Shown: one piece after another, positions 1-64,000 of the stretch
Numbering within the stretch: the first letter of the stretch is position 1
How the letters are laid out: every line of letters begins with the position of its first letter
Origin: a virus
Direction: 5' to 3' (one strand)
IMG/VR virus record: IMGVR_UViG_3300012039_000001
Length of the DNA: 64,000 bases
Program-made: the position numbers and the translations under genes
The notes under the pieces: generated by a model
Database searches by the model: none
What the model saw: the letters and a program-made list of their open reading frames with translations, nothing else
Told to the model about the DNA's origin: nothing

Positions 1-479
1 AGTGTGGCTATGACAAATCAACCAGAGCCTTAGAATTCCACCACAGAGATAAAAAAGAAAAATTGTTTAATGTAAGCGGAAGCCATTGTATTAAGTGGGA
101 AAAAATAAAGGTAGAATTGGATAAATGTGATCTAGTTTGCTCTAACTGTCATAAAGAAATAGAAGAGCTTGAAGATCTAAATAATCCTTTATCAAAAACA
201 AAAATAATAGAAGCATATTTTCAGCCAAGAAAACCAAGACAAAAAATAGTATGTATAGTATGTCAAAAAGAAATAGTAATTACTCATAAGGGTCAAATAT
301 ATTGTTCAAATGAATGTTCTCATAAAAACAAAATAAAAATAACAGCAACAAAAGAAGAACTAGAAGAAATGAGAAAAACAAAGACTATCACAGAAATATC
401 AAAAATATTTGGAGTCTCCTTCAATGCTGTTAAAAGAAAATGTAAAAAATTAGGTATCGTCAAATCTAAAAATAAATAA
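1..479 (+). CDS. HNH endonuclease with C-terminal HTH (5' end cut by window edge)
   Basis: Reading from nt 3 gives CGYDKSTRALEFHHRDKKEK...CDLVCSNCHKEIE (HNH-type Cys/His motif). C-terminal ITEISKIFGVSFNAVKRKCKKLGI looks like an HTH. The ORF is open to the window edge. Confidence 0.7.
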   Translation, partial: CGYDKSTRALEFHHRDKKEKLFNVSGSHCIKWEKIKVELDKCDLVCSNCHKEIEELEDLNNPLSKTKIIEAYFQPRKPRQKIVCIVCQKEIVITHKGQIYCSNECSHKNKIKITATKEELEEMRKTKTITEISKIFGVSFNAVKRKCKKLGIVKSKNK

Positions 480-492
480 TAGGACACTAGGT

Positions 493-565
493 GGGCTTGT
501 AGCTTAATGGTTAAAGCAAGGAACTCATAATTCCGAGATTCTGTGTTCGAGTCACAGCAGGCCCA
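493..565 (+). tRNA. tRNA with CAT anticodon (elongator Met or Ile2-lysidine type)
   Basis: Hand-folded cloverleaf: acceptor GGGCTTG/CAGGCCC, D stem GCTT/AAGC, anticodon loop CTCATAA, T arm CTGTG-TTCGAGT-CACAG, discriminator A. Pair 1-72 is G-C, so it is not a bacterial initiator. Confidence 0.85.
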
Positions 566-596
566 CCCTCTGCCCTATTCCCAATCAGGAGACAAT

Positions 597-821
597 ATGA
601 CAAGAAGAGAAAAAATACTTGCTGCATTAGACATACAAGAAAGTATAGAAGGTGGATCAGATGACATTGATTTACTTAGAAAAGTTGTGAATATTATGAG
701 AACCGAAGATCAATTTTATAGTCTTGTAAAGACTGCTCCTTTCAGATATGGCGTACTAAGCTATGAAGTCTATAAATTCTATTATCCTTCACCAGAATTG
801 CTAAAGTTATTGGCTTTATAA
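597..821 (+). CDS. hypothetical protein
   Basis: ATG at 597 is preceded by AGGAG (587-591). The longer ORF-track start at 543 would overlap the tRNA, so I trimmed it. Confidence 0.55.
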   Translation: MTRREKILAALDIQESIEGGSDDIDLLRKVVNIMRTEDQFYSLVKTAPFRYGVLSYEVYKFYYPSPELLKLLAL

Positions 822-833
822 GAAAGGAACAAA

Positions 834-1274
834 ATGAACAGACAGCAGTTACTTGACAATGTTGTTTCAAGAATAGGAAATAAAGGAAGGTCTGGCCGTG
901 CATATGAATGTAATGGAAAACAAGGCTTTACTTGTATGTATGTTCCTAGTATGTCTAATATAAAAGGAGTTTCAAAGGACCATCCTGGTTGCGGAATTGG
1001 TTGCCAACCATGTTTTGACGATCCTAATCTGAAAAAGGTGCTTCATAGTTACGAAGGATTAAGAATACATACCATTGTGGAACAGGATAAGACAATAGCA
1101 AAAGCTTTGGAAGTAGATACTGAAGATGAAGTAGCGTTTCTATTGCATATGCAAACAAACTTACACGATGACGAAAATAGTTGGAATGAAGATGGAACGC
1201 TGAGGCAATTAGCAGTAAATGATTTTGCAGATGTTTACGGATTAATACCTCCTATTGTTCCTTCGATTGGATAA
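834..1274 (+). CDS. hypothetical protein, HPGC(G/A)IGCQP family, copy 1
   Basis: 146-aa ORF. It shares N-terminal 'QQLLDN..R.GNKGRS' and 'HPGCGIGCQPCFDDP' blocks with 2669..3070 and the HPGCAIGCQP core with 21855..22265. Confidence 0.7.
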   Translation: MNRQQLLDNVVSRIGNKGRSGRAYECNGKQGFTCMYVPSMSNIKGVSKDHPGCGIGCQPCFDDPNLKKVLHSYEGLRIHTIVEQDKTIAKALEVDTEDEVAFLLHMQTNLHDDENSWNEDGTLRQLAVNDFADVYGLIPPIVPSIG

Positions 1275-1276
1275 AA

Positions 1277-1495
1277 ATGGCCCAAGAAAAATATGTTGCA
1301 ACGATTCAAGTATTGGTGAACGCTGATTGTTTAGGTGGAGCAGCAGATGGATTTTCAGAACTCTTATCTCATAATGAGTTTGTAATGGATTGGGGTTATC
1401 TTAAAATTGGTGGGCAAATGCTCGTACCGCAAAAAGTTTTGGTTAAAGATGATTATCAAGAAGGTGATATGTTTCTAAATGGAATGTATATTTAA
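1277..1495 (+). CDS. hypothetical protein
   Basis: 72-aa ORF abutting both neighbours in the + strand array. No motif recognised. Confidence 0.5.
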   Translation: MAQEKYVATIQVLVNADCLGGAADGFSELLSHNEFVMDWGYLKIGGQMLVPQKVLVKDDYQEGDMFLNGMYI

Positions 1496-1708
1496 ATGAA
1501 AACAAATTTGAAACAGCTTGAACAAACATTTTTCCGCGAACTTTACCAGGGCGATCTATTTTGGTATTCAGGATTTCTGTTTATGAAAATGGAAGTTGGA
1601 AATAATGGAGTAGAAGTGATAGGAAAACGGGCAGGAAGATTAGTTAGTTTTGCTAGAGAATCAGCAGTACAAAGAGAAGAAAACCTTGGCATTACTTTTG
1701 TGAGCTAA
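1496..1708 (+). CDS. hypothetical protein
   Basis: 70-aa ORF starting directly after the previous stop. No motif recognised. Confidence 0.5.
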   Translation: MKTNLKQLEQTFFRELYQGDLFWYSGFLFMKMEVGNNGVEVIGKRAGRLVSFARESAVQREENLGITFVS

Positions 1709-1710
1709 AA

Positions 1711-1935
1711 ATGGATAAAATTCAAGTTCAAAAGAAGATAGAAAATTTTCTACTAGAGTACATTGAAGAGAAAGATAATCGACTTTTGGTTGGAGCTTTG
1801 ATAGATTGTGCTGGTGAGATTTTGGATCAAGAGGCAAAAGAGAATCGTGATATTTGGGATGCTGTTCCAACAGATGATTATATTCTAGTAAATAGCAAGA
1901 GAAGTTCAGATGCTCTAGCTTGGAGGAATAATTAA
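1711..1935 (+). CDS. hypothetical protein
   Basis: 74-aa acidic ORF, tightly packed. No motif recognised. Confidence 0.5.
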   Translation: MDKIQVQKKIENFLLEYIEEKDNRLLVGALIDCAGEILDQEAKENRDIWDAVPTDDYILVNSKRSSDALAWRNN

Positions 1936-1941
1936 ATAATT

Positions 1942-2127
1942 ATGGTAATTCATGTAGTTTGCCGAACCAATTTAGACGAGTATAGAAAAGAAAAATGGCC
2001 AGAAGTTTTATATTGTCGTCCAATGATCGGAGAAAAAGTAATAGCAGTATCAGGAAAAAGGTTAAAAATTGTAGGTATAACTCATGGTATTGACTACCTA
2101 GAAATAGAGTTGGGAAAAATTCTATGA
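1942..2127 (+). CDS. hypothetical protein
   Basis: 61-aa ORF whose stop overlaps the next start (ATGA). Confidence 0.45.
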   Translation: MVIHVVCRTNLDEYRKEKWPEVLYCRPMIGEKVIAVSGKRLKIVGITHGIDYLEIELGKIL

Positions 2128-2321
2128 TAAATCCTCAACTACAAAACTTCAATACGTGTCCAATGTGTAGCCAAGTTTGGCAAGTAGGAATAGATGAATT
2201 AGTTACAATGACAACTCTTGATGATGGTAAAATGAAATGCCCTAAATGTTTAAGGGTTTGGAGTCCTCCTAAAGGGTTTAATCATGACAACGTGGGAGCT
2301 AGTACAACAGATAAAAAGTAA
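2124..2321 (+). CDS. small zinc-ribbon protein
   Basis: Two CxxC pairs (CPMCSQVW ... CPKCLRVW), 65 aa. Confidence 0.5.
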   Translation: MINPQLQNFNTCPMCSQVWQVGIDELVTMTTLDDGKMKCPKCLRVWSPPKGFNHDNVGASTTDKK

Positions 2322-2520
2322 AAAGGCACTTCCTCATTCTACTGAAAGTCCAGGAGAAGAATGCAGCAACTCGGAGTTGAAGAGATGGTTCATAAAAGGC
2401 TCTATCGTAATTAATAATAAACGAGTAACAAAAGACGAAGAAATTGAGTTTCCAGCCGAGTTAGTTTTCCATCCAAATGGGAATAGTAAATGTACATCTG
2501 GTTGTTTTATAGAGGATTAA
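2284..2520 (+). CDS. hypothetical protein (weak S4-like RNA-binding resemblance)
   Basis: 78-aa ORF. 'ELKRWFIKGSIVINNKRVTKDEEI' resembles an S4-domain helix-hairpin. It overlaps the previous ORF by 38 nt. Confidence 0.4.
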   Translation: MTTWELVQQIKSKKALPHSTESPGEECSNSELKRWFIKGSIVINNKRVTKDEEIEFPAELVFHPNGNSKCTSGCFIED

Positions 2521-2667
2521 ATGTTAAAAGATAATATTATGTATTTTAGTGGACTTTTTTGTTGTTTCCTGGGAGGAACCTTGATCCCGAAAAACAATAT
2601 ACTGGGTCCAGGATTGTTTATTTTTGGTATTTCATTAATGATTTATTGTAATTTTAGGAAGAAATAA
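2521..2667 (+). CDS. small membrane protein (48 aa, below ORF-track cutoff)
   Basis: ATG 2521 directly follows the previous stop. Translation is MLKDNIMYFSGLFCCFLGGTLIPKNNILGPGLFIFGISLMIYCNFRKK with two hydrophobic segments. It fills an otherwise empty gap. Confidence 0.45.
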   Translation: MLKDNIMYFSGLFCCFLGGTLIPKNNILGPGLFIFGISLMIYCNFRKK

Positions 2668-2668
2668 T

Positions 2669-3070
2669 ATGGATAGACAAGCATTATTGGATAATTTCGT
2701 AAAACGAGTTGGTAATAAGGGAAGAAGTGAAGTAATAGACCAAGACACAAATGATTTGGCTTGTCAGTACGTTCCTAATAATGGTCATCCCGGATGTGCT
2801 ATAGGTTGCCAACCTTGTTTTGATGATCCTCGTCTTAGGGAAATCCTAAAAGGCTACGAAGGCAGATTGATATATTATGTTCTCGAAAAACAATCAGAAA
2901 TAAAAGATGCTCTAGCAGTGCAAACTCAAGAGGAAGAGGATTTTTTGTGTTTCCTACAAAGTCTTAATGATAACATAGCAAACTGGGAAGGAAAACAACT
3001 AAAGCAGACTAGTGTAGATAGGTTTGCCAGAAGGCATGATCTGGTTTCTCCTAGAGTTCCCACTGTTTAA
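2669..3070 (+). CDS. hypothetical protein, HPGCAIGCQP family, copy 2
   Basis: Clear paralog of 834..1274 (MDRQALLDNFVKRVGNKGRS..., HPGCAIGCQPCFDDPRL, ...NWEG). Confidence 0.7.
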   Translation: MDRQALLDNFVKRVGNKGRSEVIDQDTNDLACQYVPNNGHPGCAIGCQPCFDDPRLREILKGYEGRLIYYVLEKQSEIKDALAVQTQEEEDFLCFLQSLNDNIANWEGKQLKQTSVDRFARRHDLVSPRVPTV

Positions 3071-3081
3071 GGAAAATTAGT

Positions 3082-3456
3082 ATGAGTTTGGCAAATGCAT
3101 GTGCTGAAATATATTGCCAATATTATCACCAAATAAGAAGAGAAACATGGGGACATTTAGCTCCTAAGCCAAATAAGAAATATAAACTAGAAATAGTAAT
3201 AGCTTGCTCTGAGTATTCTAGCGGGGAAGTTGTTGTTGTGAAAACAGAAGGAGACGTTCCAGACTCTCCTTGGTTCTTTGAAGATATGAATATTTGGATG
3301 CGTGATATAAGCAAAGAGCACTATGATAAAGAAGAAGGTGTTTTTATCTCTCCAAAGATAAAAGAAGGAACAGTTCATAGATTCATAGGGACTTATGTAA
3401 AATATAAAAACGGGAATTATAAGTTCTTAGGACAACTAACTGAAATAAAAATATAA
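3082..3456 (+). CDS. hypothetical protein
   Basis: 124-aa ORF whose stop overlaps the next ATG. The antisense ORFs 3126..3314 and 3187..3378 look spurious. Confidence 0.55.
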   Translation: MSLANACAEIYCQYYHQIRRETWGHLAPKPNKKYKLEIVIACSEYSSGEVVVVKTEGDVPDSPWFFEDMNIWMRDISKEHYDKEEGVFISPKIKEGTVHRFIGTYVKYKNGNYKFLGQLTEIKI

Positions 3457-3980
3457 TGAGAAACCCGAACGAGAACATCGTAGCAATAGACTTGGAGGTT
3501 AGTAATAATGAAATACTAGAAATAGGATTGGGCGTTGTTGATTTGAGAATGGATCAACTAAGTATTGAAAATTTCCAATCATGGATAATTAAAACAAATC
3601 AACCAGTAGAAGACAAAGTAGAAAAATTAACTGGCATTACTTCTGAAATGGCTAAAAAAGGAAGTATCTTTGAAGAAGTAATCAACAGCATAAGTAAAAG
3701 ATATAGCAAAAAGTTAGTCTGGACTGGTTGGGGAAACGATAGAGACATTTTCTTAGAACAATGTGAAGCAGCTAAAATAAATTCTCCTTTTGGTAAAGAC
3801 TATATTAACTGGGGATATATGTTTCATTGGAGGAACTATCCTCTAATAGAAAGAAAAATTATCTCTCTAGAGAAAGCATTGAATATTTATGGAATGAATT
3901 TCATAGGACAAAAGCATAGAGCAAAAGACGATGCCTTCAATCTAGGAAGATTGGTTTTGAAAATGATTAAAGTGAGCTAA
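3456..3980 (+). CDS. DEDDh-type 3'-5' exonuclease (DnaQ-like)
   Basis: Exo I 'VAIDLEVS' near the N-terminus and Exo III 'HRAKDDAFNLGRL' near the C-terminus. 174 aa. Confidence 0.75.
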   Translation: MRNPNENIVAIDLEVSNNEILEIGLGVVDLRMDQLSIENFQSWIIKTNQPVEDKVEKLTGITSEMAKKGSIFEEVINSISKRYSKKLVWTGWGNDRDIFLEQCEAAKINSPFGKDYINWGYMFHWRNYPLIERKIISLEKALNIYGMNFIGQKHRAKDDAFNLGRLVLKMIKVS

Positions 3981-3995
3981 TAGCTCACGAAGTGC

Positions 3996-4069
3996 GCCCT
4001 CGTAGCTCAATGGATTAGAGCGATCGGTTTCTACCCGATAGGTTGGGGGTTCGAGTCCCTCCGGGGGTA
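3996..4069 (+). tRNA. tRNA-Arg (TCT)
   Basis: Acceptor GCCCTCG/CGGGGGT (two G-U pairs), D arm GCTC-AATGGATTA-GAGC, anticodon stem ATCGG/CCGAT with loop TTTCTAC, T arm GGGGG-TTCGAGT-CCCTC. Confidence 0.9.
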
Positions 4070-4086
4070 TTTATTTGGAGAAAAAT

Positions 4087-4266
4087 ATGACATACAGAAA
4101 AATGCTAGAAGAAATGAAGAAACTCACAGACGAACAATTGGATTGTGATGTTACAATAGAATTAGAACATGCTGATGAATGTATAGCTGCTGAATTTCGT
4201 ATTTGCAATGAAAACCACTTCGCATTAGATGATAGTCATCCAGTAATTTTTACTAATCTTGCGTGA
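4087..4266 (+). CDS. hypothetical protein
   Basis: ATG 4087 with GGAG at 4077-4080. The TTG start at 4075 in the ORF track is less likely. Confidence 0.5.
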   Translation: MTYRKMLEEMKKLTDEQLDCDVTIELEHADECIAAEFRICNENHFALDDSHPVIFTNLA

Positions 4267-4274
4267 GATAAAAT

Positions 4275-5078
4275 ATGCAACTAAACATTGAAAAAATTAA
4301 AGACAAAATCCGTAAATTACTAGCTATCGCAGAGGACGATAAGGTAATTGATGGAGAGATAAATGCTGCTATGAAATTAGCCGAAAAGGCTATGAACGAA
4401 TATCATTTATCAGTTGCAGATATAGAAGCACAAGAGGTAAATTCAAACAATAACACAGTGTCTTATGGTAGTGTTTCATCCCCTGGACAATACAATGAAA
4501 AGATTACGGCCTGGGAACAAACACTAGCAATGGCTATTCAAAAGCTTATAGGCACAATAGGATGTTATACGGGCAGGGTAGAAGTAAAGTCGGCATTTGG
4601 AAATAAATCAAATAGAGGAATTATTTTTTACGGAAACTCAGAAGAGGCACAGTTAGGAAATGAGTTGTTTGTTGAATGGTCCCATGTAATTGCAACTATA
4701 GCTCAAGGCAAATACAGTAGCACATTTTCTGGAAAAGGAAGAAGCTATGCGGAAGGCTTCTCTATGGCACTTTATGAAAAATCTATTGCAATAGAAAAAC
4801 AAAGACAAACAATAGTAACGCCATCAACAACAGCTATTGTAAAAGTTGGGGGAGGAACTTTATCTCAGGTATTGGAAAAGAAAAGAAGTGAAGCCGAAAA
4901 TTGGCTTAAAACTACAACAGGAATAAAGCTTAGGCAAAAGAAGGGTCAACAAAGATACAATGACATAGACGCTTATTCAGATGGAAAAAATGATGGACAA
5001 AAGGCGGATTTTAATGCCTCGAAAAAGCCCAAGCTAGGAGCACAAAATGTATTTGGTAATACAAACTTGGCCGGATAA
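4275..5078 (+). CDS. DUF2786-like protein
   Basis: N-terminal 'KIKDKIRKLLAIAEDD...EINAAMKLAEKAMNEYHL' matches the DUF2786 helical-hairpin pattern from memory. 267 aa. Confidence 0.55.
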   Translation: MQLNIEKIKDKIRKLLAIAEDDKVIDGEINAAMKLAEKAMNEYHLSVADIEAQEVNSNNNTVSYGSVSSPGQYNEKITAWEQTLAMAIQKLIGTIGCYTGRVEVKSAFGNKSNRGIIFYGNSEEAQLGNELFVEWSHVIATIAQGKYSSTFSGKGRSYAEGFSMALYEKSIAIEKQRQTIVTPSTTAIVKVGGGTLSQVLEKKRSEAENWLKTTTGIKLRQKKGQQRYNDIDAYSDGKNDGQKADFNASKKPKLGAQNVFGNTNLAG

Positions 5079-5259
5079 TGAGTGCGGACATAGCATCATA
5101 TCTTTTTCTTCTTACGAAGAAGCTAGGTCTTTTTATGATCTTGAATTAGAAAAAAAGAATATGCCAAGAGAAAGTTTTAAAAAACAATTCGGAGTGTTTG
5201 CGGATCAATCCACAGATATTTGTTTGTGCGAAGTCTTAAGGGGAGAGGGAGTGTTTTAA
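5047..5259 (+). CDS. hypothetical protein
   Basis: 70-aa ORF. Its stop overlaps the next start (TAATG). Confidence 0.45.
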   Translation: MYLVIQTWPDNECGHSIISFSSYEEARSFYDLELEKKNMPRESFKKQFGVFADQSTDICLCEVLRGEGVF

Positions 5260-5744
5260 TGAAAAGAAAAGCAGTTTACGCTGGTAGTTTTGACCCACCG
5301 CACCTGGGCCATGAATGGATGATCCAAAGAGGTTCTGAGATATTCGATGAGTTGGTGATTCTAGTAGCAAAAAACCCAGAAAAAACAGAGTCGTTGCCTT
5401 TAAGTGTTAGGATAGAATTATTAGGAGATATAGCAGATCATCTTGAAAACGTGTTTGTAGCTTGTCTGCCTGTACATGAGTTTACAGTTAATTATGCATT
5501 TGAGAAGGGTTATAACTTCCTTCTAAGGGGAATAAGAGGAAGCAATGATTTCGAGTACGAAAGACAATTGATGATAGTAAACTCAGAGATAAATGATAGG
5601 GTGACTACAATCTTCCTTGTCCCGCCAAATGATTTAACAATTATTAGCTCTAGTCTTATTAAAGGGTTAATGAAAAATGGTACAGGAAGAAGTATCGTGG
5701 CTAAGATGGTAAATCCAAAAGTCTTAGGAGAAATGTATGAGTAA
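5259..5744 (+). CDS. coaD: phosphopantetheine adenylyltransferase-family nucleotidyltransferase (CoaD-like)
   Basis: Collinear with bacterial CoaD: 'AVYAGSFDPPHLGH' (HxGH motif), 'FDELVILVAKNPEK', 'LLRGIRGSNDFEYE', 'ISSSLIKG'. ATG 5259 chosen (MKRKAVY). Confidence 0.85.
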   Translation: MKRKAVYAGSFDPPHLGHEWMIQRGSEIFDELVILVAKNPEKTESLPLSVRIELLGDIADHLENVFVACLPVHEFTVNYAFEKGYNFLLRGIRGSNDFEYERQLMIVNSEINDRVTTIFLVPPNDLTIISSSLIKGLMKNGTGRSIVAKMVNPKVLGEMYE

Positions 5745-6348
5745 TTTAATGAAGAATTTAGAAGTCACCTATAGTTTTCTTAACAGATATAAAGAGTCTC
5801 ATAGAAAATATCATAATCTAGCTCATATCGAAGATTGTTTATGGAAGTTTGACTTAATCAGACATCTTTTACATAAACCAGACCTAGTGGAAATCGCTCT
5901 TATTGCACACGATTTAGTTTACGATCCTAGATCTAAATTAAATGAAAAGCAAAGCGCAACTTTAATAACAGACCATATGAGGTCTAGGAGAGATATTTGG
6001 ACCCAGACAGATATATTCTTTGTCGACCAATTAATTATGGCGACACAACATAATTGGCCTTACCCTCTAGGTCATGACGTTGCTTACATGGTTGATATTG
6101 ACTTGTCTAGTTTGGGAAGTAGCCGGGCAGAATTCTTCGAAGGTGGAAGGAATATTAGAGACGAGTATCATTTTGTACCAATCTACGAGTTCTGTCAAGC
6201 AAGGGCGAAATTTTTAAAGGATCTATTAACTAGGCCAAGTATTTTTCAAACAACAGTATTCAATAGATTATTTGAACTCAAGGCTAGAGAAAATATTAAA
6301 GAAGCTATTGGGTATCTGGAAAAGGGAGAAGATAAGCATTATGTCTAA
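5737..6348 (+). CDS. HD-superfamily metal-dependent phosphohydrolase (COG4339-like)
   Basis: 'YHNLAHIEDCL' and 'ALIAHDLVYD' give an H...HD pattern. 203 aa, overlapping the CoaD-like gene. Confidence 0.6.
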   Translation: MSNLMKNLEVTYSFLNRYKESHRKYHNLAHIEDCLWKFDLIRHLLHKPDLVEIALIAHDLVYDPRSKLNEKQSATLITDHMRSRRDIWTQTDIFFVDQLIMATQHNWPYPLGHDVAYMVDIDLSSLGSSRAEFFEGGRNIRDEYHFVPIYEFCQARAKFLKDLLTRPSIFQTTVFNRLFELKARENIKEAIGYLEKGEDKHYV

Positions 6349-6667
6349 TTTCAAAATCAGTATTGAATTGGAAGTGGACGATAGAATTGATGTTGTGTGT
6401 GGACTGGCGGAATTGATAGAGAAAATACCAAGATTTTTAAAGGGTGGTAGATATTTCGGCCAGAAGACGGCGTTTCAATCAGATATTTCTCCTTTTGCTA
6501 AAGGAAGTTTCATTATAAATGATAATTATACAGCAATTGAAGAAATAAAAGGAAGACTTCCGAGGGAATTATGTGAATGCGATATAATTGGAGAAAAACA
6601 TTGCCCCATGCACTGTATGCCTTGTGAGTGTACAGGAAATGGCGTTGTTTGTTGGCAGTGTAGATAA
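6341..6667 (+). CDS. hypothetical Cys-rich protein
   Basis: ATG 6341 overlaps the previous stop (ATGTCTAA). C-terminus is 'CECD..HCPMHCMPCECTGNGVVCWQC'. Confidence 0.5.
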   Translation: MSNFKISIELEVDDRIDVVCGLAELIEKIPRFLKGGRYFGQKTAFQSDISPFAKGSFIINDNYTAIEEIKGRLPRELCECDIIGEKHCPMHCMPCECTGNGVVCWQCR

Positions 6668-6710
6668 TTGGAGTATGGGTTGGTTGCAGTAGTTTTTTAA
6701 AGGAGAGGTT

Positions 6711-7379
6711 ATGAAGAAGTTTTTGTTTGGGTTGATGTTTGCTTGTATGTGTAGTTTAGCTTCGGCTAACGTAGTTGTGAGGGTTGACAATGGGATCGGA
6801 GATGGGCCAGGTGGTGAGTTTAATCTTACCCCAATTTCTGGTTGGGATTTTGCCCCATCTTCATTAACGCATGATGGTTATTTTGAATCTTTCTGTCTAG
6901 AGAGAGACGAACGAACCTTCTTTGATCGTGAATTCTATGGAGAATTCAATACGGGAGCAACTCTTGGAGGTGGTGGAGCCATTGATGGTTTCGATCCTCT
7001 AAGTAATCAAACGGCCTACCTATATCGTCAATTTATCGACGGTAATCTTTCAGATTACGACTATGCTCTAGGAAGTGGTAGGGTTGATTCGGCAAATGCT
7101 CTTCAAGATGTCATTTGGTTTATTGAGGAAGAGCAGGATAAGAATTGGACGGACGGAAACGGTTCTCTTCAAGATCTATTTTATCAAGATGCTCTTGCTA
7201 ACGCGGGTAATGATCTAGCTGGGGTACACGTTATTAACATGTACACTGGCTACGGAAAGGATTTCCGACATCGACAAGATATGTTAGTGGCAACAGCACA
7301 AGTTCCGCTTCCGGGAGCCGCTTTGCTTGGATTGATTGGTTTCGGAAGTGTTCGTTTCTTCCGACGTAAATTGTCTTAA
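6711..7379 (+). CDS. secreted protein with PEP-CTERM / VPLPA-CTERM-type sorting signal
   Basis: Signal peptide MKKFLFGLMFACMCSLASA. C-terminus 'VPLPGAALLGLIGFGSVRFFRRKLS' is motif, TM helix and basic tail. The gene is visibly more GC-rich than its neighbours. Confidence 0.75.
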   Translation: MKKFLFGLMFACMCSLASANVVVRVDNGIGDGPGGEFNLTPISGWDFAPSSLTHDGYFESFCLERDERTFFDREFYGEFNTGATLGGGGAIDGFDPLSNQTAYLYRQFIDGNLSDYDYALGSGRVDSANALQDVIWFIEEEQDKNWTDGNGSLQDLFYQDALANAGNDLAGVHVINMYTGYGKDFRHRQDMLVATAQVPLPGAALLGLIGFGSVRFFRRKLS

Positions 7380-7399
7380 TCTTTCGGGTTTGATTAGGT

Positions 7400-7473
7400 A
7401 TAGACGTAGTTTAAAGTTGGAAGAATACTTCATTGTCCTTGAAGCGATGCACGTTCGAATCGTGCCGTCTATA
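7400..7473 (+). tRNA. tRNA-Asp (GTC), atypical C at position 37
   Basis: Acceptor ATAGACG/CGTCTAT, D stem GTTT/GAAT, anticodon stem CTTCA/TGAAG with loop TTGTCCT, T arm GCACG-TTCGAAT-CGTGC, discriminator A. Confidence 0.75.
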
Positions 7474-7475
7474 TG

Positions 7476-7548
7476 GCGGGTGTAGCTCAACTGGTAGAGC
7501 ACTAGTTTTCCAAACTAGAGGTAGCAGGTTCAAGCCCTGTCACCCGCA
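7476..7548 (+). tRNA. tRNA-Gly (TCC)
   Basis: Acceptor GCGGGTG/CACCCGC, D arm GCTC-AACTGGTA-GAGC, anticodon stem CTAGT/ACTAG with loop TTTCCAA, T arm GCAGG-TTCAAGC-CCTGT. Confidence 0.9.
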
Positions 7549-7565
7549 ATATTGAAAGGAGTTGT

Positions 7566-7739
7566 ATGGCAACAATTTTTTGTATTATTTGGTTCAGTAT
7601 TTTTTCTGTAAGACTTTTAGGTTTTATGTTTCTAACGGAGGCAAAGGCAAGAGATTTTATTCGTCATCCAAGATTAGAATTTATTTTATGGACTGTGTGT
7701 CTATCGTGGTTAATTAATACATTGATTAATATAGGATAA
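7566..7739 (+). CDS. small membrane protein (57 aa, below ORF-track cutoff)
   Basis: ATG 7566 follows AAGGAG. Translation MATIFCIIWFSIFSVRLLGFMF...LWTVCLSWLINTLINIG has two hydrophobic helices. Confidence 0.45.
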   Translation: MATIFCIIWFSIFSVRLLGFMFLTEAKARDFIRHPRLEFILWTVCLSWLINTLINIG

Positions 7740-7743
7740 TAAA

Positions 7744-7920
7744 ATGTATAAAGTTTATTCAGGTGCTCTTCTCGTAATCTCTTCGTTACTTTTCTTTCTC
7801 AGTGGTTTTGTAGCACACATACGAGAAGGTAAATGCATTCCAATGTCCGTGGCGTTGTCAATACTTGGAGTTTTTGCGCTAATTGGTTCTATAGAGTTAT
7901 TTCATAAAAGCAGCGACTAA
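7744..7920 (+). CDS. small membrane protein (58 aa, below ORF-track cutoff)
   Basis: Translation MYKVYSGALLVISSLLFFLSGFVAHIREGKCIPMSVALSILGVFALIGSIELFHKSSD has two hydrophobic helices and fills the gap. Confidence 0.45.
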   Translation: MYKVYSGALLVISSLLFFLSGFVAHIREGKCIPMSVALSILGVFALIGSIELFHKSSD

Positions 7921-7935
7921 ACATGGAGCAATCAA

Positions 7936-8421
7936 ATGAAAATCTTAGCCCTATCAAGAGAGGCAGCAGAGGATTTCGTTGCCAATCATAGAGATAGAAA
8001 ACTGGCAGTTATATCAATAACTGATCCAAAAAGCAAATTGGCTAAAATTAGAGATTTGCCTATTTTGAGACTTCAGTTCCATGATATTGAGAAAAATTAT
8101 CCTATTAGCAGTGAGTGCGGTATAAAGTTTACGACTCTCATGGCCGAGGAAATAATTGGCTTTGTTGATAGAATAAAAGATATTTCTGAGATCTTGGTGA
8201 TTCATTGCGAGGCAGGTATTTCAAGAAGTGCAGCAACAGCAGCGGCTATTTCTAGAATACTTAATTTGGATGTATCAAGATATTTTAAATATCCTTATAT
8301 ACCAAATAAATTAGTTTATCAAACGATAATGAAGTGCCATCTTGGCACAGATAAAGATGTAGATATGCCAATAGTTGAGCCTTTAGTGAATAAGTTGCCA
8401 GACGATTATTTTGGAGTTTAA
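7936..8421 (+). CDS. Cys-based (PTP/DSP-superfamily) phosphatase
   Basis: Exact C-x5-R-S P-loop 'HCEAGISRS' in a 161-aa protein. The upstream 'LRLQFHDIE' is typical of small predicted tyrosine phosphatases. Confidence 0.7.
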   Translation: MKILALSREAAEDFVANHRDRKLAVISITDPKSKLAKIRDLPILRLQFHDIEKNYPISSECGIKFTTLMAEEIIGFVDRIKDISEILVIHCEAGISRSAATAAAISRILNLDVSRYFKYPYIPNKLVYQTIMKCHLGTDKDVDMPIVEPLVNKLPDDYFGV

Positions 8422-8433
8422 AGGAGAAATAAA

Positions 8434-8652
8434 ATGTTAGTAAAAGCTTACCAGAAAAGTTTCGAGACTAATTATAATAATGTTCATGTTGGAACCTGTT
8501 TTTGGTATGAGAAAAATCTGTATATGAAAACTATGGACGTATATGGGAGCCCTGGATACGCGGTTAGATTAAGCAGTGGCAAAGCGTTTTGGTTCAATAG
8601 TGTTACAATGGTAACTCCTGATTACGATGTTAATGTCGTTAATGGCAAATAA
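8434..8652 (+). CDS. hypothetical protein
   Basis: 72-aa ORF, tightly packed. No motif recognised. Confidence 0.5.
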   Translation: MLVKAYQKSFETNYNNVHVGTCFWYEKNLYMKTMDVYGSPGYAVRLSSGKAFWFNSVTMVTPDYDVNVVNGK

Positions 8653-8653
8653 A

Positions 8654-9556
8654 ATGAATATAATAACAATTCATAATACAGTGGATGACGAAATAGTTGA
8701 GTATCCTTATGAGTCCCTAATATTCCCAGGTGGGGAGCCTCATATTAAACTAGACCCAAAATGGTTTTCTGGTAAAGTGATTTGGATTAACGCTAGGATT
8801 GGTGATTGTAATGGGTTTATGACTTTGATGTGTCTAATTGACGCCATTAAAGCGTGCAAACCGAAAAAGCTGGGTTTATTTATCCCATATCTCCCAGGAG
8901 CGAGACAGGACAGAAGGGAGTTTGGGACGGCACATACTTTACGTGTCTATGCGGAAATGATAAAAGCCGCTAATTTGGATTTAGTTGTGGTTGTTGATCC
9001 ACACTCAAATGTTCTTGAAGGAATTTTAGATCCAAGAATAGTGGGACAAGAAGAAATTGTACCTAAAGTGCATTATGGTGGATATGACGCTATAATTTGT
9101 CCAGACGCAGGAGCAGAAAAGCGTGTAAGTAAAGTTGCAAATGAATTAAAAGTAACCAGTATTATACATGCAAGCAAAAAGAGGGATGTAGTAACTGGTA
9201 AGCTATCTGGTTTTTCCATCCAAAATCCTCTTATATTCCCAGACAATAATAAGGTCTACAAATATTTAATAGTAGATGACATTTGTGATGGTGGAGGCAC
9301 ATTTATTGGGTTGGCCAAAGAAATAAATAGAACTTTCCTTCAAAAGTATCAATTAGATTTATTTATCAGTCACGCCATCTTCTCTAAGGGAATTGATGAT
9401 TTATTGCAATGTTTCAATAGAATAATAACAACAGATTCATTTCCATTTGAGAATTTTGAATTAGCGAATGATTGGATTAAATATGGACAATCAAAAGTTT
9501 TAGTCAGTAGGTTGATTTTCTTGGCTCAGGATATAATGAAAAAGGAGTTAATATAA
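8654..9556 (+). CDS. prs: ribose-phosphate pyrophosphokinase-family protein (Prs-like; possible ADPR pyrophosphokinase)
   Basis: 'FPGGEPHIKL', 'IPYLPGARQDR', 'VVVDPHS' and the PRPP loop 'LIVDDICDGGGTF' are collinear with Prs. ATG 8654 follows the previous stop. Confidence 0.85.
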   Translation: MNIITIHNTVDDEIVEYPYESLIFPGGEPHIKLDPKWFSGKVIWINARIGDCNGFMTLMCLIDAIKACKPKKLGLFIPYLPGARQDRREFGTAHTLRVYAEMIKAANLDLVVVVDPHSNVLEGILDPRIVGQEEIVPKVHYGGYDAIICPDAGAEKRVSKVANELKVTSIIHASKKRDVVTGKLSGFSIQNPLIFPDNNKVYKYLIVDDICDGGGTFIGLAKEINRTFLQKYQLDLFISHAIFSKGIDDLLQCFNRIITTDSFPFENFELANDWIKYGQSKVLVSRLIFLAQDIMKKELI

Positions 9557-9744
9557 TGGAAAAGGCAAAGTATAAGTATTATGTTGTTGTAAAGGAAGTG
9601 TGGAATAATAACATTATAATAGAAAGCGATAATCCTCTAACGAGAGAAGATTTAATAAAAGAAGTTGAAAAAGACATAGAAGAAGGCGACTTGGCTTACA
9701 GCCATACGCTAGAATCAGATGAATGGGAAACAGGAGAACTATAA
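9556..9744 (+). CDS. hypothetical acidic protein
   Basis: 62-aa ORF bridging the Prs-like and NAMPT-like genes, with start and stop overlaps on both sides. Confidence 0.5.
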   Translation: MEKAKYKYYVVVKEVWNNNIIIESDNPLTREDLIKEVEKDIEEGDLAYSHTLESDEWETGEL

Positions 9745-11198
9745 TGAATCCAATAGAGCTTATTGACGGTTATAAAATAGGTCATAAAGATCAGTACCCA
9801 AAAGGAACTCAAAGGATCTATTCTAATTGGACCCCGCGTTCATCTAGAATCGAAGGACAAAAAGAAGTTGTAACATTTGGTCTTCAATACTTTTTAAAGC
9901 ACTACCTAAAGGATATTTTCCAAACTTTCTTCTTTGATAAGCCAAGACACGAAGTTGAAAGAGAATACGCAGATAGAATTAAAGCCTATCTAAACCTACA
10001 GGAATTTGATACGAGTCACATTGGCGAGCTTCACGAATTAGGTTATTTGCCACTAGAATTTCGTGCTTTGCCAGAAGGAACATTGTGTCCTCTCGGTGTT
10101 CCAATGTTTACTGTTGAAAATACAGATGATAGATTCTTTTGGTTAGTGAACTATATTGAAACACTTATTTCAAATAGTATTTGGATTGGGTCAACTTCTG
10201 CTACATCAGCGTATCGTTTAAGAAAACTATTAAATACAGCGTGTCTAATGACCGGAGGAGATCCTGGGTTTGTCCAGTGGCAAGGGCATGACTTTAGCAT
10301 GAGAGGTATGGCAGGACTAGACGCAGCTATATTGTCTGGAGCGGGACATTTACTTTCATTTACAGGCACGGATACTATTCCGGCTATTGGGTTTGTTGAG
10401 AAATATTATCCAGGAGAAAATGGTTTAATTGGAGGTAGTGTTCCGGCAACAGAACATTCAGTAATGTGTGCCGGAGGAGAAGAAACTGAACTTGAAACAT
10501 TTAATAGACTCTTGGACATTTATCCCACTGGAGTATTATCTGTGGTGAGCGATACATGGGATTTATGGAAAGTAATAACTGGAATTCTTCCACGCCTTGT
10601 AAATAAGATAATGAATAGAGACGGCAAAGTTGTAATTAGGCCTGACAGTGGAGACCCAGTTAAGATTATTTGCGGAAATCCAGATGGAAAATCCGAGGCA
10701 GAAATTAAGGGAGTTGTTCAACTGCTTTGGGAAATCTTTGGAGGAACAATAAGCTCTAATAGCGATGGTTCTTTTAAGCATCTTGACCCTCATATTGGAG
10801 TAATTTACGGAGATGCAATTACTTACGAAAGAGCACAAGCTATTTGTGAAGGATTGAGGCAAAAGGGATTTGCTTCAACTAATATTGTGTTTGGTGTTGG
10901 TAGTTATACTTACCAATATGTAACTAGAGATACTTATGGTTTCGCAATGAAGGCTACTTGGGCTAGAATTAACGATAAAGAGTTCAACCTATTCAAGAAA
11001 CCAGTGACAGATACAGGGGATAAATTCTCCGCTAAAGGACGACTGGCCGTCCTTAAAAATGATGAAGGCAAATTATATTTGGTAAATGAAGCTTCAGAAA
11101 AAGATCAACTGAAATCACAGCTACAATTGGTGTGGAGAAACGGGACTTTTACTAAAGCCCAATCGTTTAAAAATGTGAGGGAGACGTTATGGGGTTAA
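9744..11198 (+). CDS. nadV: nicotinamide phosphoribosyltransferase-family protein (NadV/NAMPT-like; possible Namat)
   Basis: 484 aa. N-terminal 'DGYKIGHKDQYP', then 'HDFSMRGM', 'SVPATEHSVM', 'VIRPDSGDP' and 'VIYGDAIT' are typical of the NAMPT family. Confidence 0.9.
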   Translation: MNPIELIDGYKIGHKDQYPKGTQRIYSNWTPRSSRIEGQKEVVTFGLQYFLKHYLKDIFQTFFFDKPRHEVEREYADRIKAYLNLQEFDTSHIGELHELGYLPLEFRALPEGTLCPLGVPMFTVENTDDRFFWLVNYIETLISNSIWIGSTSATSAYRLRKLLNTACLMTGGDPGFVQWQGHDFSMRGMAGLDAAILSGAGHLLSFTGTDTIPAIGFVEKYYPGENGLIGGSVPATEHSVMCAGGEETELETFNRLLDIYPTGVLSVVSDTWDLWKVITGILPRLVNKIMNRDGKVVIRPDSGDPVKIICGNPDGKSEAEIKGVVQLLWEIFGGTISSNSDGSFKHLDPHIGVIYGDAITYERAQAICEGLRQKGFASTNIVFGVGSYTYQYVTRDTYGFAMKATWARINDKEFNLFKKPVTDTGDKFSAKGRLAVLKNDEGKLYLVNEASEKDQLKSQLQLVWRNGTFTKAQSFKNVRETLWG

Positions 11199-11380
11199 AA
11201 GGTATTAGAAAATATTGCACATGGGGTTTCTATAAACCAGATTCGATTTTTGAACTTTTAAATCCTCTGATTTCTATATGGATAGAAAAAGAGGCAAACT
11301 ATTCTTTCGAAGTCCATTTTGGCCTTTTTGGATTTGCAATTTGTGTTATTTTTGATCCAAAGGGAAGACTCATCGTGTAG
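11189..11380 (+). CDS. hypothetical protein
   Basis: 63-aa ORF overlapping the nadV end by 10 nt. Weak similarity to the next ORF. Confidence 0.4.
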   Translation: MGLKGIRKYCTWGFYKPDSIFELLNPLISIWIEKEANYSFEVHFGLFGFAICVIFDPKGRLIV

Positions 11381-11390
11381 AGGAGAAAAA

Positions 11391-11636
11391 ATGAGGAATT
11401 ATTGGTGTCCGATAGAGAACAAATTTGTTCGTTTATTTTTTGAAAGACCAGATAGTTGGAGGACTGTTTTAAGTAGTTTTGTTTTTATAAAAGTAGGATT
11501 CGAGACGTATAGTCATATACCAAATAAGCAATTTGTGGTTGAACTAAGCTTTTTTGGTTTTGATTTTGCATTGGAAATAGATTTTCAGGGTGAGATTGAT
11601 CCTTATTATAAAGTTTGGGGAGAAAGAAATGTATAA
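11391..11636 (+). CDS. hypothetical protein
   Basis: ATG 11391 is preceded by AGGAG (11381-11385). 81 aa. Confidence 0.45.
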   Translation: MRNYWCPIENKFVRLFFERPDSWRTVLSSFVFIKVGFETYSHIPNKQFVVELSFFGFDFALEIDFQGEIDPYYKVWGERNV

Positions 11637-11958
11637 TGATATTTTATTTACTATCACTAATGCTTTACATGTTTTACAAAACGAAGTTGTTTTAAATAGG
11701 TGGGTATCTGGGATATCTTCTTTGGTCGTATCTGTTATTGGATCGTTTCTTTTATATCTATCTTTAAAATATCTGTTCAAGACTCCGTGGAGTGATTTAG
11801 ATGATGAAAAGGTAGTGCCTGGGGTTATATGTATTCTAGCTAGTGCGATATTAACTGTTTTACTGTTAATATGTGTAGCAAATACCGTAAGTAGTTTACA
11901 GGATATGCATAGCCCTAATCTGTATTTGTTGAGAGGTTTTATTAAAGTTGGAGGTTAG
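11629..11958 (+). CDS. membrane protein
   Basis: ATG 11629. Two long hydrophobic helices (ISSLVVSVIGSFLLYLSL, VICILASAILTVLLLICVA). Confidence 0.5.
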   Translation: MYNDILFTITNALHVLQNEVVLNRWVSGISSLVVSVIGSFLLYLSLKYLFKTPWSDLDDEKVVPGVICILASAILTVLLLICVANTVSSLQDMHSPNLYLLRGFIKVGG

Positions 11959-11963
11959 TATAA

Positions 11964-12383
11964 ATGTCTAGAATGAAGCCTTATAATCAATTAAATGGTC
12001 AAGAGGCTGAATTTGCAACTAAAAACAAATTAGGAACTAAGGAATGGTCAGTTAAAGTAAAGGGAATGCGGAAAAGGCCGGATAGCGATGTTTCTAAGGT
12101 GGCAGGAAATGGAGAATATGGCTTTCATGCTAGGAGACAAGGGAAAGACCCAGTAAAGTTTGTAGGAACTCCAGATGGAACTCTTAAAAAGGCAAGAAAA
12201 TCTGTAGTTAGGCCAAATCAGAGGAAGTCAAGATGCTTTGTGCCTAAAGAATATTTGGGCACTTTTAATATAATGCAGATTCTTATTAAAGAATCGAGTA
12301 AGCCCAAATCAGTAATTAAACTAGAGAGAAAGAAGAGGACAAGAAACAGGAGAGCTAATTATGGTAGAAACAAAGCTGTATAG
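11964..12383 (+). CDS. highly basic protein
   Basis: 139 aa, Lys/Arg-rich throughout (…KKRTRNRRANYGRNKAV). Function not assignable. Confidence 0.5.
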   Translation: MSRMKPYNQLNGQEAEFATKNKLGTKEWSVKVKGMRKRPDSDVSKVAGNGEYGFHARRQGKDPVKFVGTPDGTLKKARKSVVRPNQRKSRCFVPKEYLGTFNIMQILIKESSKPKSVIKLERKKRTRNRRANYGRNKAV

Positions 12384-12864
12384 AGAAGGTGATAGATTCT
12401 TAATTGATATTCCCTCATTAGGAGAGTTTAAGAGACTTTGTACATTAGTCCAAATATCGCCAAACAGATTTATGTTGATTTGCGAAGGTGGTAACAGGTT
12501 GGTTGATTTCCAAAAACAAGGATTATCTGTCAATAATGGACTAGTATTGTCAGAAGTATTAGAAATAATAGCCCACAAATATAAAGACGCTAAAATCTTA
12601 GAAATAAATGGAGTAAAATTAAATCCAATAAACTTCAAAAAGGGAGATGTTTTTGAAATATCTTATGGTACTTCTTTTGATAGAGCAATAATTTACTACG
12701 ACGAGACATGTTACAGATTAGTAGTTGTAGAAGCTACTAATAAAGAGAAGGTTGGAAGTTGTTTAATGATTTGTGGTAAAACTACATGGAGTCGTCTTGA
12801 TGATTTAAATGAAAATTTGAATTATGTGAGCAACATTGCTCCTATCAAAAAAGTGAGTATATGA
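12361..12864 (+). CDS. hypothetical protein
   Basis: 167-aa ORF overlapping the previous one by 23 nt. No motif recognised. Confidence 0.55.
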   Translation: MVETKLYREGDRFLIDIPSLGEFKRLCTLVQISPNRFMLICEGGNRLVDFQKQGLSVNNGLVLSEVLEIIAHKYKDAKILEINGVKLNPINFKKGDVFEISYGTSFDRAIIYYDETCYRLVVVEATNKEKVGSCLMICGKTTWSRLDDLNENLNYVSNIAPIKKVSI

Positions 12865-12865
12865 T

Positions 12866-13087
12866 ATGAAAAGTGCGTTTAAAATTAGTGTAAGGGATAA
12901 AAATGGAAAAATTCACGATTCTTTATTCACGAGATTAAATGAATTTATTGAGGCTTATCTTAAACTTAAAAATAATTTAAATTCCATTAAGGAGTATTGT
13001 ATTTGGTACGAGGACAAGATCATAGAAAATGTCATCAGGAAAGAAGTCTTATCGGGAATAGAAACGTGGGTCACTACATCAGCATAG
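12866..13087 (+). CDS. hypothetical protein
   Basis: 73-aa ORF starting 1 nt after the previous stop. Confidence 0.5.
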   Translation: MKSAFKISVRDKNGKIHDSLFTRLNEFIEAYLKLKNNLNSIKEYCIWYEDKIIENVIRKEVLSGIETWVTTSA

Positions 13088-13123
13088 CTTTCATTAGAAC
13101 ATGGCCGAGCGGGAGGATTAACA

Positions 13124-13321
13124 ATGCAAGGGAAAATTGTAGTGTTTATAGAGGGCGGGGTTTTACAAGGGATCGTTACAGAAACTCCGGGTCTGGAGTA
13201 CATGCTGGTCGATTATGATGACGAAAAAGAAAGTGGAGAAATAGATAGATCATTTTGTGACATAGAGTACAATCCAGAGGCGGTTGAGAAGGCGATCAAT
13301 GGAACGGAAAATGATAGTTAA
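13124..13321 (+). CDS. hypothetical protein
   Basis: 65-aa ORF with GGGAGG upstream. Preferred over the overlapping alternative-frame ORFs 12997..13218 and 12955..13203. Confidence 0.5.
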   Translation: MQGKIVVFIEGGVLQGIVTETPGLEYMLVDYDDEKESGEIDRSFCDIEYNPEAVEKAINGTENDS

Positions 13322-13673
13322 TGAAAATCATATAAAAACTGCAACAAAAATAGCAGAATACTCAAATGTAATCAAAGCCCGCATGTCCTGTCTAGCTCTC
13401 TCAAAAAGAGGTAAAATAATTTGTTGTGCAAATAATCGTCTTCTAACTGGTAATAGAATTGATTGGTCAGAACACACGGAAACTGCAATAATTAGAAAAT
13501 TGAATAGACTGAAAGCGTTTGATAGATACAAAGATATTACAATATTCGTCTTTAGAATTTCTTCATCTGGAATTTCTATGGCTCGCCCCTGCTCTCGCTG
13601 CCAAAAACTACTTAATAGGTATCCAGTAAAAGTTTTATATACAAATGAAAAGGGTAAAATAGTTGAACTTTAA
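13311..13673 (+). CDS. minimal CDA-fold zinc deaminase-like protein
   Basis: 'SEHTETAII' (H-x-E) and 'RPCSRCQKLL' (PCxxC) at the spacing typical of cytidine/deoxycytidylate deaminases. The start could instead be ATG 13299. Confidence 0.55.
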   Translation: MIVNENHIKTATKIAEYSNVIKARMSCLALSKRGKIICCANNRLLTGNRIDWSEHTETAIIRKLNRLKAFDRYKDITIFVFRISSSGISMARPCSRCQKLLNRYPVKVLYTNEKGKIVEL

Positions 13674-13675
13674 AG

Positions 13676-13876
13676 ATGAAACACATAGAACATATAAAAA
13701 CTACCCTGCAAAATTTACAGGAAAATACACATTATTTTTTTGGATATAGAGATGGTCAATTATTGTATCATGTCTCAAGCCTTCCATTTATAATACAGGG
13801 AGTATATGTGATAGCGGCTGGTTGGAAAATTTTTCAAGGAAATGGCAATATTAGAACAGTAATTTGGGAATCATAA
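13676..13876 (+). CDS. hypothetical protein
   Basis: 66-aa ORF, tightly packed. Confidence 0.45.
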   Translation: MKHIEHIKTTLQNLQENTHYFFGYRDGQLLYHVSSLPFIIQGVYVIAAGWKIFQGNGNIRTVIWES

Positions 13877-13878
13877 TA

Positions 13879-14337
13879 ATGAATAAAGCCTATTTAGTGG
13901 CCGAAGGATATGACGAATACTTCACTATTATTGGAGGGTTTTCTTCTAAAGAAAAATTAGATAAGTTTTTGATTAATAATCCATCTTGTTATAGTATTAT
14001 TATAGATTTAGATAAAAAGGAAGATCTTGTAACCATACCAGTATTTTGTTGTGAAATGCGTTTACATTCCGGGAGAATAATAAACCATTATGAAGGAAGA
14101 TTTACAACAAATGCTAACGAAAAACCAGATTTGATCTGTAGATTGTTTTACAATAATACTGCGCTAGAAATAAAATCAGTTTTTGTAATAAGTACAGTTT
14201 CTCTTGATCACGCAAAACAATCTGCTAAAGAAGCTAGAGAAATGTATCTTCAAAATAATAAGAAGTGGGATAATGAGAAAATGGATATTAAAATAGAGGA
14301 CAAACTCTACGAAGGCACTGAAAGAAGAGAGGAATAA
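13879..14337 (+). CDS. hypothetical protein
   Basis: ATG 13879 just after the previous stop (MNKAYLVAEGYDE...). 152 aa. Confidence 0.55.
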   Translation: MNKAYLVAEGYDEYFTIIGGFSSKEKLDKFLINNPSCYSIIIDLDKKEDLVTIPVFCCEMRLHSGRIINHYEGRFTTNANEKPDLICRLFYNNTALEIKSVFVISTVSLDHAKQSAKEAREMYLQNNKKWDNEKMDIKIEDKLYEGTERREE

Positions 14338-14408
14338 TAATGAGATATTTAATTTCTTGGTTAACAATGTTCAATTGGATAAGAAAATACGTTTAATAGG
14401 AGAAAAAA

Positions 14409-14942
14409 ATGATAAATAAGTCAATCTTAATAGGATTAGGGGTAACTTCTATGTTTGGCATAGCGTTGTTATCTGTGTTATTATACGCTGTTCAAATCTA
14501 CAATAGATCAGTTGGGTTAGAGAACCAATTCAAGGCTTCTCTCGAAAACAGAGAGGCTCTTTATGATAATATGGTAAAACAAATTACAGAAAAACTAGGA
14601 ATAGCTAAATATGAAAGAGCGACTGTAGTAGCTCTAATAGATAACGCAGTGAAAGGAAGAGATGGAGGAACATTGTTCAAATCAGTGAATGAACAATATC
14701 CACAAGTATCTCCGGCAGCTTTTATGGAAGTTATGGCCACAATAAGTGGGAAAAGAGACGAATTCACTAGGTCTCAACAGACTTTAATGCAGCTTCAAAA
14801 AGAGTTTAACGATATGAGGACACAATTCCCTTATTCTCTTATAGTTGGGGGAAAGCCAGAACTTAAATTTGACATTGTTTCATCTGACGCAACGAAAAAC
14901 ATCATGAAAACAGGTGTGGATAACTCTATAATAACTCCATAG
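14409..14942 (+). CDS. LemA-like membrane-anchored protein
   Basis: N-terminal TM helix followed by 'IYNRSVGLENQ...', 'EQYPQV' and 'EFNDMRTQFP', parallel to the LemA-family pattern (YN..V, E.YP.L, YN...FP). Confidence 0.55.
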   Translation: MINKSILIGLGVTSMFGIALLSVLLYAVQIYNRSVGLENQFKASLENREALYDNMVKQITEKLGIAKYERATVVALIDNAVKGRDGGTLFKSVNEQYPQVSPAAFMEVMATISGKRDEFTRSQQTLMQLQKEFNDMRTQFPYSLIVGGKPELKFDIVSSDATKNIMKTGVDNSIITP

Positions 14943-14950
14943 GAAAACTT

Positions 14951-16054
14951 ATGTTGCTAATAGTAGCCTGTTCTCTCATAATCACAATTCTATCATCAAT
15001 AGTCATTGTGAAATTATTGCATTATAATGTAGAAGAAATAAAGTTATTTTTCATAGTCTCTATCTTATCTTCTTTACTAATAAGTGGGACAATTCATTTT
15101 GTTAGCTATAGGTATTTGCACTTCTATTCAGAAGTCTGGAACTATCCAGCAATGGGAGTTTCATATTATGAAGAATGGACAGAAAGAGTAACCCACACAA
15201 CTACCGATAGTAAAGGAAATACTGAAACACACACGACATATGTTTATCATCCTCCATATTGGACAGCGCCGAATCAGTATGGAGAAGATAGCATATCTAA
15301 GGCAAGCTATAATAAATGGAAAAATATATGGGGGAACGAGAAAAAGGTTGGTGTGTTTAATTTAAATCAATCTTCATGGGGAGATGGAGATAAGTTTGTA
15401 TCTGAATGGACTGGTAAATTTGAAGAAATGTTGCCTTTGTCTTCTGTGCATTCTTATGAAAATAAAATAAGAAGTACCGATAATGTTTGGGCATACAAGG
15501 AAATAACAGATAAAGATCTCCTAGAGAAATTCAAAAGACCAGCAGACAGAGGAGATACCAGTCCTATACTGGGATTTGGGATTTCAATTAAAAATGAAGA
15601 TAGACTATTCTTGGAAAGAACTAATGCGAAGCTTGGGCCAATTTATGAGATTCATACAATAGCGATTCTTTTTAATTACGAAGAATATCCAAATAGAGAC
15701 ATAGTTGAGACTATATTAAATATTTGGAAGGGACCAAATAAAAATGAATTAGTGTCTTTTATAGGAATAGACAAAGACAATAATATAAAATGGGCAGAAA
15801 CAACGAGTTGGATGGATGACACATCTATTCATAGCTTGATAAGACAAGATTTAATAGCATTAAACAAGTGGGAAGTAAAAGGTTACGGAGACGTACTCTG
15901 GAACAGAGTACAAAGCAATTGGAAAAGAAAGGAGTTTGAAGATTTTAGCTATATAAAAACAAACTTGCCTATCGGTATTGTAATGATAGAAATCTTATCC
16001 ATAATAATAGTGTGTGTTTTAGTAGTCATTATTGTTAATAAAAATAGGATGTAA
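14951..16054 (+). CDS. membrane protein (2 N-terminal TM helices, 1 C-terminal)
   Basis: 367 aa. Hydrophobic helices at both ends flank a large soluble domain. Adjacent to the LemA-like gene. Confidence 0.6.
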   Translation: MLLIVACSLIITILSSIVIVKLLHYNVEEIKLFFIVSILSSLLISGTIHFVSYRYLHFYSEVWNYPAMGVSYYEEWTERVTHTTTDSKGNTETHTTYVYHPPYWTAPNQYGEDSISKASYNKWKNIWGNEKKVGVFNLNQSSWGDGDKFVSEWTGKFEEMLPLSSVHSYENKIRSTDNVWAYKEITDKDLLEKFKRPADRGDTSPILGFGISIKNEDRLFLERTNAKLGPIYEIHTIAILFNYEEYPNRDIVETILNIWKGPNKNELVSFIGIDKDNNIKWAETTSWMDDTSIHSLIRQDLIALNKWEVKGYGDVLWNRVQSNWKRKEFEDFSYIKTNLPIGIVMIEILSIIIVCVLVVIIVNKNRM

Positions 16055-16058
16055 ACAA

Positions 16059-16358
16059 ATGTTTGAATATCATAAAGAAACATTTTCTGATGAACATGTT
16101 GTAATTACTATAGATAAATATACAGGAGGAAGAATATCTAATTTATGTGGGAATTATATTTTATTAGAAGTGGAAATACTTCAGGAACATGTATCTGAAG
16201 GCAAAATAATAAGAGATAATACATCAAGGGGGGCATCACCAAGCAGGGTGGGACAAAGAATATTGTTTGATTGTAGTGGTATTGATATAAGTAAATTTAG
16301 TCCTTACAAGACGTATTTAATAATAAAAGAGAATCGTTTTATCGCTAATTTAGATTAA
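16059..16358 (+). CDS. hypothetical protein
   Basis: ATG 16059 (MFEYHKE...). 99 aa. Confidence 0.5.
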   Translation: MFEYHKETFSDEHVVITIDKYTGGRISNLCGNYILLEVEILQEHVSEGKIIRDNTSRGASPSRVGQRILFDCSGIDISKFSPYKTYLIIKENRFIANLD

Positions 16359-16366
16359 GGGAAAAT

Positions 16367-16711
16367 ATGAAGTACGGAGATATTGATAACTACGATGACG
16401 ACTCGCCAAGATTTGAAAAGTTCTCTAAGAACAGGAAAAAAGAGAAAAAACAGTACTCCCAAATTCCAAAAAATGAGTATATTGGAGTAGAAATAGACAC
16501 AGACAAGGGGGTAGATGTATTGTATGTCGTCACTATCGAATTGGTTAGAAAATACCACACGCAAAGAGAGATAGAACATTTTTGTGATTGGATTAGTGGT
16601 CAAACAACAATTATGTTGGACGATGGAGAAAGTGGTATATACGTTGATGATTATGAAAGATGGTTAAGACAAGGAAAAAAGCATCGTCAAAATTCTGGTG
16701 ATTGGGATTAA
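16367..16711 (+). CDS. hypothetical protein
   Basis: 114-aa ORF, tightly packed. Confidence 0.5.
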   Translation: MKYGDIDNYDDDSPRFEKFSKNRKKEKKQYSQIPKNEYIGVEIDTDKGVDVLYVVTIELVRKYHTQREIEHFCDWISGQTTIMLDDGESGIYVDDYERWLRQGKKHRQNSGDWD

Positions 16712-16712
16712 T

Positions 16713-16922
16713 ATGTTAGACTACAAAACAAAAATAGAAACAGTGCATCGTTTCACCGTATCTAATAGCGATGGTCTTAATTTAGAAGCAGCTCTTCCAA
16801 AAGATTTACCAATAATTAGAATAGATGATCATTATACAAAAGGATATGTTGAAATACCTATTAAAGTTTTATTTGATATGTGTGAATGGGCAAAAAAGAT
16901 AGAAGGAGAAAATTTATGTTAG
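16713..16922 (+). CDS. hypothetical protein
   Basis: ATG 16713 lies 1 nt after the previous stop. Confidence 0.45.
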   Translation: MLDYKTKIETVHRFTVSNSDGLNLEAALPKDLPIIRIDDHYTKGYVEIPIKVLFDMCEWAKKIEGENLC

Positions 16923-17113
16923 CTGTTTATAATAATGACGAAGAAATATTGGTCTTCGAAGTAAATTCGGAAGGCAAGCCTATCGGAGATAAACCATATT
17001 TTGGGAAAAACAATAGAGATAAAAAAGATTATTATTTTCAATTAGTTGAAGGAGCCATATGTATCGGCGCTAGATTAAAGCCAGATTTCGATAAAATATT
17101 AACAAGGGAATGA
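16916..17113 (+). CDS. hypothetical protein
   Basis: ATG 16916 with AGGAG at 16903-16907. Confidence 0.45.
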   Translation: MLAVYNNDEEILVFEVNSEGKPIGDKPYFGKNNRDKKDYYFQLVEGAICIGARLKPDFDKILTRE

Positions 17114-17114
17114 G

Positions 17115-17366
17115 ATGAAAATAAGAACAGATAAAGTACACACTTTTGTCTGGCTCTCTAAAAGAGATACGTTTAGATGGGCACATAGGCCGCATAAATC
17201 GTGGCCATGTTCTACTATAAGCGACAAGAGGATTTTCGTAAAAATGAAAAAGAAGGGAGGGGATCTAGTAGATCTGAGAGTAAATGGTAAATATCCAAAA
17301 AGCTTGGATATGGAAGAGTTGAGGTATTGTTTGAAGGATTTGTTGAAAGGAAAAGGAAATGATTGA
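17115..17366 (+). CDS. hypothetical protein
   Basis: 83-aa ORF. Its stop overlaps the start of the Ubl gene. Confidence 0.5.
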   Translation: MKIRTDKVHTFVWLSKRDTFRWAHRPHKSWPCSTISDKRIFVKMKKKGGDLVDLRVNGKYPKSLDMEELRYCLKDLLKGKGND

Positions 17367-17610
17367 CGTAACATTGGTCAGTAATAGTGGTGATGGTCGT
17401 ACTCGTAGTTTGTCTGCAAGAGACGGAGTTCTTCTAGAGGATTTTCTAGAGGTAAACTTCGATGGTGACGTTAGTGACTTTTCTATCTCGGTTCGTCGAG
17501 ATGGAGACAATATGCGAGTTGGAACTGACTTTGAATTGTCAGAGTCACTTGAGGACGGCGATCGCGTATCCCTCGCACCGAAGAAGGTAGAGGGGGCTGT
17601 AACTCTTTAA
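17359..17610 (+). CDS. ubiquitin-like beta-grasp protein (ThiS/MoaD-like Ubl), non-GG C-terminus
   Basis: 83 aa. 'MIDVTLV' first strand, 'LEDFLE' helix region and 'LEDGDRVSLAPKKVEGAVTL' (compare ThiS/MoaD 'L.DGD.V.i.P.v.GG'). Hand count gives ~46% G+C versus ~28% at the start of the next gene. Confidence 0.6.
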   Translation: MIDVTLVSNSGDGRTRSLSARDGVLLEDFLEVNFDGDVSDFSISVRRDGDNMRVGTDFELSESLEDGDRVSLAPKKVEGAVTL

Positions 17611-17631
17611 TTAGTAAGGAGTTATGAAAAT

Positions 17632-17669
17632 GGGGTGGATCTCGAAAGGGGTCCACCCCTATTTTTTTT
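17632..17669 (+). terminator. rho-independent terminator after the Ubl gene
   Basis: 12-bp stem GGGGTGGATCTC / GGGGTCCACCCC (two G-U pairs) closed by a GAAA tetraloop and followed by TATTTTTTTT. Confidence 0.8.
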
Positions 17670-17693
17670 ATCAACTTCTCTCTAGGGGAGTAA

Positions 17694-18896
17694 ATGAGTA
17701 AAAGACAGGAAAATAAAGAAAGATTAATCCAAAAAATAACCGACAAAATTGTACACGATCTTGAATCAAAGCGTTATTACTTACAAAAGACTAACGGAGT
17801 AGAGACACTATATAGGCATTTTGATCTTTATTTTTATAGAGATCAAATAAGAAAAATAGAAAAAGCAGAGTTAAGAAAGTTTCCGTTAAAACTTGCTGCA
17901 AAGAAAATATTTAATGTTATAAAATCTAGACTAGAAGATATTTCAGCTTCAACGTCTAATATACTTAAAGGAATGACAGAAGAAATAAAGGTAGACAAAA
18001 AACAAATTTCAGAAGAAATAAAATGTCTATTTGAATTATTTGATAAAGTAAGATATAACAATGGAATCTTAACCGCTGTAACTAGATCGGATATCATTCT
18101 AGAAGAAGGTGGGGATTATGAAACAAACTTTGGGAAATTCACGATTGTATTTAACTTTGAATCTCCAGACGTAGGTGCCGAAGCCTTGACTCCAAAACCA
18201 TGCCCTGGCGACTCATCAATAACTCACCCACATGTGAAAAATGACTGTATATGCACAGGAGATGGATATGACATTATACATACAGCAAAAGACGAGAACA
18301 GATTCTCAGATATATTCATAATATGTGAACGCATATTACAAACGTACTCCCCGGACAGTCCACATGCTCAAATAGAAAGTTGGCATGAGGAACAATGTAG
18401 ATGTAGTGAGTGTGGAGATTATATAGGTTCTGAAGATGTATATGATTGTTATAATTGTGGGGATTTATTATGCCATAGTTGCTGCATATCATGTTCTGTT
18501 TGCGACCGCTTGTCGTGCGGTAATTGTTATGAGTTTTGTGAGACGTGTGAAAATTCTTATTGCAATAATCACACTTGCAAAGAAGAGTGCAAGAACTGTA
18601 ATAAGGAAATATGTAGAGAAACTCAGGAAAAATGCAACACATGCGATAAAGAATGTTGTGAAGAGTGCCTTCGTATTTGCGATTTATGTCAATCGGTAAA
18701 TTGCACTGATTGTTGTTCTTCTTGTGGGTCATGCGACCAATTAACGTGCGAAAATTGCATAGATGATTGCGTAGAATGCGAGAAGAAATTATGTTCTGAT
18801 TGTGGTAAAGATTGCGATTATTGTGGCGAAAAAGTTTGCGAAAATTGCGAAACCATTTGTTGTCTTTTTAAGGAAAAAGAAAATGCCGGAACCTAG
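17694..18896 (+). CDS. E2 (UBC)-like protein fused to a C-terminal tandem CxxC zinc-knuckle-like array
   Basis: aa 177-192 'THPHVKNDCICTGDGY' resembles the UBC 'HPN...G.ICL' active site (candidate Cys187). aa 235-390 contain ~43 Cys in a 15-aa periodic C-x2-C-x4-C-x2-C pattern. The N-terminal ~230 aa are paralogous to 19816..20532. Confidence 0.65.
   Translation: MSKRQENKERLIQKITDKIVHDLESKRYYLQKTNGVETLYRHFDLYFYRDQIRKIEKAELRKFPLKLAAKKIFNVIKSRLEDISASTSNILKGMTEEIKVDKKQISEEIKCLFELFDKVRYNNGILTAVTRSDIILEEGGDYETNFGKFTIVFNFESPDVGAEALTPKPCPGDSSITHPHVKNDCICTGDGYDIIHTAKDENRFSDIFIICERILQTYSPDSPHAQIESWHEEQCRCSECGDYIGSEDVYDCYNCGDLLCHSCCISCSVCDRLSCGNCYEFCETCENSYCNNHTCKEECKNCNKEICRETQEKCNTCDKECCEECLRICDLCQSVNCTDCCSSCGSCDQLTCENCIDDCVECEKKLCSDCGKDCDYCGEKVCENCETICCLFKEKENAGT
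18447..18863 (+). repeat. degenerate 45-nt (15-codon) tandem coding repeat, ~9 units
   Basis: TGY codons recur in phase: Cys at aa 252/255/260/263, 267/270/275/278, 282/285/290, 299/302/307, 314/317/322/325, 329/332/337/340, 344/347/352/355, 359/362/367/370 and 374/377/382/385. Confidence 0.75.
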
Positions 18897-19812
18897 ATTA
18901 AGATTTACACCATATTCCTGGGCAAAAATTTTATATATGCGAGACGCCGGAGATACAGAAATAGGTGGGTTCGCAATTTTAGATAAAGAAGATCCATTGC
19001 TTGTTATAGATTTTCACTTAATAAAACAAAAATGCTGTTCTGTAACCGTTGAACTAGATGAAGAAGATACTATTAAGTTTGCTGAAGAAATGTCAGACTT
19101 AGGTTATGAACCTTTTCAATATCAAAATTGCTGGATACATACGCATCCTGGCAATTGTGCAAAGCCGAGCATGAATGATGAAGAAAATTTTGAAAAGAAT
19201 TTTAGCCACCCTCACTGGGCTATATTTGTTATAGTGGCAAAAGGTGGAGACAAATACTGTAGAGTTAAATATAATGTAGGGCCAAAGATAGATGTAGACA
19301 TAGATTGTGTAATTGACTATTCCACAGAATTTGATGCGGCAAATTTTGAAGAGTGGCAAAAGGAATACGAAGATAAGGTAACAAAGGAAGAGATAGTAAG
19401 AATATTATCAGATGGAAGTGCTTTTAACAAGTTCCATCCTTGCAGTAACTTAGTTAACGATAACGAAAAAGATTTCAATTACGAGTATGATGAAATAGGA
19501 AGATCTCCAAATAAAGATATTGGAAGACCATTAGACAATGATTATTGGAAATCAATGTATTCTGGATATAAAGACAGAAAAGAAGAAGCTATAGAAATGC
19601 ATTTGCAAGATGGTGCAATATGGTTCTGGATAGACGATGAAGATGATATTTATAAATATGATATATTAACTGAGACGTTCTATAACGATGCGGGAGAAGA
19701 GATTGACGAAGACGATGATCTTGAGAAAAACGTAATAAGACAAGTAAAAAGAAAAGCTAAAGCAGAATTAAAAAATGGCTTGGTAGAAGTTGGCCAAAAG
19801 ACAATGGAGTAA
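18883..19812 (+). CDS. JAB/MPN (JAMM) metallopeptidase with acidic C-terminal extension
   Basis: Exact JAMM motif: E26 (DTEIGGF) ... H86-T-H88-PGNCAKP-S96-MN-D99. ATG 18883 overlaps the upstream gene by 14 nt. 309 aa. Confidence 0.8.
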   Translation: MPEPRLRFTPYSWAKILYMRDAGDTEIGGFAILDKEDPLLVIDFHLIKQKCCSVTVELDEEDTIKFAEEMSDLGYEPFQYQNCWIHTHPGNCAKPSMNDEENFEKNFSHPHWAIFVIVAKGGDKYCRVKYNVGPKIDVDIDCVIDYSTEFDAANFEEWQKEYEDKVTKEEIVRILSDGSAFNKFHPCSNLVNDNEKDFNYEYDEIGRSPNKDIGRPLDNDYWKSMYSGYKDRKEEAIEMHLQDGAIWFWIDDEDDIYKYDILTETFYNDAGEEIDEDDDLEKNVIRQVKRKAKAELKNGLVEVGQKTME

Positions 19813-19815
19813 ACT

Positions 19816-20532
19816 ATGACAAAAGATAAAAATATCGAAGATATAGCAAAAAAAATATTTAAATTAATTAAAAAATACTGCTTTTCAAGAGGAGAATTGA
19901 CAAAGATCCTTGATAAAGCTTCGTATGCTGTGTCTAAAAATTTTACAACAACTTTAGATAAAATTAAAAGCAAAAAAAGTAACGCAGTCAAAGAGTTGAA
20001 TAAAGATATAAATGATGCAAAAAGTTTATTCTTACTATTCTCAAATGAAATGTCTGAATATCTTCGAGATGTAGAAGATATAAGAACTAACTTTAATTTA
20101 GACCATTTTCTAGCAGAGATAAAATATTTATTTTCAATTTTTGATAAAGTTGAAATCAAAGGCACAGAAATAATGGCCTCTACAAAGGAAGATGTAATTC
20201 TTCAATGCGGTGAACAAGATATAAATATAAATCTTGGAAAATTTAGAATATGTTTTGATATAGAAATTTATTATGAGACAAAAGAGTTAAATAAAGCTAT
20301 ATTAGCAAAAGCAATAACTCCAAGATTAGATTATAGTAGAAATTATACACATCCACATGTAAATTGTAACGGAGCAATATGTCTGGGAGATGGATATTCA
20401 TTGATACAGTCAGCTATAAAAGAATATAGAATATCTGACATTTTTCAAATAGTACAATCTATTTTAAAAACATATGGCGAAGATCCAATGGTGTATTTAG
20501 ATGATTTTAGAAAAGGAGATGATGATGAATAA
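19816..20532 (+). CDS. E2 (UBC)-like protein, second paralog (no Cys array)
   Basis: 'THPHVNCNGAICLGDGY...ISDIFQIVQSILKTY' aligns with 17694..18896. Candidate catalytic Cys189. GGAG RBS at 19806-19809. Confidence 0.6.
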   Translation: MTKDKNIEDIAKKIFKLIKKYCFSRGELTKILDKASYAVSKNFTTTLDKIKSKKSNAVKELNKDINDAKSLFLLFSNEMSEYLRDVEDIRTNFNLDHFLAEIKYLFSIFDKVEIKGTEIMASTKEDVILQCGEQDININLGKFRICFDIEIYYETKELNKAILAKAITPRLDYSRNYTHPHVNCNGAICLGDGYSLIQSAIKEYRISDIFQIVQSILKTYGEDPMVYLDDFRKGDDDE

Positions 20533-21184
20533 TAGATATGCAAGACAAAAAGATTTAGTCCCAGGCGATAAAATTAAAGACATACAAATTACAGTAATAG
20601 GAACAGGAGCAATAGGTAGACAGTGTTCAATACAATTAGCAACAATGGGCGCAGTAAATTTAAATATAATAGATTTTGACACCGTAGAAGAAGCAAATTT
20701 AGGAGCACAAGGATTTTATGAACAGGATCTTAAAAAGCAAAAAGTAGAAGCAGTCAAAGAGGTTTGTCAACAAATAAATTCGTCGTGCGTTATAAATGCA
20801 ATAAATGCAAAATTCAATAAATTTATGGACCTTGGAATAAATAATGTAGTCTTTTGTTGCGTAGATTCTATTGATACGCGCAAACAAATATTTGAAGCAA
20901 TAGGCAATCAGGTAAGATTATTTATAGATGGTAGAATGTCTGCCGAATTTGGCAGAGTATTCTGTGTTTTTGATGAAAAATCTAACGATTTCTATAAGAC
21001 GCAACTCTTCCCACAAAGAGAGGCATTTAATGGAAGTTGCACGGCAAAGACAACGATTTACGCAAGTAATATAATTTCGGGGTGGATGGTCTCTCAATTT
21101 GCGAAGTGGTTAAGAGGAATTGAGCTAGATAGCGGAGTAGATATCAATATACTTACAAATGAAATAAAGGCTTATAACAAATGA
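20525..21184 (+). CDS. minimal ThiF/MoeB/E1-like adenylation enzyme
   Basis: 'RYARQ', Rossmann loop 'VIGTGAIGRQ' and 'IDFDTVEEANLGAQ' (D.D.V...NL.RQ pattern). The start is one of three tandem ATGs (20519, 20522, 20525) after AAGGAG, overlapping the upstream stop. Confidence 0.8.
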   Translation: MNNRYARQKDLVPGDKIKDIQITVIGTGAIGRQCSIQLATMGAVNLNIIDFDTVEEANLGAQGFYEQDLKKQKVEAVKEVCQQINSSCVINAINAKFNKFMDLGINNVVFCCVDSIDTRKQIFEAIGNQVRLFIDGRMSAEFGRVFCVFDEKSNDFYKTQLFPQREAFNGSCTAKTTIYASNIISGWMVSQFAKWLRGIELDSGVDINILTNEIKAYNK

Positions 21185-21492
21185 AAAACATCATCATAGT
21201 GTTTCTTTCCTTCTGGTTTTTTACTGACTTAGTGGCGACTCTATCTCAACTTGATAGTCCATATTTTTACGAGCTAAACCCAATAGCTAATTATTTTATA
21301 GTAAATTATGGAGCATTTGGTCTTTGTTGTTTTAAAACCACAATTAGTTTTATTTCTCTATTGATTTTAAATTATTGTTTTCCACGAATAAATGATTTTG
21401 GAAAAAATTGTATATTTTACTCTTGTTTTATTATAATTTCTATTTGGACTATTAGTTGGTGTCACTATATTTATTTGTCGGTGAATCAATGA
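21181..21492 (+). CDS. small multi-pass membrane protein (DUF5658-like)
   Basis: ATGA overlap with the E1 stop. 'FTDLVATLSQL....YELNPIANYF' (D..T...E.NP pattern) plus 3-4 hydrophobic helices. Confidence 0.55.
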   Translation: MKNIIIVFLSFWFFTDLVATLSQLDSPYFYELNPIANYFIVNYGAFGLCCFKTTISFISLLILNYCFPRINDFGKNCIFYSCFIIISIWTISWCHYIYLSVNQ

Positions 21493-21719
21493 CAAAAGAA
21501 AAAATGATAGAAGCCGCCAGAATAATGAATTTACAAGGAATAAGTGATGAGCAGTTAGATTTAGCGATAGAAGCTATGGAGTTGGTATTAGCCTTCTATC
21601 ATGAAAGAGGTCTATATTTTGGCATTATAAGTTCCGCGGTTAGACAAGAACTAGAGGTTTACAGGGGTTTCAAATGGGCAAGAAGTTTAAATCGCTCGAA
21701 GAAGTGCCAAAATGGATAA
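21489..21719 (+). CDS. hypothetical protein
   Basis: ATG 21489 overlaps the previous stop (ATGA). 76 aa. Confidence 0.5.
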   Translation: MTKEKMIEAARIMNLQGISDEQLDLAIEAMELVLAFYHERGLYFGIISSAVRQELEVYRGFKWARSLNRSKKCQNG

Positions 21720-21853
21720 AATACTTATATGAACACGGTGAATATTATTTCAATCCTCCTCCTGTTTGTACGGCATATTGGACAGACTTGAGTTGGATCA
21801 ATTATATATATTGGGATAAAGAAAAATTTAAAATCTTAATTAGAAGGAGCTAA
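21674..21853 (+). CDS. hypothetical protein (59 aa, below ORF-track cutoff)
   Basis: ATG 21674 gives MGKKFKSLEEVPKWIKYLYEHGEYYFNPPPVCTAYWTDLSWINYIYWDKEKFKILIRRS. It fills the 21720-21854 gap and its stop abuts the next start. Confidence 0.35.
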   Translation: MGKKFKSLEEVPKWIKYLYEHGEYYFNPPPVCTAYWTDLSWINYIYWDKEKFKILIRRS

Positions 21854-21854
21854 A

Positions 21855-22265
21855 ATGCTAAGTCAATCTACTAAACGAGAAATTTTTGATACATTTCTTA
21901 AAGAAGTTGATGGTAAAGGAAGATGCTTTTCAACAAGAGGAATCTGTGCTTATGCTATGGTAGGCCATCCTGGCTGTGCTATTGGTTGTCAGCCAAAATT
22001 CCAAAAAGCGTGCAAGGAACTTGGTATAAATATGCTTGACCAAGAGGGTTCTATATCTACTTTCGTAGAGGAACCATCAATATATAAAAAACAAATAGAC
22101 GCAATTAAATTAGCATGGCCAGAATTTGATCCTATGACTGATGACTTTCTTAACGAACTACAAAAATTACATGATTTAAGAGAAAACTGGGAAGGCCTTA
22201 AATTAAAGAAAGAGAAAATAAAAGAATTTGCAATCAGAACACATTTATCATTCGAGGACAAATAA
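21855..22265 (+). CDS. hypothetical protein, HPGCAIGCQP family, copy 3
   Basis: 'GHPGCAIGCQP' and the C-terminal 'LHDLRENWEG' are shared with 834..1274 and 2669..3070. Confidence 0.65.
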   Translation: MLSQSTKREIFDTFLKEVDGKGRCFSTRGICAYAMVGHPGCAIGCQPKFQKACKELGINMLDQEGSISTFVEEPSIYKKQIDAIKLAWPEFDPMTDDFLNELQKLHDLRENWEGLKLKKEKIKEFAIRTHLSFEDK

Positions 22266-22706
22266 ATGTCATATATAAGGTGTACTTCAAACCCAGAAGG
22301 TCTATATGTAATACAAGAAGCTAGAGATATTGTTTTTTGGTGGCGTCCCTCTGGGTCAAAAGAGGCAGAAATTTGCACTTACGAAGCTAGATATAATGGC
22401 AAAGCTTTTAAGTCATTTATGAAGAAAATGAAAAAGAGCGATGGCTTTATTTACCATAAAGGGATAAAATATAAAGATATATCTATCAGAGAAGTAACGG
22501 CTCTATATAAAAAGAGAGATAGATATCAAAATAAAATAGTGAATATTCTTGAAGAAGATGAGTTCCCTGATGATTATAATGAAATTTATGATAAATATAC
22601 TACAAAACATCTTGTCTGTCTTCAAATAAAAGATAAACAAATTCTAATGTATGATGTTACCTGGAAATACTTTTATAATAGCTATATAGAACAAAATGAT
22701 TTATAG
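22266..22706 (+). CDS. hypothetical protein
   Basis: 146-aa ORF starting directly after the previous stop. Confidence 0.55.
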   Translation: MSYIRCTSNPEGLYVIQEARDIVFWWRPSGSKEAEICTYEARYNGKAFKSFMKKMKKSDGFIYHKGIKYKDISIREVTALYKKRDRYQNKIVNILEEDEFPDDYNEIYDKYTTKHLVCLQIKDKQILMYDVTWKYFYNSYIEQNDL

Positions 22707-23589
22707 ATTAGAAGAAATAATACCATTAATAGGTAGTGCGAATTCTAAAAGAAAGAAAATAGTTGCCTTCAAAAACGAAAATGGAGAAGCTGTCAATGTA
22801 TTAATGAATCATAAAATAAAATATGCTTCTTTCAAAAAAAGTATATCTTGTGCCTGTTGCGGTAAAAATGGAGAATATTTTCAATTAGAATATAATAAAG
22901 AAGAAAGTTCTCATTTCTTCAATCTTTATGCAGAAGATGGTACATTAATGACGGTAGACCATATAAAGCCAGTAAGTATGGGCGGGCCAAAGAAGTCTAT
23001 GTCAAATGTGCAGACGCTATGTAAAGATTGTAATGAACTAAAGGACGACAAGCTATTATCAATAGAAAAACTAAGACAAGCAAAAAAGGAGTATGATAAA
23101 CTTAAAATACAAAATCCTCATATAACAAAAACAATCTTTCATAAAAAATTCAACAATATATCTCTTAGCAAGGAGCCAAAATTGATTAAAAGACTTAATG
23201 GTACTTTGAGAATGTCTAGGGTTTCCTCTACTATAGAAGGTGATTACATCAATATAGTTGTTACAGATAAAAATAGTAAACTAATAATATTAGAGGTAAA
23301 AATACCTGAAAAGGAATGTATGAATTTTCTGTCAAGTATGATTACAGAAATTCAGATGGATTATTTTCAAAATACCGATATTGGAAAGAGAAGAGAAATA
23401 AAGATTATTGAAGTAGCTATTCCTTCAAGTCCAACCGAAGAAGAGCTAGAAGATATCTTATCTGGTATAGAAAAAACTGGGTGGAAAGCTAGTATTTATA
23501 ATTTAAAAAATGCTAAAGCGGTTAAATACGTTGAGCATCATGCCATAAAAAATATAGTGGTAGAAAGGTGGGTAGACAATGAAAGTTGA
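22696..23589 (+). CDS. HNH endonuclease
   Basis: 'CACCGKNG...MTVDHIKPVSMGGPKKSMSNVQTLCKDCNELKDD' is a canonical HNH (C..C...DH...N...C..CN) motif. Confidence 0.7.
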   Translation: MIYRLEEIIPLIGSANSKRKKIVAFKNENGEAVNVLMNHKIKYASFKKSISCACCGKNGEYFQLEYNKEESSHFFNLYAEDGTLMTVDHIKPVSMGGPKKSMSNVQTLCKDCNELKDDKLLSIEKLRQAKKEYDKLKIQNPHITKTIFHKKFNNISLSKEPKLIKRLNGTLRMSRVSSTIEGDYINIVVTDKNSKLIILEVKIPEKECMNFLSSMITEIQMDYFQNTDIGKRREIKIIEVAIPSSPTEEELEDILSGIEKTGWKASIYNLKNAKAVKYVEHHAIKNIVVERWVDNES

Positions 23590-23854
23590 TTTTGATTGCC
23601 CAACATGTGGCTCTAAAAATCTCATTGAAGTAAGAAATAATATCCAAACTGAGTCCTCTGTTGTAGAAATAGATAAAATAGGGGAAGAAATAGATATATG
23701 TTCTGATATGGTAGACATGGATTTTGGTGATCTTGTTTGTTATATGTGCGAAAACTGTGAAGACAAAATAGAAGACGAAAATGGAAATGCTGTACTAAGC
23801 GCAGAAGAATTATTTAACTGGTTAGACAAAAATAAAATGTTGAAAGGAGCATGA
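23579..23854 (+). CDS. zinc-ribbon protein
   Basis: 'CPTCGS' and 'CYMCENCED' Cys pairs. 91 aa. Confidence 0.5.
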   Translation: MKVDFDCPTCGSKNLIEVRNNIQTESSVVEIDKIGEEIDICSDMVDMDFGDLVCYMCENCEDKIEDENGNAVLSAEELFNWLDKNKMLKGA

Positions 23855-23855
23855 A

Positions 23856-24062
23856 ATGGAAAAGAATAAGACTGTAATTCATACATACCAGGAGCCATAC
23901 GTTGACGAAGATGGCAAGATTGTGGTTAAATTTGATAAAAGAATATCCAGAGCTATTATAAACCAGTTAATAAGAACGCCGGATTTTGTTAAAAGAAATA
24001 AGTCTTTATTCCGATTAGGGAAAGATCTAGAGAGATTGACAAACCAACTATATGGAAAATAA
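23856..24062 (+). CDS. hypothetical protein
   Basis: 68-aa ORF, tightly packed. Confidence 0.5.
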   Translation: MEKNKTVIHTYQEPYVDEDGKIVVKFDKRISRAIINQLIRTPDFVKRNKSLFRLGKDLERLTNQLYGK

Positions 24063-24063
24063 T

Positions 24064-25590
24064 ATGAATCAGTTTCAAACAGATTTAGAGAACTATTTGT
24101 TAAGCGGACACATATTATTGCATGTAAATACATATGAAAAAGAAAGAGGCATTGAACAGATAGCTGAAGTGTGCAAAAATAATAGCAAAAAAATATATGT
24201 TTGGAATATAGCTAATGGTTGGGGAAATTCAAATAGCGAAGGCTCCCCAGAAGAAGCTATTAAAGAAGTAGTATCAATGGAGAAAGATTCAGTTTTTATC
24301 TTGAATAATTTCCATTACTATTTAAATCAACAAACATACAACAAGTTCGATATAGTGATCTCTTTAATAGAATGTATAAAAGGTTCTTTATATAAAGATA
24401 GTAAAACAATCATATTTTTATCTGGAGAATTTCAAATACCAGAAGTTTTAAGAAATGATGTCACAACTATAAATTTCCCATTACCGGACGAAGAACATAT
24501 AAAAGAAAGTATAAATAATGTTTGTAAGGGAATTACTCGTGAAGGTGAGCCTTTTAATCCAAATATGGATTTATTACCAGAAATAATAAATGCTTGTAGA
24601 GGCATGTGTTCTCATCAAATATCTGATAGAACGGCTCTGGCTATAAGGAAAAATAAGGATTTTAATAAAGAGGCGGTTAAGACCCTGTATCGGGAAAAAT
24701 CAAACGTAATAAAACTATCTGGTCTATTAAATTATATAGAACCAAAAAGTGGAGGACTAGAAAACATAGGTGGGTATGAGCCATTAAAAAGGCATATATT
24801 GCTAGATAAGCCCTGTTTTAGCAAAGAGGCTATAGAGTTTGGTATAAGTCCGCCAAAAGGATTATTGCTGGCAGGAATACCTGGTTGTGGAAAAACAGTT
24901 TTTTGCGAAGCAATAGCATCTGAATTTGGCTTAGCTCTATTGGAATTAAGTGTAGAAAATTTAATGGGTGGTATAGTCGGTGAAAGCGAGAAGAACACTA
25001 GAGAAGCTATAAAATTAATAGAAGCAATATCTCCAGTTGTTGTAAAAATTGACGAAGTAGAAAAGGCGTTTGGTGGAAAGGGGGATTTAGATGGTGGTAC
25101 GAGTAAAAGACTACTTGGCATGTTTTTAAAATGGTTAAATGATAGAAAATCACAAGTCTATGTTGTAATGACAGCCAATGATGTATCATCTCTTCCTCCA
25201 GAATTCACCAGAAAGGGAAGAATAGACGAGGTGTACGGTATGGGTCTCCCGAATAATGAAGAAAGAAAACAAATATTTAATATACATATATTAAATAAGA
25301 AAAGAGATCCAATCAATTTTGACTTAGACAAACTTTCTTTGTCGTGCGAAGGGTATACTGGGGCAGATATACAAACATCAATAGAAATGGGGCTTAAAAT
25401 AGCTTTTAGGTCAAAGCAAGAACTAAATGATAATTTCATATTGACTGGTTTAGATAGTATCAAGCCTCTTTCTAAAACACAACCTGAAAAAATAGAAGAA
25501 CTCAAGAAATGGATAGAAACTAGGGCGAAATTTGCTAATTCCCAAGAGACTACCATAAAAACACCATCAAGGAGAAATGTAAAAGTATGA
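24064..25590 (+). CDS. AAA+ ATPase (Ycf46-like architecture)
   Basis: Walker A 'GIPGCGKT', Walker B 'VVKIDEVEKAF' and 'MTANDVSSLPPEFTRKGRIDE' (sensor/Arg finger region). ~250-aa N-terminal domain followed by a classic-clade AAA module. ATG 24052 is an alternative start. Confidence 0.85.
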   Translation: MNQFQTDLENYLLSGHILLHVNTYEKERGIEQIAEVCKNNSKKIYVWNIANGWGNSNSEGSPEEAIKEVVSMEKDSVFILNNFHYYLNQQTYNKFDIVISLIECIKGSLYKDSKTIIFLSGEFQIPEVLRNDVTTINFPLPDEEHIKESINNVCKGITREGEPFNPNMDLLPEIINACRGMCSHQISDRTALAIRKNKDFNKEAVKTLYREKSNVIKLSGLLNYIEPKSGGLENIGGYEPLKRHILLDKPCFSKEAIEFGISPPKGLLLAGIPGCGKTVFCEAIASEFGLALLELSVENLMGGIVGESEKNTREAIKLIEAISPVVVKIDEVEKAFGGKGDLDGGTSKRLLGMFLKWLNDRKSQVYVVMTANDVSSLPPEFTRKGRIDEVYGMGLPNNEERKQIFNIHILNKKRDPINFDLDKLSLSCEGYTGADIQTSIEMGLKIAFRSKQELNDNFILTGLDSIKPLSKTQPEKIEELKKWIETRAKFANSQETTIKTPSRRNVKV

Positions 25591-25841
25591 GCAATAAAAA
25601 CAGAATTTTATTAAATGAAATTGATTTCTTTTTTGGCACACATTACAACATATCAAAATATCTGTCTAGATTCACAAGCTGGTGGAATAATATAGAATTT
25701 AACGATAAAGATACTATTTATATCACCCCAAAACGTGGCAAAAGAGACGAGCTTAATTTGCTTGGTCATGCTCTTGGGGCAGATGAAGTTGATTGGGTAA
25801 TTAGAGATAATAAAGAAGTATTAAGGGTTTGGTGGGATTAA
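25587..25841 (+). CDS. hypothetical protein
   Basis: 84-aa ORF with ATGA overlap to the AAA+ gene. Confidence 0.5.
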   Translation: MSNKNRILLNEIDFFFGTHYNISKYLSRFTSWWNNIEFNDKDTIYITPKRGKRDELNLLGHALGADEVDWVIRDNKEVLRVWWD

Positions 25842-25853
25842 AAGGATAAGATA

Positions 25854-26783
25854 ATGGAAAAAACAAATCTATTCGATTTAGGTTATTTAATGTCTTTAAG
25901 AGTAGGCTCATGGTCTGGTCGCCGAATGGTTTCAAAAGAAGATATGGAAGCTATGGGGGTAAATGTAGAAAACATTCCAGAAAATTTAGTGAATTATGGT
26001 CGTAAGTTATTAGTACCAAAAGAGACGCTAGATGTTTTACGTCGCATTGAACAACGTTCGAGAAAGTTTTTAAATAACTGGTCGAAAGATTTCGGCATTA
26101 CAAACACCCATTTCGTACCGGTAAAAAACTTAGAGAATATAGAAAATGAATTAGTGAAGATGAGAAAAGAGTTTTATTATGAAGTAGATGGATTCATAAA
26201 TAAGTTCGAATCTCTTAAAGAAGAGATGGAAAAACAATATCCAGAATTTTGGAATAAATGCCTTAAGGATTTATATCCTTCTCCAGAATCTCTGAGAGAA
26301 AGATTTCATTTTAACTGGTCTCTGTTCAAAATAGGAAGTTTATCGTATACAGATACGGAAAAAGAAATTGAGCTAAGACAAAAACTTCAAGAAGAAGTAA
26401 CTGTATTCGTTGGAGAGTATGTAGAAGGAATGCGGTCAGAAGTTCTTAAGTTCTGCGAACTAATAACTTGTAGAATTAATGAAACACCATTCGGAGATGA
26501 AGAAGAACCAAAGAAATTAACAAAAAAGACCCTTGGCGCTTTTAAGAAATGTATAGAAAAATTTAGGGTAATGAATATCTTTGAGGACACACAGATAGAA
26601 AAGTCTTTATTAGAATTCAAGCAACAATTCTTGGATATTGACATAGACTCAAAAGCCTGTCAAACAGAAGGATTCCAGAATTCAGTCAAATCAGCAATCG
26701 GAAAGATAACTAAGCAAGCTGCTATTAGTGGACAGGAATATGAATCATATGTAAATGAAGTAAAAAGGAAAATTGTTATATGA
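25854..26783 (+). CDS. hypothetical protein (DUF3150-like pattern)
   Basis: 'LRVGSWSGRRMVSKEDM...NLVNYGRKLLVPKETL' resembles the DUF3150 N-terminus from memory. 309 aa. Family assignment is tentative. Confidence 0.5.
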   Translation: MEKTNLFDLGYLMSLRVGSWSGRRMVSKEDMEAMGVNVENIPENLVNYGRKLLVPKETLDVLRRIEQRSRKFLNNWSKDFGITNTHFVPVKNLENIENELVKMRKEFYYEVDGFINKFESLKEEMEKQYPEFWNKCLKDLYPSPESLRERFHFNWSLFKIGSLSYTDTEKEIELRQKLQEEVTVFVGEYVEGMRSEVLKFCELITCRINETPFGDEEEPKKLTKKTLGAFKKCIEKFRVMNIFEDTQIEKSLLEFKQQFLDIDIDSKACQTEGFQNSVKSAIGKITKQAAISGQEYESYVNEVKRKIVI

Positions 26784-27049
26784 CAAATTCTTTATGGATT
26801 TATTTTAACGGAGATTATAGCTCAAATAGAGATAAAATAGAAAATTTTGTACAAAAATATTTTCCAAAAGTAGAGACAGAAGGTTCTGGTTGTGGATTCG
26901 GAAGCAACGATATCAGTTTCAAAGATTTAGATAAAAAATTAGCTTTATCAATAATAAATAAGATACGAAAAAGTAAAAGATTAATGAAGATAATAACTTC
27001 TTTTGATATATTTGATCATAATAGAAAAGAGTTTATTTATGAAAAGTAA
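26780..27049 (+). CDS. hypothetical protein
   Basis: 89-aa ORF overlapping the previous stop. Confidence 0.5.
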   Translation: MTNSLWIYFNGDYSSNRDKIENFVQKYFPKVETEGSGCGFGSNDISFKDLDKKLALSIINKIRKSKRLMKIITSFDIFDHNRKEFIYEK

Positions 27050-27129
27050 AATACCAAATAAGTTTCAATGATGGAGCCAGTTAGAGGTTATTTTGGTGCG
27101 GCTTTATTCGATCCAAATTGGAGATAAGA

Positions 27130-27558
27130 ATGAGTATGTATTGTTTAATAAAAACAGAATTTAGATCACAAGAAGCTTTATTATGCGCCCTAGTAGAAAC
27201 AAAAAATAGAAATGGTAAATTTTGGTCTCCTGGCCAGATAAAAATCTGTGAAGAACCACAACCTTTGGTTGGATACGAAGGTTCTTTTCGTAAAGAAAAG
27301 GCGCATATTATAATCCCAAGAACATTTGTTGGTGGTTCGGCAAATGATTTAGGCTTCATTCGCAATGAAGCTGGGGTTTATGAAGCTATTATATCAGAAT
27401 ACGATAAAAGTTTTTATAATGAGAGTTGGCTTTGCCAACTCAAACAAAACTATAGCTATCACGCTATAAAACTTCAGCAAGAACAAAAAGGAAGAAAAGT
27501 TACTAGAGAACGTTTAGACAATGGTAAACAAAGAGTAACTGTTTCAAACATTAGGTAA
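27130..27558 (+). CDS. DUF1257 (Ycf35-like) protein
   Basis: 'MSMYCLIKTEFRSQEALLCAL...VGYEG...AHIII...DLGF...YEAIISEYD' follows the DUF1257 pattern. GGAG at 27120-27123 precedes ATG 27130. Confidence 0.65.
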   Translation: MSMYCLIKTEFRSQEALLCALVETKNRNGKFWSPGQIKICEEPQPLVGYEGSFRKEKAHIIIPRTFVGGSANDLGFIRNEAGVYEAIISEYDKSFYNESWLCQLKQNYSYHAIKLQQEQKGRKVTRERLDNGKQRVTVSNIR

Positions 27559-27565
27559 TATAACT

Positions 27566-27814
27566 ATGATACTTGAAATTCAAGAAGATGGTAATGTAAA
27601 GTGTCTATATACCGATGAGATTGATCTATATAAAATTGGAGCAATAACAAATATCGAAAGAGCAAGTCACATAGTATTTTACGAAGATGACCAGTGCTGG
27701 GTTGTTGTTGACGCTGATACTCACGAAAAAGTATATAATAACAAGGTGAGAGAAAAATGCGTCATATGGGAAGTTGAGAATTTCGGGTGCGGTGGAAAAT
27801 ATTATAGGGGATAA
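27566..27814 (+). CDS. hypothetical protein
   Basis: 82-aa ORF, tightly packed. Confidence 0.5.
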   Translation: MILEIQEDGNVKCLYTDEIDLYKIGAITNIERASHIVFYEDDQCWVVVDADTHEKVYNNKVREKCVIWEVENFGCGGKYYRG

Positions 27815-27816
27815 AT

Positions 27817-28098
27817 ATGCCTTGTGGATATAATGAAGATCATACAAGTGATTATATAAGAGAAATAGATACTCTTACAAGATTATTGTGTTATGTATGT
27901 GGTAGATTTAAATCTCAGGAACAATTTAGAAAAGCTTTATCAGAAAATAAAGAATTAAAAGAGTGGTGGAAAAATCATCAAAAAGAAGATGAAGAAAGAG
28001 TCAAAAAGGAAGCTGAAGACAAAAAAATATCTTTTATAAGAGAAAAGGCGCTGAAAAAACTAACAGTCAAAGAAAGAAAAGCTTTATTAGGAAAATAA
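27817..28098 (+). CDS. hypothetical protein
   Basis: 93-aa ORF with a Lys/Glu-rich C-terminal helix. Confidence 0.5.
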   Translation: MPCGYNEDHTSDYIREIDTLTRLLCYVCGRFKSQEQFRKALSENKELKEWWKNHQKEDEERVKKEAEDKKISFIREKALKKLTVKERKALLGK

Positions 28099-28099
28099 T

Positions 28100-28375
28100 G
28101 TGGCAAAAAATAAAATATATGGAGTATTGAAAAATATTCATGGCGTTAGTCAGATTAAAGAAGCATTTTGGGACGAAGAATTAAAATGCTATAGTAGTAA
28201 AGATGGTCGTATTTTCGTAGAAGAAACTGGTCCACATTACCATTATGGTGGGATGCAAGCGTTTTGTTCTGAATCAATTCACGATGTTGAATTGTGGCAT
28301 GACACTAAAAGATGTACGATGAGGGTAGTAGAAAAATGGTTTGGTTTGAGAAAGGGTTTTCCAAATGTCTGCTAG
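28100..28375 (+). CDS. hypothetical protein
   Basis: GTG start at 28100, with no in-frame ATG near the 5' end. 91 aa. Confidence 0.45.
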   Translation: MAKNKIYGVLKNIHGVSQIKEAFWDEELKCYSSKDGRIFVEETGPHYHYGGMQAFCSESIHDVELWHDTKRCTMRVVEKWFGLRKGFPNVC

Positions 28376-28568
28376 AGATAAAAAAGTAATTATAAATATT
28401 GACGAATCTGGTAACGCCTCTATTGAAGGTCACGGGTTTGAAGGAGTTGAGTGTGAGAAGTTAATAAAAGAAATCAATTCGGCTTTAGGCGTTGAAGTGT
28501 CAACGCAAAAGAAGAGAGAATACAACCAAACGGTTTCTGTTAACAGAAACCAAAAAATTGGGAGATAA
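28365..28568 (+). CDS. DUF2997 protein
   Basis: 'KKVIINIDESGNASIEGHGFEGVECEKLIKEINSALG' matches the DUF2997 pattern (I.v.i..dG.v...v.G..G..C......le..lG). Confidence 0.65.
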   Translation: MSARDKKVIINIDESGNASIEGHGFEGVECEKLIKEINSALGVEVSTQKKREYNQTVSVNRNQKIGR

Positions 28569-28570
28569 AT

Positions 28571-28867
28571 ATGGAGATTACAAGAGAGTTTGCTTATAAA
28601 GTATGGGAAGTGCTAGTTAAAAATGCTAATGCGACAGGAAATGGAGATGGATTTGTCAGGGCTTTGATGGCTCACAATACAAAAAGACCATTCGAGTTTC
28701 GCTTTATCGGGAGTCTCGATTTTGGTGGCAAGGTGTGGCTTGATGATAATAAATTTTCTGTAAACTATTATCGTGAAGATTTTAGCGAGCTAAGAGAAGC
28801 TATAGTTAAAAAGACTAACGAAGAGCTAGATAAGCTAATGGAGGAAAATAATGTTAAAGCCCAATAA
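28571..28867 (+). CDS. hypothetical protein
   Basis: 98-aa ORF, tightly packed. Confidence 0.5.
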   Translation: MEITREFAYKVWEVLVKNANATGNGDGFVRALMAHNTKRPFEFRFIGSLDFGGKVWLDDNKFSVNYYREDFSELREAIVKKTNEELDKLMEENNVKAQ

Positions 28868-29225
28868 GAAAAGAATTAAATTGTGGTACGATGCGCTTAT
28901 GAGATCAAAAAAACAAACAACTGGTTGCCTTAAGGATAAGGATGGTAGATGTTGTCTTGGGGTTGCTTGTGATGTTTTTAAAAATAGTACAGGAAAAGGA
29001 AAATGGATTAAAGGTGGTCCAGACAATACGGAAAAAACCTATTTCAATATCGGAAAAGAAACAAGATCAACATCACTACCAAATAAAGTGGTAAAATGGT
29101 TCGGTCTTTCTGGTAATGATCCACTTATAACAACCATGAACGAATACGCTTCCTATCTTAACGATACAGAAGGTTTCTCTTTTAAACATATAGCAAAAAA
29201 GATCAAAGAAAGATTTCTAAATTAA
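28851..29225 (+). CDS. hypothetical protein, 'CCLGV' family, copy 1
   Basis: 'W.DAL.S..QTTGCLKDKDGRCCLGVACDVF' is shared with 33840..34262. Confidence 0.55.
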   Translation: MLKPNKKRIKLWYDALMRSKKQTTGCLKDKDGRCCLGVACDVFKNSTGKGKWIKGGPDNTEKTYFNIGKETRSTSLPNKVVKWFGLSGNDPLITTMNEYASYLNDTEGFSFKHIAKKIKERFLN

Positions 29226-29237
29226 TTGGAGAATAAA

Positions 29238-30281
29238 ATGGAGTATTGTTTTGATGACATCCTTCTTCTGCCCCGATATTCAGAACTAGAATCACGTAAA
29301 TCACCAAATATTTCAACTAAAATTGGGAATATAGAATTAGGTATACCACTGATCTCTAGTCCTATGGATACTATAACTGAACATGAAATGGCGGCAACAA
29401 TGCATAAGTCTGGCGGACTAGGTATTCTTACTAGATATGTTGGAAAAAATACATGGGATAGTGTTATATTACAGGAATATCAACTTAAAAAATCTATTAG
29501 TAAACATATATCTACTCCTCACAACACATTAAACATAGGAATAGCAATTGGGCTAAATGACCATCGCATAATAGAAAATCTAATTGGAATTCTTGATTTA
29601 AAGAAAAATCCAAATTATTCTATAGAATTTGTTGTGTGCATTGATGTTGCCCATGCAGACCATAAGAAGGTTCATCAGGTCATAAGAGAAATAAATAAGA
29701 TAAGAAAAGATAATAAATTCGTTTTAATGGTTGGCAATGTTTGTACATACAACGCTACTTTATCATTAGCTGATTTAGGAGTTGATGCTATTCGAGTTGG
29801 CATTGGAAGTGGGAGTATTTGTTCTACTAGATTGGTAACAGGATTTGGCCGTCCACAATTGTCTGCAATACAAGATTGTGCAAGAGTAAAGAAATTATAT
29901 CCAAATATAGCTATTATAAGTGACGGAGGCTGTAGGCGCACGGATCATGTTATAAAAGCTTTGTGGGCAGGGGCAGATGCGGTTATGTTAGGATATATGT
30001 TTGCTAATAGTTCCGCTTGCCCAAAAATTAATGGGGAAAGAATTTATAGAGGAATGAGCAGCCATGAAGCTTCGGGGAGAACAGACATAGCCTCAGAAGG
30101 GGTAAGAATACCAGTAAAAGATAAGGGTAATACTGGAGAGTTACTACAAAAATACATATCTGGAATTAAAGCTGGCTTAGCAATGGCCGGAGCAAGAAAC
30201 ATTGAAGAGTTAAGAAGATGTGAATTTGTTCATGTCTCTCCGTTGTCAATTAAAGAAACTAACCCATATTTAGAAGGATAA
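29238..30281 (+). CDS. GMP reductase / IMP dehydrogenase-family enzyme (no CBS insert)
   Basis: 'FDDILLLPR', 'PLISSPMDTIT', catalytic-Cys loop 'GIGSGSICSTR', 'ISDGGCR' and 'GADAVMLG'. The ~347-aa size fits GuaC, but I cannot separate GuaC from a CBS-less IMPDH by eye. Confidence 0.85.
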   Translation: MEYCFDDILLLPRYSELESRKSPNISTKIGNIELGIPLISSPMDTITEHEMAATMHKSGGLGILTRYVGKNTWDSVILQEYQLKKSISKHISTPHNTLNIGIAIGLNDHRIIENLIGILDLKKNPNYSIEFVVCIDVAHADHKKVHQVIREINKIRKDNKFVLMVGNVCTYNATLSLADLGVDAIRVGIGSGSICSTRLVTGFGRPQLSAIQDCARVKKLYPNIAIISDGGCRRTDHVIKALWAGADAVMLGYMFANSSACPKINGERIYRGMSSHEASGRTDIASEGVRIPVKDKGNTGELLQKYISGIKAGLAMAGARNIEELRRCEFVHVSPLSIKETNPYLEG

Positions 30282-30284
30282 ATC

Positions 30285-30710
30285 ATGGAACCATGCAATA
30301 ATTGTCCATTTAGTCCTAAATCTTTACCCTACGTTAATCCTGATGTTTTTCAAAATATGTTAAATGCAACATATCCAACTGAAGTCATTAGAAAACTTGG
30401 AATACCAAACGGTAAAAAACTAGGATTAAAATTGCCCTGTGAACATCCCGATGAGCCAAAAAAATGTCATGGTAACTTTAGATGCCACAAAGATAATGAC
30501 AAACCATGTAATGGATATTTATTGACACTGATGAAAAGCAGCATAATGAATGGATTCGAATTACCATTACATATTAAAAAACTAATAAAAGAGGATCAAT
30601 CTTCTTTTAAATCGTTTGAAGAAGCGGCTAAACATCATGAAAAAGATATTGATAGTAATATAGAGTTGGAATATGATAACGCTTTAATCCCTATGGAGAA
30701 AAATAAATGA
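30285..30710 (+). CDS. hypothetical Cys/His-rich protein
   Basis: N-terminal 'CNNCPF' and 'CEHPDEPKKCHGNFRCH...PCNGY'. 141 aa. Confidence 0.5.
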   Translation: MEPCNNCPFSPKSLPYVNPDVFQNMLNATYPTEVIRKLGIPNGKKLGLKLPCEHPDEPKKCHGNFRCHKDNDKPCNGYLLTLMKSSIMNGFELPLHIKKLIKEDQSSFKSFEEAAKHHEKDIDSNIELEYDNALIPMEKNK

Positions 30711-30883
30711 TAAAACTATTTTTTAAGCAAAATTGCAAATGTGATCCTATATTAGACGATGGGATAATATGTCTTAAGAGACATGATGATATTATAGATA
30801 TATTAAATAGTGGTTGGCCAATCTGTTCCGAATGTGACCTTGAATTAGAATTCATTAAAGGAGAAGGAAATTGTCTACAATAA
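30707..30883 (+). CDS. small Cys-containing protein (58 aa, below ORF-track cutoff)
   Basis: ATG 30707 overlaps the previous stop (TAAATGA). Translation is MIKLFFKQNCKCDP...WPICSECDLELEF..., giving a CxC ... CxxC pattern. Confidence 0.35.
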   Translation: MIKLFFKQNCKCDPILDDGIICLKRHDDIIDILNSGWPICSECDLELEFIKGEGNCLQ

Positions 30884-31257
30884 AACCTCCCCAAATAGAA
30901 CCAGCAATTAAAACATTGATGATGCCATGTGATACAAACATAGAAGGAACTATTTTTGGCGGATTCATTCTGTCTTTAATGGACAAAGCAGCTTATATAG
31001 AGGCAATGAGACAAGCACAGAATAGATATGTAACAGTTTGTTTCAAAGAAGTTCAATTCCATAAGCCAATACATGTGGGAGACATAGTTAGTATTTACGC
31101 CAATACAACTAAAATAGGCAACACATCTATTACTATTCATCTTACGGTCTTCTCGCAAAGAAGAGATAATACTTATGAACAAATAAAAGTTACAGAAGGG
31201 GAAATAGTATTCGTAGCTATAAATGAGAAAGGGGAAAAGGTAAATATTTATGAGTAA
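30871..31257 (+). CDS. hotdog-fold acyl-CoA thioesterase (YciA-like)
   Basis: 'MPCDTNIEGTIFGGFILSLMDKAAYIEA' matches the YciA/acyl-CoA hydrolase N-terminal pattern. TTG start at 30871 follows AGGAGAAGG; ATG 30919 is an alternative. Confidence 0.7.
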   Translation: MSTIKPPQIEPAIKTLMMPCDTNIEGTIFGGFILSLMDKAAYIEAMRQAQNRYVTVCFKEVQFHKPIHVGDIVSIYANTTKIGNTSITIHLTVFSQRRDNTYEQIKVTEGEIVFVAINEKGEKVNIYE

Positions 31258-31696
31258 ATTAAAAGACAAAACAGGATACGGTGCAGACAATTACAAACAA
31301 ATAGTGGAAATATTAGAGGAAGCGGAAAAAGTAAGAAAAGATGAACGAAATCAAGAATTATTAATGAGCTACTGTTTAAGTGATTTGTACCCTCTAGAAG
31401 AAAGATTTGATATTTGGAAGAGATTCTGTAATAAAGTAGAAAGTGCCTGGGTTATACATAAAGGTGATTTTGGGATCATAGGTGAAATGGTAGATAATTG
31501 TTTTCCTTATGATTATGATAAATACAGAGAATATGATTTTGAATGCTTTTTAGACTGGATAGAAGAGGCTAATAAAGACGTAGAAGATTTTACTTACGGT
31601 TGGCCCAGTATAATGAAGATAGATTTGCCTACGGTAGATCAATTTAAAGAAATGTTGATGAAGGTTAATTTTGGTAGTTTTGTTATGGATTGGTAG
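31250..31696 (+). CDS. hypothetical protein
   Basis: 148-aa ORF overlapping the previous stop. Confidence 0.55.
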   Translation: MSKLKDKTGYGADNYKQIVEILEEAEKVRKDERNQELLMSYCLSDLYPLEERFDIWKRFCNKVESAWVIHKGDFGIIGEMVDNCFPYDYDKYREYDFECFLDWIEEANKDVEDFTYGWPSIMKIDLPTVDQFKEMLMKVNFGSFVMDW

Positions 31697-31711
31697 ACTT
31701 AGGAGAAAATA

Positions 31712-32245
31712 ATGTCAAAACCGCTTATACATGCACAATCATCAGTAAAAAAGTTTGGGGGCGAGATAAAAGACTATATAGAGATTCATAACTTAATGGA
31801 CTCTAGTAAAGGAGCAATAGCAGACTCACGCCACAGATGCCTCACGCATACAAGTTGGTTCCTTTCTGTTATCTTAGAAAGAATATTTGGTGTTTTTATA
31901 GTTAACAGCGAAGGAAGGCAAGTATCGGTTAGAGATATTGGAGAGCAACACATACTAGAAGATTTTAGAGGAAAATTCATTCCGACAGCACAAGATTATC
32001 TCCAAGAAATGGAGATTAGAGACTGGATGAATAATGGTAACGGAACACCCCCTTCCTCCGAGAGGCTGTATAGACATAAAAGAAAAGAAACAGAAGAACT
32101 ACCAGTAGTTCCTGACAATACTCTTCCTGCTCCTCCTCCTTGGGAATTACCAAAAAAAGAAGGACCATTATATCCCTGGGAACAACCTTTCCCACAAAAA
32201 CGTGATCCTCATTGGCCACATAATAGACCGTACATTATAGATTAA
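31712..32245 (+). CDS. hypothetical protein with Pro-rich C-terminus
   Basis: 177 aa. 'HAQSSVKKFGG...YIEIHNLMDSSK...HRCLTHTSW' is a conserved-looking N-terminal domain. The family could not be named with confidence. Confidence 0.55.
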   Translation: MSKPLIHAQSSVKKFGGEIKDYIEIHNLMDSSKGAIADSRHRCLTHTSWFLSVILERIFGVFIVNSEGRQVSVRDIGEQHILEDFRGKFIPTAQDYLQEMEIRDWMNNGNGTPPSSERLYRHKRKETEELPVVPDNTLPAPPPWELPKKEGPLYPWEQPFPQKRDPHWPHNRPYIID

Positions 32246-32260
32246 AAGAAAGGAAAATTT

Positions 32261-32653
32261 ATGACGAATTCACAGAAGTTTAGAGATGCAAAAGAAAAAG
32301 TAAATGCAGCAAGAAAAGAAGCTAAGTTAGTAATGAAACAAGCTTTTAAAGAAATAACCGATCAACTATTCATAGAAAATCCATTGTTAACTCAATTTTC
32401 TTTCACTTGTTACACGCCGTATTTTAATGACGGGGACACTTGCACATATAGAGTGGGGGTAGATTATCCTGGTATAAATGAAGAAGATGAAGAAATTTGG
32501 GGTAAAGATAATCCTCTATATATGGTAAGCGAAAAAGTTAAAGATTGTTTAAATAACTTTGATGAAGAAGATTATATGGAAATGTTCGGTGATCATTGTA
32601 AAGTTATAGTGAAAAAAGATAGTGTAGAAGTAGAGGAATATCAACATGACTAG
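32261..32653 (+). CDS. hypothetical protein
   Basis: 130-aa ORF, tightly packed. Confidence 0.55.
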   Translation: MTNSQKFRDAKEKVNAARKEAKLVMKQAFKEITDQLFIENPLLTQFSFTCYTPYFNDGDTCTYRVGVDYPGINEEDEEIWGKDNPLYMVSEKVKDCLNNFDEEDYMEMFGDHCKVIVKKDSVEVEEYQHD

Positions 32654-32855
32654 AATGACGCCAGAAGAATATAACAAGAAACATAAGGAACTTTTAGACA
32701 AAATTCCAGAGGAGTTCAGAGGTTGGCTTTCTTGGTATTCTTATGATAAGGGGCATTCTGCCGGATATGAAGAAGTTCTTTTAGTGTTAGATGATATGGT
32801 CAGAGGCTTTTTGGAACCACTAAATAATTATAAAAAAGCACATGGAATAAAATAA
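32646..32855 (+). CDS. hypothetical protein
   Basis: 69-aa ORF overlapping the previous stop. Confidence 0.5.
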   Translation: MTRMTPEEYNKKHKELLDKIPEEFRGWLSWYSYDKGHSAGYEEVLLVLDDMVRGFLEPLNNYKKAHGIK

Positions 32856-32856
32856 T

Positions 32857-33288
32857 ATGCTAGAAATTTTAAAATACCCAAATGATCTTCTTAAAAAGAT
32901 TTGTGAACCAGTTACCAATTTTGATCAAGAGCTAGAAGACTTAATTGTTCAATTAATGGAGACTTGTAGTCATCATAACGGACTAGGACTTGCGGCTCCG
33001 CAGGTTGGCATTCTTAAACAAATCTTCATAGCAAGACCCAATATAAAGAAAGATTTTGAAATTTATATAAACCCAATTTTTACAAAAGCATCGAAAAATT
33101 TAGTAAAATCTTACGAAAGTTGCCTATCTATTCCAGGATTTATCCGTGAAGTGGAGAGGCATAAAAAAGTTAAGATTAAATTCCAAAATATGCAAGGCAA
33201 TATACTTTGGAGAGAGGGAGAGGGTTTACTTGCAACAGTGCTTCAGCACGAAGAAAATCATCTCAGAGGAATTCTAATTAATGACTAG
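32857..33288 (+). CDS. def: peptide deformylase
   Basis: All three PDF motifs are present: 'GLGLAAPQVG', 'ESCLSIPG' and 'QHEENHL' (HExxH). Confidence 0.9.
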   Translation: MLEILKYPNDLLKKICEPVTNFDQELEDLIVQLMETCSHHNGLGLAAPQVGILKQIFIARPNIKKDFEIYINPIFTKASKNLVKSYESCLSIPGFIREVERHKKVKIKFQNMQGNILWREGEGLLATVLQHEENHLRGILIND

Positions 33289-33296
33289 GAGATATT

Positions 33297-33839
33297 ATGA
33301 AAGAGATTAGAAATAAATGGTTTCTATTTAAAGATTCCTATAGAAATTTTATTTGGGCCACAAAAACCCATATAAGGTTCTGGCTACTAGAAAACCTATA
33401 CATGAACGAACCAATAGAAGTTTATGATTGGCACGATCACTCAGCTAGACCCGAAGGTTGTGGTTATTTAGATATCAGAATCAAATTACCCAGCCTTATC
33501 CCGTTTGGAAGATGGTATCAAAGATGGATATTCACGGTGGAGAGTTTAAATATAGTTATAGAAGATCAGTCTCCTTCTAATTTGTATACATTAATTTTTC
33601 ATCATAAAAGAGAGTGGCAATCAAATAAAGAATTTATGAAGTGCTGGGACGAAAGAATTGCTGGTTTCGTAAGAAAAAATAAGAAAAAGATTTTTAAGAA
33701 GCCTATAGTTGAATTCGATCATGTCTATACAGGAGAAGAAGGATTTAAAGAGAAAGATGTTGTCAAATATACCAAAGTATGGTTGTCAAAATTCTATCCC
33801 AATTTAGCGAAAAGAAAAATAATTTTTAAGGAATCATAA
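33297..33839 (+). CDS. hypothetical protein
   Basis: 180-aa ORF. The next start abuts its stop. Confidence 0.55.
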   Translation: MKEIRNKWFLFKDSYRNFIWATKTHIRFWLLENLYMNEPIEVYDWHDHSARPEGCGYLDIRIKLPSLIPFGRWYQRWIFTVESLNIVIEDQSPSNLYTLIFHHKREWQSNKEFMKCWDERIAGFVRKNKKKIFKKPIVEFDHVYTGEEGFKEKDVVKYTKVWLSKFYPNLAKRKIIFKES

Positions 33840-34262
33840 ATGAATAAAGAAAACATGATAAAATGGATTGAAGATCTAGAATCTGGAAAATTTGATCAAA
33901 TAAAAGGAGCTATGTGCGACAATGAAGATAGATATTGCTGTCTTGGCGTTGCTTCGTGCATAACCTGCCCACTGTCAAACAGAATTGATCCATATAGTCT
34001 TTTTGATGAGCTAGAAACAGATGGTCTCCCAGAAGCTACGGCAAATTGGTTGGAAATACGATTAGAACAAGGGGCTTTAGCTTCATTGAATGATATTGGA
34101 CTATCTTTTAACGAAATTGCTTATTTTCTGAGAAAAGATATTGAATCATATCCTGCAACAAGGTTTCTAGACAAAGACAATCTAGAGCATATAAAACTAG
34201 ATATGACTGAAAATAATGATTCATTATTAAAGAGACTTAAAAGGGAGATAGCAAATGTATAA
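33840..34262 (+). CDS. hypothetical protein, 'CCLGV' family, copy 2
   Basis: 'WIEDLESGKFDQIKGAMCDNEDRYCCLGVASCI' is paralogous to 28851..29225. Confidence 0.55.
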   Translation: MNKENMIKWIEDLESGKFDQIKGAMCDNEDRYCCLGVASCITCPLSNRIDPYSLFDELETDGLPEATANWLEIRLEQGALASLNDIGLSFNEIAYFLRKDIESYPATRFLDKDNLEHIKLDMTENNDSLLKRLKREIANV

Positions 34263-34917
34263 TTTTAATACAAAAGAAATAGAATATCTCCCGATGGACG
34301 GCGTTTTACCAAACGAGAATTATGGTAAATGGTTGATAGAAAGAGAGCCTATGCTTTTCCAATCAAATGCAGAGTTCTCCTTTAACGCTGGTGGACCCAT
34401 AACAAAAGACGTATTAGATAGGTTAAGAGCTTGCACACCAAGCAAGGTTTTTAATAAATTAAGAATAGATACAAGATCTCATATGTTAATGCCTGGATTC
34501 TTCCCATGTATCCCTGGTTATCATTGCGATTTTATGCAAACCACCGAGAGCGGGAAACAAATGATGTCCACTCATGACGAGGATATTGAACATTACATGT
34601 TTTTGTCTGGTCCTCCATCTACTGAATTTATTAAAGACAGAAATATTGTCTGGGATAAAGATATATTCACATGGAAAGAAGTTTCTAACGAAATGAATTC
34701 TAGAAAATTGGAGACTTTTAAAGTACCAACTGGCCAATTAATCAAATTCAATGCCAGAGAATTACATAGAGGAACACCACATGAAGGCCCACCTGGTCAT
34801 TGGAGATACTTTTTTAGAGCTACCAGTTTGCCAGAATGGCATCAAGATTATGGTAAATTTACAAATAAGATAAGGCATCAAGTTCAAGTATATTGCGATT
34901 TAAACGAAGGATGGTAA
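34255..34917 (+). CDS. hypothetical protein (possible cupin/2OG-Fe(II) oxygenase-like)
   Basis: 'PGYHCDF' (HxD) and a distal 'ELHRGTPH' could form a facial triad. This is only a weak motif-level guess. Confidence 0.5.
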   Translation: MYNFNTKEIEYLPMDGVLPNENYGKWLIEREPMLFQSNAEFSFNAGGPITKDVLDRLRACTPSKVFNKLRIDTRSHMLMPGFFPCIPGYHCDFMQTTESGKQMMSTHDEDIEHYMFLSGPPSTEFIKDRNIVWDKDIFTWKEVSNEMNSRKLETFKVPTGQLIKFNARELHRGTPHEGPPGHWRYFFRATSLPEWHQDYGKFTNKIRHQVQVYCDLNEGW

Positions 34918-34918
34918 C

Positions 34919-35104
34919 ATGAAAACAGTTAAAGAAACAATGACAAGAGAAGAGGTTATTGAATTAGTAAAAAGTAGTATTACAGATTTACACAACGAGA
35001 CATTATGCGATTTAATAAACGAGCAAATAGTGTGTGATATAATGAATATAGAGTATAATTACGATTCAGATAAATTTGAGGCATTAGTAGAAAAGCTTGA
35101 TTAA
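34919..35104 (+). CDS. hypothetical protein
   Basis: 61-aa acidic ORF, tightly packed. Confidence 0.45.
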   Translation: MKTVKETMTREEVIELVKSSITDLHNETLCDLINEQIVCDIMNIEYNYDSDKFEALVEKLD

Positions 35105-35120
35105 TATATGGAGAAAACAA

Positions 35121-35429
35121 ATGGCATTAAAGACTAGTATTGGAGATTTTTATTTCTATCACCCAAATCTGCCAGCGGAAGAATTGCTGCGAGAGTTCAA
35201 TATAGATGTGGGGGATAATGAATGGAGACGAACAACAGTTGTGAAGCTAATAGATAGATTCAATAGATCAGAAATTTGTAACGCTGTTAGCGTGTGCCAT
35301 AGAAAAGACAATTTCAACAAGAAAATTGGAAGAAAAATGGCATTAACAAATGCTTTAAAAATGTTAAAACTACCAAAACAAAAGAAAACAGAGATTTGGG
35401 AAAATTATAAGAAACAATTTGGGCTATAA
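35121..35429 (+). CDS. hypothetical protein
   Basis: ATG 35121 with GGAG at 35110-35113. 'CHRKDNFNKKIGRKMALTNALK' resembles a motif common in phage proteins. Confidence 0.5.
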   Translation: MALKTSIGDFYFYHPNLPAEELLREFNIDVGDNEWRRTTVVKLIDRFNRSEICNAVSVCHRKDNFNKKIGRKMALTNALKMLKLPKQKKTEIWENYKKQFGL

Positions 35430-35888
35430 ATGAAAAAAAAAGATAATAACAAAAATAAAACTAAAGGACAAAAAATTCTAGCAGTTTTAATTGGACCACC
35501 GGGTTCTGCTAAAACAACATACGCTTGTAACACATTAAATAATTTTATGCATATAAATCAAGATCTCCAAGGTAGGTCTGGGCATTATTTAAAATTTCTA
35601 AAAGCATTATTAGATGGCGAACCTAAAATTGTAATAGATCGTTTAAATTTCAATATTTTTCAAAGATCAAAATATGTTATACCAGCACGCTATTTGAATT
35701 ACAAAATATCTTATTATCTGTTTAACGTAGATCCTAGTGTTTGTTCAAAAAGAATGCGTGAGAGGACAAATCACCCAACGATCAAACAAAAAGATTACAA
35801 AACACAGAAAAAGGTTTTAGAATTTTATTATAAAGAGTTCGAGGAGCCGAAACCATTTGAGTATAATGAAATAATAACTGTCTTGTAA
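35430..35888 (+). CDS. P-loop kinase (AAA_33 / polynucleotide-kinase-like)
   Basis: Walker A 'LIGPPGSAKTT' close to the N-terminus of a 152-aa protein. It lies upstream of the RNA-ligase genes. Confidence 0.65.
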   Translation: MKKKDNNKNKTKGQKILAVLIGPPGSAKTTYACNTLNNFMHINQDLQGRSGHYLKFLKALLDGEPKIVIDRLNFNIFQRSKYVIPARYLNYKISYYLFNVDPSVCSKRMRERTNHPTIKQKDYKTQKKVLEFYYKEFEEPKPFEYNEIITVL

Positions 35889-35897
35889 AGGGAAAAT

Positions 35898-36167
35898 ATG
35901 AAAGATCCAGTCTATATAGTAAGAACAAAATTCATTGATATAATGACAGACAAGCTGACTATGGGGTACAGAATATATGATGATAACTATAGTGAATATT
36001 GCAATTCTTTAGAAGATATGCCAGAAGATGACATGGAACTTTTAAAAATAGTAAATGATAATTCACACGAAATATTATCTAATGTATTATATCTAAAAAT
36101 ACCAGTAGATATAGATGGAAATTTGTATCAATATAATGATATATCTGATGTTTTTGTTTTAAAATAA
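35898..36167 (+). CDS. hypothetical protein
   Basis: 89-aa ORF. Confidence 0.5.
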   Translation: MKDPVYIVRTKFIDIMTDKLTMGYRIYDDNYSEYCNSLEDMPEDDMELLKIVNDNSHEILSNVLYLKIPVDIDGNLYQYNDISDVFVLK

Positions 36168-36177
36168 GGATAGTAAA

Positions 36178-36558
36178 ATGGAAGAAAAATTTGACGATAT
36201 AATCCTATTTCTTAAAAATGTTTATGAAGTATTCCAGTTAGAAATAAAAGAGAATAGAGGAACTTCTACTATCCATAAAGGAGAAGAACCTCCAGTTTCG
36301 AAAACTGAGACGTGTTTTACCTGGAAGCTTAAGGGAATGATGAGCAAATTAAATCCAAATGACTATACAAAAGAAGACAAATCATGGGTAAATGATCAAA
36401 AAATACAATATTTAGAAATTAAAAGTGACCATTATGATTTTGGTTTTTGGGGATATAAAACAAGAGAAAAAGCTATAGAAGAAGCTCTAGAATTCGCTAA
36501 ACAACATGGGATAGAAGTTGATGGGTACACAATAAATGAACATATTACAAAAGCTTGA
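36178..36558 (+). CDS. hypothetical protein
   Basis: 126-aa ORF. Confidence 0.5.
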   Translation: MEEKFDDIILFLKNVYEVFQLEIKENRGTSTIHKGEEPPVSKTETCFTWKLKGMMSKLNPNDYTKEDKSWVNDQKIQYLEIKSDHYDFGFWGYKTREKAIEEALEFAKQHGIEVDGYTINEHITKA

Positions 36559-37450
36559 CAATCAGAAAGTAATACAACCTCCTAAATGGTTATTAAATAA
36601 TATATGTTACTCTACTTATATGGGTTCTGTTATTTACGGAGTCAGTAGCGATTTGTCTGACTGTGATATATACGGTTTCTGTATTCCACCAAAAGAAGAA
36701 GTATTTCCCCATCTTAGGGGAGAAATATCGGGGTTTGGTAGACAAATAAAACGATTTGAACAGTATCAACAGTCTCATATTAAATTTAATGATAGAGTAT
36801 ATGATATAAATATATATAATATCGTGAAGTTTTTCAATCTATGTATGGAAAATAATCCAAATATGATAGACTGTTTGTTCGTTCCATTAAATTGTATAGT
36901 ATCATCAACACAAGTGGGCAACTTGGTCAGAGAAAATAGAAAAATATTCCTTCATAAGGGTTGCTGGCATAAATTTAAAGGGTATTCATACGCACAATTA
37001 AATAAACTAAATTCAAAAGAACCAATAGGAAAAAGAAAAGAGACTATAGATAAGTATGGATGGGACACAAAATTTGGATATCACGTTGCCAGATTGTTAG
37101 ATGAGTGCGAACAAATATTATTATTTGGAGATTTAGATCTACAAAGAAGTAAAGAATATTTAAAAGCAATTCGCAGGGGGGAAGTCTCTAAAGAAAGTTT
37201 AATACAGTGGTTCCAAGACAAAGAAAAACAACTAGAAAAGATATATCATGAAAGTCAAACAATACCATATTCTCCTGATGAAGAAAAAATAAAAGCATTA
37301 TTATTTCAGTGTTTAGAGATACATTATGGTAATATAGACAATTGTGTTAAAAAAGAACAAATAAAAGAAACAGATATAATAGAGGCTTTAGAAAAAGCAA
37401 TAGAAATTATAAGGAATAAAAGTGAAAGAAATATGGAAACCAATTCCTAA
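36536..37450 (+). CDS. Pol-beta-superfamily nucleotidyltransferase (RlaP-like, RNA-ligase-associated)
   Basis: 'YMGSVIYGVSSDLSDCDIYGFCIPP' is the G-S...D-x-D nucleotidyltransferase motif in the arrangement typical of the RlaP family. 304 aa. Confidence 0.6.
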   Translation: MNILQKLDNQKVIQPPKWLLNNICYSTYMGSVIYGVSSDLSDCDIYGFCIPPKEEVFPHLRGEISGFGRQIKRFEQYQQSHIKFNDRVYDINIYNIVKFFNLCMENNPNMIDCLFVPLNCIVSSTQVGNLVRENRKIFLHKGCWHKFKGYSYAQLNKLNSKEPIGKRKETIDKYGWDTKFGYHVARLLDECEQILLFGDLDLQRSKEYLKAIRRGEVSKESLIQWFQDKEKQLEKIYHESQTIPYSPDEEKIKALLFQCLEIHYGNIDNCVKKEQIKETDIIEALEKAIEIIRNKSERNMETNS

Positions 37451-37928
37451 TTACGAAGAATTATATAAAATATCTAATTATGGAAAAATAATAAATAAAT
37501 TTAAAAAAATATTATGTCTAAATATCCATAAAAGTGGACATCTTTATATTAAATTATGTAAAAATAGCAAATATAAATCCTTCCAGATACATAGATTGGT
37601 CTTAGAAACTTTTGTCAGCCCATGTCCTCTGAATATGGAATGTCGTCACCTTAATGGAAATCCAGCAGATAATAGATTAGAAAATTTAAAATGGGGAACG
37701 AGATCTGAAAATGTTAGAGACGCTATTAAGCATAAAACACATAGCAATCCACCAACATACACAGGGTCTAATCATCCAATGTCTGTAATAAATGAAAAAC
37801 AGGCTAGGATAATTAAATGGTTATTGAAAGATGGGTATTTAAAACAAAGTGAAATGGCAAGAATATTCAATATTAATAAATCTATAGTATCTGATATAAA
37901 ATTTAAAAGAACATGGATAAATGTATAA
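37422..37928 (+). CDS. HNH homing endonuclease (NUMOD4 + HNH_3 type)
   Basis: 'EIWKPIPNYEELYKISNYGKI' (NUMOD4-like) and 'HRLVLETF...HLNGNPADNRLENLKWGTRSEN' (HNH_3). GTG start overlaps the upstream gene end. Confidence 0.8.
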   Translation: MKEIWKPIPNYEELYKISNYGKIINKFKKILCLNIHKSGHLYIKLCKNSKYKSFQIHRLVLETFVSPCPLNMECRHLNGNPADNRLENLKWGTRSENVRDAIKHKTHSNPPTYTGSNHPMSVINEKQARIIKWLLKDGYLKQSEMARIFNINKSIVSDIKFKRTWINV

Positions 37929-37956
37929 ATAAAATCTATAATAAGGAACAAGCAAA

Positions 37957-38319
37957 ATGAGCGAATGGCAAGAAGTAGGGCGAATAGGAGTTGATGCTGG
38001 TTGTATAATGATCTCGGACCCTTGTTACTCTGCTACTCCTGATTGTAACAGTCATCCCGCTAAGACTTGGCAAGAATTCTGCGAGTTATTAGATAAAGGA
38101 GAATTTTATAAAAATGGGTTTCAACAATTAAACTACAAAGGAGGACACTCTGGACTGGGAGTAGTTGTCGAAAGTGGTTATGGAGATGGTTGCTATCCTG
38201 TTTTTGTTAAAAAGAATAAAGAAGGAAGAGTAATAGAAGCTAAGGTCGTTTTTGATGATATAAATGAAGAAGAAAATTATGAAGAAGATAATGATCCATA
38301 CGGTAGAGACGAGATATGA
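37957..38319 (+). CDS. hypothetical protein (DUF4241-like pattern)
   Basis: 'GVDAGCIMISDP' and 'GYGDGCYPVFV' motifs. Family assignment is tentative. Confidence 0.5.
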   Translation: MSEWQEVGRIGVDAGCIMISDPCYSATPDCNSHPAKTWQEFCELLDKGEFYKNGFQQLNYKGGHSGLGVVVESGYGDGCYPVFVKKNKEGRVIEAKVVFDDINEEENYEEDNDPYGRDEI

Positions 38320-38573
38320 AAAATAAAATCAAAATAGAGATCGAAAAATTAAGTAATCAATTAGATATATATCCAATAGAGTTAAGGTTGGCAAAATATT
38401 ATTCTAAAATTATTAATTCAAGAGAATTACTAGATCTGTTTGATAAAACAGAATTCACTCCATTTTTAATAAAACTTTATTACGCAATGTGGTCTTTCAA
38501 TATAGATTTAACCGATGAAGAAAGGCAAAAAATTCCCGTTATTAATCCTTACCAAATAATTGGAGAAAATTAA
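38316..38573 (+). CDS. hypothetical protein
   Basis: 85-aa ORF with overlapping start and stop on both sides. Confidence 0.5.
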   Translation: MKNKIKIEIEKLSNQLDIYPIELRLAKYYSKIINSRELLDLFDKTEFTPFLIKLYYAMWSFNIDLTDEERQKIPVINPYQIIGEN

Positions 38574-39526
38574 TGTCTACTCATGAATGCAAAGTAATAA
38601 AAATAAAACTTGAGCCTTTTCCAGAGACGGAAAAACTTGCAAAAGTAATTGTAAACGGAGAACAGATAATAGTTAGAAGAGATCAATGGCAAGAAAATCA
38701 ACTTGCTATTTATATTGAAGCAGATTATGTTTGCCCAGATACAGAAATGTTTAAGTTTTTAAGTGGACACATGAGAATAAAACCGAGAAGATTTTGTGGA
38801 GAATGGTCTAATGGATTGTTGATTCCAGCGCCGGAAGGAGCTAAAGAGGGCGAAGACTGGATGGAAAAGCTTGGTATAGTGAGATACGATCCTGAAATGC
38901 ACTTCTCTACTCGAACTGATGGAATTTCTGGACCGCCAGGACTTATTTCTCCAAAATATGACATAGAAAATTTTAGAAAATACAAAAATCTATTTCAAGA
39001 AGGAGAAGAAGTAGTAGTTACGGAAAAAATACATGGAGCAAGTAGTAAATTCACTTGCGTAAATGAAACTATGTATATAGGCTCAAGAAATGGGTGGAAA
39101 AAAGAAGATCCAAAAAGCACATTTTGGAGAGCATATGAGCAGAATAAATCAATTGAAGGTTGGTGCAGACATAACGAAGGATTAATATTATACGGGGAAG
39201 TATTTGGATCGTCTGTGCAAAATATGAAATATGGAGCATTGCCTGGACAAATATTTTTCAATTGTTTTGATATAATGAAAAATGGTAATTGGTTAAATTA
39301 TGACGAGGCCAGAACAATTTCTCCTGGAATAGATTGGGTGCCTGTTTTATATAGAGGACCATACATTGAAGAAAAAATAATGTCTTTAAGAAGTGGGCCA
39401 AGTACAATTTTAGGATCAGATAATATTCGTGAGGGAATTGTTATTAGACCAATTACAGAAAGAAGATGTGAGAAAATTGGGAGAGTTCAGTTTAAACTAG
39501 TTAGTGAAGAATATCTTAGCAAGTAA
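38573..39526 (+). CDS. RNA ligase (N-terminal OB-fold + nucleotidyltransferase, DraRnl/Rnl5-like)
   Basis: Motif I 'EKIHGAS' (KxxG), motif III-like 'ILYGEVFG', motif V-like 'REGIVIRP...VQFKLVS'. An N-terminal OB-like 'HECKVIKI...' segment precedes the catalytic domain. Confidence 0.75.
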   Translation: MSTHECKVIKIKLEPFPETEKLAKVIVNGEQIIVRRDQWQENQLAIYIEADYVCPDTEMFKFLSGHMRIKPRRFCGEWSNGLLIPAPEGAKEGEDWMEKLGIVRYDPEMHFSTRTDGISGPPGLISPKYDIENFRKYKNLFQEGEEVVVTEKIHGASSKFTCVNETMYIGSRNGWKKEDPKSTFWRAYEQNKSIEGWCRHNEGLILYGEVFGSSVQNMKYGALPGQIFFNCFDIMKNGNWLNYDEARTISPGIDWVPVLYRGPYIEEKIMSLRSGPSTILGSDNIREGIVIRPITERRCEKIGRVQFKLVSEEYLSK

Positions 39527-39535
39527 GGAATAAAA

Positions 39536-40039
39536 ATGAATATATGTATGGGATCTACAATTGAGTTTTTCTCAAATAAAAATAAAACAATTTTAAAAGT
39601 TTTTCAGGTTGATGCAAATATTGGTCAACTTTTTGATATGGAGCTACACAATAGATGGAATGAGAAAAAATTCGCACTGCCTTGTAATCAAGGAGATATT
39701 TTAGAAGCAATAGGAGAAAAAGTATCAAAATTGACCATAAATTCAATTCCAGTAGAAACAGAAGAAGAAAAAATAGGTATTTATTGTATAATAACAATTG
39801 ACGGTGACATTCTTGCAAATAAAGATTATCTGACAATTTCAGTATTAGCAGAAAAAATGTCTATGTGTATTGGATATACCAACACAGAAATAGAAGTAGC
39901 TTATATTCCAGATGTTCCAAAATCAAAACTATCCCGGATATTATTGAATGATTATTTAATAAATATTCCAAAAAACAGAATAAAAGATGAATCAATAAAA
40001 GAAGTGTGGTTAAATGGAAAGTCGCGTAAAGGAAAATAA
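39536..40039 (+). CDS. hypothetical protein
   Basis: 167-aa ORF. Confidence 0.5.
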   Translation: MNICMGSTIEFFSNKNKTILKVFQVDANIGQLFDMELHNRWNEKKFALPCNQGDILEAIGEKVSKLTINSIPVETEEEKIGIYCIITIDGDILANKDYLTISVLAEKMSMCIGYTNTEIEVAYIPDVPKSKLSRILLNDYLINIPKNRIKDESIKEVWLNGKSRKGK

Positions 40040-40040
40040 A

Positions 40041-41270
40041 ATGATAAAATCATTAATTGTATTTTTATGTATTCTGTGTACGAGAATAAATGCAGCTACA
40101 TACTTCGTTTCAAAAAATGATATCAACGCTAGTGATTTAAACAATGGATCTATAAATAGCCCCTGGAAAACACTTGGAAAGGCTCAAAAAATAGCTTCTC
40201 CAGGAGATACAGTATTCGTTAGGTCTGGAACATACAATGAAATGCTCAAACCAGTAAAGTCTGGAACGCCGGAAGCTAAAATAGCTTATAAAGCATATAA
40301 TGGAGAACCAGTTACTCTAGATGGACAAAATAGCAAGTCAACTGGAATAAGTTTTTCAACTCCAGCTTCCTATATAGTTATTGAAGGGTTTGAAGTAAAG
40401 AATTTTACTAGCACTGGCGTTTACTTCCAAGACTGGGGAGTTCAGTCTGTTAAAGGAATAGAAATTTCAAAATGTAAAATACGAGACAACGGAGGAGATG
40501 CTATCTCTTGTAGAAATTCTATTGATTCATTGATTGAAAATAATGAAATTTCAAACAATGGCTCTACCGCTGTCTCTATCGGTGGAAAATTAGGGTCCAC
40601 AAATTTAGTTGTTAGAGGAAATAATATTTTTCATAATGGGAAAGATGGAGTTCAAGGTGGCGGGAATGGAGTGATTATAGAAAAGAACACTATCTATGAT
40701 CAGTTTCATACAAATCAACATCAGGATGGTCTTGATCTAAGTAATATAAGTAATGTAACTATTAGATATAACACCATTTATGATACAACACAAGAAGTTT
40801 ACATACATAATCAAGAAGGACCATGCTCCAATATAAAAGTTTATGGAAATATTTTCTACACTAATAGATATGCTACAGTAAAGGGCGGACAATCTCCAGG
40901 AGTTTTCGTTGATTCTCGTTTCGCTGGGCCAGGAATTAATGGGGTAGAAATTAGCTCAAATACATTTGGTTGGACAGGCTATACTGGCGTTCGTATATTC
41001 GGGGTAGTAGATAGAATAATAATAATGAATAATATCTTCTTCGAATCAGGTATTGCTCTTGGTACAACTGGAATAACAAATGTAACATCTAATTGGAACC
41101 TATTCTATAGGTCGGTTTTACCTTCAATGGAAGGTCAAAATTCTATTCAAGGAGATCCACAATTCGTTAATTATTCTCGTCATGAAAGTTGGAACTTTAA
41201 TTTATTACCAAATAGTCCAGCTATAATAAAGGATATAGGAGCTTTAGATTATTGTAATAAGAGAGATTAA
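40041..41270 (+). CDS. secreted right-handed parallel beta-helix protein (pectate-lyase-fold, possible polysaccharide depolymerase)
   Basis: Signal peptide MIKSLIVFLCILCTRINA. 'SPWKTLGKAQKIASPGDTVFVRSGTYNE' followed by repeated '..I.N/GN.I..N...G' beta-helix turns. Confidence 0.7.
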   Translation: MIKSLIVFLCILCTRINAATYFVSKNDINASDLNNGSINSPWKTLGKAQKIASPGDTVFVRSGTYNEMLKPVKSGTPEAKIAYKAYNGEPVTLDGQNSKSTGISFSTPASYIVIEGFEVKNFTSTGVYFQDWGVQSVKGIEISKCKIRDNGGDAISCRNSIDSLIENNEISNNGSTAVSIGGKLGSTNLVVRGNNIFHNGKDGVQGGGNGVIIEKNTIYDQFHTNQHQDGLDLSNISNVTIRYNTIYDTTQEVYIHNQEGPCSNIKVYGNIFYTNRYATVKGGQSPGVFVDSRFAGPGINGVEISSNTFGWTGYTGVRIFGVVDRIIIMNNIFFESGIALGTTGITNVTSNWNLFYRSVLPSMEGQNSIQGDPQFVNYSRHESWNFNLLPNSPAIIKDIGALDYCNKRD

Positions 41271-41271
41271 A

Positions 41272-41487
41272 ATGAAAAAAGAAAAAATAAAAGTTAAGGA
41301 TTTAATTAATATATTAAAAGACTTAGACCAAGATGCTCTAATAATAATATCTCAAGACGCAGAAGGAAATGCATTTTCACCACTCTATAGTGTGGAAGAA
41401 TTATGTTACGAAGGAAGCAATGGAGATATATTTCTATTAGATGAAAAAGAAGAAGGGGAAAGAGGAATATTTTTATTTAGGCAATAA
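41272..41487 (+). CDS. hypothetical protein
   Basis: 71-aa ORF. Confidence 0.5.
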   Translation: MKKEKIKVKDLINILKDLDQDALIIISQDAEGNAFSPLYSVEELCYEGSNGDIFLLDEKEEGERGIFLFRQ

Positions 41488-41488
41488 A

Positions 41489-41746
41489 ATGACAAAATAC
41501 GAACATGAATTATATTTATCAGCAAAACATTTATTAATAGATATAGATGGGTCTCTATATAAGTTCAAGTGTCCGAAAAAATTTCGATCAATAAGATTTG
41601 AAGACATACTAGATCTAAGGAAAGTATTATATGCCTTCAAATTAGAAGAATTCAAAAAAGCTAAAAAATTAGCCTTAAATTTAGATAGTCATATTTGTGA
41701 ACTTTTACCAAAATGTATATTAGAATATGTGGATTATTTAAAATGA
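41489..41746 (+). CDS. hypothetical protein
   Basis: ATG 41489 lies 1 nt after the previous stop. Confidence 0.45.
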   Translation: MTKYEHELYLSAKHLLIDIDGSLYKFKCPKKFRSIRFEDILDLRKVLYAFKLEEFKKAKKLALNLDSHICELLPKCILEYVDYLK

Positions 41747-42495
41747 AAGATATAGCAAAAATTTTAGATTTATTTTATATAAAAGGTAGAATTATTTGTA
41801 TTGGAGATATACATTCTCAATATGACGCCTTAATGAATCTTTTAAAGAAAGTTCAATACGATGAAAAAACAGACTATTTAATAGCTTGTGGAGACCTCAT
41901 AGATAGAGGTGTCCAGCCAAAAGAAGTTCTTGGATTTTTCATGCCCGATAATCCACAAGAAGATAATAAGAGATATTCGGTATGTGGGAACCACGATTTC
42001 AAGTTGATGAGATATTTACATGGAGCCAAAATAAAAGCAGGTGAAGCTCTAAAACAAACAATAGATATACTAGAATATCAATGTAATCCAATAGAATTAG
42101 CCGTTATAGGATTATTCTTGAAGGGTCTTCCGAATATTATAAGATTACCAGACTTAAAGGGAAAACCGCTTTATTTAACTCATGCTGGAGTAGACGCTAA
42201 ATATCCAATAGACCAGCAAAAAATTCAGACGACATTGTTTGTAAGGGGAATAAATCCTAAAAATTATTTTGACGAAAGCCAAGGGGTGTGGTATGATTTC
42301 CTAGATGGCTCTTATAGAGTGGTTTCTGGACATATCGTTTCTCCAATCGTCCAGCCCAATGATAACGTGTTCTGCTTGGATAATGGGGCGTGTCACGGTG
42401 GCTCTTTAAGAGCCATGATAATTGAAAAAGACAATTTTGAAATAATAGAGATTAATTGTGCGCAGACTCCTGGTAAAACAATATCAAATTCATAG
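41743..42495 (+). CDS. PPP-family metallophosphoesterase (lambda-phosphatase/PrpE/ApaH-like)
   Basis: 'CIGDIHSQ', 'ACGDLIDRG', 'CGNHDF', 'LTHAG' and 'VSGH' form the full calcineurin-like motif set. ATGA overlap with the upstream ORF. Confidence 0.85.
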   Translation: MKDIAKILDLFYIKGRIICIGDIHSQYDALMNLLKKVQYDEKTDYLIACGDLIDRGVQPKEVLGFFMPDNPQEDNKRYSVCGNHDFKLMRYLHGAKIKAGEALKQTIDILEYQCNPIELAVIGLFLKGLPNIIRLPDLKGKPLYLTHAGVDAKYPIDQQKIQTTLFVRGINPKNYFDESQGVWYDFLDGSYRVVSGHIVSPIVQPNDNVFCLDNGACHGGSLRAMIIEKDNFEIIEINCAQTPGKTISNS

Positions 42496-42695
42496 TTGGG
42501 TAATAGGAGGATAAGATGCGAGACGAGAAAATATATATTAGATAACTTATGATTGACACCAGCGCGACATATAAATTTAAGGTAACTAATAATAGCTGGT
42601 GATAACGAGTTGAGCTTAATAAGACGATGTAATCAACTTATATACCTGAAAAGTGATTTTACGTTTTACAAAAACATGATAAAAATGGAGAAAAT

Positions 42696-42917
42696 TTGAA
42701 AAAAGATCAGATTTGCACGATATGTGGGGAGAAAATAGTGTGCATGGTTCCTGTATACAAAATGTTTAAAGCAGAACTTTTAGCCAGTGGTGACTTAATA
42801 TATGATTTTAAAGAGAACCATCTAGTCCACCTTACATGTTTTAGTCCTCCACTTTTTGTTAAAAAAGAAATAAATAAGCCAGACAACGATTGGTTAGATG
42901 GAGTAGTTAATGAATAA
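42696..42917 (+). CDS. small Cys/His protein
   Basis: TTG start follows GGAG. 'CTICGEKIVC ... HLVHLTC' is a possible zinc site. It overlaps the start of the BrxL-like gene. Confidence 0.45.
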   Translation: MKKDQICTICGEKIVCMVPVYKMFKAELLASGDLIYDFKENHLVHLTCFSPPLFVKKEINKPDNDWLDGVVNE

Positions 42918-44325
42918 AGAAATTATTAATGATCTTGTATTAAGAAAAATATTAATAGATAAATCTCTTTTAAGAATATCAGATAATTTTAAAAAATTAC
43001 CAAGATACGTTGTAGAATATTTAATTTCTAATTTTGTAGACAAAAATAATAAACAACAAGGAATTGAAAGAATCAACAAAATCATAAACGAAAATCATAT
43101 AGAATCTGATAAAAAAGAGTGGGTCAAAAATAAAATAAAAATAAATGGAAAATATAATTTAATAGGCGACTTAAAATGCTCTTATGACCAATATAGCAAT
43201 GAGTATATAGCACACACAACTGTTCTGTCTGGTAACAAGGTAAGAGTGTCTAAAAGTGTCATAGATCAATTTGGTGACGTTTTACTCAGCGGAGGTTGTT
43301 TCGGCAACTGTTTAATAGAATTCGTCAATCCAGGCCTAATGTCAAAAAAACAAGATCCATATCACCTTACTTCCTTTATACCGTTTAAAATAACAAAGAT
43401 AACAATTCAAGAGTGGTTAAAAATAAGAGAGAAGTTTTCCTTAGACGAATGGATTAATCTAATTATCAATACGCTTGGATTTAATCCAGAAAAATTATCA
43501 GAAAATGAAAAATGGTTGTATTTATTTAGATTAATACCATTAGTTGAATCAAATATTAATTTTATAGAACTTTCTAGTCCTGAGACAGGAAAGACATATT
43601 TTTATAGATCAATAAGTAATAATAGTCTCATTCTATCTGGTTCCGATATAACCGTAGCTTCATTATTTTATAATAAAGTATCTAAAAGAGCGGGAGTATT
43701 AGGGAATAAAGACTGTGTAATATTTGACGAAATAGTAACCGCTAATTGGAATAATAAAAAAGATCTTCAAAATATATTAAAAGATTATTTAGAAAATGGA
43801 AAGTTCAATAGAGATAATGTAGAAATATCTAGTGATTGTTCTATTGTATTTTTAGGAAATATAGTTTGCGACAGAGGAAACAAGAAACCATTAGATATAT
43901 ATAAACATCTCCTCGATCCTCTTCCAGAGATAATTAAAAATGATACCGCTTTTCTCGATAGGATAAATGGATTTATCCCAGGATGGGAAGCGCCTCAAAT
44001 ATCTTCTTCTAATTTTTCTGAAGACTATGGATTTTCTAGTGATTACTTTAGTGAAATATTACATAAATTAAGAACAGTTTCTTTTTCAGAATTGATAAAA
44101 TCAAAAATAGATTTTCAAGATACTTCATTTAGGAATGAAAGATCAGTTATAAAAATTACGTCGGGGTTAATCAAGGTCTTATTCCCATCTGGTCGAATTA
44201 ATAATGATGAGTTAGAAATATTAGTTGAAAAGTCAGTTGAGTTAAGAGAAAGAGTTCTACAACAACTACACGTAATAAATCCCAATGAATTTAACGGAGA
44301 AATAAAATGGCAATTAAAAAATTAA
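42910..44325 (+). CDS. BrxL-like ATPase (N-terminal domain + ATPase, no Lon protease domain)
   Basis: 'LPRYVVEYLISNF', 'INFIELSSPETGKTYFY' (Walker A), 'ITVASLFYN', 'CVIFDEI' (Walker B) and 'LKDYLENGKFNR...IVFLGNI' are collinear with BREX BrxL as I recall it. 471 aa, ending before where the Lon-like domain would be. Confidence 0.7.
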   Translation: MNKEIINDLVLRKILIDKSLLRISDNFKKLPRYVVEYLISNFVDKNNKQQGIERINKIINENHIESDKKEWVKNKIKINGKYNLIGDLKCSYDQYSNEYIAHTTVLSGNKVRVSKSVIDQFGDVLLSGGCFGNCLIEFVNPGLMSKKQDPYHLTSFIPFKITKITIQEWLKIREKFSLDEWINLIINTLGFNPEKLSENEKWLYLFRLIPLVESNINFIELSSPETGKTYFYRSISNNSLILSGSDITVASLFYNKVSKRAGVLGNKDCVIFDEIVTANWNNKKDLQNILKDYLENGKFNRDNVEISSDCSIVFLGNIVCDRGNKKPLDIYKHLLDPLPEIIKNDTAFLDRINGFIPGWEAPQISSSNFSEDYGFSSDYFSEILHKLRTVSFSELIKSKIDFQDTSFRNERSVIKITSGLIKVLFPSGRINNDELEILVEKSVELRERVLQQLHVINPNEFNGEIKWQLKN

Positions 44326-44741
44326 AATTAGTCGAACAATTAGATAAAGATGGTTGCACTACAGCATGTTTAGCTATGCTTTTAAATAAATCATATTTTG
44401 ATATGAGAAAATATATTCATTTAAATGTGGAAAGATTTAAGAATCATTATAATTGCTATTCGTGCTGTTTATATTTTTTTGAAATAAAAGAAATTTTAGA
44501 TAAACTTAAAATAAAAAATGAATTTATAAAATTCGAATCCTTTGACAAGTTAAAAGGCCATAATATATTATCAGCTTCTATTATTGGGCCAGTACATTCT
44601 GCTCACTCTATTATTTTTGATGGTAAAACGAGAAAAATTCTTGATCCAAGTAGAAAGTCAGAATATGATCATATAAAACATAATTACAATATATATAAAT
44701 GTATACAAATTGGAGATCAAAATGCCAGAAGAAGTAAATAA
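44307..44741 (+). CDS. papain-fold cysteine peptidase (C39-like)
   Basis: 'EQLDKDGCTTACLAMLL' (Gln and catalytic Cys context) and 'HSIIFDG...ILDPS' (His/Asp). Overlaps the BrxL-like gene by 19 nt. Confidence 0.55.
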   Translation: MAIKKLKLVEQLDKDGCTTACLAMLLNKSYFDMRKYIHLNVERFKNHYNCYSCCLYFFEIKEILDKLKIKNEFIKFESFDKLKGHNILSASIIGPVHSAHSIIFDGKTRKILDPSRKSEYDHIKHNYNIYKCIQIGDQNARRSK

Positions 44742-44832
44742 CAAGAAACTTGCAATAATAGCTTTTATATTACTGGGATTAATTTTTGCCACGCCTTTAA
44801 TAAATATAATTATTCCATTAATAAGAGGATAA
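44722..44832 (+). CDS. small membrane protein (36 aa)
   Basis: MPEEVNNKKLAIIAFILLGLIFATPLINIIIPLIRG has a single TM helix and fills the gap before 44834. Confidence 0.35.
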   Translation: MPEEVNNKKLAIIAFILLGLIFATPLINIIIPLIRG

Positions 44833-44833
44833 T

Positions 44834-45043
44834 ATGGAAATTAAAGTAAAACCATTTATAAAAAGAGACGAAAAAATTTGTGGTATAATAGATAAGTATG
44901 TAAAAATATATACTGAAATTAGATTTGCTATAATAGAAGCAGCTTTGAAAGTTGCTTTAAAATATGATTTAGATAAAATTAGAATAGATGATTACGAATA
45001 TATATTAAAAGAATATTTTGTTGACGAAGGAGTAGGTATATGA
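44834..45043 (+). CDS. hypothetical protein
   Basis: 69-aa ORF. Confidence 0.45.
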   Translation: MEIKVKPFIKRDEKICGIIDKYVKIYTEIRFAIIEAALKVALKYDLDKIRIDDYEYILKEYFVDEGVGI

Positions 45044-45471
45044 GTTCTCATTGCCAAGTAATAAATTATAGACTAGAAGAACTATGCAAAAAAGCTTTAA
45101 AGAATATAGACCGAAGAAGGGAAATAGAAGCACAAAATCATTTATTAGAATTTCAAAATAGATATAATAAGAAGAGACAGTGGTTTAGAAAAATGCTTTT
45201 CTTTGGAATTCCAAAGCTTGAAAATATATCAAAAGAAGAAGCTCATGCAATAATCTTATTCAGAAAAGAAAATGGAACAACATGGGATAGAATAGAACAT
45301 ATGGATTATCCAAAATATAAACATGTTTGGAAGGATAATGAACTAGTAATTTTAAGATTAACGTCTTTATTAGAAGTATGTTTTGCGGATATGACAATAA
45401 CAGCAGAAGACGCTGGTTATTTGATGGCGGTGGTTGATTGGAAGGAAGAAAATGAAGCACTATTTAATTAG
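45040..45471 (+). CDS. hypothetical protein
   Basis: 143-aa ORF with ATGA overlap. Confidence 0.5.
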   Translation: MSSHCQVINYRLEELCKKALKNIDRRREIEAQNHLLEFQNRYNKKRQWFRKMLFFGIPKLENISKEEAHAIILFRKENGTTWDRIEHMDYPKYKHVWKDNELVILRLTSLLEVCFADMTITAEDAGYLMAVVDWKEENEALFN

Positions 45472-45670
45472 ATATTCTATTTCACAAGATAGGGTTACAG
45501 AAATAAAAGCTGACAGTCCAGAAGAAGCTAGAAAAATATTTGAAAAAGACAATTATAAATATCCAACTACTCGTTGCGATATTGTGTTTTCCGAAGGAGC
45601 TAATTTTAATTATTTAACAGAATTAGATGTAAATGGAGACGACATAGAAGGAAGTGAATTCTATGGTTGA
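45452..45670 (+). CDS. hypothetical protein
   Basis: ATG 45452 (MKHYLIRYS...). 72 aa. Confidence 0.45.
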   Translation: MKHYLIRYSISQDRVTEIKADSPEEARKIFEKDNYKYPTTRCDIVFSEGANFNYLTELDVNGDDIEGSEFYG

Positions 45671-45878
45671 CACAATTCCTAATTGGGTTATCATATTTTT
45701 TATTATTGGCTTACTAGGAAGTCCTTTAATGGGAATAAATATAATTGCTGTATACACAGAAAAAGATCAACCTATTGAGCATAAGATAATATCGTTTATA
45801 CTTTTTATTGTTCCTGTTATAATGTTTTTAAAATCAATGTTTTATTTATTTAATAAAGCTATGGGGGAATTACCTTGA
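45663..45878 (+). CDS. small membrane protein
   Basis: ATG 45663. Two hydrophobic helices. Confidence 0.45.
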   Translation: MVDTIPNWVIIFFIIGLLGSPLMGINIIAVYTEKDQPIEHKIISFILFIVPVIMFLKSMFYLFNKAMGELP

Positions 45879-46579
45879 GGTATCTTGGCGGAAAGGCAAA
45901 AGTAGCTACTAAGTTAACAACTTTTTTAGAATCTGTTCGTAAACCTAATCAAATGTTCGTAGATGGAATGGTTGGTGGTTGTAGCATAGTAAGAAAAATG
46001 ACAGGAGAAAGAATAGCGGCAGACTCATGCCCCTATTTAATTACTTTTTTAAAATGTCTCCAAGATGGATGGACGCCACCGGAAACTATTTCAGAACAGA
46101 GATATTATGAAATAAGAAAAATGTATAAAGAAGGATATCATGCTCCAGTAATAGGATTTGCTGCCTATTTCTGTTCTTTCGGAGGAAAATTTTGGGGAGG
46201 GTTCGCAAGAGATCCAAAGACAGCAAGAGATTTTGCTAACGAAGCATATAGAGATGCCTTAAAACTAATGGAAGAAATTAGAGAAGTAAAATTATTTTGT
46301 TGCGATTATTCAGATCTTTTAATTAATATAATTCCTGAAAAATCTTTAGTTTATTTTGACATTCCTTATGAAGGAACAACTGGTTATAAAAACAAGTTTT
46401 ATAATTCCCTTTTTTGGCAAGTAATAAGGATTTTTTCAAATAAACATGATATTTATATCTCGGAATACCAAGCACCAGAAGACTTTGAATGCGTTTGGTC
46501 TTTAAAACGCAAAACGGAATTAAACACTAAAAATGGAAAAGACACGAGGATAGAAAAGCTCTTCAAATATAAAGGATAA
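45875..46579 (+). CDS. DNA N6-adenine methyltransferase (Dam/D12-class)
   Basis: N-terminal 'RYLGGKAK' and catalytic 'FDIPYEGTTGY' (DPPY variant). TTG start overlaps the previous stop. Confidence 0.75.
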   Translation: MRYLGGKAKVATKLTTFLESVRKPNQMFVDGMVGGCSIVRKMTGERIAADSCPYLITFLKCLQDGWTPPETISEQRYYEIRKMYKEGYHAPVIGFAAYFCSFGGKFWGGFARDPKTARDFANEAYRDALKLMEEIREVKLFCCDYSDLLINIIPEKSLVYFDIPYEGTTGYKNKFYNSLFWQVIRIFSNKHDIYISEYQAPEDFECVWSLKRKTELNTKNGKDTRIEKLFKYKG

Positions 46580-46580
46580 T

Positions 46581-46709
46581 ATGAATAAAATAGAAAGATT
46601 TTTAAACAATATTACTGGTTTTATTAATGATTATTTGGATACTTTCTTATTTGTCTGTATGATTTTATTTGTTTTACTTATGTTTATTATTTCTAAATCT
46701 TTACCTTAA
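46581..46709 (+). CDS. small membrane protein (42 aa)
   Basis: MNKIERFLNNITGFINDYLDTFLFVCMILFVLLMFIISKSLP has a single TM helix and fills the gap. Confidence 0.35.
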   Translation: MNKIERFLNNITGFINDYLDTFLFVCMILFVLLMFIISKSLP

Positions 46710-46723
46710 AAAAGGAAAAATAA

Positions 46724-47011
46724 ATGACAAAATTTCCAAAAGAATTTATGTTGCAAGTATTAGAAGAAGAAGTGGGAGAAATCATATCTAATAAAATAAT
46801 AGAACAAGGAAGATGGGATATTTTACATCAATTGATATGGAAACACCCGGACGGAAGAGTTTTTCAATGTGGATACAGACAGGGAGCAACTGAACAACAG
46901 GATCAGGGTCCGTGGGAATATGACAAGGAAGTTCACTGCGTAGAAATGGAAAAGAAGATAGTTGAAGTAGAACAATGGGTAATAAAAATGCCGGAAATTA
47001 AAAATGAATAA
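46724..47011 (+). CDS. hypothetical protein
   Basis: 95-aa ORF. Confidence 0.5.
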   Translation: MTKFPKEFMLQVLEEEVGEIISNKIIEQGRWDILHQLIWKHPDGRVFQCGYRQGATEQQDQGPWEYDKEVHCVEMEKKIVEVEQWVIKMPEIKNE

Positions 47012-47207
47012 AAGAATAAAGAATTTAATAGAAGATATGCTTATAGTTGAGTTAAGACAAGTTTTTGAGAAATTAAACAAAGATCAAAAGGAAATGTTTA
47101 AAAAAGTTTTTGGTTCTGAAATAGGTAAATTTTCACAAGAAAAATTATGTCAAGCAATTGATTTGTGTGATAGAACAATAGCCAAAAATACTAAAGAGAG
47201 AAGATGA
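47004..47207 (+). CDS. hypothetical protein
   Basis: 67-aa ORF. Confidence 0.45.
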   Translation: MNKRIKNLIEDMLIVELRQVFEKLNKDQKEMFKKVFGSEIGKFSQEKLCQAIDLCDRTIAKNTKERR

Positions 47208-47208
47208 T

Positions 47209-48036
47209 ATGTCATTAGGATTTTTGATCCAAGATAAAATTTTTGAAGATGATCAAATTACTTTAATAAAAATTCTTCAAGACAATAATATCCCATATAT
47301 TATTCACAAGGAAAAAGATTTTTGGCTATATGTATTTCCTATTTACAATTATGATAATAGATTTTCTATTCAAGGACGACAAGAAATAGACAAAGTATTT
47401 TGTTATGGATCTCTAGAATGGATATTTCAAATTCAAAAAATAAATAATCCAAACTATAAAACTATATGTACTATAGACAATTATGATTGTAAAAATTATT
47501 ATCATCATTATAAAAATCTTTTATTCAACAAAGACGCCAAAATATGGCCAGTCGAATATTTTTTAGATGATTGGGACGGAGAGCAAATTTTTATTAGACC
47601 GTGCGTAGGATATAAACCAAAAGGATTTACCGGGGGAGTATACAAAGAACAAGATAGAAACTATATAAAAGAATGTTTTAGTAAAAGTAAAGATATTTTA
47701 ATAGCTCCTGTCAAACATATAGACTACGAATATAGATTTATAGTTAATGATAAAAATAAATATATAACTGGTTGTCAATATAAATCATTTTGCCATGAAA
47801 CTAAAAAATTAGGTTTTGACCCTTCTCCAATAGTTCCACTTGAGATTCAAGAAAGATTTATTGATAATATTCTAAGTAAATTAGAATGGCACCCAGATCC
47901 AATTTATGTGATAGACGTAGCGGAGAGTGACGCAGAATTATTTATTCTAGAAATAAATGCTTTAAGCACATCTGGATGGTATGATTGTGACTATGGAAAA
48001 ATAGTAAAGGAGATAATAAAATATTATGGCATTTGA
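47209..48036 (+). CDS. ATP-grasp-like protein (R2K-clade/DUF4343-like)
   Basis: 'IFIRP...KGFTGGVY', 'EYRFIV' and 'YVIDVAESDAELFILEINALSTSGWY' fit the ATP-grasp C-terminal half. Family assignment is moderate. Confidence 0.55.
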   Translation: MSLGFLIQDKIFEDDQITLIKILQDNNIPYIIHKEKDFWLYVFPIYNYDNRFSIQGRQEIDKVFCYGSLEWIFQIQKINNPNYKTICTIDNYDCKNYYHHYKNLLFNKDAKIWPVEYFLDDWDGEQIFIRPCVGYKPKGFTGGVYKEQDRNYIKECFSKSKDILIAPVKHIDYEYRFIVNDKNKYITGCQYKSFCHETKKLGFDPSPIVPLEIQERFIDNILSKLEWHPDPIYVIDVAESDAELFILEINALSTSGWYDCDYGKIVKEIIKYYGI

Positions 48037-48319
48037 TCCAAAGAAAATAAAATTTCCAAGCGAAAAAGAAATATTAGAAAGATTAGAGAAGATTATAGAT
48101 AAAGAAATAAAAGGTGATATAGATTATGATCCAATGAAAATTAGACAACAGTGTTGTTTTGATATAATGATTCCAGAAGGCTTATTCACTGTGTTAAAAA
48201 ACAATCAAATGATTTATGACAAATTGAATAATATGTACAAAAATAAGGGGTGGGAAGATATTGAAATAAACGAAAATTCATGTCTTCATAATATAAAGCT
48301 GAAGTATTATTTTGATTGA
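48026..48319 (+). CDS. hypothetical protein
   Basis: 97-aa ORF. Confidence 0.5.
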   Translation: MAFDPKKIKFPSEKEILERLEKIIDKEIKGDIDYDPMKIRQQCCFDIMIPEGLFTVLKNNQMIYDKLNNMYKNKGWEDIEINENSCLHNIKLKYYFD

Positions 48320-48326
48320 GGAAAAT

Positions 48327-48575
48327 ATGTTTATCGAGTGTAATTGTAATAGTCCCGAACATGTATTTAAATTTACTCTAGAAAAAGAAGATAATTGGAT
48401 TATAATGGAACCATTTCTCTGTCATTATAATTCTTTCCTAAAAAGAATTTGGCTAGGTTTGAAATATATTCTTGGATATAAAAGCAAGACTGGACATTTT
48501 GATACTGTTCTAATAGGCGTAGAAAAAGCAAAATTAATAAGAGATATATGCGAGGAACTGATCAATGAAGCTTAA
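48327..48575 (+). CDS. hypothetical protein
   Basis: ATG 48327 follows GAGGA (MFIECNCNSPEH...). Confidence 0.45.
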   Translation: MFIECNCNSPEHVFKFTLEKEDNWIIMEPFLCHYNSFLKRIWLGLKYILGYKSKTGHFDTVLIGVEKAKLIRDICEELINEA

Positions 48576-48756
48576 TAAAGAATTATACGCAGCGGTACTT
48601 AACGATGCGGTTATAGGAAATTACGAAAGCGCAATAATGAGTCTTGATAAAGAATTAGTACAACATGATATAGATTTCATGACAAAAGAAGGTATGCCGT
48701 ACTTTGAAGAAAAAAATAATATTAAAATAGTAAAGGTTAAAATTGTACCATGTTAA
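48565..48756 (+). CDS. hypothetical protein
   Basis: 63-aa ORF. Confidence 0.45.
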   Translation: MKLNKELYAAVLNDAVIGNYESAIMSLDKELVQHDIDFMTKEGMPYFEEKNNIKIVKVKIVPC

Positions 48757-49931
48757 AAATACCAGAAGAATTTCTTATAAAAGATGGAGAGGACGGAGAA
48801 AAACTAATAATTCCAGGGTATGGAGTTGGGAATAAATGTTGGCAAGACTATAAATTAAGATGGTTGAGATCTTTACACATAGATAAATACGATAGAATAG
48901 TCTCCACGGGTTTCCCGAAGTTCATGAACCTCGGAATTGGAATAGACAAGTTCAAAGTTACATTAGAAGACATTATGTCTTCTTTTGGCAAATCACAAAA
49001 TGTATTATCAACAGAAAAGATAGATGGATCTTTGTTAATCAGGTATATCCAAAACGATACAGTGAAATGGAGAACAAGAGGTTCTTTAGGGATTGAATTA
49101 GATAATGGTTATGAAATACAAGAATTTTGTGAAAAATATCCATTACTTAATGATCCAAATTATTGTTCTCGTTTGTCTTTATTTTTTGAGTGGGTGTCTC
49201 CATTAAATCAAATAGTTATAAAATATAACGAACCAGATTTGATTCTTATAGGAGGGTCCACTTATGAAATGAATATTCCGTGGTACGAAGCAAACATATC
49301 TCTTTTAAATATAAATCATTTAAAAACAATATCAAAACAACTGGAAACAAGATTGACCAATAACTGGACGATAAATAATAGACATGGACTAGACAAACTT
49401 ATGTCTGTTGTAGAAGATAAAAAAACAATGAATTTAGAGGGATACGTTTTAAGGATAGAAGGAGAACAAAGACTAGTAAGAATAAAGACTCCACAGTATA
49501 CTCTTCTCCATGCGATGAGATCTAATTTGACGACAGAGCTACTTATTGGTTTATGGTTAGAATGGGATAAGCCCGATTTTGCACAGTACAAAGAAAAATT
49601 TATTAACTATTATGATTATGAGAGTTTCCAGTATGCTCTACCGGCTGTTTCCTCTATGTTTGATGGAATTAAAGTAGCTGAAAATATATTAAATCACATA
49701 GAGATATTAGTTCTAGAATTCAAAAATGGATTTTTGCCAGAAAAATCCAGAAGCGAGTTTGCCTTACTGGCTAAGCAAAGATATCAAGATATAAAGTTGT
49801 CTACTTGTTTTAGTTTATTAGATGGAAAACAACCTTCAGAGAAATTTTGGACAACTATGATTTTTCAAAACTCGAAAAAATTTGAGTTAAGAATGTTCAA
49901 TAAAAATACGGAGGACGAAAATGAGGGGTAG
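48750..49931 (+). CDS. RNA ligase (T4 Rnl1-like)
   Basis: Motif I 'TEKIDGSLL', motif III 'LFFEWVSP', motif IV 'LILIGG', motif V 'EGYVLRIE...VRIKTPQY'. Confidence 0.75.
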   Translation: MLKIPEEFLIKDGEDGEKLIIPGYGVGNKCWQDYKLRWLRSLHIDKYDRIVSTGFPKFMNLGIGIDKFKVTLEDIMSSFGKSQNVLSTEKIDGSLLIRYIQNDTVKWRTRGSLGIELDNGYEIQEFCEKYPLLNDPNYCSRLSLFFEWVSPLNQIVIKYNEPDLILIGGSTYEMNIPWYEANISLLNINHLKTISKQLETRLTNNWTINNRHGLDKLMSVVEDKKTMNLEGYVLRIEGEQRLVRIKTPQYTLLHAMRSNLTTELLIGLWLEWDKPDFAQYKEKFINYYDYESFQYALPAVSSMFDGIKVAENILNHIEILVLEFKNGFLPEKSRSEFALLAKQRYQDIKLSTCFSLLDGKQPSEKFWTTMIFQNSKKFELRMFNKNTEDENEG

Positions 49932-50184
49932 TTGGTATGCTCAATTAACAAAAGATGGAAGCAAGATAAAAAATCCTATACCAAATAAAGGATATATAGA
50001 TGTTAAAAATAAGAAATTGAATTGTTTTGATCATAATGATTATTTTTTATTAGAAATGGATGTTTTAGATTTTACTATATCTGCTGATGGGATTTTGTTT
50101 AAAGGAATAGAGGACAATAACGGAAGAAAACAATATAACGAAATTTGGTTTACAACTTCTTCTTTTTATAAGGAAAACAAATGA
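49921..50184 (+). CDS. hypothetical protein
   Basis: 87-aa ORF. Confidence 0.45.
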   Translation: MRGSWYAQLTKDGSKIKNPIPNKGYIDVKNKKLNCFDHNDYFLLEMDVLDFTISADGILFKGIEDNNGRKQYNEIWFTTSSFYKENK

Positions 50185-50747
50185 CAAGATTTTTCCTAGA
50201 TCTTGACGGCGTATTGGTGGACCTATTAACAGGGATAAAGTCTCATGAAATATTAAAAGGGATAGATACAATAAATAAAAACTCACACTATGAATTACAT
50301 GAAATATTTAATATGGGAGAGGAAGAATTTTGGTGCCAATTTAATGATGTAAATTTTTGGGAAAATCTTCCTAAATATGAACATTCAGATGAGTTATTTA
50401 ATCGTTTATCAGATAAATTTAAAGAAAACCTTTTCATATTGACGGCTCCTTCAAAATGGGCAACAGCTTGCGCAACTGGTAAAATAAATTGGATGAAGAA
50501 AAATTATCCAGATTTTCCTGTTGGTAGAATAATATTATGTAACAAAAAATATCTATTGGCTAAGTTCGGTAATGTATTGTTAGATGACAGTAAAGATAAA
50601 TTAATGGATTTCACCGCATGTGACGGAGACGGAATTTTATTCCCACAAGAATACAATAGAGAATTTAGTAAGTCAATTATGTTTGAAAGAAATATACTAA
50701 CACCAGAAAATATAAATCAAGTTTATAATATTATAAATAAATATTAA
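50181..50747 (+). CDS. HAD-superfamily phosphatase (5'(3')-deoxyribonucleotidase-like)
   Basis: N-terminal 'FFLDLDGVLVDL' (DxDxV motif I), 'ILTAPS' (motif II) and 'LLDDS' (motif IV-like). Confidence 0.7.
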   Translation: MTRFFLDLDGVLVDLLTGIKSHEILKGIDTINKNSHYELHEIFNMGEEEFWCQFNDVNFWENLPKYEHSDELFNRLSDKFKENLFILTAPSKWATACATGKINWMKKNYPDFPVGRIILCNKKYLLAKFGNVLLDDSKDKLMDFTACDGDGILFPQEYNREFSKSIMFERNILTPENINQVYNIINKY

Positions 50748-50758
50748 TTAGGATAAAA

Positions 50759-51352
50759 ATGTTTATAGATATTTCGAATGAAAGATTTGGGAAATTGATT
50801 GTAATAAAATATGTTGGAAAAAATAAATATGGATCTTCTGAGTGGTTATGTTTATGTGATTGTGGTAATTATCACATAGTAACAACGAGCCATTTAAGAG
50901 GAGGACATACCAAAAGTTGTGGGTGTTTGAGTCCTGGATTTAGTGATTCTAAAATATATGGTGTATGGGTTTCAATGGTTCAAAGATGTACTAATCCAAA
51001 CGACAGAGCATATAAAAATTACGGAGGAAGAGGAATAAAAGTTTGTGAGAGATGGTTAAAATTTGAGAATTTCTATAAAGACGTTGGAGATCCTCCTACA
51101 AAAAACCATCAATTAGATAGAATAAATAATGATGGTAATTACTGTCCTGAGAATTGGAAATGGTCCACAAGAAAAGAACAAAATAGAAATAAAAGTAATA
51201 ATAGAATGGTGCCACTAAATGGTAAAATCTTGTGTTTGAAAGATTATTGTGAACAATTTAACATTAGATACAATACCATTCTTGGAAGAATATTAAGAGG
51301 ATGGTCTGTTAATAAGGCTTTAAATACACCTATTAAAAAAAGGAGAAAATAA
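50759..51352 (+). CDS. HNH_3-like DNA-binding / homing-endonuclease-like protein
   Basis: 'WLCLCDCGN...SCGCL' zinc-like N-terminus, 'YKNYGGRGIKVCERW' and 'LDRINNDGNYCPENWKWSTRKEQNRN'. It lies immediately upstream of thyX. Confidence 0.55.
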   Translation: MFIDISNERFGKLIVIKYVGKNKYGSSEWLCLCDCGNYHIVTTSHLRGGHTKSCGCLSPGFSDSKIYGVWVSMVQRCTNPNDRAYKNYGGRGIKVCERWLKFENFYKDVGDPPTKNHQLDRINNDGNYCPENWKWSTRKEQNRNKSNNRMVPLNGKILCLKDYCEQFNIRYNTILGRILRGWSVNKALNTPIKKRRK

Positions 51353-52182
51353 TGACGGAATTTTTGACTAAACCTAGAATTGAGTTAATAGGAAAATCTG
51401 TGTTTGATATAGATGGTTTAATGAAATTTCTTGATTCATCTGGATTTGAATGGCCAGAATTTCAAAAAAAATTAGATAGCAATATGGATCTGGGGGACCA
51501 TGACAACGAATACTTAATAGAATTCGGAGGACGAAACTGCTACCAAAGCTGGCCCAAAAAAGGAGGAGAACTTAAAGGTCGAACACACGAACAGCACATA
51601 AAACATTTAATAGAGGTAGGCCACGGAAGCTGTCTTGAGCATTCCACATTCAACTTCCAAATCTGGAACGTCTCCCGTAGCCTAACCCACGAACTTGTAA
51701 GAACGAGGGTTGGCGTCGCGTATAGCCAGCTTAGTCAGAGGTACGTAGATTCTTCTAATATCAATTTTATTGTCCCCCCGGCTATTCTAGAACTAGAAAA
51801 AGTAAACCAGCAAGCTGTAGAAAAATGGAAGCAATTCTGCTTACAATCAAGAGATTTATACGAAGAACTTACTTCTGACTTAATGGAATTATATAAAGAT
51901 ATTGAAGATAAAACGGAGAAAAGGAAAAGAAGTAGAGAATCAGCAAGAAGTGTACTTCCAAACTGCGCGGAAACCAAAATCATGGTCACTCTAAATGGTA
52001 GATCGGTAAGAACATTAATGGAATTGCGTGGATCACAGGGGGCAGACAGAGAGATAAGAATGTTGGCAGTAGAAATGTTTAAAATAATGGAAAGAGATTT
52101 TCCTTTAATAGTTCATGGTATGTCTATTATTAAATTGCCAGATGGCTCAGAAGGTATTGAGAGTAAATTTAGAAAGGTATAA
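51352..52182 (+). CDS. thyX: FAD-dependent thymidylate synthase ThyX
   Basis: 'HGSCLEH' and the ThyX signature region 'THELVRTRVGVAYSQLSQRY' (a variant of RHRxxSxxxxSxRY). 276 aa. Confidence 0.85.
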   Translation: MTEFLTKPRIELIGKSVFDIDGLMKFLDSSGFEWPEFQKKLDSNMDLGDHDNEYLIEFGGRNCYQSWPKKGGELKGRTHEQHIKHLIEVGHGSCLEHSTFNFQIWNVSRSLTHELVRTRVGVAYSQLSQRYVDSSNINFIVPPAILELEKVNQQAVEKWKQFCLQSRDLYEELTSDLMELYKDIEDKTEKRKRSRESARSVLPNCAETKIMVTLNGRSVRTLMELRGSQGADREIRMLAVEMFKIMERDFPLIVHGMSIIKLPDGSEGIESKFRKV

Positions 52183-52187
52183 TTAAA

Positions 52188-52400
52188 ATGGAAAACAAAT
52201 ATTTAACATGCGGTATTTCTAGCAATTGTAAATTAAAGGTAAATTTAATTTCAAAAGAAACAAATATGATAGGATTTAATTTTACTTCAGGAGATAATCA
52301 AGACATTCACACATCTATTACGATTCACGGAATGAATAAAAAGACTATAGCACAGCTACAAGAGCAGTTAGAATATGTCAAATCAGAATTAACGTGTTGA
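52188..52400 (+). CDS. hypothetical protein
   Basis: 70-aa ORF. Confidence 0.45.
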   Translation: MENKYLTCGISSNCKLKVNLISKETNMIGFNFTSGDNQDIHTSITIHGMNKKTIAQLQEQLEYVKSELTC

Positions 52401-52409
52401 AAGGTATTT

Positions 52410-52667
52410 ATGAAAATCGACAAAAAAGATTGTATAACAATAAAACAATTTAAAGCAATGTTATCTTTGTTTGACGAGAACTTACCAGTTATAGTAAGTA
52501 AATTTGTAGATAGGCACCCTTTTGACGGAGAGGGAACAGACATGTCTGGAAATGAGCCAATTCCTTTTGTGAGAGATATGTTAACGGCAAGAAAGATAGA
52601 TCATGGAATGGATAATAGAGTTGATTTTGAACACTTAAATATTGATACTGGAAGTGGGTATTTTTAA
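52410..52667 (+). CDS. hypothetical protein
   Basis: 85-aa ORF. Confidence 0.45.
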   Translation: MKIDKKDCITIKQFKAMLSLFDENLPVIVSKFVDRHPFDGEGTDMSGNEPIPFVRDMLTARKIDHGMDNRVDFEHLNIDTGSGYF

Positions 52668-52684
52668 AACAAAGGATCTCCTAT

Positions 52685-52942
52685 ATGATGACGGAAGATA
52701 TTAGAAAAGTTGATACTTTTAATTCTTTGAAAAAGGAATTGAATAAAAATGGTTTATTTATAGATATTGATGATATGGGGCATAGATTTGTTGTTGGCCA
52801 GAATAAATATAAAGACAAGTGGGAAAATCTTATAGAGAAATTAGAAGAAGAAGCTCCGGTAGCTCTTTTTGATACTACACAAGAAGTAAAAGCTTTCGCT
52901 ATTGGCTTTACCGTGGGTAACAATAAAAAGTGGAAATACTAA
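52685..52942 (+). CDS. hypothetical protein
   Basis: 85-aa ORF. Confidence 0.45.
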   Translation: MMTEDIRKVDTFNSLKKELNKNGLFIDIDDMGHRFVVGQNKYKDKWENLIEKLEEEAPVALFDTTQEVKAFAIGFTVGNNKKWKY

Positions 52943-52943
52943 A

Positions 52944-53330
52944 ATGTTAAAATTTGGAAGTTTTCCGTTTTTGGAGTGTAGTTCAAAAGGAGATAAAAGA
53001 TTCTCTGCTTTCTATGCTAAAATAAGATCTAGAGAAAATAAGTCAATAGAAGAAATTTATCAAAGTAGCAAGATATTTAAAACCAGACATGGAAATAATT
53101 TTAGATATATTGAGTATTGGAGAGACGCAAAAGGGCTAGAACCCATTAATAAAATAGAGATACGAAAACTATATTCAAATCTTTGGGATGAATATTTTGA
53201 AGAAAATTCTCAACTATTAGATATTATCAAAGAGTTCAATGGATTTAGTGATATATTCGGTCAGAAAGGACATTGTTGTCAAGCAGAAGAAATTTGGAGG
53301 ATAAAAAATGAAAAAGAAAATAATGTTTGA
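52944..53330 (+). CDS. hypothetical protein
   Basis: ATG 52944 lies 1 nt after the previous stop (MLKFGSFPFLECSSKGDKRFS...). Confidence 0.5.
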   Translation: MLKFGSFPFLECSSKGDKRFSAFYAKIRSRENKSIEEIYQSSKIFKTRHGNNFRYIEYWRDAKGLEPINKIEIRKLYSNLWDEYFEENSQLLDIIKEFNGFSDIFGQKGHCCQAEEIWRIKNEKENNV

Positions 53331-53619
53331 TGATGAAATATATCAAGAATATAAAAGAGGATCTTCTGTCAAAGAGATAATGAAAGAATATGGTATAAGT
53401 CTAAAAAAGTTTTTGAAGGAAGTCCATAAAGAAGGAAAATATTGGTTTTGTCCTTTTCTTTTTAACCAAAAAAAATTATCATACACAGCAGTAGAAGAAA
53501 TAGAAGATTTTATAAAGAAAAAATTAGATAAAAATGTTAATATAAGTAAAATTTATTATAAAAATGGCAAAAAAAAGATATGTATGGAGTTTGAAATAAA
53601 TGAAAAAAATAATTGTTAG
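53308..53619 (+). CDS. hypothetical protein
   Basis: 103-aa ORF. 'SVKEIMKEYGISLKKF' is possibly an HTH. Confidence 0.5.
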   Translation: MKKKIMFDDEIYQEYKRGSSVKEIMKEYGISLKKFLKEVHKEGKYWFCPFLFNQKKLSYTAVEEIEDFIKKKLDKNVNISKIYYKNGKKKICMEFEINEKNNC

Positions 53620-53857
53620 TTTAATAATGATGTGTTTTATTGTTGGATGCGCAGAAAAAACAGAAGAAAAAGCTCTCTTTAAAGAAGGAGATGTTCTAAA
53701 ATTTAAAATTAGTGGCGAAACTTGTCAAGTTATAAATTGTGATTATTATTCTAAATATCCATACAGAATTAGATGTTCTTCAAAAGAATTAATACCGTCA
53801 TTATTTTGGGTAAGAGAATTTGAAATAGAAAAAATAAATGAAGACAACAGTCGTTAA
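53600..53857 (+). CDS. putative lipoprotein
   Basis: 'MKKIIVSLIMMCFIVGC' is a signal peptide with a lipobox-like IVGC. Confidence 0.55.
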   Translation: MKKIIVSLIMMCFIVGCAEKTEEKALFKEGDVLKFKISGETCQVINCDYYSKYPYRIRCSSKELIPSLFWVREFEIEKINEDNSR

Positions 53858-54428
53858 TCTAAAATACGAAAAGGGAGACATTAATTGTGGCCGTCCTAGT
53901 AAATGGGGGAATCCTTATATAATAGGTAAAGATGGCGATAGAGAAGAAGTATTACAAAAATATAAAAAATATCTATTTAACGATCCTGATTTAATAATAG
54001 AAGCAAGAAAAGAATTAAAAGACAAGGTTCTTGAGTGTTATTGTAAACCGTTAAAGTGTCACTGTGATTTACTAGCCTATTTGTGCGACATAAAAATATA
54101 TGCGGTTGTTGGATCTAGAAATTTTAATAGTTTTGATATACTAGAAAATGAGTTAAATAAATATAAAATAAAGTTAGTAGTAAGTGGTGGTTGTAAAGGC
54201 GCAGATATATTAGCTAAGAAATATTGTGAAAAATATAAGATTCCAATAATAGAAATATTACCTAAGTGGGATAAGTACGGGAAAAGAGCAGGTTTGATTA
54301 GAAACCAAAAAATAATAGATTTATGCGATACGTGTATAGCGTTTTGGGACGGTAAATCTAAGGGAACAAAACATGATATAGATTTGTGTAAAACAAATAA
54401 TAAAGAATTAGAAATAGTGTATATATAA
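53838..54428 (+). CDS. DUF4326 - SLOG (DUF2493/YspA-like) fusion protein
   Basis: N-terminal 'CGRPSKWGNPY...YKKYL...CYCKPLKCHCD' (DUF4326 pattern). C-terminal 'VVGSRNF...VVSGGCKGADILAKKY...WDKYGKRAGLIRNQKI...AFWDGKSKGT' (SLOG/DUF2493 pattern). Confidence 0.65.
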   Translation: MKTTVVNLKYEKGDINCGRPSKWGNPYIIGKDGDREEVLQKYKKYLFNDPDLIIEARKELKDKVLECYCKPLKCHCDLLAYLCDIKIYAVVGSRNFNSFDILENELNKYKIKLVVSGGCKGADILAKKYCEKYKIPIIEILPKWDKYGKRAGLIRNQKIIDLCDTCIAFWDGKSKGTKHDIDLCKTNNKELEIVYI

Positions 54429-54447
54429 CTAACGCTAGGGGCTTAAT

Positions 54448-55062
54448 TTGATCAGAAAAAACGAAAATTGTTGTGAAAGATCGTGCGATCCTGAAATATA
54501 TATTGATCAAAATGATCAATTACTATCTAATAGAAAATTACTCATATCGGGCGAAATAAATGATCAAATAGCAGATTATATCAATACAAGTCTTCAAGTG
54601 TTAGCATCGTCGGACGAACCAGTATATATTTACATTAATTCCCCAGGAGGGGAAGTGTCTGCGGGATATAGCATAATAGACCAAATGGAGCTTTCCCCTT
54701 TTGACGTTGTAACAATAGTAAGAGGTCAAGCTGGTTCTATGGGAGCAATAATAGCAATATACGGAGATAAGAGATATATAACAAGAAACTCGACAGTAAT
54801 GATTCATTCAATGATTATTGAAAATATATCTTCAGATATAAATAGCTGTGAAAAAATAATTAAGCATCTTAAAAAAACATATGATAGACAAATCAATGAT
54901 ATATGTAAAAGGATAAAAATATCAAAATCAAAATTGTTAAAATTATTAAAAGATACACATTGGATGGAAGCGGAAGAGGCTATAAAAATAGGTTTAACAC
55001 ACGGAATATGGACCAAGGAAATGGAAAAAATATCTAATGATAAAAAGAAGGATAACACGTAG
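54448..55062 (+). CDS. clpP: ClpP-family serine protease
   Basis: 'IYINSPGGEVSAGYSIIDQM' and 'GQAGSMGAIIA' (catalytic Ser context), then 'VMIHS' (His). TTG start, with no in-frame ATG near the 5' end. Confidence 0.8.
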   Translation: MIRKNENCCERSCDPEIYIDQNDQLLSNRKLLISGEINDQIADYINTSLQVLASSDEPVYIYINSPGGEVSAGYSIIDQMELSPFDVVTIVRGQAGSMGAIIAIYGDKRYITRNSTVMIHSMIIENISSDINSCEKIIKHLKKTYDRQINDICKRIKISKSKLLKLLKDTHWMEAEEAIKIGLTHGIWTKEMEKISNDKKKDNT

Positions 55063-55534
55063 TTATTATAATTATTTTTACAACAACACATTTAAAATGA
55101 TAAAATCTATATCTAGAAAATTCTCTAAAAATCCCTTTCAATATAATTCTTATTTTAATATAGGAATAAGCGAGCTAATGTATTCTATGATACATTTTGA
55201 CCCAAGAATAGCATCTTTTAATACATATTTATATAATAGAGTATCTGGGAAGATAAAACATTTGATAAGAAAAGAAACTATAATAAAAGATAGAGAAGGT
55301 AATATAGAAAAAAACTATACTGAACATAGAGAAAAAAATGATGATAAAATTCTTATAGAAGAGATATTTAACTTGTTAAACAACGAAGAAAAAATGGTTT
55401 TAAAAATGTATTATATAGAAAATAACACTCTTCAGGAGGTGTGTGACAAGACAAATATTTCTGTATCTAATATTTATAATATAAAAAACAGAGCTATAAA
55501 TAGAGTCAGAGAAAAACTTGGAATATCATTATGA
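55037..55534 (+). CDS. sigma-70-family RNA polymerase sigma factor (group 4-like)
   Basis: Region 2-like 'FNIGISELMYSMIHFDP...FNTYLYNRVSGKIKHLIRKE' and region 4 HTH 'LQEVCDKTNISVSNIYNIKNRAINRVREKL'. The longer start at 55037 is kept because the region 2.1-like segment lies upstream of ATG 55097. Confidence 0.7.
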   Translation: MIKRRITRSYYNYFYNNTFKMIKSISRKFSKNPFQYNSYFNIGISELMYSMIHFDPRIASFNTYLYNRVSGKIKHLIRKETIIKDREGNIEKNYTEHREKNDDKILIEEIFNLLNNEEKMVLKMYYIENNTLQEVCDKTNISVSNIYNIKNRAINRVREKLGISL

Positions 55535-55737
55535 AAGAAAAAATATTTAATGCAATAGAAGAACTAGCCAAAGAAAATCAATCTAAGGCTATAGTCAGAA
55601 AAGATGGACCTAGTGATAAGCCATATTGTATATATTCTAAAGATGGTAAAAATTTAGGTTGTTATTCCTCTAAAGACAGTGCTGAAAAAAGATTAAAAGA
55701 AATAGAAATGTTCAAGCATATGAAAGAAAACAAGTAA
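55531..55737 (+). CDS. hypothetical protein
   Basis: 68-aa ORF with ATGA overlap to the sigma gene. Confidence 0.5.
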   Translation: MKEKIFNAIEELAKENQSKAIVRKDGPSDKPYCIYSKDGKNLGCYSSKDSAEKRLKEIEMFKHMKENK

Positions 55738-55755
55738 TTTTATAAAGGTGTATTT

Positions 55756-56271
55756 ATGAAGAAAATTTTAACATGCGTATTGGTATTATTAAGTTGTACG
55801 GACTGTGTAATGTTACAACCGCCTCAAGATGCCGCTAAACTAAGTAATCCATCATTGGTTTTTGAAAAAACTAGTAGAGGAGTTAAATTTCTTGCTGGAA
55901 CTGATTTCCAAGGAAAGCTAAAAGCTGATTATTTACCAGCAACAGGAGAATTACATATAGACACTGAAGTTAAATCAGATCCAAGTCCAGTCGTAGAAGC
56001 AGAAACTAAAAGAGCGGCAGAGATGTTCAAGTTTTATGAAGTTAATGCAGCGGCTCACGTAGCAGATACTCAAGCAGTTACGGGAATGATGAACTCTTTG
56101 ATATCAAGTATTCCAAACTTAATTGGAGCTATTTCTAAACCACAATCACAATCTGCTCCGTCTGACGGCGGATTAGGAGCCATAATTTCCAAAAACCAAA
56201 CGTCTATATTTGACGGATTAACAGAAGAACAAAAACAAGCTTTGGCTAAGATTTTATTAAATACAAAATAA
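55756..56271 (+). CDS. putative lipoprotein
   Basis: 'MKKILTCVLVLLSCTDC' is a signal peptide with a lipobox-like LLSC. Confidence 0.55.
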   Translation: MKKILTCVLVLLSCTDCVMLQPPQDAAKLSNPSLVFEKTSRGVKFLAGTDFQGKLKADYLPATGELHIDTEVKSDPSPVVEAETKRAAEMFKFYEVNAAAHVADTQAVTGMMNSLISSIPNLIGAISKPQSQSAPSDGGLGAIISKNQTSIFDGLTEEQKQALAKILLNTK

Positions 56272-56283
56272 TTGGAGTAAAAT

Positions 56284-56700
56284 ATGAGAAATTTTATATT
56301 AGTATGTATGATGTTGTTATCATTCACCGGATGCTCTACTTTAAAGTCTTTTTCAAATGAAAATCCAGAAACTACAAAATTCGTAGTAAAAACTACCGTT
56401 AAACTTATTTTGGAAGCTAACGAGGATAAAAATCTTAACTTAGTAGAAATAGAAAGTAATTTAAAATTAGCTAGATTGATAGTTTCTAATAGCGAGAATT
56501 TCGATGCCTCAAAATTAAAAGAAATGCTAGGAAACAGAATTGATGATAAAAATGTTAAGTTTGTAACAAATTTATTAATTGATTATGTTAATGATAAAGC
56601 TAACCAATTTAAAGATAAGACTTCGGCTATGATAATATCTATTATAGATGGAGTGCTATATGCCATAAGAGATTATCAATTAACACACATTAAAACATAA
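56284..56700 (+). CDS. putative lipoprotein
   Basis: 'MRNFILVCMMLLSFTGCST' is a signal peptide with lipobox FTGC. Confidence 0.6.
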   Translation: MRNFILVCMMLLSFTGCSTLKSFSNENPETTKFVVKTTVKLILEANEDKNLNLVEIESNLKLARLIVSNSENFDASKLKEMLGNRIDDKNVKFVTNLLIDYVNDKANQFKDKTSAMIISIIDGVLYAIRDYQLTHIKT

Positions 56701-56709
56701 GGACAAAAA

Positions 56710-57480
56710 ATGAGATATAAATCGCCTGGGTTTAAAAGAAAATTTTCTATAAAAGAAAATATGGTTTTGATATGTTTCTCATTAGCAGCATGTTTCTCTC
56801 TTCTTTCTTCTATTTGTATGCTTCCAATTTTTAATCATTATGAACCAGATATATATAAAGAAATAATATCTCCAACAGTTAAAATAACCACAGATGGAGA
56901 AGGAACTGGAGTAATAATAAAGAAAGAGAAGATATTTGAAGACAAAGAAACTGGAACATCATATACAGATCCAAAGTTTATATATTTTATACTTACAGCA
57001 AAACATATTCCAGAAGATGGTTATTTAAATATTGTATCGTTCTTAGACAAAAACAACAATATGCATAATATAGAATTGGCCGAAGTATATGCAACCTCTG
57101 AAGATGAAGATATTTCAATCTTGAAGCTAAAATCAAATATAGATATAGGTGAAGAAGTCTTGATTCCTGAAGATGATAATAGAGATATCATTAAAATAGG
57201 AGAAGAAGTATTTTCTTATGGTTGTCAAAACGGGTTTTATCCCTTTTTGACTACTGGAGTTGTTTCTCAATTTGATAAACATGGAAACATATTAGCTTCT
57301 CCTCCAATAACACCTGGAACAAGTGGTTCTGGTCTTTTTATAAAACATAATAACAAATATTACTTGATAGGAATAGCTAGTAAAATAGCTTGTATTGAAG
57401 AATTTATACCGATATATCATATGGGGGTTTATTCTCCTTTAGATAAAATCAAACAGTTTTTAAAGGATAGTGGAATTTAA
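56710..57480 (+). CDS. membrane-anchored trypsin-like (S1-type) serine protease
   Basis: N-terminal TM helix. 'LTAKHI' (His), 'DISILKL' (Asp) and 'TPGTSGSGLF' (Ser) lie in chymotrypsin-fold order. Confidence 0.65.
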   Translation: MRYKSPGFKRKFSIKENMVLICFSLAACFSLLSSICMLPIFNHYEPDIYKEIISPTVKITTDGEGTGVIIKKEKIFEDKETGTSYTDPKFIYFILTAKHIPEDGYLNIVSFLDKNNNMHNIELAEVYATSEDEDISILKLKSNIDIGEEVLIPEDDNRDIIKIGEEVFSYGCQNGFYPFLTTGVVSQFDKHGNILASPPITPGTSGSGLFIKHNNKYYLIGIASKIACIEEFIPIYHMGVYSPLDKIKQFLKDSGI

Positions 57481-57481
57481 T

Positions 57482-58024
57482 ATGGATAGATTATGTTGGG
57501 AAGACTACTTCATGATACAGGCTTTATGGGCAAGAACTAGAAGTCCTGATTCTAGCACACGTCATGGAGCTATTTTAGTAGACAAATACAATAGAATAAT
57601 AGGACAAGGATATAATGGTTGGGCAAGAGGAGTAGATCACAAGAAAATGCCCAAAGATAGACCAGAAAAATATCCACCCATACTTCATAGCGAAGAAAAT
57701 TGTATAGCTAATTCAACAGGAGATTTGGAGGGATCAACTCTTTATGTAAGTGGCCCTCCCTGCACGCATTGTTGGGCGAATATTATTCAACATAGAATCA
57801 AAAAAGTTGTTTATGGTCCAATTGGTTTTCCAGAAGATAGCGCTTATGCAGATATAAATAACGGAAATTTTCCACAAGTTGTATTAGATATGCTTGAAAA
57901 TCAAAACATTGAAGTGGTAAGATGGATACCTGGAGATATTGATTTGATTAGGAAACAGTTTAAACATACAGACGCAATGTTAAAATCAGTTTTCTGTTTA
58001 GAAAATGAAGAAAGAGAAGAATAA
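57482..58024 (+). CDS. dCMP deaminase
   Basis: 'WEDYFM..A...A.RS.D..T..GA.LV', 'HSEENCI' (HxE) and 'PCTHCWANI' (PCxxC). 180 aa. Confidence 0.85.
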   Translation: MDRLCWEDYFMIQALWARTRSPDSSTRHGAILVDKYNRIIGQGYNGWARGVDHKKMPKDRPEKYPPILHSEENCIANSTGDLEGSTLYVSGPPCTHCWANIIQHRIKKVVYGPIGFPEDSAYADINNGNFPQVVLDMLENQNIEVVRWIPGDIDLIRKQFKHTDAMLKSVFCLENEEREE

Positions 58025-58034
58025 GGAGAAAAGA

Positions 58035-58685
58035 ATGAAGATCAATAAAATTATACTTCCAATCATTGCAGCATTAGGTCTAGTTACATTTTCTATAGGA
58101 CAAGTCATTCCAGGAGATTCTTCTAGTTATCCATCAATAAGAATTAATAACTCACCACATAATCTTAATAATTATCCTGGTATCAATATACCTGGAAACC
58201 AAATATGCTTACCATGCCATATTCCACATAATGCACAAGCTCCAGAAGCAGGACAGAGAAATCTTTTATGGAATCACGCTGCCACGAATCAAACATTTGT
58301 CATGTTTAGTAGTTCAGCAGGACAACCACAGGGAACAAGCAAATTATGTTTAAGCTGTCATGATGGTGTAACAGCTATTGATAGTTATGGTGGTACTATT
58401 GGGAATACAACTATCACAGGAACAGCTAATCTTGGAACAGATCTTTCAAACGATCATCCAATTGGAGTTGAATATCCTACAACTCGCATTGGTCAAAGCT
58501 GGAATAGTCCAGATACTTTCGGCCCTGGAATTAATGGAAGTTCTGGGATTAGATTAGTAACAGTTAATGGAGTAAAAAGAGTGGAATGTAATTCTTGTCA
58601 CAATCCACATAATAATGGTTTGGGAAATTTTTTAAGAGTACCTATCCAACAAAGCTATCTCTGTCTACAATGTCATATTAAATAA
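58035..58685 (+). CDS. secreted tetraheme c-type cytochrome
   Basis: AAGGAG RBS followed by signal peptide MKINKIILPIIAALGLVTFSIGQ. Four CxxCH motifs (CLPCH aa 58-62, CLSCH 105-109, CNSCH 185-189, CLQCH 210-214) in 216 aa. Confidence 0.8.
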   Translation: MKINKIILPIIAALGLVTFSIGQVIPGDSSSYPSIRINNSPHNLNNYPGINIPGNQICLPCHIPHNAQAPEAGQRNLLWNHAATNQTFVMFSSSAGQPQGTSKLCLSCHDGVTAIDSYGGTIGNTTITGTANLGTDLSNDHPIGVEYPTTRIGQSWNSPDTFGPGINGSSGIRLVTVNGVKRVECNSCHNPHNNGLGNFLRVPIQQSYLCLQCHIK

Positions 58686-58701
58686 CTATTGAAAGAAAAT
58701 T

Positions 58702-60474
58702 ATGTCAGAAATTAAGAAATACAATCCAGATGGTTTCTCTTTACAGATTTTTAAAGATAGATACGCCCTTCATCCAAACGAAACATTTGATCAAGCATGT
58801 AAAAGAGTATCTGATTTTATAGCTAGTGCAGAAGAAGGGGAAAAAATAAAACACTTCTCTGACAGGTTTTATGATATACTTTCTACTAATCGTTTTTCTC
58901 CAGGTGGTAGAATATGGAGAGGTTCTGGTAGAAAGAAAAGTGCGTGCATGAATTGTTTTGTTTTGCCATCAGAAGACTCTAGAGAAGGATGGGGAGAATT
59001 AATAAAGAATGTAACAATTATTAGTGGACTAGGCGGTGGGATAGGAATATCTTTTGATAATATAAGACCAAGAGGAACAGAGATAAAAGGCACTGGTGGA
59101 GTAGCTACTGGTGCTGTTTCTCTTATGAAAATAATCAATGGTGTATGTAATGAATTAAGAGAAGGAGGTGGTCGTCGCAGCGCTCTACTATTCAGTCTCT
59201 CTTATCATCATCCAGACATAGAAGAATTCCTTTCAGTTAAATTAGACAAACACGAGTTAAACAATGCTAATATAAGTGTTCTTGTAGATAATAAATTTTT
59301 CAGCTTAGTAGAGCAAGATAAGGATATAGAACTTAAATGGCAGGATAAAACAATAAAATCAATAAGAGCAAAAGCAATATATGAAAAAGTAATAGAAAAT
59401 TCTCTAATAACTGGAGATCCTGGTTTCCTTAACATAGGTAATGCAGAAGATCATAATAATCTATATTCTTGTCGAAAATTTACATCAACAAATCCTTGCG
59501 GAGAACAATTCTTAGCTCCATATTCAGTTTGTTGCCTAGGAGCATTAGTTCTTAGCTCGCACGTAAAAGATAATGGAGAAATGGACTGGTCTCTTTTAGA
59601 CGATACAGTTAGACTTGGTGTTAGATTTTTAGATAATGTAATAGATAAAAATGAATATCCGTTGCCAATAATAAAAGATTCTTCTCAGAAAGAAAGAAGA
59701 ATAGGTCTTGGCATAATGGGTCTACATCATATGTTAATAAAAATGGGCATAAAATATAGCTCAGAAAAAGCATTAGAAATAACAGAAGAAGTAATGTCTT
59801 TTATAAAAAAGAAAGCCTATGATGCTAGTATATTTTTATCAGTAGAAAAGGGACAATTCCAACTTCTAGATAGGCAAAAATTTGTGGAAAGTGGATTTTG
59901 CAAAAAATCTTTAACTCCATCTATAAGAAAAAAGATAATAGAGTACGGAATAAGAAATTCTTTCTTATTGACAATTGCACCTACTGGTACAACTTCTATA
60001 GTAGCAGGTTGTAGTTCAGGAATTGAGCCAATATTTGCTCCAGTGTACGAGAGAAGATTTAATCAACATAAAGATTTTCATTCAACCATGACGAATAAAT
60101 CTAAAGAAATAGTTATTGATCCATTGTTAAAACAGTTTATAGAACGCAAAGAAGATATAACTAATTTCGAAGGAAGTCATGATATAAAACCAGAAAGACA
60201 TTGTGAAATCCAGGTAGCGTGCCAAAAACATCTGGATAACGCCGTGTCAAAAACAATAAATCTTCCTTCATCATCCAACGAAAAAGATTTATCGGATATT
60301 ATCCTAAAATATATTAGAAATTTAAAAGGCATGACAATATACAGAGACACTTCTAAAGGAGAAAGTCCGCTAATGCCTTTGCCAAAAGAAGAGGCGGAAA
60401 AATATATAAATCAAATAGGGACTTCGGTACAATCTACGGACAACTCGTGTCCTGGTGGTCGTTGTGAGGTCTAA
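58702..60474 (+). CDS. nrdJ: class II (adenosylcobalamin-dependent) ribonucleotide reductase
   Basis: 590 aa. 'STNPCGEQ' active-site Cys loop, 'TIAPTGTTS', 'VSKTINLP' and the C-terminal redox pair 'CPGGRCEV'. No R2 subunit or NrdG gene nearby. Confidence 0.9.
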   Translation: MSEIKKYNPDGFSLQIFKDRYALHPNETFDQACKRVSDFIASAEEGEKIKHFSDRFYDILSTNRFSPGGRIWRGSGRKKSACMNCFVLPSEDSREGWGELIKNVTIISGLGGGIGISFDNIRPRGTEIKGTGGVATGAVSLMKIINGVCNELREGGGRRSALLFSLSYHHPDIEEFLSVKLDKHELNNANISVLVDNKFFSLVEQDKDIELKWQDKTIKSIRAKAIYEKVIENSLITGDPGFLNIGNAEDHNNLYSCRKFTSTNPCGEQFLAPYSVCCLGALVLSSHVKDNGEMDWSLLDDTVRLGVRFLDNVIDKNEYPLPIIKDSSQKERRIGLGIMGLHHMLIKMGIKYSSEKALEITEEVMSFIKKKAYDASIFLSVEKGQFQLLDRQKFVESGFCKKSLTPSIRKKIIEYGIRNSFLLTIAPTGTTSIVAGCSSGIEPIFAPVYERRFNQHKDFHSTMTNKSKEIVIDPLLKQFIERKEDITNFEGSHDIKPERHCEIQVACQKHLDNAVSKTINLPSSSNEKDLSDIILKYIRNLKGMTIYRDTSKGESPLMPLPKEEAEKYINQIGTSVQSTDNSCPGGRCEV

Positions 60475-60490
60475 TTGAAAGTAGTTATAG

Positions 60491-61666
60491 ATGAGTGAAT
60501 CAGTAAAATTGCAAGAAGCTGTAGATTCTGTTGAAAAATACGGAAGCGTAGCCGCAGCTTCTAAGGCTCTTGGAGTTCCAAGGAAAACTCTTAGCGGTAG
60601 ATATCATAAAGCTATTGACAAAGGATATGTTGCTGGGGTTAAACCATTGTCTCCAGACCAAGAAATTCATTTAGATTCTAAGTTAAAAAGTGTAGTCAAA
60701 GAAAAAAGAGAGTTACAAAAGAAATATGATGAATTACTTAAGTTGTTTGAAAATAAAACTGGACAATCAGACGTTATTGAAAAGTTCAACGAAAATATAC
60801 AATCATTAGATTATGAAAAAATACAAATAATCTCTGACAAGTCCCCATCAGAGTCAACCGCTATAATGCTTTGTTCTGATCTGCATTACGAAGAAACAAT
60901 AGATCCAGACACAATAGACAATCTGAACGAATATAATACAAAAATAGCCACACAAAGATTTCATAAACTTTTTCAAAATGGCTTAAAACTGATAGATATG
61001 TGTAGAAGTAAATCTAACATAAAAAAGCTTGTTTTGTGGCTCGGCGGTGACTTAATAAATGGATATATTCACGACGAATTTATAGAAAACAATCAAATGA
61101 GTCCAATAGAGTCATCAATAGATGTTTATGGGCTTTGTGTTTCCGCAATTAATTTTCTGGTAGAAAATGGAGACTTTGACGAAATAGTTGTTGTAAGCAA
61201 TATAGGCAACCACGGACGCACAACAGCTAAAATGGGCGTCACCACAGCATACGAAAACAGCTACGAATGGTTAATATATAACTTCTTATCATCACACTAT
61301 AAAGAATCTAATGTAGTAAAATTCAAATTATCAAAAGGTTATTTTAATTGGTTGAGCGTTTATGGGTACGATCTAAGATTTCATCATGGACATTCAGTCA
61401 AATACGGAGGCGGGATTGGTGGGATTACAGTACCACTTAACAAGGCTATAGCCCAATGGAATCAGGCTCGCACGGCATACCTAGATATAATGGGACATTA
61501 TCATCAGTTAATGTCTAGTAAAAACTTTATAGTTAATGGAAGTATCGTTGGCTATAATGCTTATGCACAGTCTATAAAAGCAGCTTTCGAGAAACCACAA
61601 CAGGGTTTATTTTTAATGCATCCTCGTTATGGCAGGACAATAGAAGCTCCAATATTTTTAGAGTAG
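60491..61666 (+). CDS. HTH + calcineurin-like metallophosphoesterase domain protein
   Basis: N-terminal 'GSVAAASKALGVPRKTLSGRYHKA' HTH, then 'CSDLHYEE', 'LGGDLINGY', 'IGNHGR' and 'HHGH' phosphoesterase motifs. Confidence 0.65.
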   Translation: MSESVKLQEAVDSVEKYGSVAAASKALGVPRKTLSGRYHKAIDKGYVAGVKPLSPDQEIHLDSKLKSVVKEKRELQKKYDELLKLFENKTGQSDVIEKFNENIQSLDYEKIQIISDKSPSESTAIMLCSDLHYEETIDPDTIDNLNEYNTKIATQRFHKLFQNGLKLIDMCRSKSNIKKLVLWLGGDLINGYIHDEFIENNQMSPIESSIDVYGLCVSAINFLVENGDFDEIVVVSNIGNHGRTTAKMGVTTAYENSYEWLIYNFLSSHYKESNVVKFKLSKGYFNWLSVYGYDLRFHHGHSVKYGGGIGGITVPLNKAIAQWNQARTAYLDIMGHYHQLMSSKNFIVNGSIVGYNAYAQSIKAAFEKPQQGLFLMHPRYGRTIEAPIFLE

Positions 61667-61669
61667 ATC

Positions 61670-61813
61670 GTGTCAAAAATAGACAAATTAAAAAAAGATT
61701 TAGATGATTTGGTTGACCAATATATTTCAACACCAATGAAACATGATGTCTTTATGAAAAAGGCAAAAATAATAAGAGACCAAATCAAAGAACTTTCAAA
61801 GGATATTAAATGA
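61670..61813 (+). CDS. small coiled-coil protein (47 aa, GTG start)
   Basis: (M)SKIDKLKKDLDDLVDQYISTPMKHDVFMKKAKIIRDQIKELSKDIK fills the gap. Its stop overlaps the galE start (ATGA). Confidence 0.3.
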   Translation: MSKIDKLKKDLDDLVDQYISTPMKHDVFMKKAKIIRDQIKELSKDIK

Positions 61814-62853
61814 ATAATTGTCTTGTTACTGGCGGTGCTGGATACATCGGATCACACTTAACAAAAAAACTCTGCGATCTAGGCCACGAAGTAACAGTTA
61901 TAGACAACCTATCAACAGGAAATAAAAAAGGCAAAGACGAAAGAGCAAAATTCAACGCCCTATATGATCACGTATCAATTAAAGACCTTAACTACGCAAT
62001 AGATGACCTTATTGACGAAAGAATAGACACAGTTTTTCATCTAGCCGCCTCTCTAGAAGTTGGCGAATCTATGGAAAATCCATTGAAATATTATCAAAAT
62101 AATGTTGCAGAATTAATCAATTTACTAAATTGGATACGAGGGCCAAAATGGTTCGGACAAAAAGATAGATCAAGAATTAAAAGACTTATATTTAGTTCAT
62201 CATGTTCTGTTTACGGTGAGTCTAAAAATCACTTTAAATTGACAGAATTAAACAAAACAAATCCAATAAGCCCTTATGCTAAAACTAAATTAATGTGCGA
62301 CCAAATACTAGAAGATTTCAGTAAAGTAACTGATGTCCAAGTAATATCATTAAGATATTTCAATGTAGCTGGTGCGTCACTAGATGGTAAATTAGGTAAT
62401 TTTAATGAAAAATGCGAGAGTCTAATACCTAAAATTATTCGTCTTGCACTGAAAAATCAACCAATTGAAATATATGGAAATGATTATTTAACAGAAGATG
62501 GGACAGCAATAAGAGATTATATCCATGTCGAAGATGTGGTTGATGCTAATACAAGGTGTTTAGGAAAATTTCCAGATCATATTGATAGCTTCAATCCAAA
62601 TAAAAATTTCAAAATATACAACATAGGATCTGGTAAGGGATTTTCTGTATTAGAAGTAGTGAGAGAATTAGAGAGAGTTCTTAATAAAAACATAGAAATA
62701 ATCTATAAAAATAGAAGATCTGGAGATCCACAATTTGCTGTGGCGGATAATACTTCTTTCTCAAATTATTTTGACTGGAAACCAAAATATAGCGATCTAA
62801 GAACTATGATAGAAACAGAACTTAATTGGATTAAAACATGCAATATAGTGTAG
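61810..62853 (+). CDS. galE: UDP-glucose 4-epimerase (SDR family)
   Basis: 'LVTGGAGYIGSH', 'SSSCSVYG', 'YAKTKL' (YxxxK) and 'LRYFNVAG' are typical of GalE. Confidence 0.85.
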   Translation: MNNCLVTGGAGYIGSHLTKKLCDLGHEVTVIDNLSTGNKKGKDERAKFNALYDHVSIKDLNYAIDDLIDERIDTVFHLAASLEVGESMENPLKYYQNNVAELINLLNWIRGPKWFGQKDRSRIKRLIFSSSCSVYGESKNHFKLTELNKTNPISPYAKTKLMCDQILEDFSKVTDVQVISLRYFNVAGASLDGKLGNFNEKCESLIPKIIRLALKNQPIEIYGNDYLTEDGTAIRDYIHVEDVVDANTRCLGKFPDHIDSFNPNKNFKIYNIGSGKGFSVLEVVRELERVLNKNIEIIYKNRRSGDPQFAVADNTSFSNYFDWKPKYSDLRTMIETELNWIKTCNIV

Positions 62854-63599
62854 TTTGTTATTGTACTACTCCTTATATTCAATTTCTAAAAAAAACTATT
62901 AAATCATGGGGTACTAGAAAAAATGTAAAAAATATATTTGTGTTGATGGATAGTGATAATAATCAAGAAATTTCATATATAAGTAAAAAAATAATTCCAA
63001 TAAGCATATTTGATCCTTCTACTGACATAGGGATTAACTGTGCAAGAAAAGCAGAAGCTTTACAATATATATTAGAAAATACAGAGCAAGAAAATTTACT
63101 CCTCTTAGATGTTGATTGTCTTATAATGAAAGATGTTAATGAATTATTTAAATCAGACTTTGATATAGCTGCTACTGGATATGGGTATTCTACAAATATT
63201 AGTTCTGGATTTTTAGCTATTAAAAATAATCTAAGAAGTAAGATTTTTGTTAAACAATGGGTTAATGCACAAATACAATGTCATGAGACTGAGAGGTCTA
63301 GAGACCAAAAAACACTTTCTAGTTTATTTAAGAAATATTATAAACAGGAAAATCAAAAAAGAGTTCCATCAGATGGAATAAACATATATGATCCTTCAGA
63401 TTTTAAAGATAAAAAGTTTATGCTTTTAGATCATGTTGATTATAACTTCCATCCAGATGGCAATCAAAAATATCAGATAGAAGAATGGATAAAGCAGATA
63501 AAATTATGGAAAAATAAAATACATATTTTACATTTTGCTTTCAAAACTATAGTTGATGATAGTATAATAAATAGGGCCATAGAATCATATAAGGTATAA
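62838..63599 (+). CDS. putative nucleotide-diphospho-sugar glycosyltransferase
   Basis: GT-A-like layout with 'LLLLDVDCLI' (DxD). It follows galE with an overlap. Family not resolved. Confidence 0.5.
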   Translation: MQYSVVCYCTTPYIQFLKKTIKSWGTRKNVKNIFVLMDSDNNQEISYISKKIIPISIFDPSTDIGINCARKAEALQYILENTEQENLLLLDVDCLIMKDVNELFKSDFDIAATGYGYSTNISSGFLAIKNNLRSKIFVKQWVNAQIQCHETERSRDQKTLSSLFKKYYKQENQKRVPSDGINIYDPSDFKDKKFMLLDHVDYNFHPDGNQKYQIEEWIKQIKLWKNKIHILHFAFKTIVDDSIINRAIESYKV

Positions 63600-63600
63600 A

Positions 63601-63768
63601 ATGAAAATTGATCAAATAAAGATATCTAAAGAGCAATTAGAATATTTGTCAGGAGGTAATCCTATTATAGTAAAATATTCTTCAACAGAAAATAATACAA
63701 TAGGTGGAGGTGGTTATGAAGCGACTAAATGCGTAGAAATAATATTGTCATCTGGAGGGTCACAATAA
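63601..63768 (+). CDS. hypothetical protein (55 aa, below ORF-track cutoff)
   Basis: ATG 63601 lies 1 nt after the previous stop. TAATG overlap with the next gene. Confidence 0.35.
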   Translation: MKIDQIKISKEQLEYLSGGNPIIVKYSSTENNTIGGGGYEATKCVEIILSSGGSQ

Positions 63769-64000
63769 TGGAACCGACTTTCGCTTGGTCTAACTCTCGC
63801 GCTAAACTTCTTAATGATTGTGCCTATAAATATTTCCTTAACTACTATGCTTCCTGGAACGGTTGGTTAAAAAATGCTCCAGAGGAAACAAAAAAACTAT
63901 ATCTTCTAAAACAAATGACAAATTGGCCGATGCATTTGGGTACTATTGTTCACTCAATTATAGAAAATGTTATAAATAATTACAAGAACACTGGTAAAAT
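63768..64000 (+). CDS. PD-(D/E)XK (Cas4/RecB-like) nuclease-family protein, 3' end cut by window edge
   Basis: N-terminal 'FAWSNSRAKLLNDCAYKYFLNYY' matches the usual 'S.S.l..f..C..kyyl.y' start of this family. The ORF is open to the window end. Confidence 0.5.
   Translation, partial: MEPTFAWSNSRAKLLNDCAYKYFLNYYASWNGWLKNAPEETKKLYLLKQMTNWPMHLGTIVHSIIENVINNYKNTGK

What the first reader, a model, noticed from the sequence alone, without database searches (positions are those of the whole stretch)
18396..18863. ~43-cysteine, 15-residue-periodic C-x2-C-x4-C-x2-C array fused to the E2-like domain
Seen in the sequence: aa 235-390 of the 17694..18896 product hold about 43 Cys. From aa 252 they fall into about 9 tandem units of 15 aa (45 nt). 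Examples are CSVCDRLSCGNCYEF, CNTCDKECCEECLRI, CDLCQSVNCTDCCSS, CGSCDQLTCENCIDD, CVECEKKLCSDCGKD and CDYCGEKVCENCETI. The Cys positions are conserved while the nucleotide sequence has diverged, so this is not a recent slippage artefact. The second E2 paralog lacks the array. Inference: each unit could bind one zinc (Cys4), or the units could interleave like RING or B-box cross-braces. The fusion could then act as an E2-E3-like hybrid, a substrate-recognition scaffold, or a redox or metal-sensing module. I do not recognise this repeat as a named domain.
Basis: partly seen in the sequence, partly recalled or inferred. Interest (0 to 1): 0.75.

Follow-up and report, generated by a model that had tools for sequence, protein, structure and literature searches.

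The report
Zinc-knuckle rod fused to E2 enzyme
A phage ubiquitin-conjugating (E2-like) enzyme ends in a long chain of cysteine pairs that most likely holds about ten zinc ions, and this unnamed E2-plus-zinc-chain design defines a large family of ubiquitin-like tagging operons in Planctomycetota bacteria and a few large phages.

Summary
The 400-aa product of 17694..18896 has 43 Cys in aa 235-390, with a 15-residue period far beyond chance and no DNA-level repeat. It is not peculiar to this phage. A full HMMER scan found 1462 cluster representatives (978 at E<=1e-10), and nearly all of the best 150 combine an HPH...C.GDG E2-like core with the same C-terminal array. The usual form has 10 CxxC knuckles; this phage clade has 17-19. 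The family sits in a conserved Ubl - E2(array) - JAB - E1 operon, mostly in Planctomycetota genomes. No Pfam or NCBIfam model covers it. The nearest named relatives match only below threshold: the Siva C-terminal Cys-rich region, ANCHR-like and TRIM B-boxes, and FYVE. AlphaFold2 with 120 homologues gives pLDDT 89-96 across the array. Three patterns point to one zinc per 15-aa unit: 11-residue gaps at both ends, joint loss of knuckles 8 and 10, and indels of about one 15-aa unit. Each CxxCG knuckle would pair with the helical CxxC of the next unit, forming a continuous cross-brace chain. The function is inferred, not shown: a rigid, acidic, E3-like adaptor built into the only E2 of an operon with no E3 gene. 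I rate it a new variant of a known kind.

The parts
17359..17610 (+). Ubiquitin-like (beta-grasp) modifier gene, 83 aa, ending ...KKVEGA+VTL
   Evidence: tblastn finds homologues directly upstream of the E2 gene in related loci. About 45 of them share the C-terminal motif TP.K[IV]EGA, which ends at GA or carries a 1-10 residue tail.
17632..17659 (+). Terminator-like hairpin (12-bp stem, T8 tail) between the Ubl gene and the E2 gene
   Evidence: Consensus scan only. Seven terminator-like sites were found in the region against 1.8 expected, and this is the strongest.
17694..18896 (+). E2-like enzyme with C-terminal Cys array (E2cys), 400 aa
   Evidence: The identical protein was read on 10 contigs; the four places shown are from four samples. 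1462 family representatives were found.
17694..18038 (+). N-terminal helical extension (aa 1-115)
   Evidence: The AF2 model has helices at 2-42, 45-60, 65-95 and 102-115.
18039..18389 (+). E2/UBC-like core (aa 116-232) with H178-P179-H180, catalytic C187-x-G-D-G, the SPDSP stretch (aa 219-223; family consensus YNPxSPYV) and invariant W230
   Evidence: Invariant columns in the 120-sequence alignment. hhalign aligns HPH with HPN, C187 with Cys85, and the family YNPxSPYV motif (SPDSPHA in this protein) with NPDDPLV of UbcH5b. The AF2 model shows a beta-meander followed by helices.
18396..18863 (+). Cys array (aa 235-390): cap knuckle, nine 15-aa units, terminal CC
   Evidence: AF2 pLDDT is 89-96 across the array. 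The Cys columns are invariant in phage-clade homologues.
18402..18413 (+). Cap knuckle A0 (C237-S-E-C240), followed by an 11-residue gap
   Evidence: C237 and C240 are invariant in 120 sequences. The 11-residue first spacer is the family norm.
18447..18857 (+). Nine C-x2-C-x4-C-x2-C-x3 units (aa 252-388). Units at aa 282 (C290/H293, extra C295) and aa 299 (C307 only) are degenerate.
18858..18863 (+). Terminal C389-C390 pair at the start of the last helix, proposed partner of knuckle C374/C377
   Evidence: The AF2 helix 386-398 begins here. C389 is invariant in the phage clade. The pairing itself is inferred.
18883..19812 (+). JAB/JAMM isopeptidase gene (309 aa from the ATG), overlapping the E2 stop by 14 nt
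   Evidence: Prok-JAB E=2.5e-4. PADLOC JAB E=6.5e-6. The H-x-H-x7-S-x2-D motif is visible in the sequence. Metagenome gene calls give 309 aa.
19816..20532 (+). Second E2-like paralog without array (238 aa; THPHV...AICLGDG retained)
   Evidence: UQ_con E=0.028. UBE2D2/D3 are the top PDB hits, at E about 0.6-1. It is absent from the related phage-like contigs that reach the E1 gene.
20501..21184 (+). Minimal E1-like adenylating enzyme (ThiF, 227 aa)
   Evidence: ThiF E=2.2e-27. Nearest solved structures are MoeB and MccB.

Best explanation
The segment encodes a real, folded, metal-binding module: a chain of zinc knuckles that is the defining C-terminal domain of a large, unnamed family of E2-like enzymes.

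Anatomy (shown). After the E2 core (HPH...C187-x-GDG...SPDSP in this protein, YNPxSPYV in the family...W230) comes a cap knuckle, C237-x2-C240. An 11-residue gap follows. Then come nine 15-residue units of the form C-x2-C-[G/D/E]-x2-h-C-x-[D/S/E]-C-[L]-x2, and finally a terminal Cys pair.

Architecture (inferred from sequence grammar). Each unit contributes one zinc. The zinc is shared between neighbours: the knuckle-type CxxC of unit n (type A) pairs with the helical-turn CxxC of unit n+1 (type B). Every minimal treble-clef finger is therefore interleaved with the next. This is a RING/B-box-style cross-brace continued indefinitely, giving a stiff, strongly acidic rod. It would hold about 10 Zn in this protein, two of them at degenerate sites, and 5 Zn in the usual 10-knuckle form.

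Function (inferred). The array-bearing protein is the only E2 in the conserved Ubl-E2-JAB-E1 operon, and that operon has no E3 gene. Cross-brace zinc fingers are the classical partners of E2 enzymes. The rod therefore most likely acts as a built-in E3-like or adaptor element that positions a substrate or partner relative to the E2~Ubl thioester. Its length can change in steps of roughly one unit.

The confidence given is for the whole statement. Taken separately, I put a zinc-binding structural array at about 0.85, the A(n)+B(n+1) chain topology at about 0.6, and the E3-like/adaptor role at about 0.4.
For: Periodicity and Cys count are far beyond chance, and there is no DNA repeat.

Family evidence:
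- 1462 representatives were found, and nearly all of the best 150 show lag-15 Cys tails behind an HP[HN] motif.
- The invariant residues are H178, P179, H180, C187, G189, W230 and the Cys columns.
- 138 of 198 parsed members have exactly 10 knuckles with spacers 11-4-3-4-3-4-3-4-5/6.

Structure evidence:
- The AF2 model built with 120 homologues has mean pLDDT 91.4 and 89-96 across the array. It places a 2-3 residue strand before nearly every knuckle and 3-residue helical turns at several B-type knuckles.
- A1, the profile of the 120 full-length family members, matches binuclear cross-brace fingers in the PDB: RUFY1 FYVE at 8e-4, TFIIH p44 at 2e-3, MID1 B-box1 at 9e-3.
- Foldseek aligns the first ~53 aa to FYVE and Rim fingers with TM 0.59-0.62.
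- Array sequences alone give sub-threshold Pfam hits to Siva, ANCHR-like B-box and zf-B_box.

Evidence for the chain topology:
- The first gap of 11 residues equals 4+4+3, which is a unit that lacks its B knuckle.
- Six natural 8-knuckle variants end with the mirror image, B-x11-B. They have lost knuckles 8 and 10 together while keeping knuckle 9.
- Between phage-clade homologues there is one insertion of exactly 15 aa and one C-terminal indel of 13 alignment columns, about one unit.

Operon evidence: Ubl-E2cys-JAB-E1 is colinear in most of 125 loci, and E2cys is the only E2 there. The Ubl has a conserved ...EGA end with precursor tails.

Surface evidence: the array carries net charge -20 here and -8.5 +/- 2.3 in 72-aa family arrays. 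Its non-Cys positions are 17% identical against 54% for the E2 core, yet dN/dS is 0.22, so the surface is still constrained.

Literature: the Siva-1 Cys-rich C-terminus is reported to bind partners, and Siva-1 is reported to act as an E3 ligase and as a RAD18 adaptor (PMC6171514, PMC4068132).
Against: - No metal content has been measured.
- I could not read model coordinates, so the A(n)+B(n+1) pairing rests on sequence grammar alone. AlphaFold confidence for small Cys-rich fingers can be misleading (abstract of 10.1101/2025.06.19.660640).
- The E2 assignment is weak by statistics. The window protein has no Pfam hit. Only 1 of 120 members reaches UQ_con, at 0.0018. hhalign probability against UbcH5b is 3%. 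No UBC structure appears among the top 50 Foldseek PDB hits.
- No hit to a named zinc-finger family passes its curated cut-off.
- hhalign of the arrays against human Siva covers only 24 columns at 24% probability.
- Nothing here identifies a substrate or shows E3-like activity.
- Two sites in this protein are degenerate (C290/H293 and C307 alone), so the zinc count is uncertain.
Confidence: 0.55

Rival explanations
1. Redox or zinc-sensing switch. The Cys4 sites release zinc on oxidation or zinc starvation, the rod collapses, and E2 activity or localisation changes. Conjugation would then be coupled to stress or infection state.
For: A run of all-Cys sites is chemically oxidation-labile (general knowledge of Zn-thiolate switches such as Hsp33 and RsrA). 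All Cys are strictly conserved while the surface is only loosely conserved. Extra Cys lie next to several knuckles in this protein: C235, C264, C295, C321 and C341.
Against: A sensor does not need 5-17 sites in a fixed register, nor length changes of about one unit at a time. The non-Cys surface is under purifying selection (dN/dS 0.22). The nearest relatives (B-box, Siva, FYVE) are structural or interaction modules.
Confidence: 0.13
2. Self-assembly or docking rod. The array mediates oligomerisation, as TRIM B-boxes do, or docks the cognate E1, JAB or Ubl rather than a substrate.
For: There are sub-threshold B-box and ANCHR-like B-box similarities. The minimal 227-aa E1 shows only a ThiF domain, so E1-E2 recognition may be supplied from elsewhere. 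P0005 is a tandem duplication of E2 plus array.
Against: The window phage keeps an array-less E2 paralog next to the same E1, so the E2 core alone can presumably meet the E1. Array length varies from 6 to more than 26 knuckles, which is awkward for a fixed docking interface.
Confidence: 0.15
3. Metal storage, or a metal other than zinc (metallothionein-like sequestration, or rubredoxin-like Fe(Cys)4 electron carrier).
For: Cys makes up 27% of the tail. One BFVD structural neighbour is annotated 'Prokaryotic metallothionein'. CxxC knuckle pairs can bind Fe, as in rubredoxin (general knowledge).
Against: The register is fixed, with conserved hydrophobic positions 8 and 13. The predicted fold is rigid beta-hairpins rather than metallothionein-type clusters. 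The array is obligatorily fused to an E2 within a Ubl operon. There is no ferredoxin-type CxxCxxCxxxC motif (seen directly in the sequence).
Confidence: 0.05
4. Disulfide-bonded extracellular Cys repeat, like the CxxC repeats of VSP or furin-like surface proteins.
For: Only the high density of CxxC motifs.
Against: The neighbouring gene products (E1, JAB, Ubl) belong to families that act in the cytoplasm. There is an N-terminal helical bundle rather than a signal peptide. All similarities are to intracellular zinc fingers.
Confidence: 0.02

Closest known systems
Siva (CD27-binding protein, Pfam PF05458), C-terminal Cys-rich 'B-box-like ring finger plus zinc-finger-like' region
   Same: Human Siva contains CGQC-x4-CGQC-x3-CWGC-x4-CTLC, preceded by a cap CxxC and a 9-residue gap, which is the same C-x2-C-x4-C-x2-C-x3 grammar. 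14 of the 23 sequences scanned hit PF05458 at E<=10; one of them is the recalled human Siva itself, so 13 are arrays. The hits fall on profile positions about 107-168. A giant-virus 'Cd27-binding protein' is a structural neighbour: 34% identity, TM 0.53, rmsd 2.5 over 65 columns. The endings are alike: C.MF in phage-clade arrays and CAMFET in the recalled Siva sequence. The Siva C-terminus binds partners, and Siva is reported as an E3 ligase or adaptor (PMC6171514, PMC4068132).
   Different: All hits are below the curated cut-off (best 18.7 bits against 26.2). hhalign gives 24% probability over 24 columns. Siva has about 2 units where this family has 4-17. The Siva N-terminal SAH and death-domain-like regions are absent here. 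Siva is not fused to an E2.
B-box zinc fingers (PF00643) and ANCHR-like B-box (PF22586); MID1 and TRIM21 B-box structures
   Same: Two knuckles separated by four residues, with a hydrophobic residue before the second (C-x2-C-x3-h-C-x2-C), form the core of the cross-braced two-zinc B-box. There are profile hits to 2ffw (MID1) and 6s53 (TRIM21). Pfam sub-threshold hits occur in 11 of 23 sequences (ANCHR-like) and 7 of 23 (zf-B_box).
   Different: B-boxes are closed 8-ligand modules that usually include His ligands, and they occur singly or in pairs. Here the pattern is all-Cys, open-ended and repeats every 15 aa. Scores are 12-18 bits against cut-offs of 24-27.
FYVE, Rim and Piccolo-type zinc fingers
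   Same: The first ~53 aa (cap knuckle, 11-residue gap, next three knuckles) align to RUFY1 FYVE by profile (8e-4). Foldseek gives probability 0.99 and TM 0.62 for 2yw8, and TM 0.59 for Rim2 2a20.
   Different: The FYVE signature R(R/K)HHCR basic motif is absent (VYDCYNCG here). There is no long beta-hairpin before the last ligand pair. The similarity covers only the N-terminal cap of the array.
Tandem LIM-domain rods (LMO2, Lhx3) and the Pirh2 CHY zinc-finger domain
   Same: These are the best whole-array Foldseek PDB matches: 2xjz at 0.048, 2rgt at 0.054, 2dkt at 0.23. All are elongated multi-zinc rods.
   Different: E-values are not significant and rmsd is 11-12 A. LIM fingers bind zinc sequentially with 16-23 residue loops, a different spacing and topology.
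Bacterial Ubl-conjugation operons: BilABCD, Bub, type II CBASS Cap2/Cap3, and the archaeal Ub-E1-E2-RING-JAB operon
   Same: The gene order Ubl-E2-JAB-E1 follows the bilA-D gene lettering (Ubl BilA, E2 BilB, DUB BilC, E1 BilD; PMC10557695). All combine a ThiF-type E1, a Cys-dependent E2, a Ubl with precursor tail, and a JAMM peptidase.
   Different: The E1's PDB matches at E<=1e-5 are named MoeB, MccB, ThiF, PaaA, UBA6/UBA7 and an unnamed ThiF-type protein; none is named Bil. PADLOC gives no Bil-type hit for the E2. The HPH motif is kept, whereas the '6d' operon class of Iyer et al. lacks that His (PMC1779556). No known bacterial E2 carries a multi-zinc array. In the Caldiarchaeum-type operon the RING E3 is a separate small protein (PMC4197634, PMC5654768).
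E2 enzymes carrying extra non-UBC domains (UBE2O, BIRC6/Apollon; from general knowledge)
   Same: One polypeptide combines a UBC-type catalytic core with a substrate-binding or zinc-finger part, so no separate E3 is needed.
   Different: These are eukaryotic, very large and have unrelated accessory domains. Nothing was tested here; this is an analogy only.

Membership tests
UBC/E2 superfamily | HPN-type motif followed about 7-8 residues later by the catalytic Cys | tested here: met
   T-H178-P-H180-V-x5-C187-x-G-D-G. H178, P179, H180, C187 and G189 are invariant in 120 sequences and align to HPN...Cys85 of UbcH5b.
UBC/E2 superfamily | Significant sequence match to UQ_con (PF00179) or to a solved E2 | tested here: not met
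   The window protein has no Pfam hit at E<=1. Only 1 of 120 members hits UQ_con, at 0.0018. The family profile finds no E2 in the PDB at E<=1. hhalign probability is 3%. The paralog E2b gives UQ_con 0.028 and UBE2D hits at E about 0.6-1.
UBC/E2 superfamily | UBC fold: four-stranded antiparallel meander, active-site loop, then C-terminal helices | tested here: inconclusive
   AF2 secondary structure fits: strands between 118 and 164, then helices 189-200 and 204-216. However, Foldseek lists no UBC chain in the top 50, only Knl1 RWD (4nfa) at E=1.8.
UBC/E2 superfamily | Genomic or functional association with an E1 and a Ubl | tested here: met
   Ubl-E2cys-JAB-E1 is colinear in the window and in most of 125 loci.
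B-box zinc finger (PF00643, PF22586) | Score above the curated Pfam threshold | tested here: not met
   Best scores in the per-protein scan of ten arrays are 14.5 bits against 24.1 (zf-B_box) and 18.2 against 27 (ANCHR-like B-box). In the 23-sequence scan one member reached E=1.5e-5 for ANCHR-like B-box, but its bit score was not listed. The whole window array gives no hit.
B-box zinc finger (PF00643, PF22586) | Closed 8-ligand module binding two zinc ions in a cross-brace | not testable with these tools
Sequence grammar suggests an open-ended cross-brace chain instead.
Siva (PF05458) | Score above the gathering threshold, and the N-terminal SAH and death-domain-homology regions | tested here: not met
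   Best array score is 18.7 bits against 26.2, and only profile positions about 107-168 match. The N-terminal part here is an E2, not Siva-like.
FYVE domain (PF01363) | WxxD, R(R/K)HHCR and RVC signature motifs around eight Cys | tested here: not met
   The sequence has VYDCYNCG where RHHCRNCG is expected (alignment). Only 1 of 120 members hits FYVE, at 2.3e-4.
BilABCD anti-phage system | Ubl, E2, JAB DUB and E1 in one operon | tested here: met
   The order follows the bilA-D gene lettering (PMC10557695).
BilABCD anti-phage system | Sequence relationship of the E1 and E2 to BilD and BilB | tested here: inconclusive
   No chain named Bil appears among PDB hits for the E1 (E<=1e-5), the E2cys profile or E2b. 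I did not confirm which Bil chains are in the PDB copy.
BilABCD anti-phage system | Protects the host against phage | not testable with these tools
   This copy is phage-encoded. The role of the Planctomycetota copies is unknown.
Metallothionein | Cys-x-Cys and Cys-Cys clusters, few aromatic residues, metal-thiolate clusters without regular secondary structure | tested here: not met
   Regular CxxC knuckles, conserved hydrophobic or aromatic position 8, and predicted beta-hairpins with high confidence.

The most novel reading that the evidence does not exclude
The array is an open-ended, length-adjustable zinc 'daisy chain', a new architectural class of treble-clef finger. It would make this E2 a self-contained E2/E3 that selects its own targets. 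Together with the linked classic AAA ATPase (with DUF3150 and DUF1257), the Ubl-E2cys-JAB-E1 genes would form a mobile tag-and-unfold pathway resembling the ubiquitin-proteasome system. That pathway would be carried by phages and Planctomycetota mobile elements and used in phage-host conflict.
Probability: 0.2. Interest if true: 0.85.

Novelty: new variant of a known kind. Interest (0 to 1): 0.62.

Why it matters
Bacterial and phage ubiquitin-like conjugation systems (Bil, Bub, CBASS Cap2) are a recent and active field. How they choose targets without E3 ligases is an open question. This is a large family, with at least 978 clusters at 50% identity, whose only E2 always carries a multi-zinc cross-brace rod. 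No Pfam or NCBIfam model covers it, and every source name I saw was 'hypothetical protein'.

If the rod is the specificity or activation element, three things follow:
- It would be a minimal prokaryotic E2/E3 fusion.
- It would be a natural system for studying how RING/B-box-type fingers came to work with E2 enzymes.
- It would be a very simple, extendable zinc scaffold (one Zn per 15 aa) of interest to protein designers.

The phage copy, the extra array-less E2 and the linked AAA ATPase suggest a role in phage-host conflict that can be tested directly.

Tried and rejected
- Single-sequence AlphaFold2 was useless: pLDDT 36, all-helical.
- blastn of the operon and tblastn of the protein against 50,697 GenBank phage records gave no match.
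- The search for homologous proteins recovered only 4-6 family members with the full protein or with alignment A1. Array-only alignment A3, used for the last search, returned 45 proteins, all named 'hypothetical protein' where a name was given, and no Siva proteins.
- The search for related loci with A1 failed because no conserved 7-10 column stretch exists. It was replaced by a degenerate DNA pattern for THPHV-x5-C-x-GDG.
- The Burroughs, Iyer and Aravind papers of 2009 and 2011 on prokaryotic E1 and RING/treble-clef systems are not held. A prior description there cannot be excluded.
- One literature query was wasted because 'BilB' matched 'bilberry'. Searches for the motif string, for the neighbouring DUFs, and for Planctomycetota plus Ubl terms found no description of this family.
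- The model of one zinc bound within each unit was rejected. A 4-residue linker is the spacing that separates different zinc sites in B-box, ZZ, FYVE and AN1 fingers (general knowledge). That model would also leave the invariant cap knuckles without partners.
- The model of closed 30-aa binuclear blocks was rejected. Indels are about one 15-aa unit. Knuckle totals of 17, 19, 21 and 23 plus a cap occur. Eight-knuckle variants lose knuckles 8 and 10 but keep 9.
- Diversifying selection on the array surface was rejected. dN/dS is 0.22 against 0.08 for the core, and no pair exceeds 1.
- The other-frame and minus-strand ORFs inside the segment (18436..18699 + and 18316..18732 -) were rejected as genes, because only the E2 frame is conserved in homologues.
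Full report
**The observation**

ORF 17694..18896 (+) encodes 400 aa with 48 Cys, of which 43 lie in aa 235-390. Cys-Cys coincidences peak at lag 15 (29) and lag 30 (22). In 20,000 shuffles of the tail the lag-15 mean was 10.4 (sd 2.4), and no lag from 5 to 30 exceeded 22. The tail is 27% Cys, against 2.4% in the window's + strand ORFs of at least 100 aa.

Seven units fit C-x2-C-x4-C-x2-C-x3 exactly, starting at aa 252, 267, 314, 329, 344, 359 and 374. Two units are degenerate. The unit at aa 282 is 17 aa long, with H293 in place of a Cys and an extra C295. The unit at aa 299 has lost its fourth Cys, which is T310 here and Cys in all four phage-clade homologues. Upstream there is a cap knuckle, C237/C240, followed by an 11-residue gap. 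The array ends with C389-C390.

Tandem Repeats Finder reports nothing. The 45-nt units are on average 48% identical, and TGT and TGC are used 22:21. The periodicity is therefore maintained at the protein level. The identical protein was read on 10 contigs, and the four places shown come from four different JGI samples.

**The setting**

The window is part of a large phage genome. All long ORFs are on one strand. There are 4 tRNAs. It carries nicotinamide phosphoribosyltransferase, ribonucleotide reductase and an RNA ligase family annotated as a tail fiber attachment catalyst, and G+C is about 32%. The protein is on record on a contig of up to 168,682 bp.

Around the gene lies an operon:
- a Ubl gene (17359..17610);
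- the E2-like gene with the array;
- a JAB/JAMM peptidase (18883..19812), which overlaps the E2 stop codon;
- a second E2-like paralog without array (19816..20532);
- a minimal ThiF-type E1 (20501..21184).

**It is a family, not a one-off**

A full HMMER scan of 1.84 billion cluster representatives gave 1462 hits at E<=1e-3 and 978 at E<=1e-10. Nearly all of the best 150 have an HP[HN] motif at about aa 170-200 and a Cys-rich tail whose best autocorrelation lag is 15.

In a 120-sequence alignment the invariant residues are H178, P179, H180, C187, G189, W230 and the array Cys. The family consensus is THPHVxxxxLCEGDG ... YNPxSPYVxLxxWxGxxCxxCG-x11-(CxxC-x4-CxxC-x3)n.

Of 198 parsed members, 138 have exactly 10 knuckles with spacers 11-4-3-4-3-4-3-4-5/6. 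Longer forms reach at least 26 knuckles by this parser; the richest member, P0022, has 72 tail Cys. The window protein and its closest relatives (P0002, P0003, L004/L127, L005/L126, L128) have 17-19.

Nearly all of those listed are Planctomycetota MAGs (Planctomycetaceae, Pirellulales, Phycisphaerae, Sedimentisphaerales), and at least one MAG carries three copies. The same pattern hit only 2 IMG/VR contigs, and a protein-based scan found 3.

tblastn shows Ubl-E2cys-JAB-E1 colinear in most loci. Every E2b hit I inspected overlaps the E2cys gene, so those operons have a single E2, and it carries the array. The Ubl ends in a conserved ...TP.K[IV]EGA, either exactly or with a 1-10 residue tail. 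That is the mark of a processed, conjugated modifier.

**Is the N-terminal part an E2?**

By statistics the case is weak:
- No Pfam hit for the window protein.
- UQ_con in 1 of 120 members.
- No E2 in a profile search of the PDB.
- hhalign probability of 3% against UbcH5b.
- No UBC chain in the Foldseek top 50.

By anatomy it fits. hhalign puts three features in register with UbcH5b: HPH on HPN, C187 on Cys85, and the family YNPxSPYV motif (SPDSPHA in this protein) on NPDDPLV. AF2 predicts a beta-meander followed by helices. The paralog's best PDB hits are UBE2D2 and UBE2D3, though at E about 0.6-1. The gene always sits between a Ubl and a JAB plus E1. I treat 'E2-like' as probable, not proven.

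**What the array resembles**

No Pfam or NCBIfam model covers the family. All source names seen are 'hypothetical protein'.

Profile search of the PDB finds only borderline hits, and all are binuclear cross-brace fingers: RUFY1 FYVE at 8e-4, TFIIH p44 at 2e-3, ZFYVE19, MID1 B-box1 at 9e-3, and TRIM21 B-box.

AF2 with the 120-sequence alignment gives mean pLDDT 91.4 and 89-96 across the array. It places a 2-3 residue strand before nearly every knuckle and 3-residue helical turns at several second knuckles.

Foldseek against the PDB has no hit at E<=1e-3. The best whole-array matches are tandem LIM rods and the Pirh2 CHY domain. The first ~53 aa superpose on FYVE and Rim fingers with TM about 0.6.

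Against predicted viral structures there are 24 hits at E<=1e-3. Most are uncharacterised giant-virus and uncultured Caudovirales proteins. They include a 'Cd27-binding protein' at 34% identity and TM 0.53.

Scanning arrays alone against Pfam gives consistent sub-threshold hits. Siva is hit by 14 of the 23 sequences scanned, one of which is the recalled human Siva itself. In the per-protein scan of ten arrays the Siva E-values run from 0.0015 to 4, the scores from 7 to 19 bits against a 26.2 cut-off, and the hits map to the Cys-rich profile positions about 107-168. ANCHR-like B-box is hit by 11 of 23, and zf-B_box by 7 of 23.

Human Siva contains CGQC-x4-CGQC-x3-CWGC-x4-CTLC, the same grammar over about two units. 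hhalign of the array profile against Siva gives only 24% probability over 24 columns.

So the array belongs to the B-box/Siva kind of finger by motif and probably by fold, but it is not a member of any named family by the curated criteria. A second architecture also exists: a 651-aa protein (P0004) lying between an SNF2 helicase and an Mrr nuclease carries the same 15-aa array with C-x2-H variants and no E2.

**How the zinc sites are probably built (inference)**

A logo of 812 exact units shows two knuckle types. Type A is C-x2-C-[G/D/E]. Type B is h-C-x-[D/S/E]-C-[L]. AF2 gives helical turns at several type B knuckles. A knuckle plus the start of a helix is the treble-clef recipe.

A 4-residue linker is what separates ligand pairs of different zinc ions in B-box, ZZ, FYVE and AN1 fingers (general knowledge). 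A and B of the same unit should therefore not share a zinc. Three observations select the scheme A(n)+B(n+1):
- (i) The invariant cap knuckle is followed by 11 residues. That equals 4+4+3, exactly a unit whose B knuckle is missing. This is expected if a B always pairs with the A of the preceding unit.
- (ii) Six natural 8-knuckle variants (P0013, L036, L083, L102, L119, P0111) end B-x11-B with nothing after. They have lost knuckles 8 and 10 together and kept 9.
- (iii) Between phage-clade homologues there is one insertion of exactly 15 aa and one C-terminal indel of 13 alignment columns, about one unit.

Closed 30-aa blocks or within-unit sites do not explain these three facts. The prediction for this protein is 10 sites, listed under next steps. 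Two are degenerate: CCCH at unit 3, and a three-Cys site at unit 4, with C295 or C321 as a possible fourth ligand. I could not read model coordinates, so this topology is untested.

**Surface properties**

The array is strongly acidic: net charge -20 here, and -8.5 +/- 2.3 over 72 aa in 155 family members. Non-Cys positions are 17% identical pairwise against 54% for the E2 core. However, dN/dS is 0.22 (core 0.08) and never exceeds 1. The surface is loosely constrained, not under detectable diversifying selection.

**Function**

Shown:
- The array is obligatory in the only E2 of a conserved Ubl operon that has no E3 gene.
- It follows the invariant W230 directly, with pLDDT 85-89 at the junction.

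Inferred: it is a rigid E3-like or adaptor arm that positions a substrate or partner relative to the E2~Ubl thioester. This is analogous to RING and B-box partners of E2 enzymes and to the partner-binding, E3-associated Cys-rich C-terminus of Siva (PMC6171514, PMC4068132).

Rival explanations are a redox or zinc switch, an oligomerisation or E1-docking rod, metal storage or Fe binding, and a disulfide repeat. They are listed with their evidence in the rival-explanations section of this report.

**Comparison and novelty**

The operon has the gene order implied by the bilA-D lettering of BilABCD (PMC10557695). Its E1's PDB matches carry names such as MoeB, MccB and ThiF, and none is named Bil. 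Its E2 keeps the HPH motif, unlike the '6d' class of Iyer et al. (PMC1779556). Caldiarchaeum-type operons have a separate RING protein (PMC4197634, PMC5654768).

Verdict: a real and non-trivial feature. It is a new variant of a known kind, namely cross-brace treble-clef zinc fingers concatenated into an open-ended chain and fused to an E2. It defines a large unannotated family.

Noticed in passing
window 17632..17659 (+): A strong terminator-like hairpin (12-bp stem with 8 G-C pairs, then T8) lies between the Ubl gene and the E2 gene. It may act as an attenuator that gives more Ubl transcript than enzyme transcript.
   Followed up: no
window 17359..17610; about 45 loci, e.g. L006, L011, L038: The Ubl C-terminus is conserved as ...TP.K[IV]EGA. 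It ends in Gly-Ala, not Gly-Gly, and either stops there or carries a 1-10 residue tail (VTL in the window). This implies processing, presumably by the JAB peptidase.
   Followed up: partly
window 24052..25590, 25854..26783, 27118..27558, 27566..27814; loci L087, L076, L043, L029, L014, L089, L060, L050, L047, L128: A classic AAA ATPase (PF00004, 2.8e-26), DUF3150, DUF1257 and an 82-aa ORF lie 3-6 kb downstream of the operon in the window. Homologues of one or more of them lie just upstream of the Ubl-E2cys-JAB-E1 operon in Planctomycetota loci, and an AAA homologue (47% identity) lies 2.6 kb downstream of the E1 in a 167.6-kb phage contig. This may be a larger conserved system that joins Ubl tagging to an unfoldase.
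   Followed up: partly
window 19816..20532: The array-less second E2 paralog is found only in this phage. Among the related phage-like contigs, L001, L005/L126, L127 and L128 extend through to the E1 gene and have only the array-bearing E2; the shorter L002 and L004 show none either but end within or just after the JAB gene. The paralog keeps THPHV...AICLGDG, so it is probably active.
   Followed up: partly
Planctomycetota loci, e.g. L006, L010, L011, L013, L014: After the 10-knuckle array these proteins carry an acidic low-complexity tail. Many also end in a short conserved motif (...G[LM]GE[TA][LV]V.P...) that is absent from the phage forms.
   Followed up: no
L003 8001..9956 (protein P0004, 651 aa): The same 15-aa Cys array, here with many C-x2-C-x4-C-x2-H units, occurs without any E2 in a protein encoded between an SNF2/ResIII helicase and an Mrr_cat nuclease. 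The surrounding genes suggest a Firmicute-like genome, and the context looks like a defence island.
   Followed up: partly
protein P0005 (733 aa): This is a tandem duplication of the whole E2 plus array: two 10-knuckle arrays 291 aa apart.
   Followed up: no
Planctomycetota loci, e.g. L010 3649..4575 and L045 4536..5531: Other recurrent upstream neighbours include a DUF2958 protein (20 loci) and an unannotated ORF family of median length about 130 aa immediately upstream (32 loci). DUF2958 suggests the bacterial copies may sit on integrated mobile elements, and at least one MAG holds three copies.
   Followed up: partly
window 22696..23589: An HNH endonuclease gene (PF01844, 7.6e-9) lies between the Ubl operon and the AAA ATPase gene. 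It may be a homing-type insertion separating two parts of one neighbourhood.
   Followed up: no
window 492..568, 3996..4069, 7399..7474, 7476..7548: Four tRNA genes (Met, Arg-TCT, Asp, Gly-TCC) lie in the early part of the window, as is typical of large lytic phages.
   Followed up: no

Follow-up and report, generated by a model that had tools for sequence, protein, structure and literature searches.

A short brxL gene and its conserved zinc-protein partner in a lineage of uncultured phages

Layout of the locus

The window, that is, the whole 64,000-nt stretch of the IMG/VR virus record IMGVR_UViG_3300012039_000001 analyzed here, encodes, downstream of a 200-nt gap, a 73-aa Cys/His protein, a 471-aa BrxL protein and a 144-aa C39-like cysteine peptidase (Table 1). 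An earlier note made from the sequence alone had described these three overlapping plus-strand ORFs and assigned them to a virus; all three ORFs were confirmed, the protein motifs quoted there (PRYVVEYL, SPETGKT, VASLFYN, VIFDEI, GKFNR, QLDKDGCTTACLAMLL, and HSIIFDG) were all found in the translations, and the carrier is a phage. The zinc-protein gene overlaps brxL by 8 nt (ATGAATAA), brxL overlaps the peptidase gene by 19 nt, and a GGAG Shine-Dalgarno sequence is located 5-7 nt upstream of each of the three start codons.

Table 1. Features of the brxL locus and positions of the residues discussed in the text
Feature	Coordinates	Strand	Basis or remark
Metallophosphatase, 5' half of the split metallophosphatase-Rnl1 gene	41713-42495	+	Alignment to the fused 640-aa relative
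ORF-free gap, 200 nt, 5' of the zinc-protein/brxL pair	42496-42695	none	Left edge of the rearranged block
Block between the two metallophosphatase-Rnl1 halves	42496-48740		Holds the zinc-protein, brxL and peptidase genes
C2HC zinc-ribbon-like protein, 73 aa, conserved C-terminal tail	42696-42917	+	TTG start; GGAG at 42686-42689
Ligands Cys7, Cys10, His45, Cys48	42714-42716, 42723-42725, 42828-42830, 42837-42839		
Short BrxL, 471 aa (BrxL_N, aa 13-137; AAA+ ATPase, aa 152-463)	42910-44325	+	Domain and family profiles
Walker A G227-K228-T229	43588-43596		
Walker B D273-E274	43726-43731		
Stand-alone papain-fold C39-like cysteine peptidase, 144 aa	44307-44741	+	Family profile and fold match
Catalytic set Gln11, Cys17, His100, Asp113	44337-44339, 44355-44357, 44604-44606, 44643-44645		
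Rnl1, 3' half of the split gene	48750-49931		
ThyX, syntenic anchor of the zinc-protein/brxL pair	51352-52182	+	tblastn

The gap had been described as the largest noncoding one in the window, and it is indeed the longest plus-strand stretch without ORFs of at least 40 or at least 50 aa. Within it, there were no Rfam matches at E ≤ 1, no terminator-like sites were found, and promoter-like sites showed no enrichment (15 found, 18.4 expected), so that neither a recognizable regulatory RNA nor a terminator was found there. At the same place in the closest relatives, the gap measures 56 nt (L009) or does not exist (L127). The metallophosphatase gene upstream of the gap is the 5' half of a split gene. 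In L127, the two halves are fused in a single 640-aa protein, of which residues 13-256 align to 41743-42470 and residues 257-640 to 48741-49919, and a single fused gene (637 aa) is also found in L011. The block that holds the zinc-protein, brxL and peptidase genes sits between these halves. Leftover metallophosphatase-Rnl1 coding sequence in the gap was considered and rejected, the tblastn extension beyond the stop codon being alignment drift. The hexamer AATTGT is common to both junctions of the split gene and is too short to interpret.

Short BrxL and its zinc-protein partner

The 471-aa protein matched both Pfam domains of BrxL above the gathering thresholds (BrxL_N, 1.3e-19, 70.9 bits; BrxL_ATPase, 7.9e-103, 344 bits) and the PADLOC BrxL profile at 3e-114. 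With NCBIfam TIGR02688, a curated equivalog of 449 positions, it scored 410.4 bits (cut-off, 329.3) and covered profile positions 7-449, whereas with the long-form TIGR02653 of type-1 BREX the score was 327.5 bits against a cut-off of 628.25, the match stopping at profile position 459 of 675. The match to the BrxL structure 8EMC (3e-71) aligns residues 21-463 of the 679-residue chain, so the phage protein ends where the C-terminal domain would start. No remnant of the Lon-like domain (PF05362 or PF13541) was detected anywhere in the window. The earlier reading of this protein as the N-terminal and ATPase parts of BrxL without the Lon domain is borne out by NCBIfam, Pfam, PADLOC, and PDB 8EMC. 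A survey of such proteins showed that all 29 phage-clade BrxLs are short, as are about 40 cellular ones. In a rough neighbor-joining distance tree with midpoint rooting, the phage sequences (466-509 aa) group in a single clade with the cellular short BrxLs as its sister group; the BrxL of the window is 38-41% identical to cellular members. Judging from these sequences, the short form is ancestral within the phage BrxL clade; recent truncation of a long BrxL was rejected, considering that all clade members are short and no Lon remnant was found. A Lon-less BrxL is the normal form in Type-4 BREX (PMC12839542).

BrxL has been characterized as a DNA-stimulated ATPase ring that encircles double-stranded DNA and has an MCM-like fold (PMC10164562); its ATPase and OB region is closest in structure to MCM (PMC10164562, PMC12839542), and helicase activity has been shown for no BrxL so far (PMC10164562). 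In the phage clade, Walker A K228/T229, Walker B D273/E274, sensor-1 N317, and R351, R388, and R408 are invariant (29 of 29 sequences). The Walker B glutamate E280 of 8EMC, substitution of which (E280Q) abolishes restriction by Acinetobacter BrxL (PMC10164562), aligns with E274; at the ring interface, the conserved E70 and L125 match E79 and L134 of 8EMC. The pore residues R104 and K287 of 8EMC are not kept, their positions being occupied by Y95 and N281.

A search for the BREX components PglZ, BrxC, and PglX/BrxP around brxL did not find this set within the window, where brxL has a metallophosphatase, RNA ligases, a D12 methylase, and ThyX as neighbors. A scan of IMG/VR for PglZ with two short patterns, which missed the type-1 PglZs of L043-L046, returned no contig of the BrxL clade. 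The cellular short brxL genes are located directly 3' of an ORF of about 870-980 aa, which Pfam identified as PglZ in both of the loci that were checked, whereas no ORF of the window is longer than 590 aa. Genes of a counter-defense or repair type surround the phage pair, encoding Rnl1, Rnl2, a phosphatase, the D12 methylase, a NADAR-like protein, and NAMPT with PRPP synthetase.

The 73-aa Cys/His protein, treated as incidental in the earlier note, is what phage brxL is conserved with. With co-occurrence scored in the same order and on the same strand, the zinc-protein HMM matched 5' of brxL wherever a phage-clade locus extended at least 700 nt upstream (27 distinct zinc-protein sequences), and it matched in none of the 80 cellular BrxL loci. 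The gene is still located 5' of brxL despite an HNH homing endonuclease lying between the two in several loci (L011, L019, L026, L030, and L032-36), and the occurrence of two different HNH families at this same junction implies a conserved target in the population. The ligands C7, C10, H45, and C48 and the tail residue L67 are invariant among 12 homologs. The ORF must begin at the TTG codon at 42696 because the later ATG taken by gene callers (57-59 aa) eliminates the invariant CxxC. AF2 modeling of the protein in isolation revealed a folded region (residues 1-50, pLDDT about 80-87, with beta hairpins) and a disordered one (residues 52-73), the consensus of the tail being V-x-R-S-D-A-L-x-L-F. 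There was no family match in Pfam, NCBIfam, or PADLOC, the fold gave only weak matches to ribosomal zinc ribbons (E > 0.3), and word-indexed searches for homologs of this protein and of the peptidase returned almost nothing.

PglZ proteins from the short-BrxL loci end in a conserved acidic tail (..T/G-D/G-A/G-L-D-x-L-D-D-L) that loosely resembles the zinc-protein tail. The resemblance is visually suggestive and was retained as a lead only; homology of the two tails was rejected as not significant (HMM rank about 26, E about 90; column-shuffle p = 0.07).

The conservation of the pair was assessed with ThyX as a syntenic anchor. The thyX gene is located 7 kb 3' of the pair here and 0-3 kb 3' in most relatives, and tblastn placed it downstream of brxL in 29 loci. 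Conversely, within the lineage defined by this ThyX type, to which the survey is confined, brxL was found upstream of thyX in 26 of 26 ThyX-anchored viral loci, including five contigs that had not been found via BrxL. Pairwise distances of BrxL and ThyX are correlated (r = 0.73, a value reached in 0 of 2000 Mantel permutations), and their means, 0.42 and 0.38, respectively, indicate about equal constraint. The setting is a DNA-metabolism module, with thyX, clpP, and RNR genes adjoining. The zinc-protein/brxL pair appears from these comparisons to be vertically inherited and core-like in uncultured phages of about 120-180 kb. A blastn search with 8 kb of the locus gave no match in INPHARED, and only distant matches came from tblastn searches using BrxL, the exonuclease, and the AAA protein, with no cultured relative found; a literature search for phage-encoded BrxL, BrxL-like proteins, and TIGR02688 returned nothing.

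The C39-like peptidase next to brxL

The papain-fold, C39-like assignment of the 144-aa protein and its catalytic dyad, as proposed previously, are upheld by the profile match to PCAT1 and ComA, the AF2 model, the Foldseek matches, and the invariance of the Cys and His residues. The protein alone scored 18.4 bits with Pfam Peptidase_C39 (PF03412), below the gathering threshold of 22. At E ≤ 1e-3, an exhaustive phmmer search yielded 51 relatives. Of 45 family members, 22 have a Peptidase_C39 match at E ≤ 0.01 (best, 5e-8), and the family profile matched the C39 domains of PCAT1 and ComA at about 2e-4, with the catalytic positions aligned. Among the family members, C17 and H100 are invariant, and Q11, D105, D113, and P114 are nearly so (Q11 and D113-P114 are present in at least 90% of members). 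The AF2 model (pLDDT 91.5) matched staphopains (1e-5 to 4e-4), PCAT1 (1.2e-3), and stand-alone phage C39-like proteins in Foldseek searches, and the protein matched phrog_4049 at 4.4e-6. No ABC transporter was found near the peptidase gene here, and none was evident among the ORFs around the L127 and L128 homologs.

The earlier note held that the Lon protease module of BrxL had been replaced by this separate, translationally coupled peptidase, such that the two proteins would form a single ATPase-protease machine. The overlap of the two genes, the Shine-Dalgarno sequence in front of the peptidase start, the intact Gln/Cys/His/Asp set, and the confidently predicted papain fold speak in favor of such a machine. 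Overlapping junctions are common in this genome, however, with start/stop overlaps at 24 of its 45 gene junctions, and the brxL/peptidase overlap results from compact phage gene packing. Apart from identical copies of this phage, the peptidase HMM has no match next to brxL, so the co-occurrence in other genomes, whose absence the note itself had named as refuting the coupling, was not observed: an adjoining peptidase is absent from the other approximately 28 phage-clade loci and from the 80 cellular loci. The homolog in L127 lies 4.3 kb upstream of brxL, where it overlaps the metallophosphatase-RNA-ligase gene instead, no brxL lies within 5 kb of the homologs in L128 and L129, and in the closest relatives the slot 3' of brxL is occupied by unrelated ORFs or directly by thyX. 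Moreover, the clade tree indicates that short BrxL long predates the brxL-peptidase arrangement. Finally, the Lon-like domain reportedly has a structural role and no catalytic activity (PMC12839542, PMC10164562): in canonical BrxL it has no Ser-Lys dyad (PMC12839542) and is the domain through which two rings dimerize (PMC10164562). Given that this domain is noncatalytic, no protease activity was lost and nothing was swapped out. We consider the replacement of the Lon module very improbable; in view of the genomic comparison, the peptidase gene is a real but unrelated accessory gene, a chance neighbor of brxL in this phage alone.

Possible role of the pair and comparison with known systems

We are highly confident in the combination of BrxL identity, orphan status, zinc-protein partner, and incidental peptidase. 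Based on the conserved residues and gene order, BrxL is probably a DNA-ring ATPase that works with a zinc adaptor; the partnership itself rests on adjacency and co-conservation. By analogy with Acinetobacter BrxL, the phage protein would assemble as an ATP-dependent ring around duplex DNA. The zinc ribbon with its disordered, conserved tail would be a phage-specific adaptor or loader that docks on this ring and replaces the licensing that PglZ and BrxC give in BREX. Under the interpretation we prefer, the ring is a domesticated MCM-like motor that would act in the phage's own replication or recombination and not as a weapon. That the pair serves the DNA metabolism of the phage itself and not conflict is suggested tentatively, its chances falling a little short of even, and the overall reading, in which an MCM-like ATPase ring on DNA, independent of BREX, and a zinc adaptor specific to the phages form a core pair for the phage's own DNA metabolism, seems to us an evenly balanced proposition. 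The stronger version, in which the whole phage lineage would use the zinc-adaptor-loaded ring as an essential motor for its own replication or recombination, we consider unlikely.

The neighborhood, rich in the counter-defense or repair genes listed above, is just as compatible with a role in conflict. Within BREX, BrxL is the component specific to restriction and is proposed to block phage replication (PMC10164562), and the ATPase required for restriction is intact in the phage protein. Accordingly, the pair could be an exclusion or host shut-off weapon, a minimal BREX-like effector that would load on host or co-infecting phage DNA and block replication initiation, with the zinc protein providing target specificity and the phage DNA being spared through modification. 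Such a role is compatible with the neighbors of conflict type (Rnl1/Rnl2, the NADAR-like protein, and NAMPT with PRPP synthetase), with the D12 methylase encoded 1.5 kb downstream here and in L009, L011, L015, and L041, and with nearby nucleotide-modifying genes (those for ThyX and NT5C, and for dCMP deaminase in L001). However, genes involved in conflicts are usually patchy in distribution and fast evolving, whereas the pair was found in 26 of 26 lineage members, diverges in step with ThyX, and is under the same constraint; the D12 methylase is confined to the subclade of the window, and the proposed discriminator of self from non-self is hypothetical. We regard the weapon as a serious but distinctly less likely explanation.

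A captured defense and an anti-BREX decoy, the two functions offered in the earlier note, are both disfavored by the lineage-wide vertical conservation and the intact ATPase motifs. As a decoy or interferer, BrxL would be a mimic that titrates PglZ or BrxC or poisons the rings of host BrxL. Phages are known to carry BREX inhibitors, for example, Ocr and OrbA (PMC7261183, PMC11580459), phage BrxL has about 40% identity with the short BrxLs encoded next to PglZ in cells, and the loose likeness of the PglZ and zinc-protein tails would hint at a shared docking peptide, although the same likeness fails the statistical tests given above. A decoy need not keep catalytic residues, yet all are invariant in the 29 phage sequences, and it would be useful only where the host has a BREX that matches, yet the lineage carries the gene universally. 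Furthermore, the G+C content of the window is 32%, and Chloroflexota, Acidobacteriota, Planctomycetota, and archaea are the main sources of the cellular short-BrxL loci. Together, these observations make the decoy improbable.

BrxL is needed for BREX restriction but not for methylation and is, to our knowledge, the part of BREX about which least is understood. The phage lineage offers a natural minimal BREX-independent BrxL, one ring ATPase with a 73-aa partner and housekeeping-like conservation, and with it a simpler system for asking what the BrxL ring does to DNA, what loads it, and which surface the partner peptide binds. The finding also removes a tempting story of a swapped protease. A protein filed under defense can be a core phage gene, which bears on the annotation of viral contigs by defense finders, considering that PADLOC and NCBIfam would both label the phage brxL as BREX. 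If the stronger version, with the ring as an essential replication or recombination motor throughout the lineage, is true, the BREX effector BrxL and a phage replication protein would be one machine, the short BrxL of BREX may have come from phages and not the reverse, and the zinc-protein tail, possibly along with the acidic tail of PglZ, would be a peptide that licenses BrxL loading.

Among the known systems with which the locus can be compared, the C39 domains of bacteriocin ABC exporters (PCAT1, 4RY2; ComA, 3K8U) share the catalytic residues of the peptidase, whose Q-x5-C, His, and Asp-Pro align with those of PCAT1. Unlike these domains, the phage peptidase is unfused and does not adjoin an ABC transporter, nor is a double-glycine leader substrate apparent for it. 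With the stand-alone phage C39-like proteins (phrog_4049; the "Peptidase C39 domain-containing protein" of Bacillus phage vB_BcoS-136), it has its size and papain-like fold in common.

MCM N-terminal domains use a zinc-binding module. The phage ATPase is MCM-like, as in archaeal and eukaryotic MCM helicases and the phage- and prophage-encoded MCM(-like) ones, and by analogy the zinc module might be supplied here in trans, although no homology between the zinc protein and the MCM zinc finger was detected.

Compared with the type-1 BrxL of Acinetobacter (8EMC/8EMH; PMC10164562), the phage protein retains the Walker B glutamate and the ring interface, such that the ATP-dependent ring on double-stranded DNA is likely shared, but it differs in the pore residues R104 and K287, does not have the 200-residue C-terminal Lon-like domain responsible for head-to-head ring dimerization, and is encoded outside any BREX operon. 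The short BrxLs of the TIGR02688 family and Type-4 BREX (PMC12839542) have the same BrxL_N and MCM-like AAA+ domains and catalytic motifs as the phage protein and no C-terminal extension. These cellular genes adjoin PglZ, whereas the phage brxL, with no PglZ, PglX, or BrxC gene nearby, is preceded by the C2HC zinc-protein gene and belongs to a clade of its own.

The phage locus and its surroundings

Phage origin of the window DNA is well supported because nearly all long ORFs and every identified gene lie on the + strand, tRNAs are present (n = 4), many genes (e.g., those for NAMPT, PRPP synthetase, RNR, exonuclease, and HNH endonucleases) match PHROG families, and the related contigs are viral records of IMG/VR, 120-181 kb in length. 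The G+C content is 32%, a 168,682-bp metagenomic contig contains DNA identical to that of the window, and no close cultured phage was found.

The three + strand ORFs of the earlier note, with all quoted peptide motifs in their translations, were recovered, each with GGAG upstream of the start codon; the zinc gene and brxL overlap by 8 nt, and brxL and the peptidase gene by 19 nt. The preceding gap, described as the largest noncoding one, is indeed the longest + strand interval free of ORFs of at least 40-50 aa. These 200 nt showed no Rfam match, terminator, or promoter enrichment and form the left edge of a 6.2-kb block (zinc gene, brxL, peptidase, D12 methylase, and R2K ATP-grasp genes) lying between the metallophosphatase and Rnl1 genes, which are fused in relatives. 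In both halves, the gene is broken at the same "NC" linker residues, with AATTGT at both junctions.

Elsewhere in the window, ribose-phosphate pyrophosphokinase and nicotinamide phosphoribosyltransferase are encoded side by side and make up an NAD+ salvage pair; phages employ such pairs against NAD+-depleting defenses. An ORF just 5' of the RNR gene encodes C-terminal paired CXXCH motifs of the multiheme cytochrome type (Pfam Paired_CXXCH_1, 1e-10). Between thyX and clpP, one ORF has a faint NADAR/DarT1-associated match and another matches DUF4326 and YAcAr (SLOG), families tied to ADP-ribose or nucleotide-signal processing.

Coordinates of features in the window and in comparison loci (L-numbers; viral or cellular)
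Feature	Sequence	Position	Strand	Remark
Zinc protein, 73 aa	window	42696-42917	+	TTG start
Zinc gene, public call	window	42738-42917		internal ATG; 57-59 aa
BrxL, 471 aa	window	42910-44325	+	
C39-like peptidase, 144 aa	window	44307-44741	+	
Gap	window	42496-42695		
Metallophosphatase	window	41713-42495		one ~640-aa gene with Rnl1 in relatives
Rnl1 (T4-type RNA ligase 1)	window	48750-49931		fused partner in relatives
Fused metallophosphatase-Rnl1	L127; L011	5375-7297; 1037-2950		~640 aa
Ribose-phosphate pyrophosphokinase	window	8627-9556		
Nicotinamide phosphoribosyltransferase	window	9723-11198		
ORFs between thyX and clpP	window	52902-53330; 53838-54428		
Paired-CXXCH ORF	window	58005-58685		226 aa
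HNH homolog	window	50759-51352		
HNH inserts	L011; L019; L026; L033; L035; L036	5002-5529; 3287-3952; 3303-3950; 3316-3966; 3324-3956; 3305-3952		
Zinc gene, short call	L005	9829-10008		
110-131-aa family	L009; L015; L016; L041	6981-7364; 5359-5754; 5334-5723; 5379-5711		
ThyX with intein	L011	9652-11562		636 aa
Second short BrxL	L038 and L039	3911-5392		493 aa
Cellular short-BrxL loci	L070; L057	45-5154; 728-3160		

A BrxL without the Lon-like domain

On sequence evidence, the 471-aa product is an authentic short BrxL, that is, one without the C-terminal Lon-like domain. As had been proposed, it consists of the N-terminal and ATPase parts: it matches Pfam BrxL_N (1.3e-19) and BrxL_ATPase (7.9e-103) and the PADLOC BrxL models (best 3e-114), scores 410 bits (curated cutoff 329) with NCBIfam TIGR02688, an equivalog model (449 positions) of Lon-less BrxL, fails the long-form model TIGR02653 (327 vs 628 bits), and aligns with the Acinetobacter BrxL structure 8EMC over residues 21-463 of 679 (3e-71). 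No Lon-like remnant was detectable across the whole window. The catalytic residues are all invariant among 29 phage BrxL sequences, and phage BrxL also conserves the ring-interface residues of 8EMC.

Given the curated TIGR02688 family, Lon-less BrxL is a natural form already known. Type-4 BrxL has no C-terminal extension at all, and the Lon-like domain of type-1 BrxL has no Ser-Lys dyad (PMC12839542); in the BrxL cryo-EM structure, this domain makes the ring-ring contacts (PMC10164562). Thus, no protease activity needed replacing, and the suggestion that a protease module was swapped for a separate cysteine peptidase is not supported: the type-1 domain is reported to be structural, and short BrxL pre-exists.

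The peptidase and the zinc protein as neighbors of BrxL

Judged from its family profile, conserved catalytic set, and predicted structure, the 144-aa product is an authentic C39-like peptidase with a papain fold, in agreement with the earlier note. Alone, it scores 18.4 bits with Pfam Peptidase_C39 (below the gathering score of 22) and matches phrog_4049 (4.4e-6). Exhaustive phmmer searching yielded 51 relatives, most of them stand-alone and 125-155 aa long; in the family alignment, Cys17 and His100 are invariant, and Gln11, Asp105, and Asp113-Pro114 almost so. Peptidase_C39 is matched by 22 of the 45 family members, and the family profile aligns with PCAT1 and ComA across their C39 domains (~2e-4), catalytic positions in register. 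AlphaFold modeled the protein with confidence (pLDDT 91.5). Foldseek retrieved staphopains and PCAT1 from the PDB; its viral matches were comparable stand-alone proteins of unrelated phages, one of which carries the annotation "Peptidase C39 domain protein."

Contrary to the link drawn previously, this peptidase does not partner BrxL. With tblastn and a family HMM applied to all ORFs of 129 loci, a peptidase adjoining brxL was found only in identical copies of the window phage. The one relative with the peptidase (L127, same contig as L015) carries it 4.3 kb upstream of brxL, overlapping the metallophosphatase-RNA-ligase gene, and two other viral contigs encode the peptidase with no brxL within 5 kb. 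The pairing thus fails the co-occurrence test that the earlier note had set for it. Gene overlaps are the norm in the window, at 24 of the 45 junctions. Next to the closest BrxL homologs (45-49% identity, on related phage contigs), the downstream gene varies. In the nearest subclade, its place is taken by an unrelated 110-131-aa family; in many other loci, thyX follows directly, and further phage loci have methyltransferases or unique ORFs. The 110-131-aa family, conserved in the closest relatives and absent from the window, overlaps the brxL stop and shows the motif MFNxIxDIW...FGLxVxFTxSLDGVDY...KKKRRIIL.

The conserved partner of phage BrxL is the 73-aa zinc protein. Its HMM identified the gene 5' of brxL in every phage-clade locus with enough upstream sequence (27 distinct sequences), including lineages with an HNH homing endonuclease between the two genes, and in none of 80 cellular BrxL loci. 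The C-x2-C ... H-x2-C ligands are invariant, and the C-terminal tail is conserved (consensus V-x-R-S-D-A-L-x-L-F). No Pfam, NCBIfam, or PADLOC family covers this protein. AlphaFold predicts a folded, zinc-ribbon-like N-terminal half with a beta-hairpin (pLDDT ~80-87) and a disordered tail; a fold search gave no informative match. Public gene calls, including that in phage locus L005, begin at an internal ATG and omit the invariant CxxC; since neither Cys7 nor Cys10 ever varies, translation must begin at the homology-supported TTG, with GGAG 6 nt upstream. The HNH genes, of two different families, sit exactly between the zinc gene and brxL in several lineages, with truncated remnants in L037 and L040; a homolog of one family lies just 5' of thyX in the window.

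Inheritance, possible role, and relation to BREX

In a distance tree with approximate rooting, phage short BrxLs formed one deep clade, sister to cellular short BrxLs, with long BrxLs outside both. In every phage locus, thyX follows brxL at a distance of 0-8 kb, and in an independent ThyX-anchored survey, all 26 loci had brxL, 5 of them on contigs not reached via BrxL. Pairwise distances of BrxL and ThyX are correlated (r = 0.73; Mantel 0/2000), constraint on the two is similar, and synteny of ThyX, ClpP, a trypsin-like protein, and RNR extends to locus L004. Considering this linkage, co-divergence, consistent occurrence, and shared synteny, the zinc gene and brxL behave as a vertically inherited, core-like part of a DNA-metabolism module and not as a recently captured cassette. 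The ThyX of L011 contains an intein (Pfam Intein_splicing and Thy1). A 349,793-bp "viral" contig (IMGVR_UViG_3300018080_000098; L038 and L039) encodes a second, unrelated short BrxL (33% identity), with no gene for the zinc protein or PglZ immediately 5' of it, which the tree places with a long cellular BrxL.

BrxL family proteins form ATP-dependent rings around dsDNA, are DNA-stimulated ATPases with an MCM-like fold, and are required for restriction (PMC10164562). Phage BrxL would retain this biochemistry, probably as a single ring because the dimerizing C-terminal domain is missing, and the zinc protein would act as a phage-specific adaptor or loader docking via its tail. We tentatively favor a role of the pair in replicating or recombining the phage's own DNA, given the lineage-wide conservation, enzyme-like constraint, placement within DNA metabolism, and repeated homing-endonuclease insertions. 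A weapon directed at the DNA of the host or of a competitor seems less likely, and an anti-BREX decoy quite improbable; counter-defense-type genes are also present in the neighborhood and would suit a conflict role just as well. What stands is a phage-core orphan BrxL with a dedicated zinc-ribbon partner, a combination of which no description was found in the searchable literature.

Cellular short brxL genes lie directly 3' of an 870-980-aa ORF that, in the two loci checked, encodes PglZ beside N6_N4 methylase and DUF6079 genes, and thus belong to BREX-type loci. Phage brxL genes lie outside such loci; ORFs in the window reach at most 590 aa, and a PglZ scan of IMG/VR, of limited sensitivity, matched no BrxL-clade contig. 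The PglZs just 5' of cellular short BrxLs (C-termini from L047-L086) share an acidic tail (..T/G-D/G-A/G-L-D-x-L-D-D-L/V) that is missing from those of long-BrxL loci. It is loosely similar to the tail of the zinc protein, a likeness that would point to one BrxL-docking peptide shared by both. PglZ termini did not rank highly with an HMM built from the zinc-protein tail, and a column-shuffle test of the two tails was below significance (p = 0.07). The cellular loci closest to the phage clade, L070 and L057, encode PglZ, N6_N4-type methylases, and DUF6079. Unlike Type-4 BREX, of which PAPS reductase is a feature, these two loci encode no PAPS reductase; therefore, short BrxL is not confined to Type 4.
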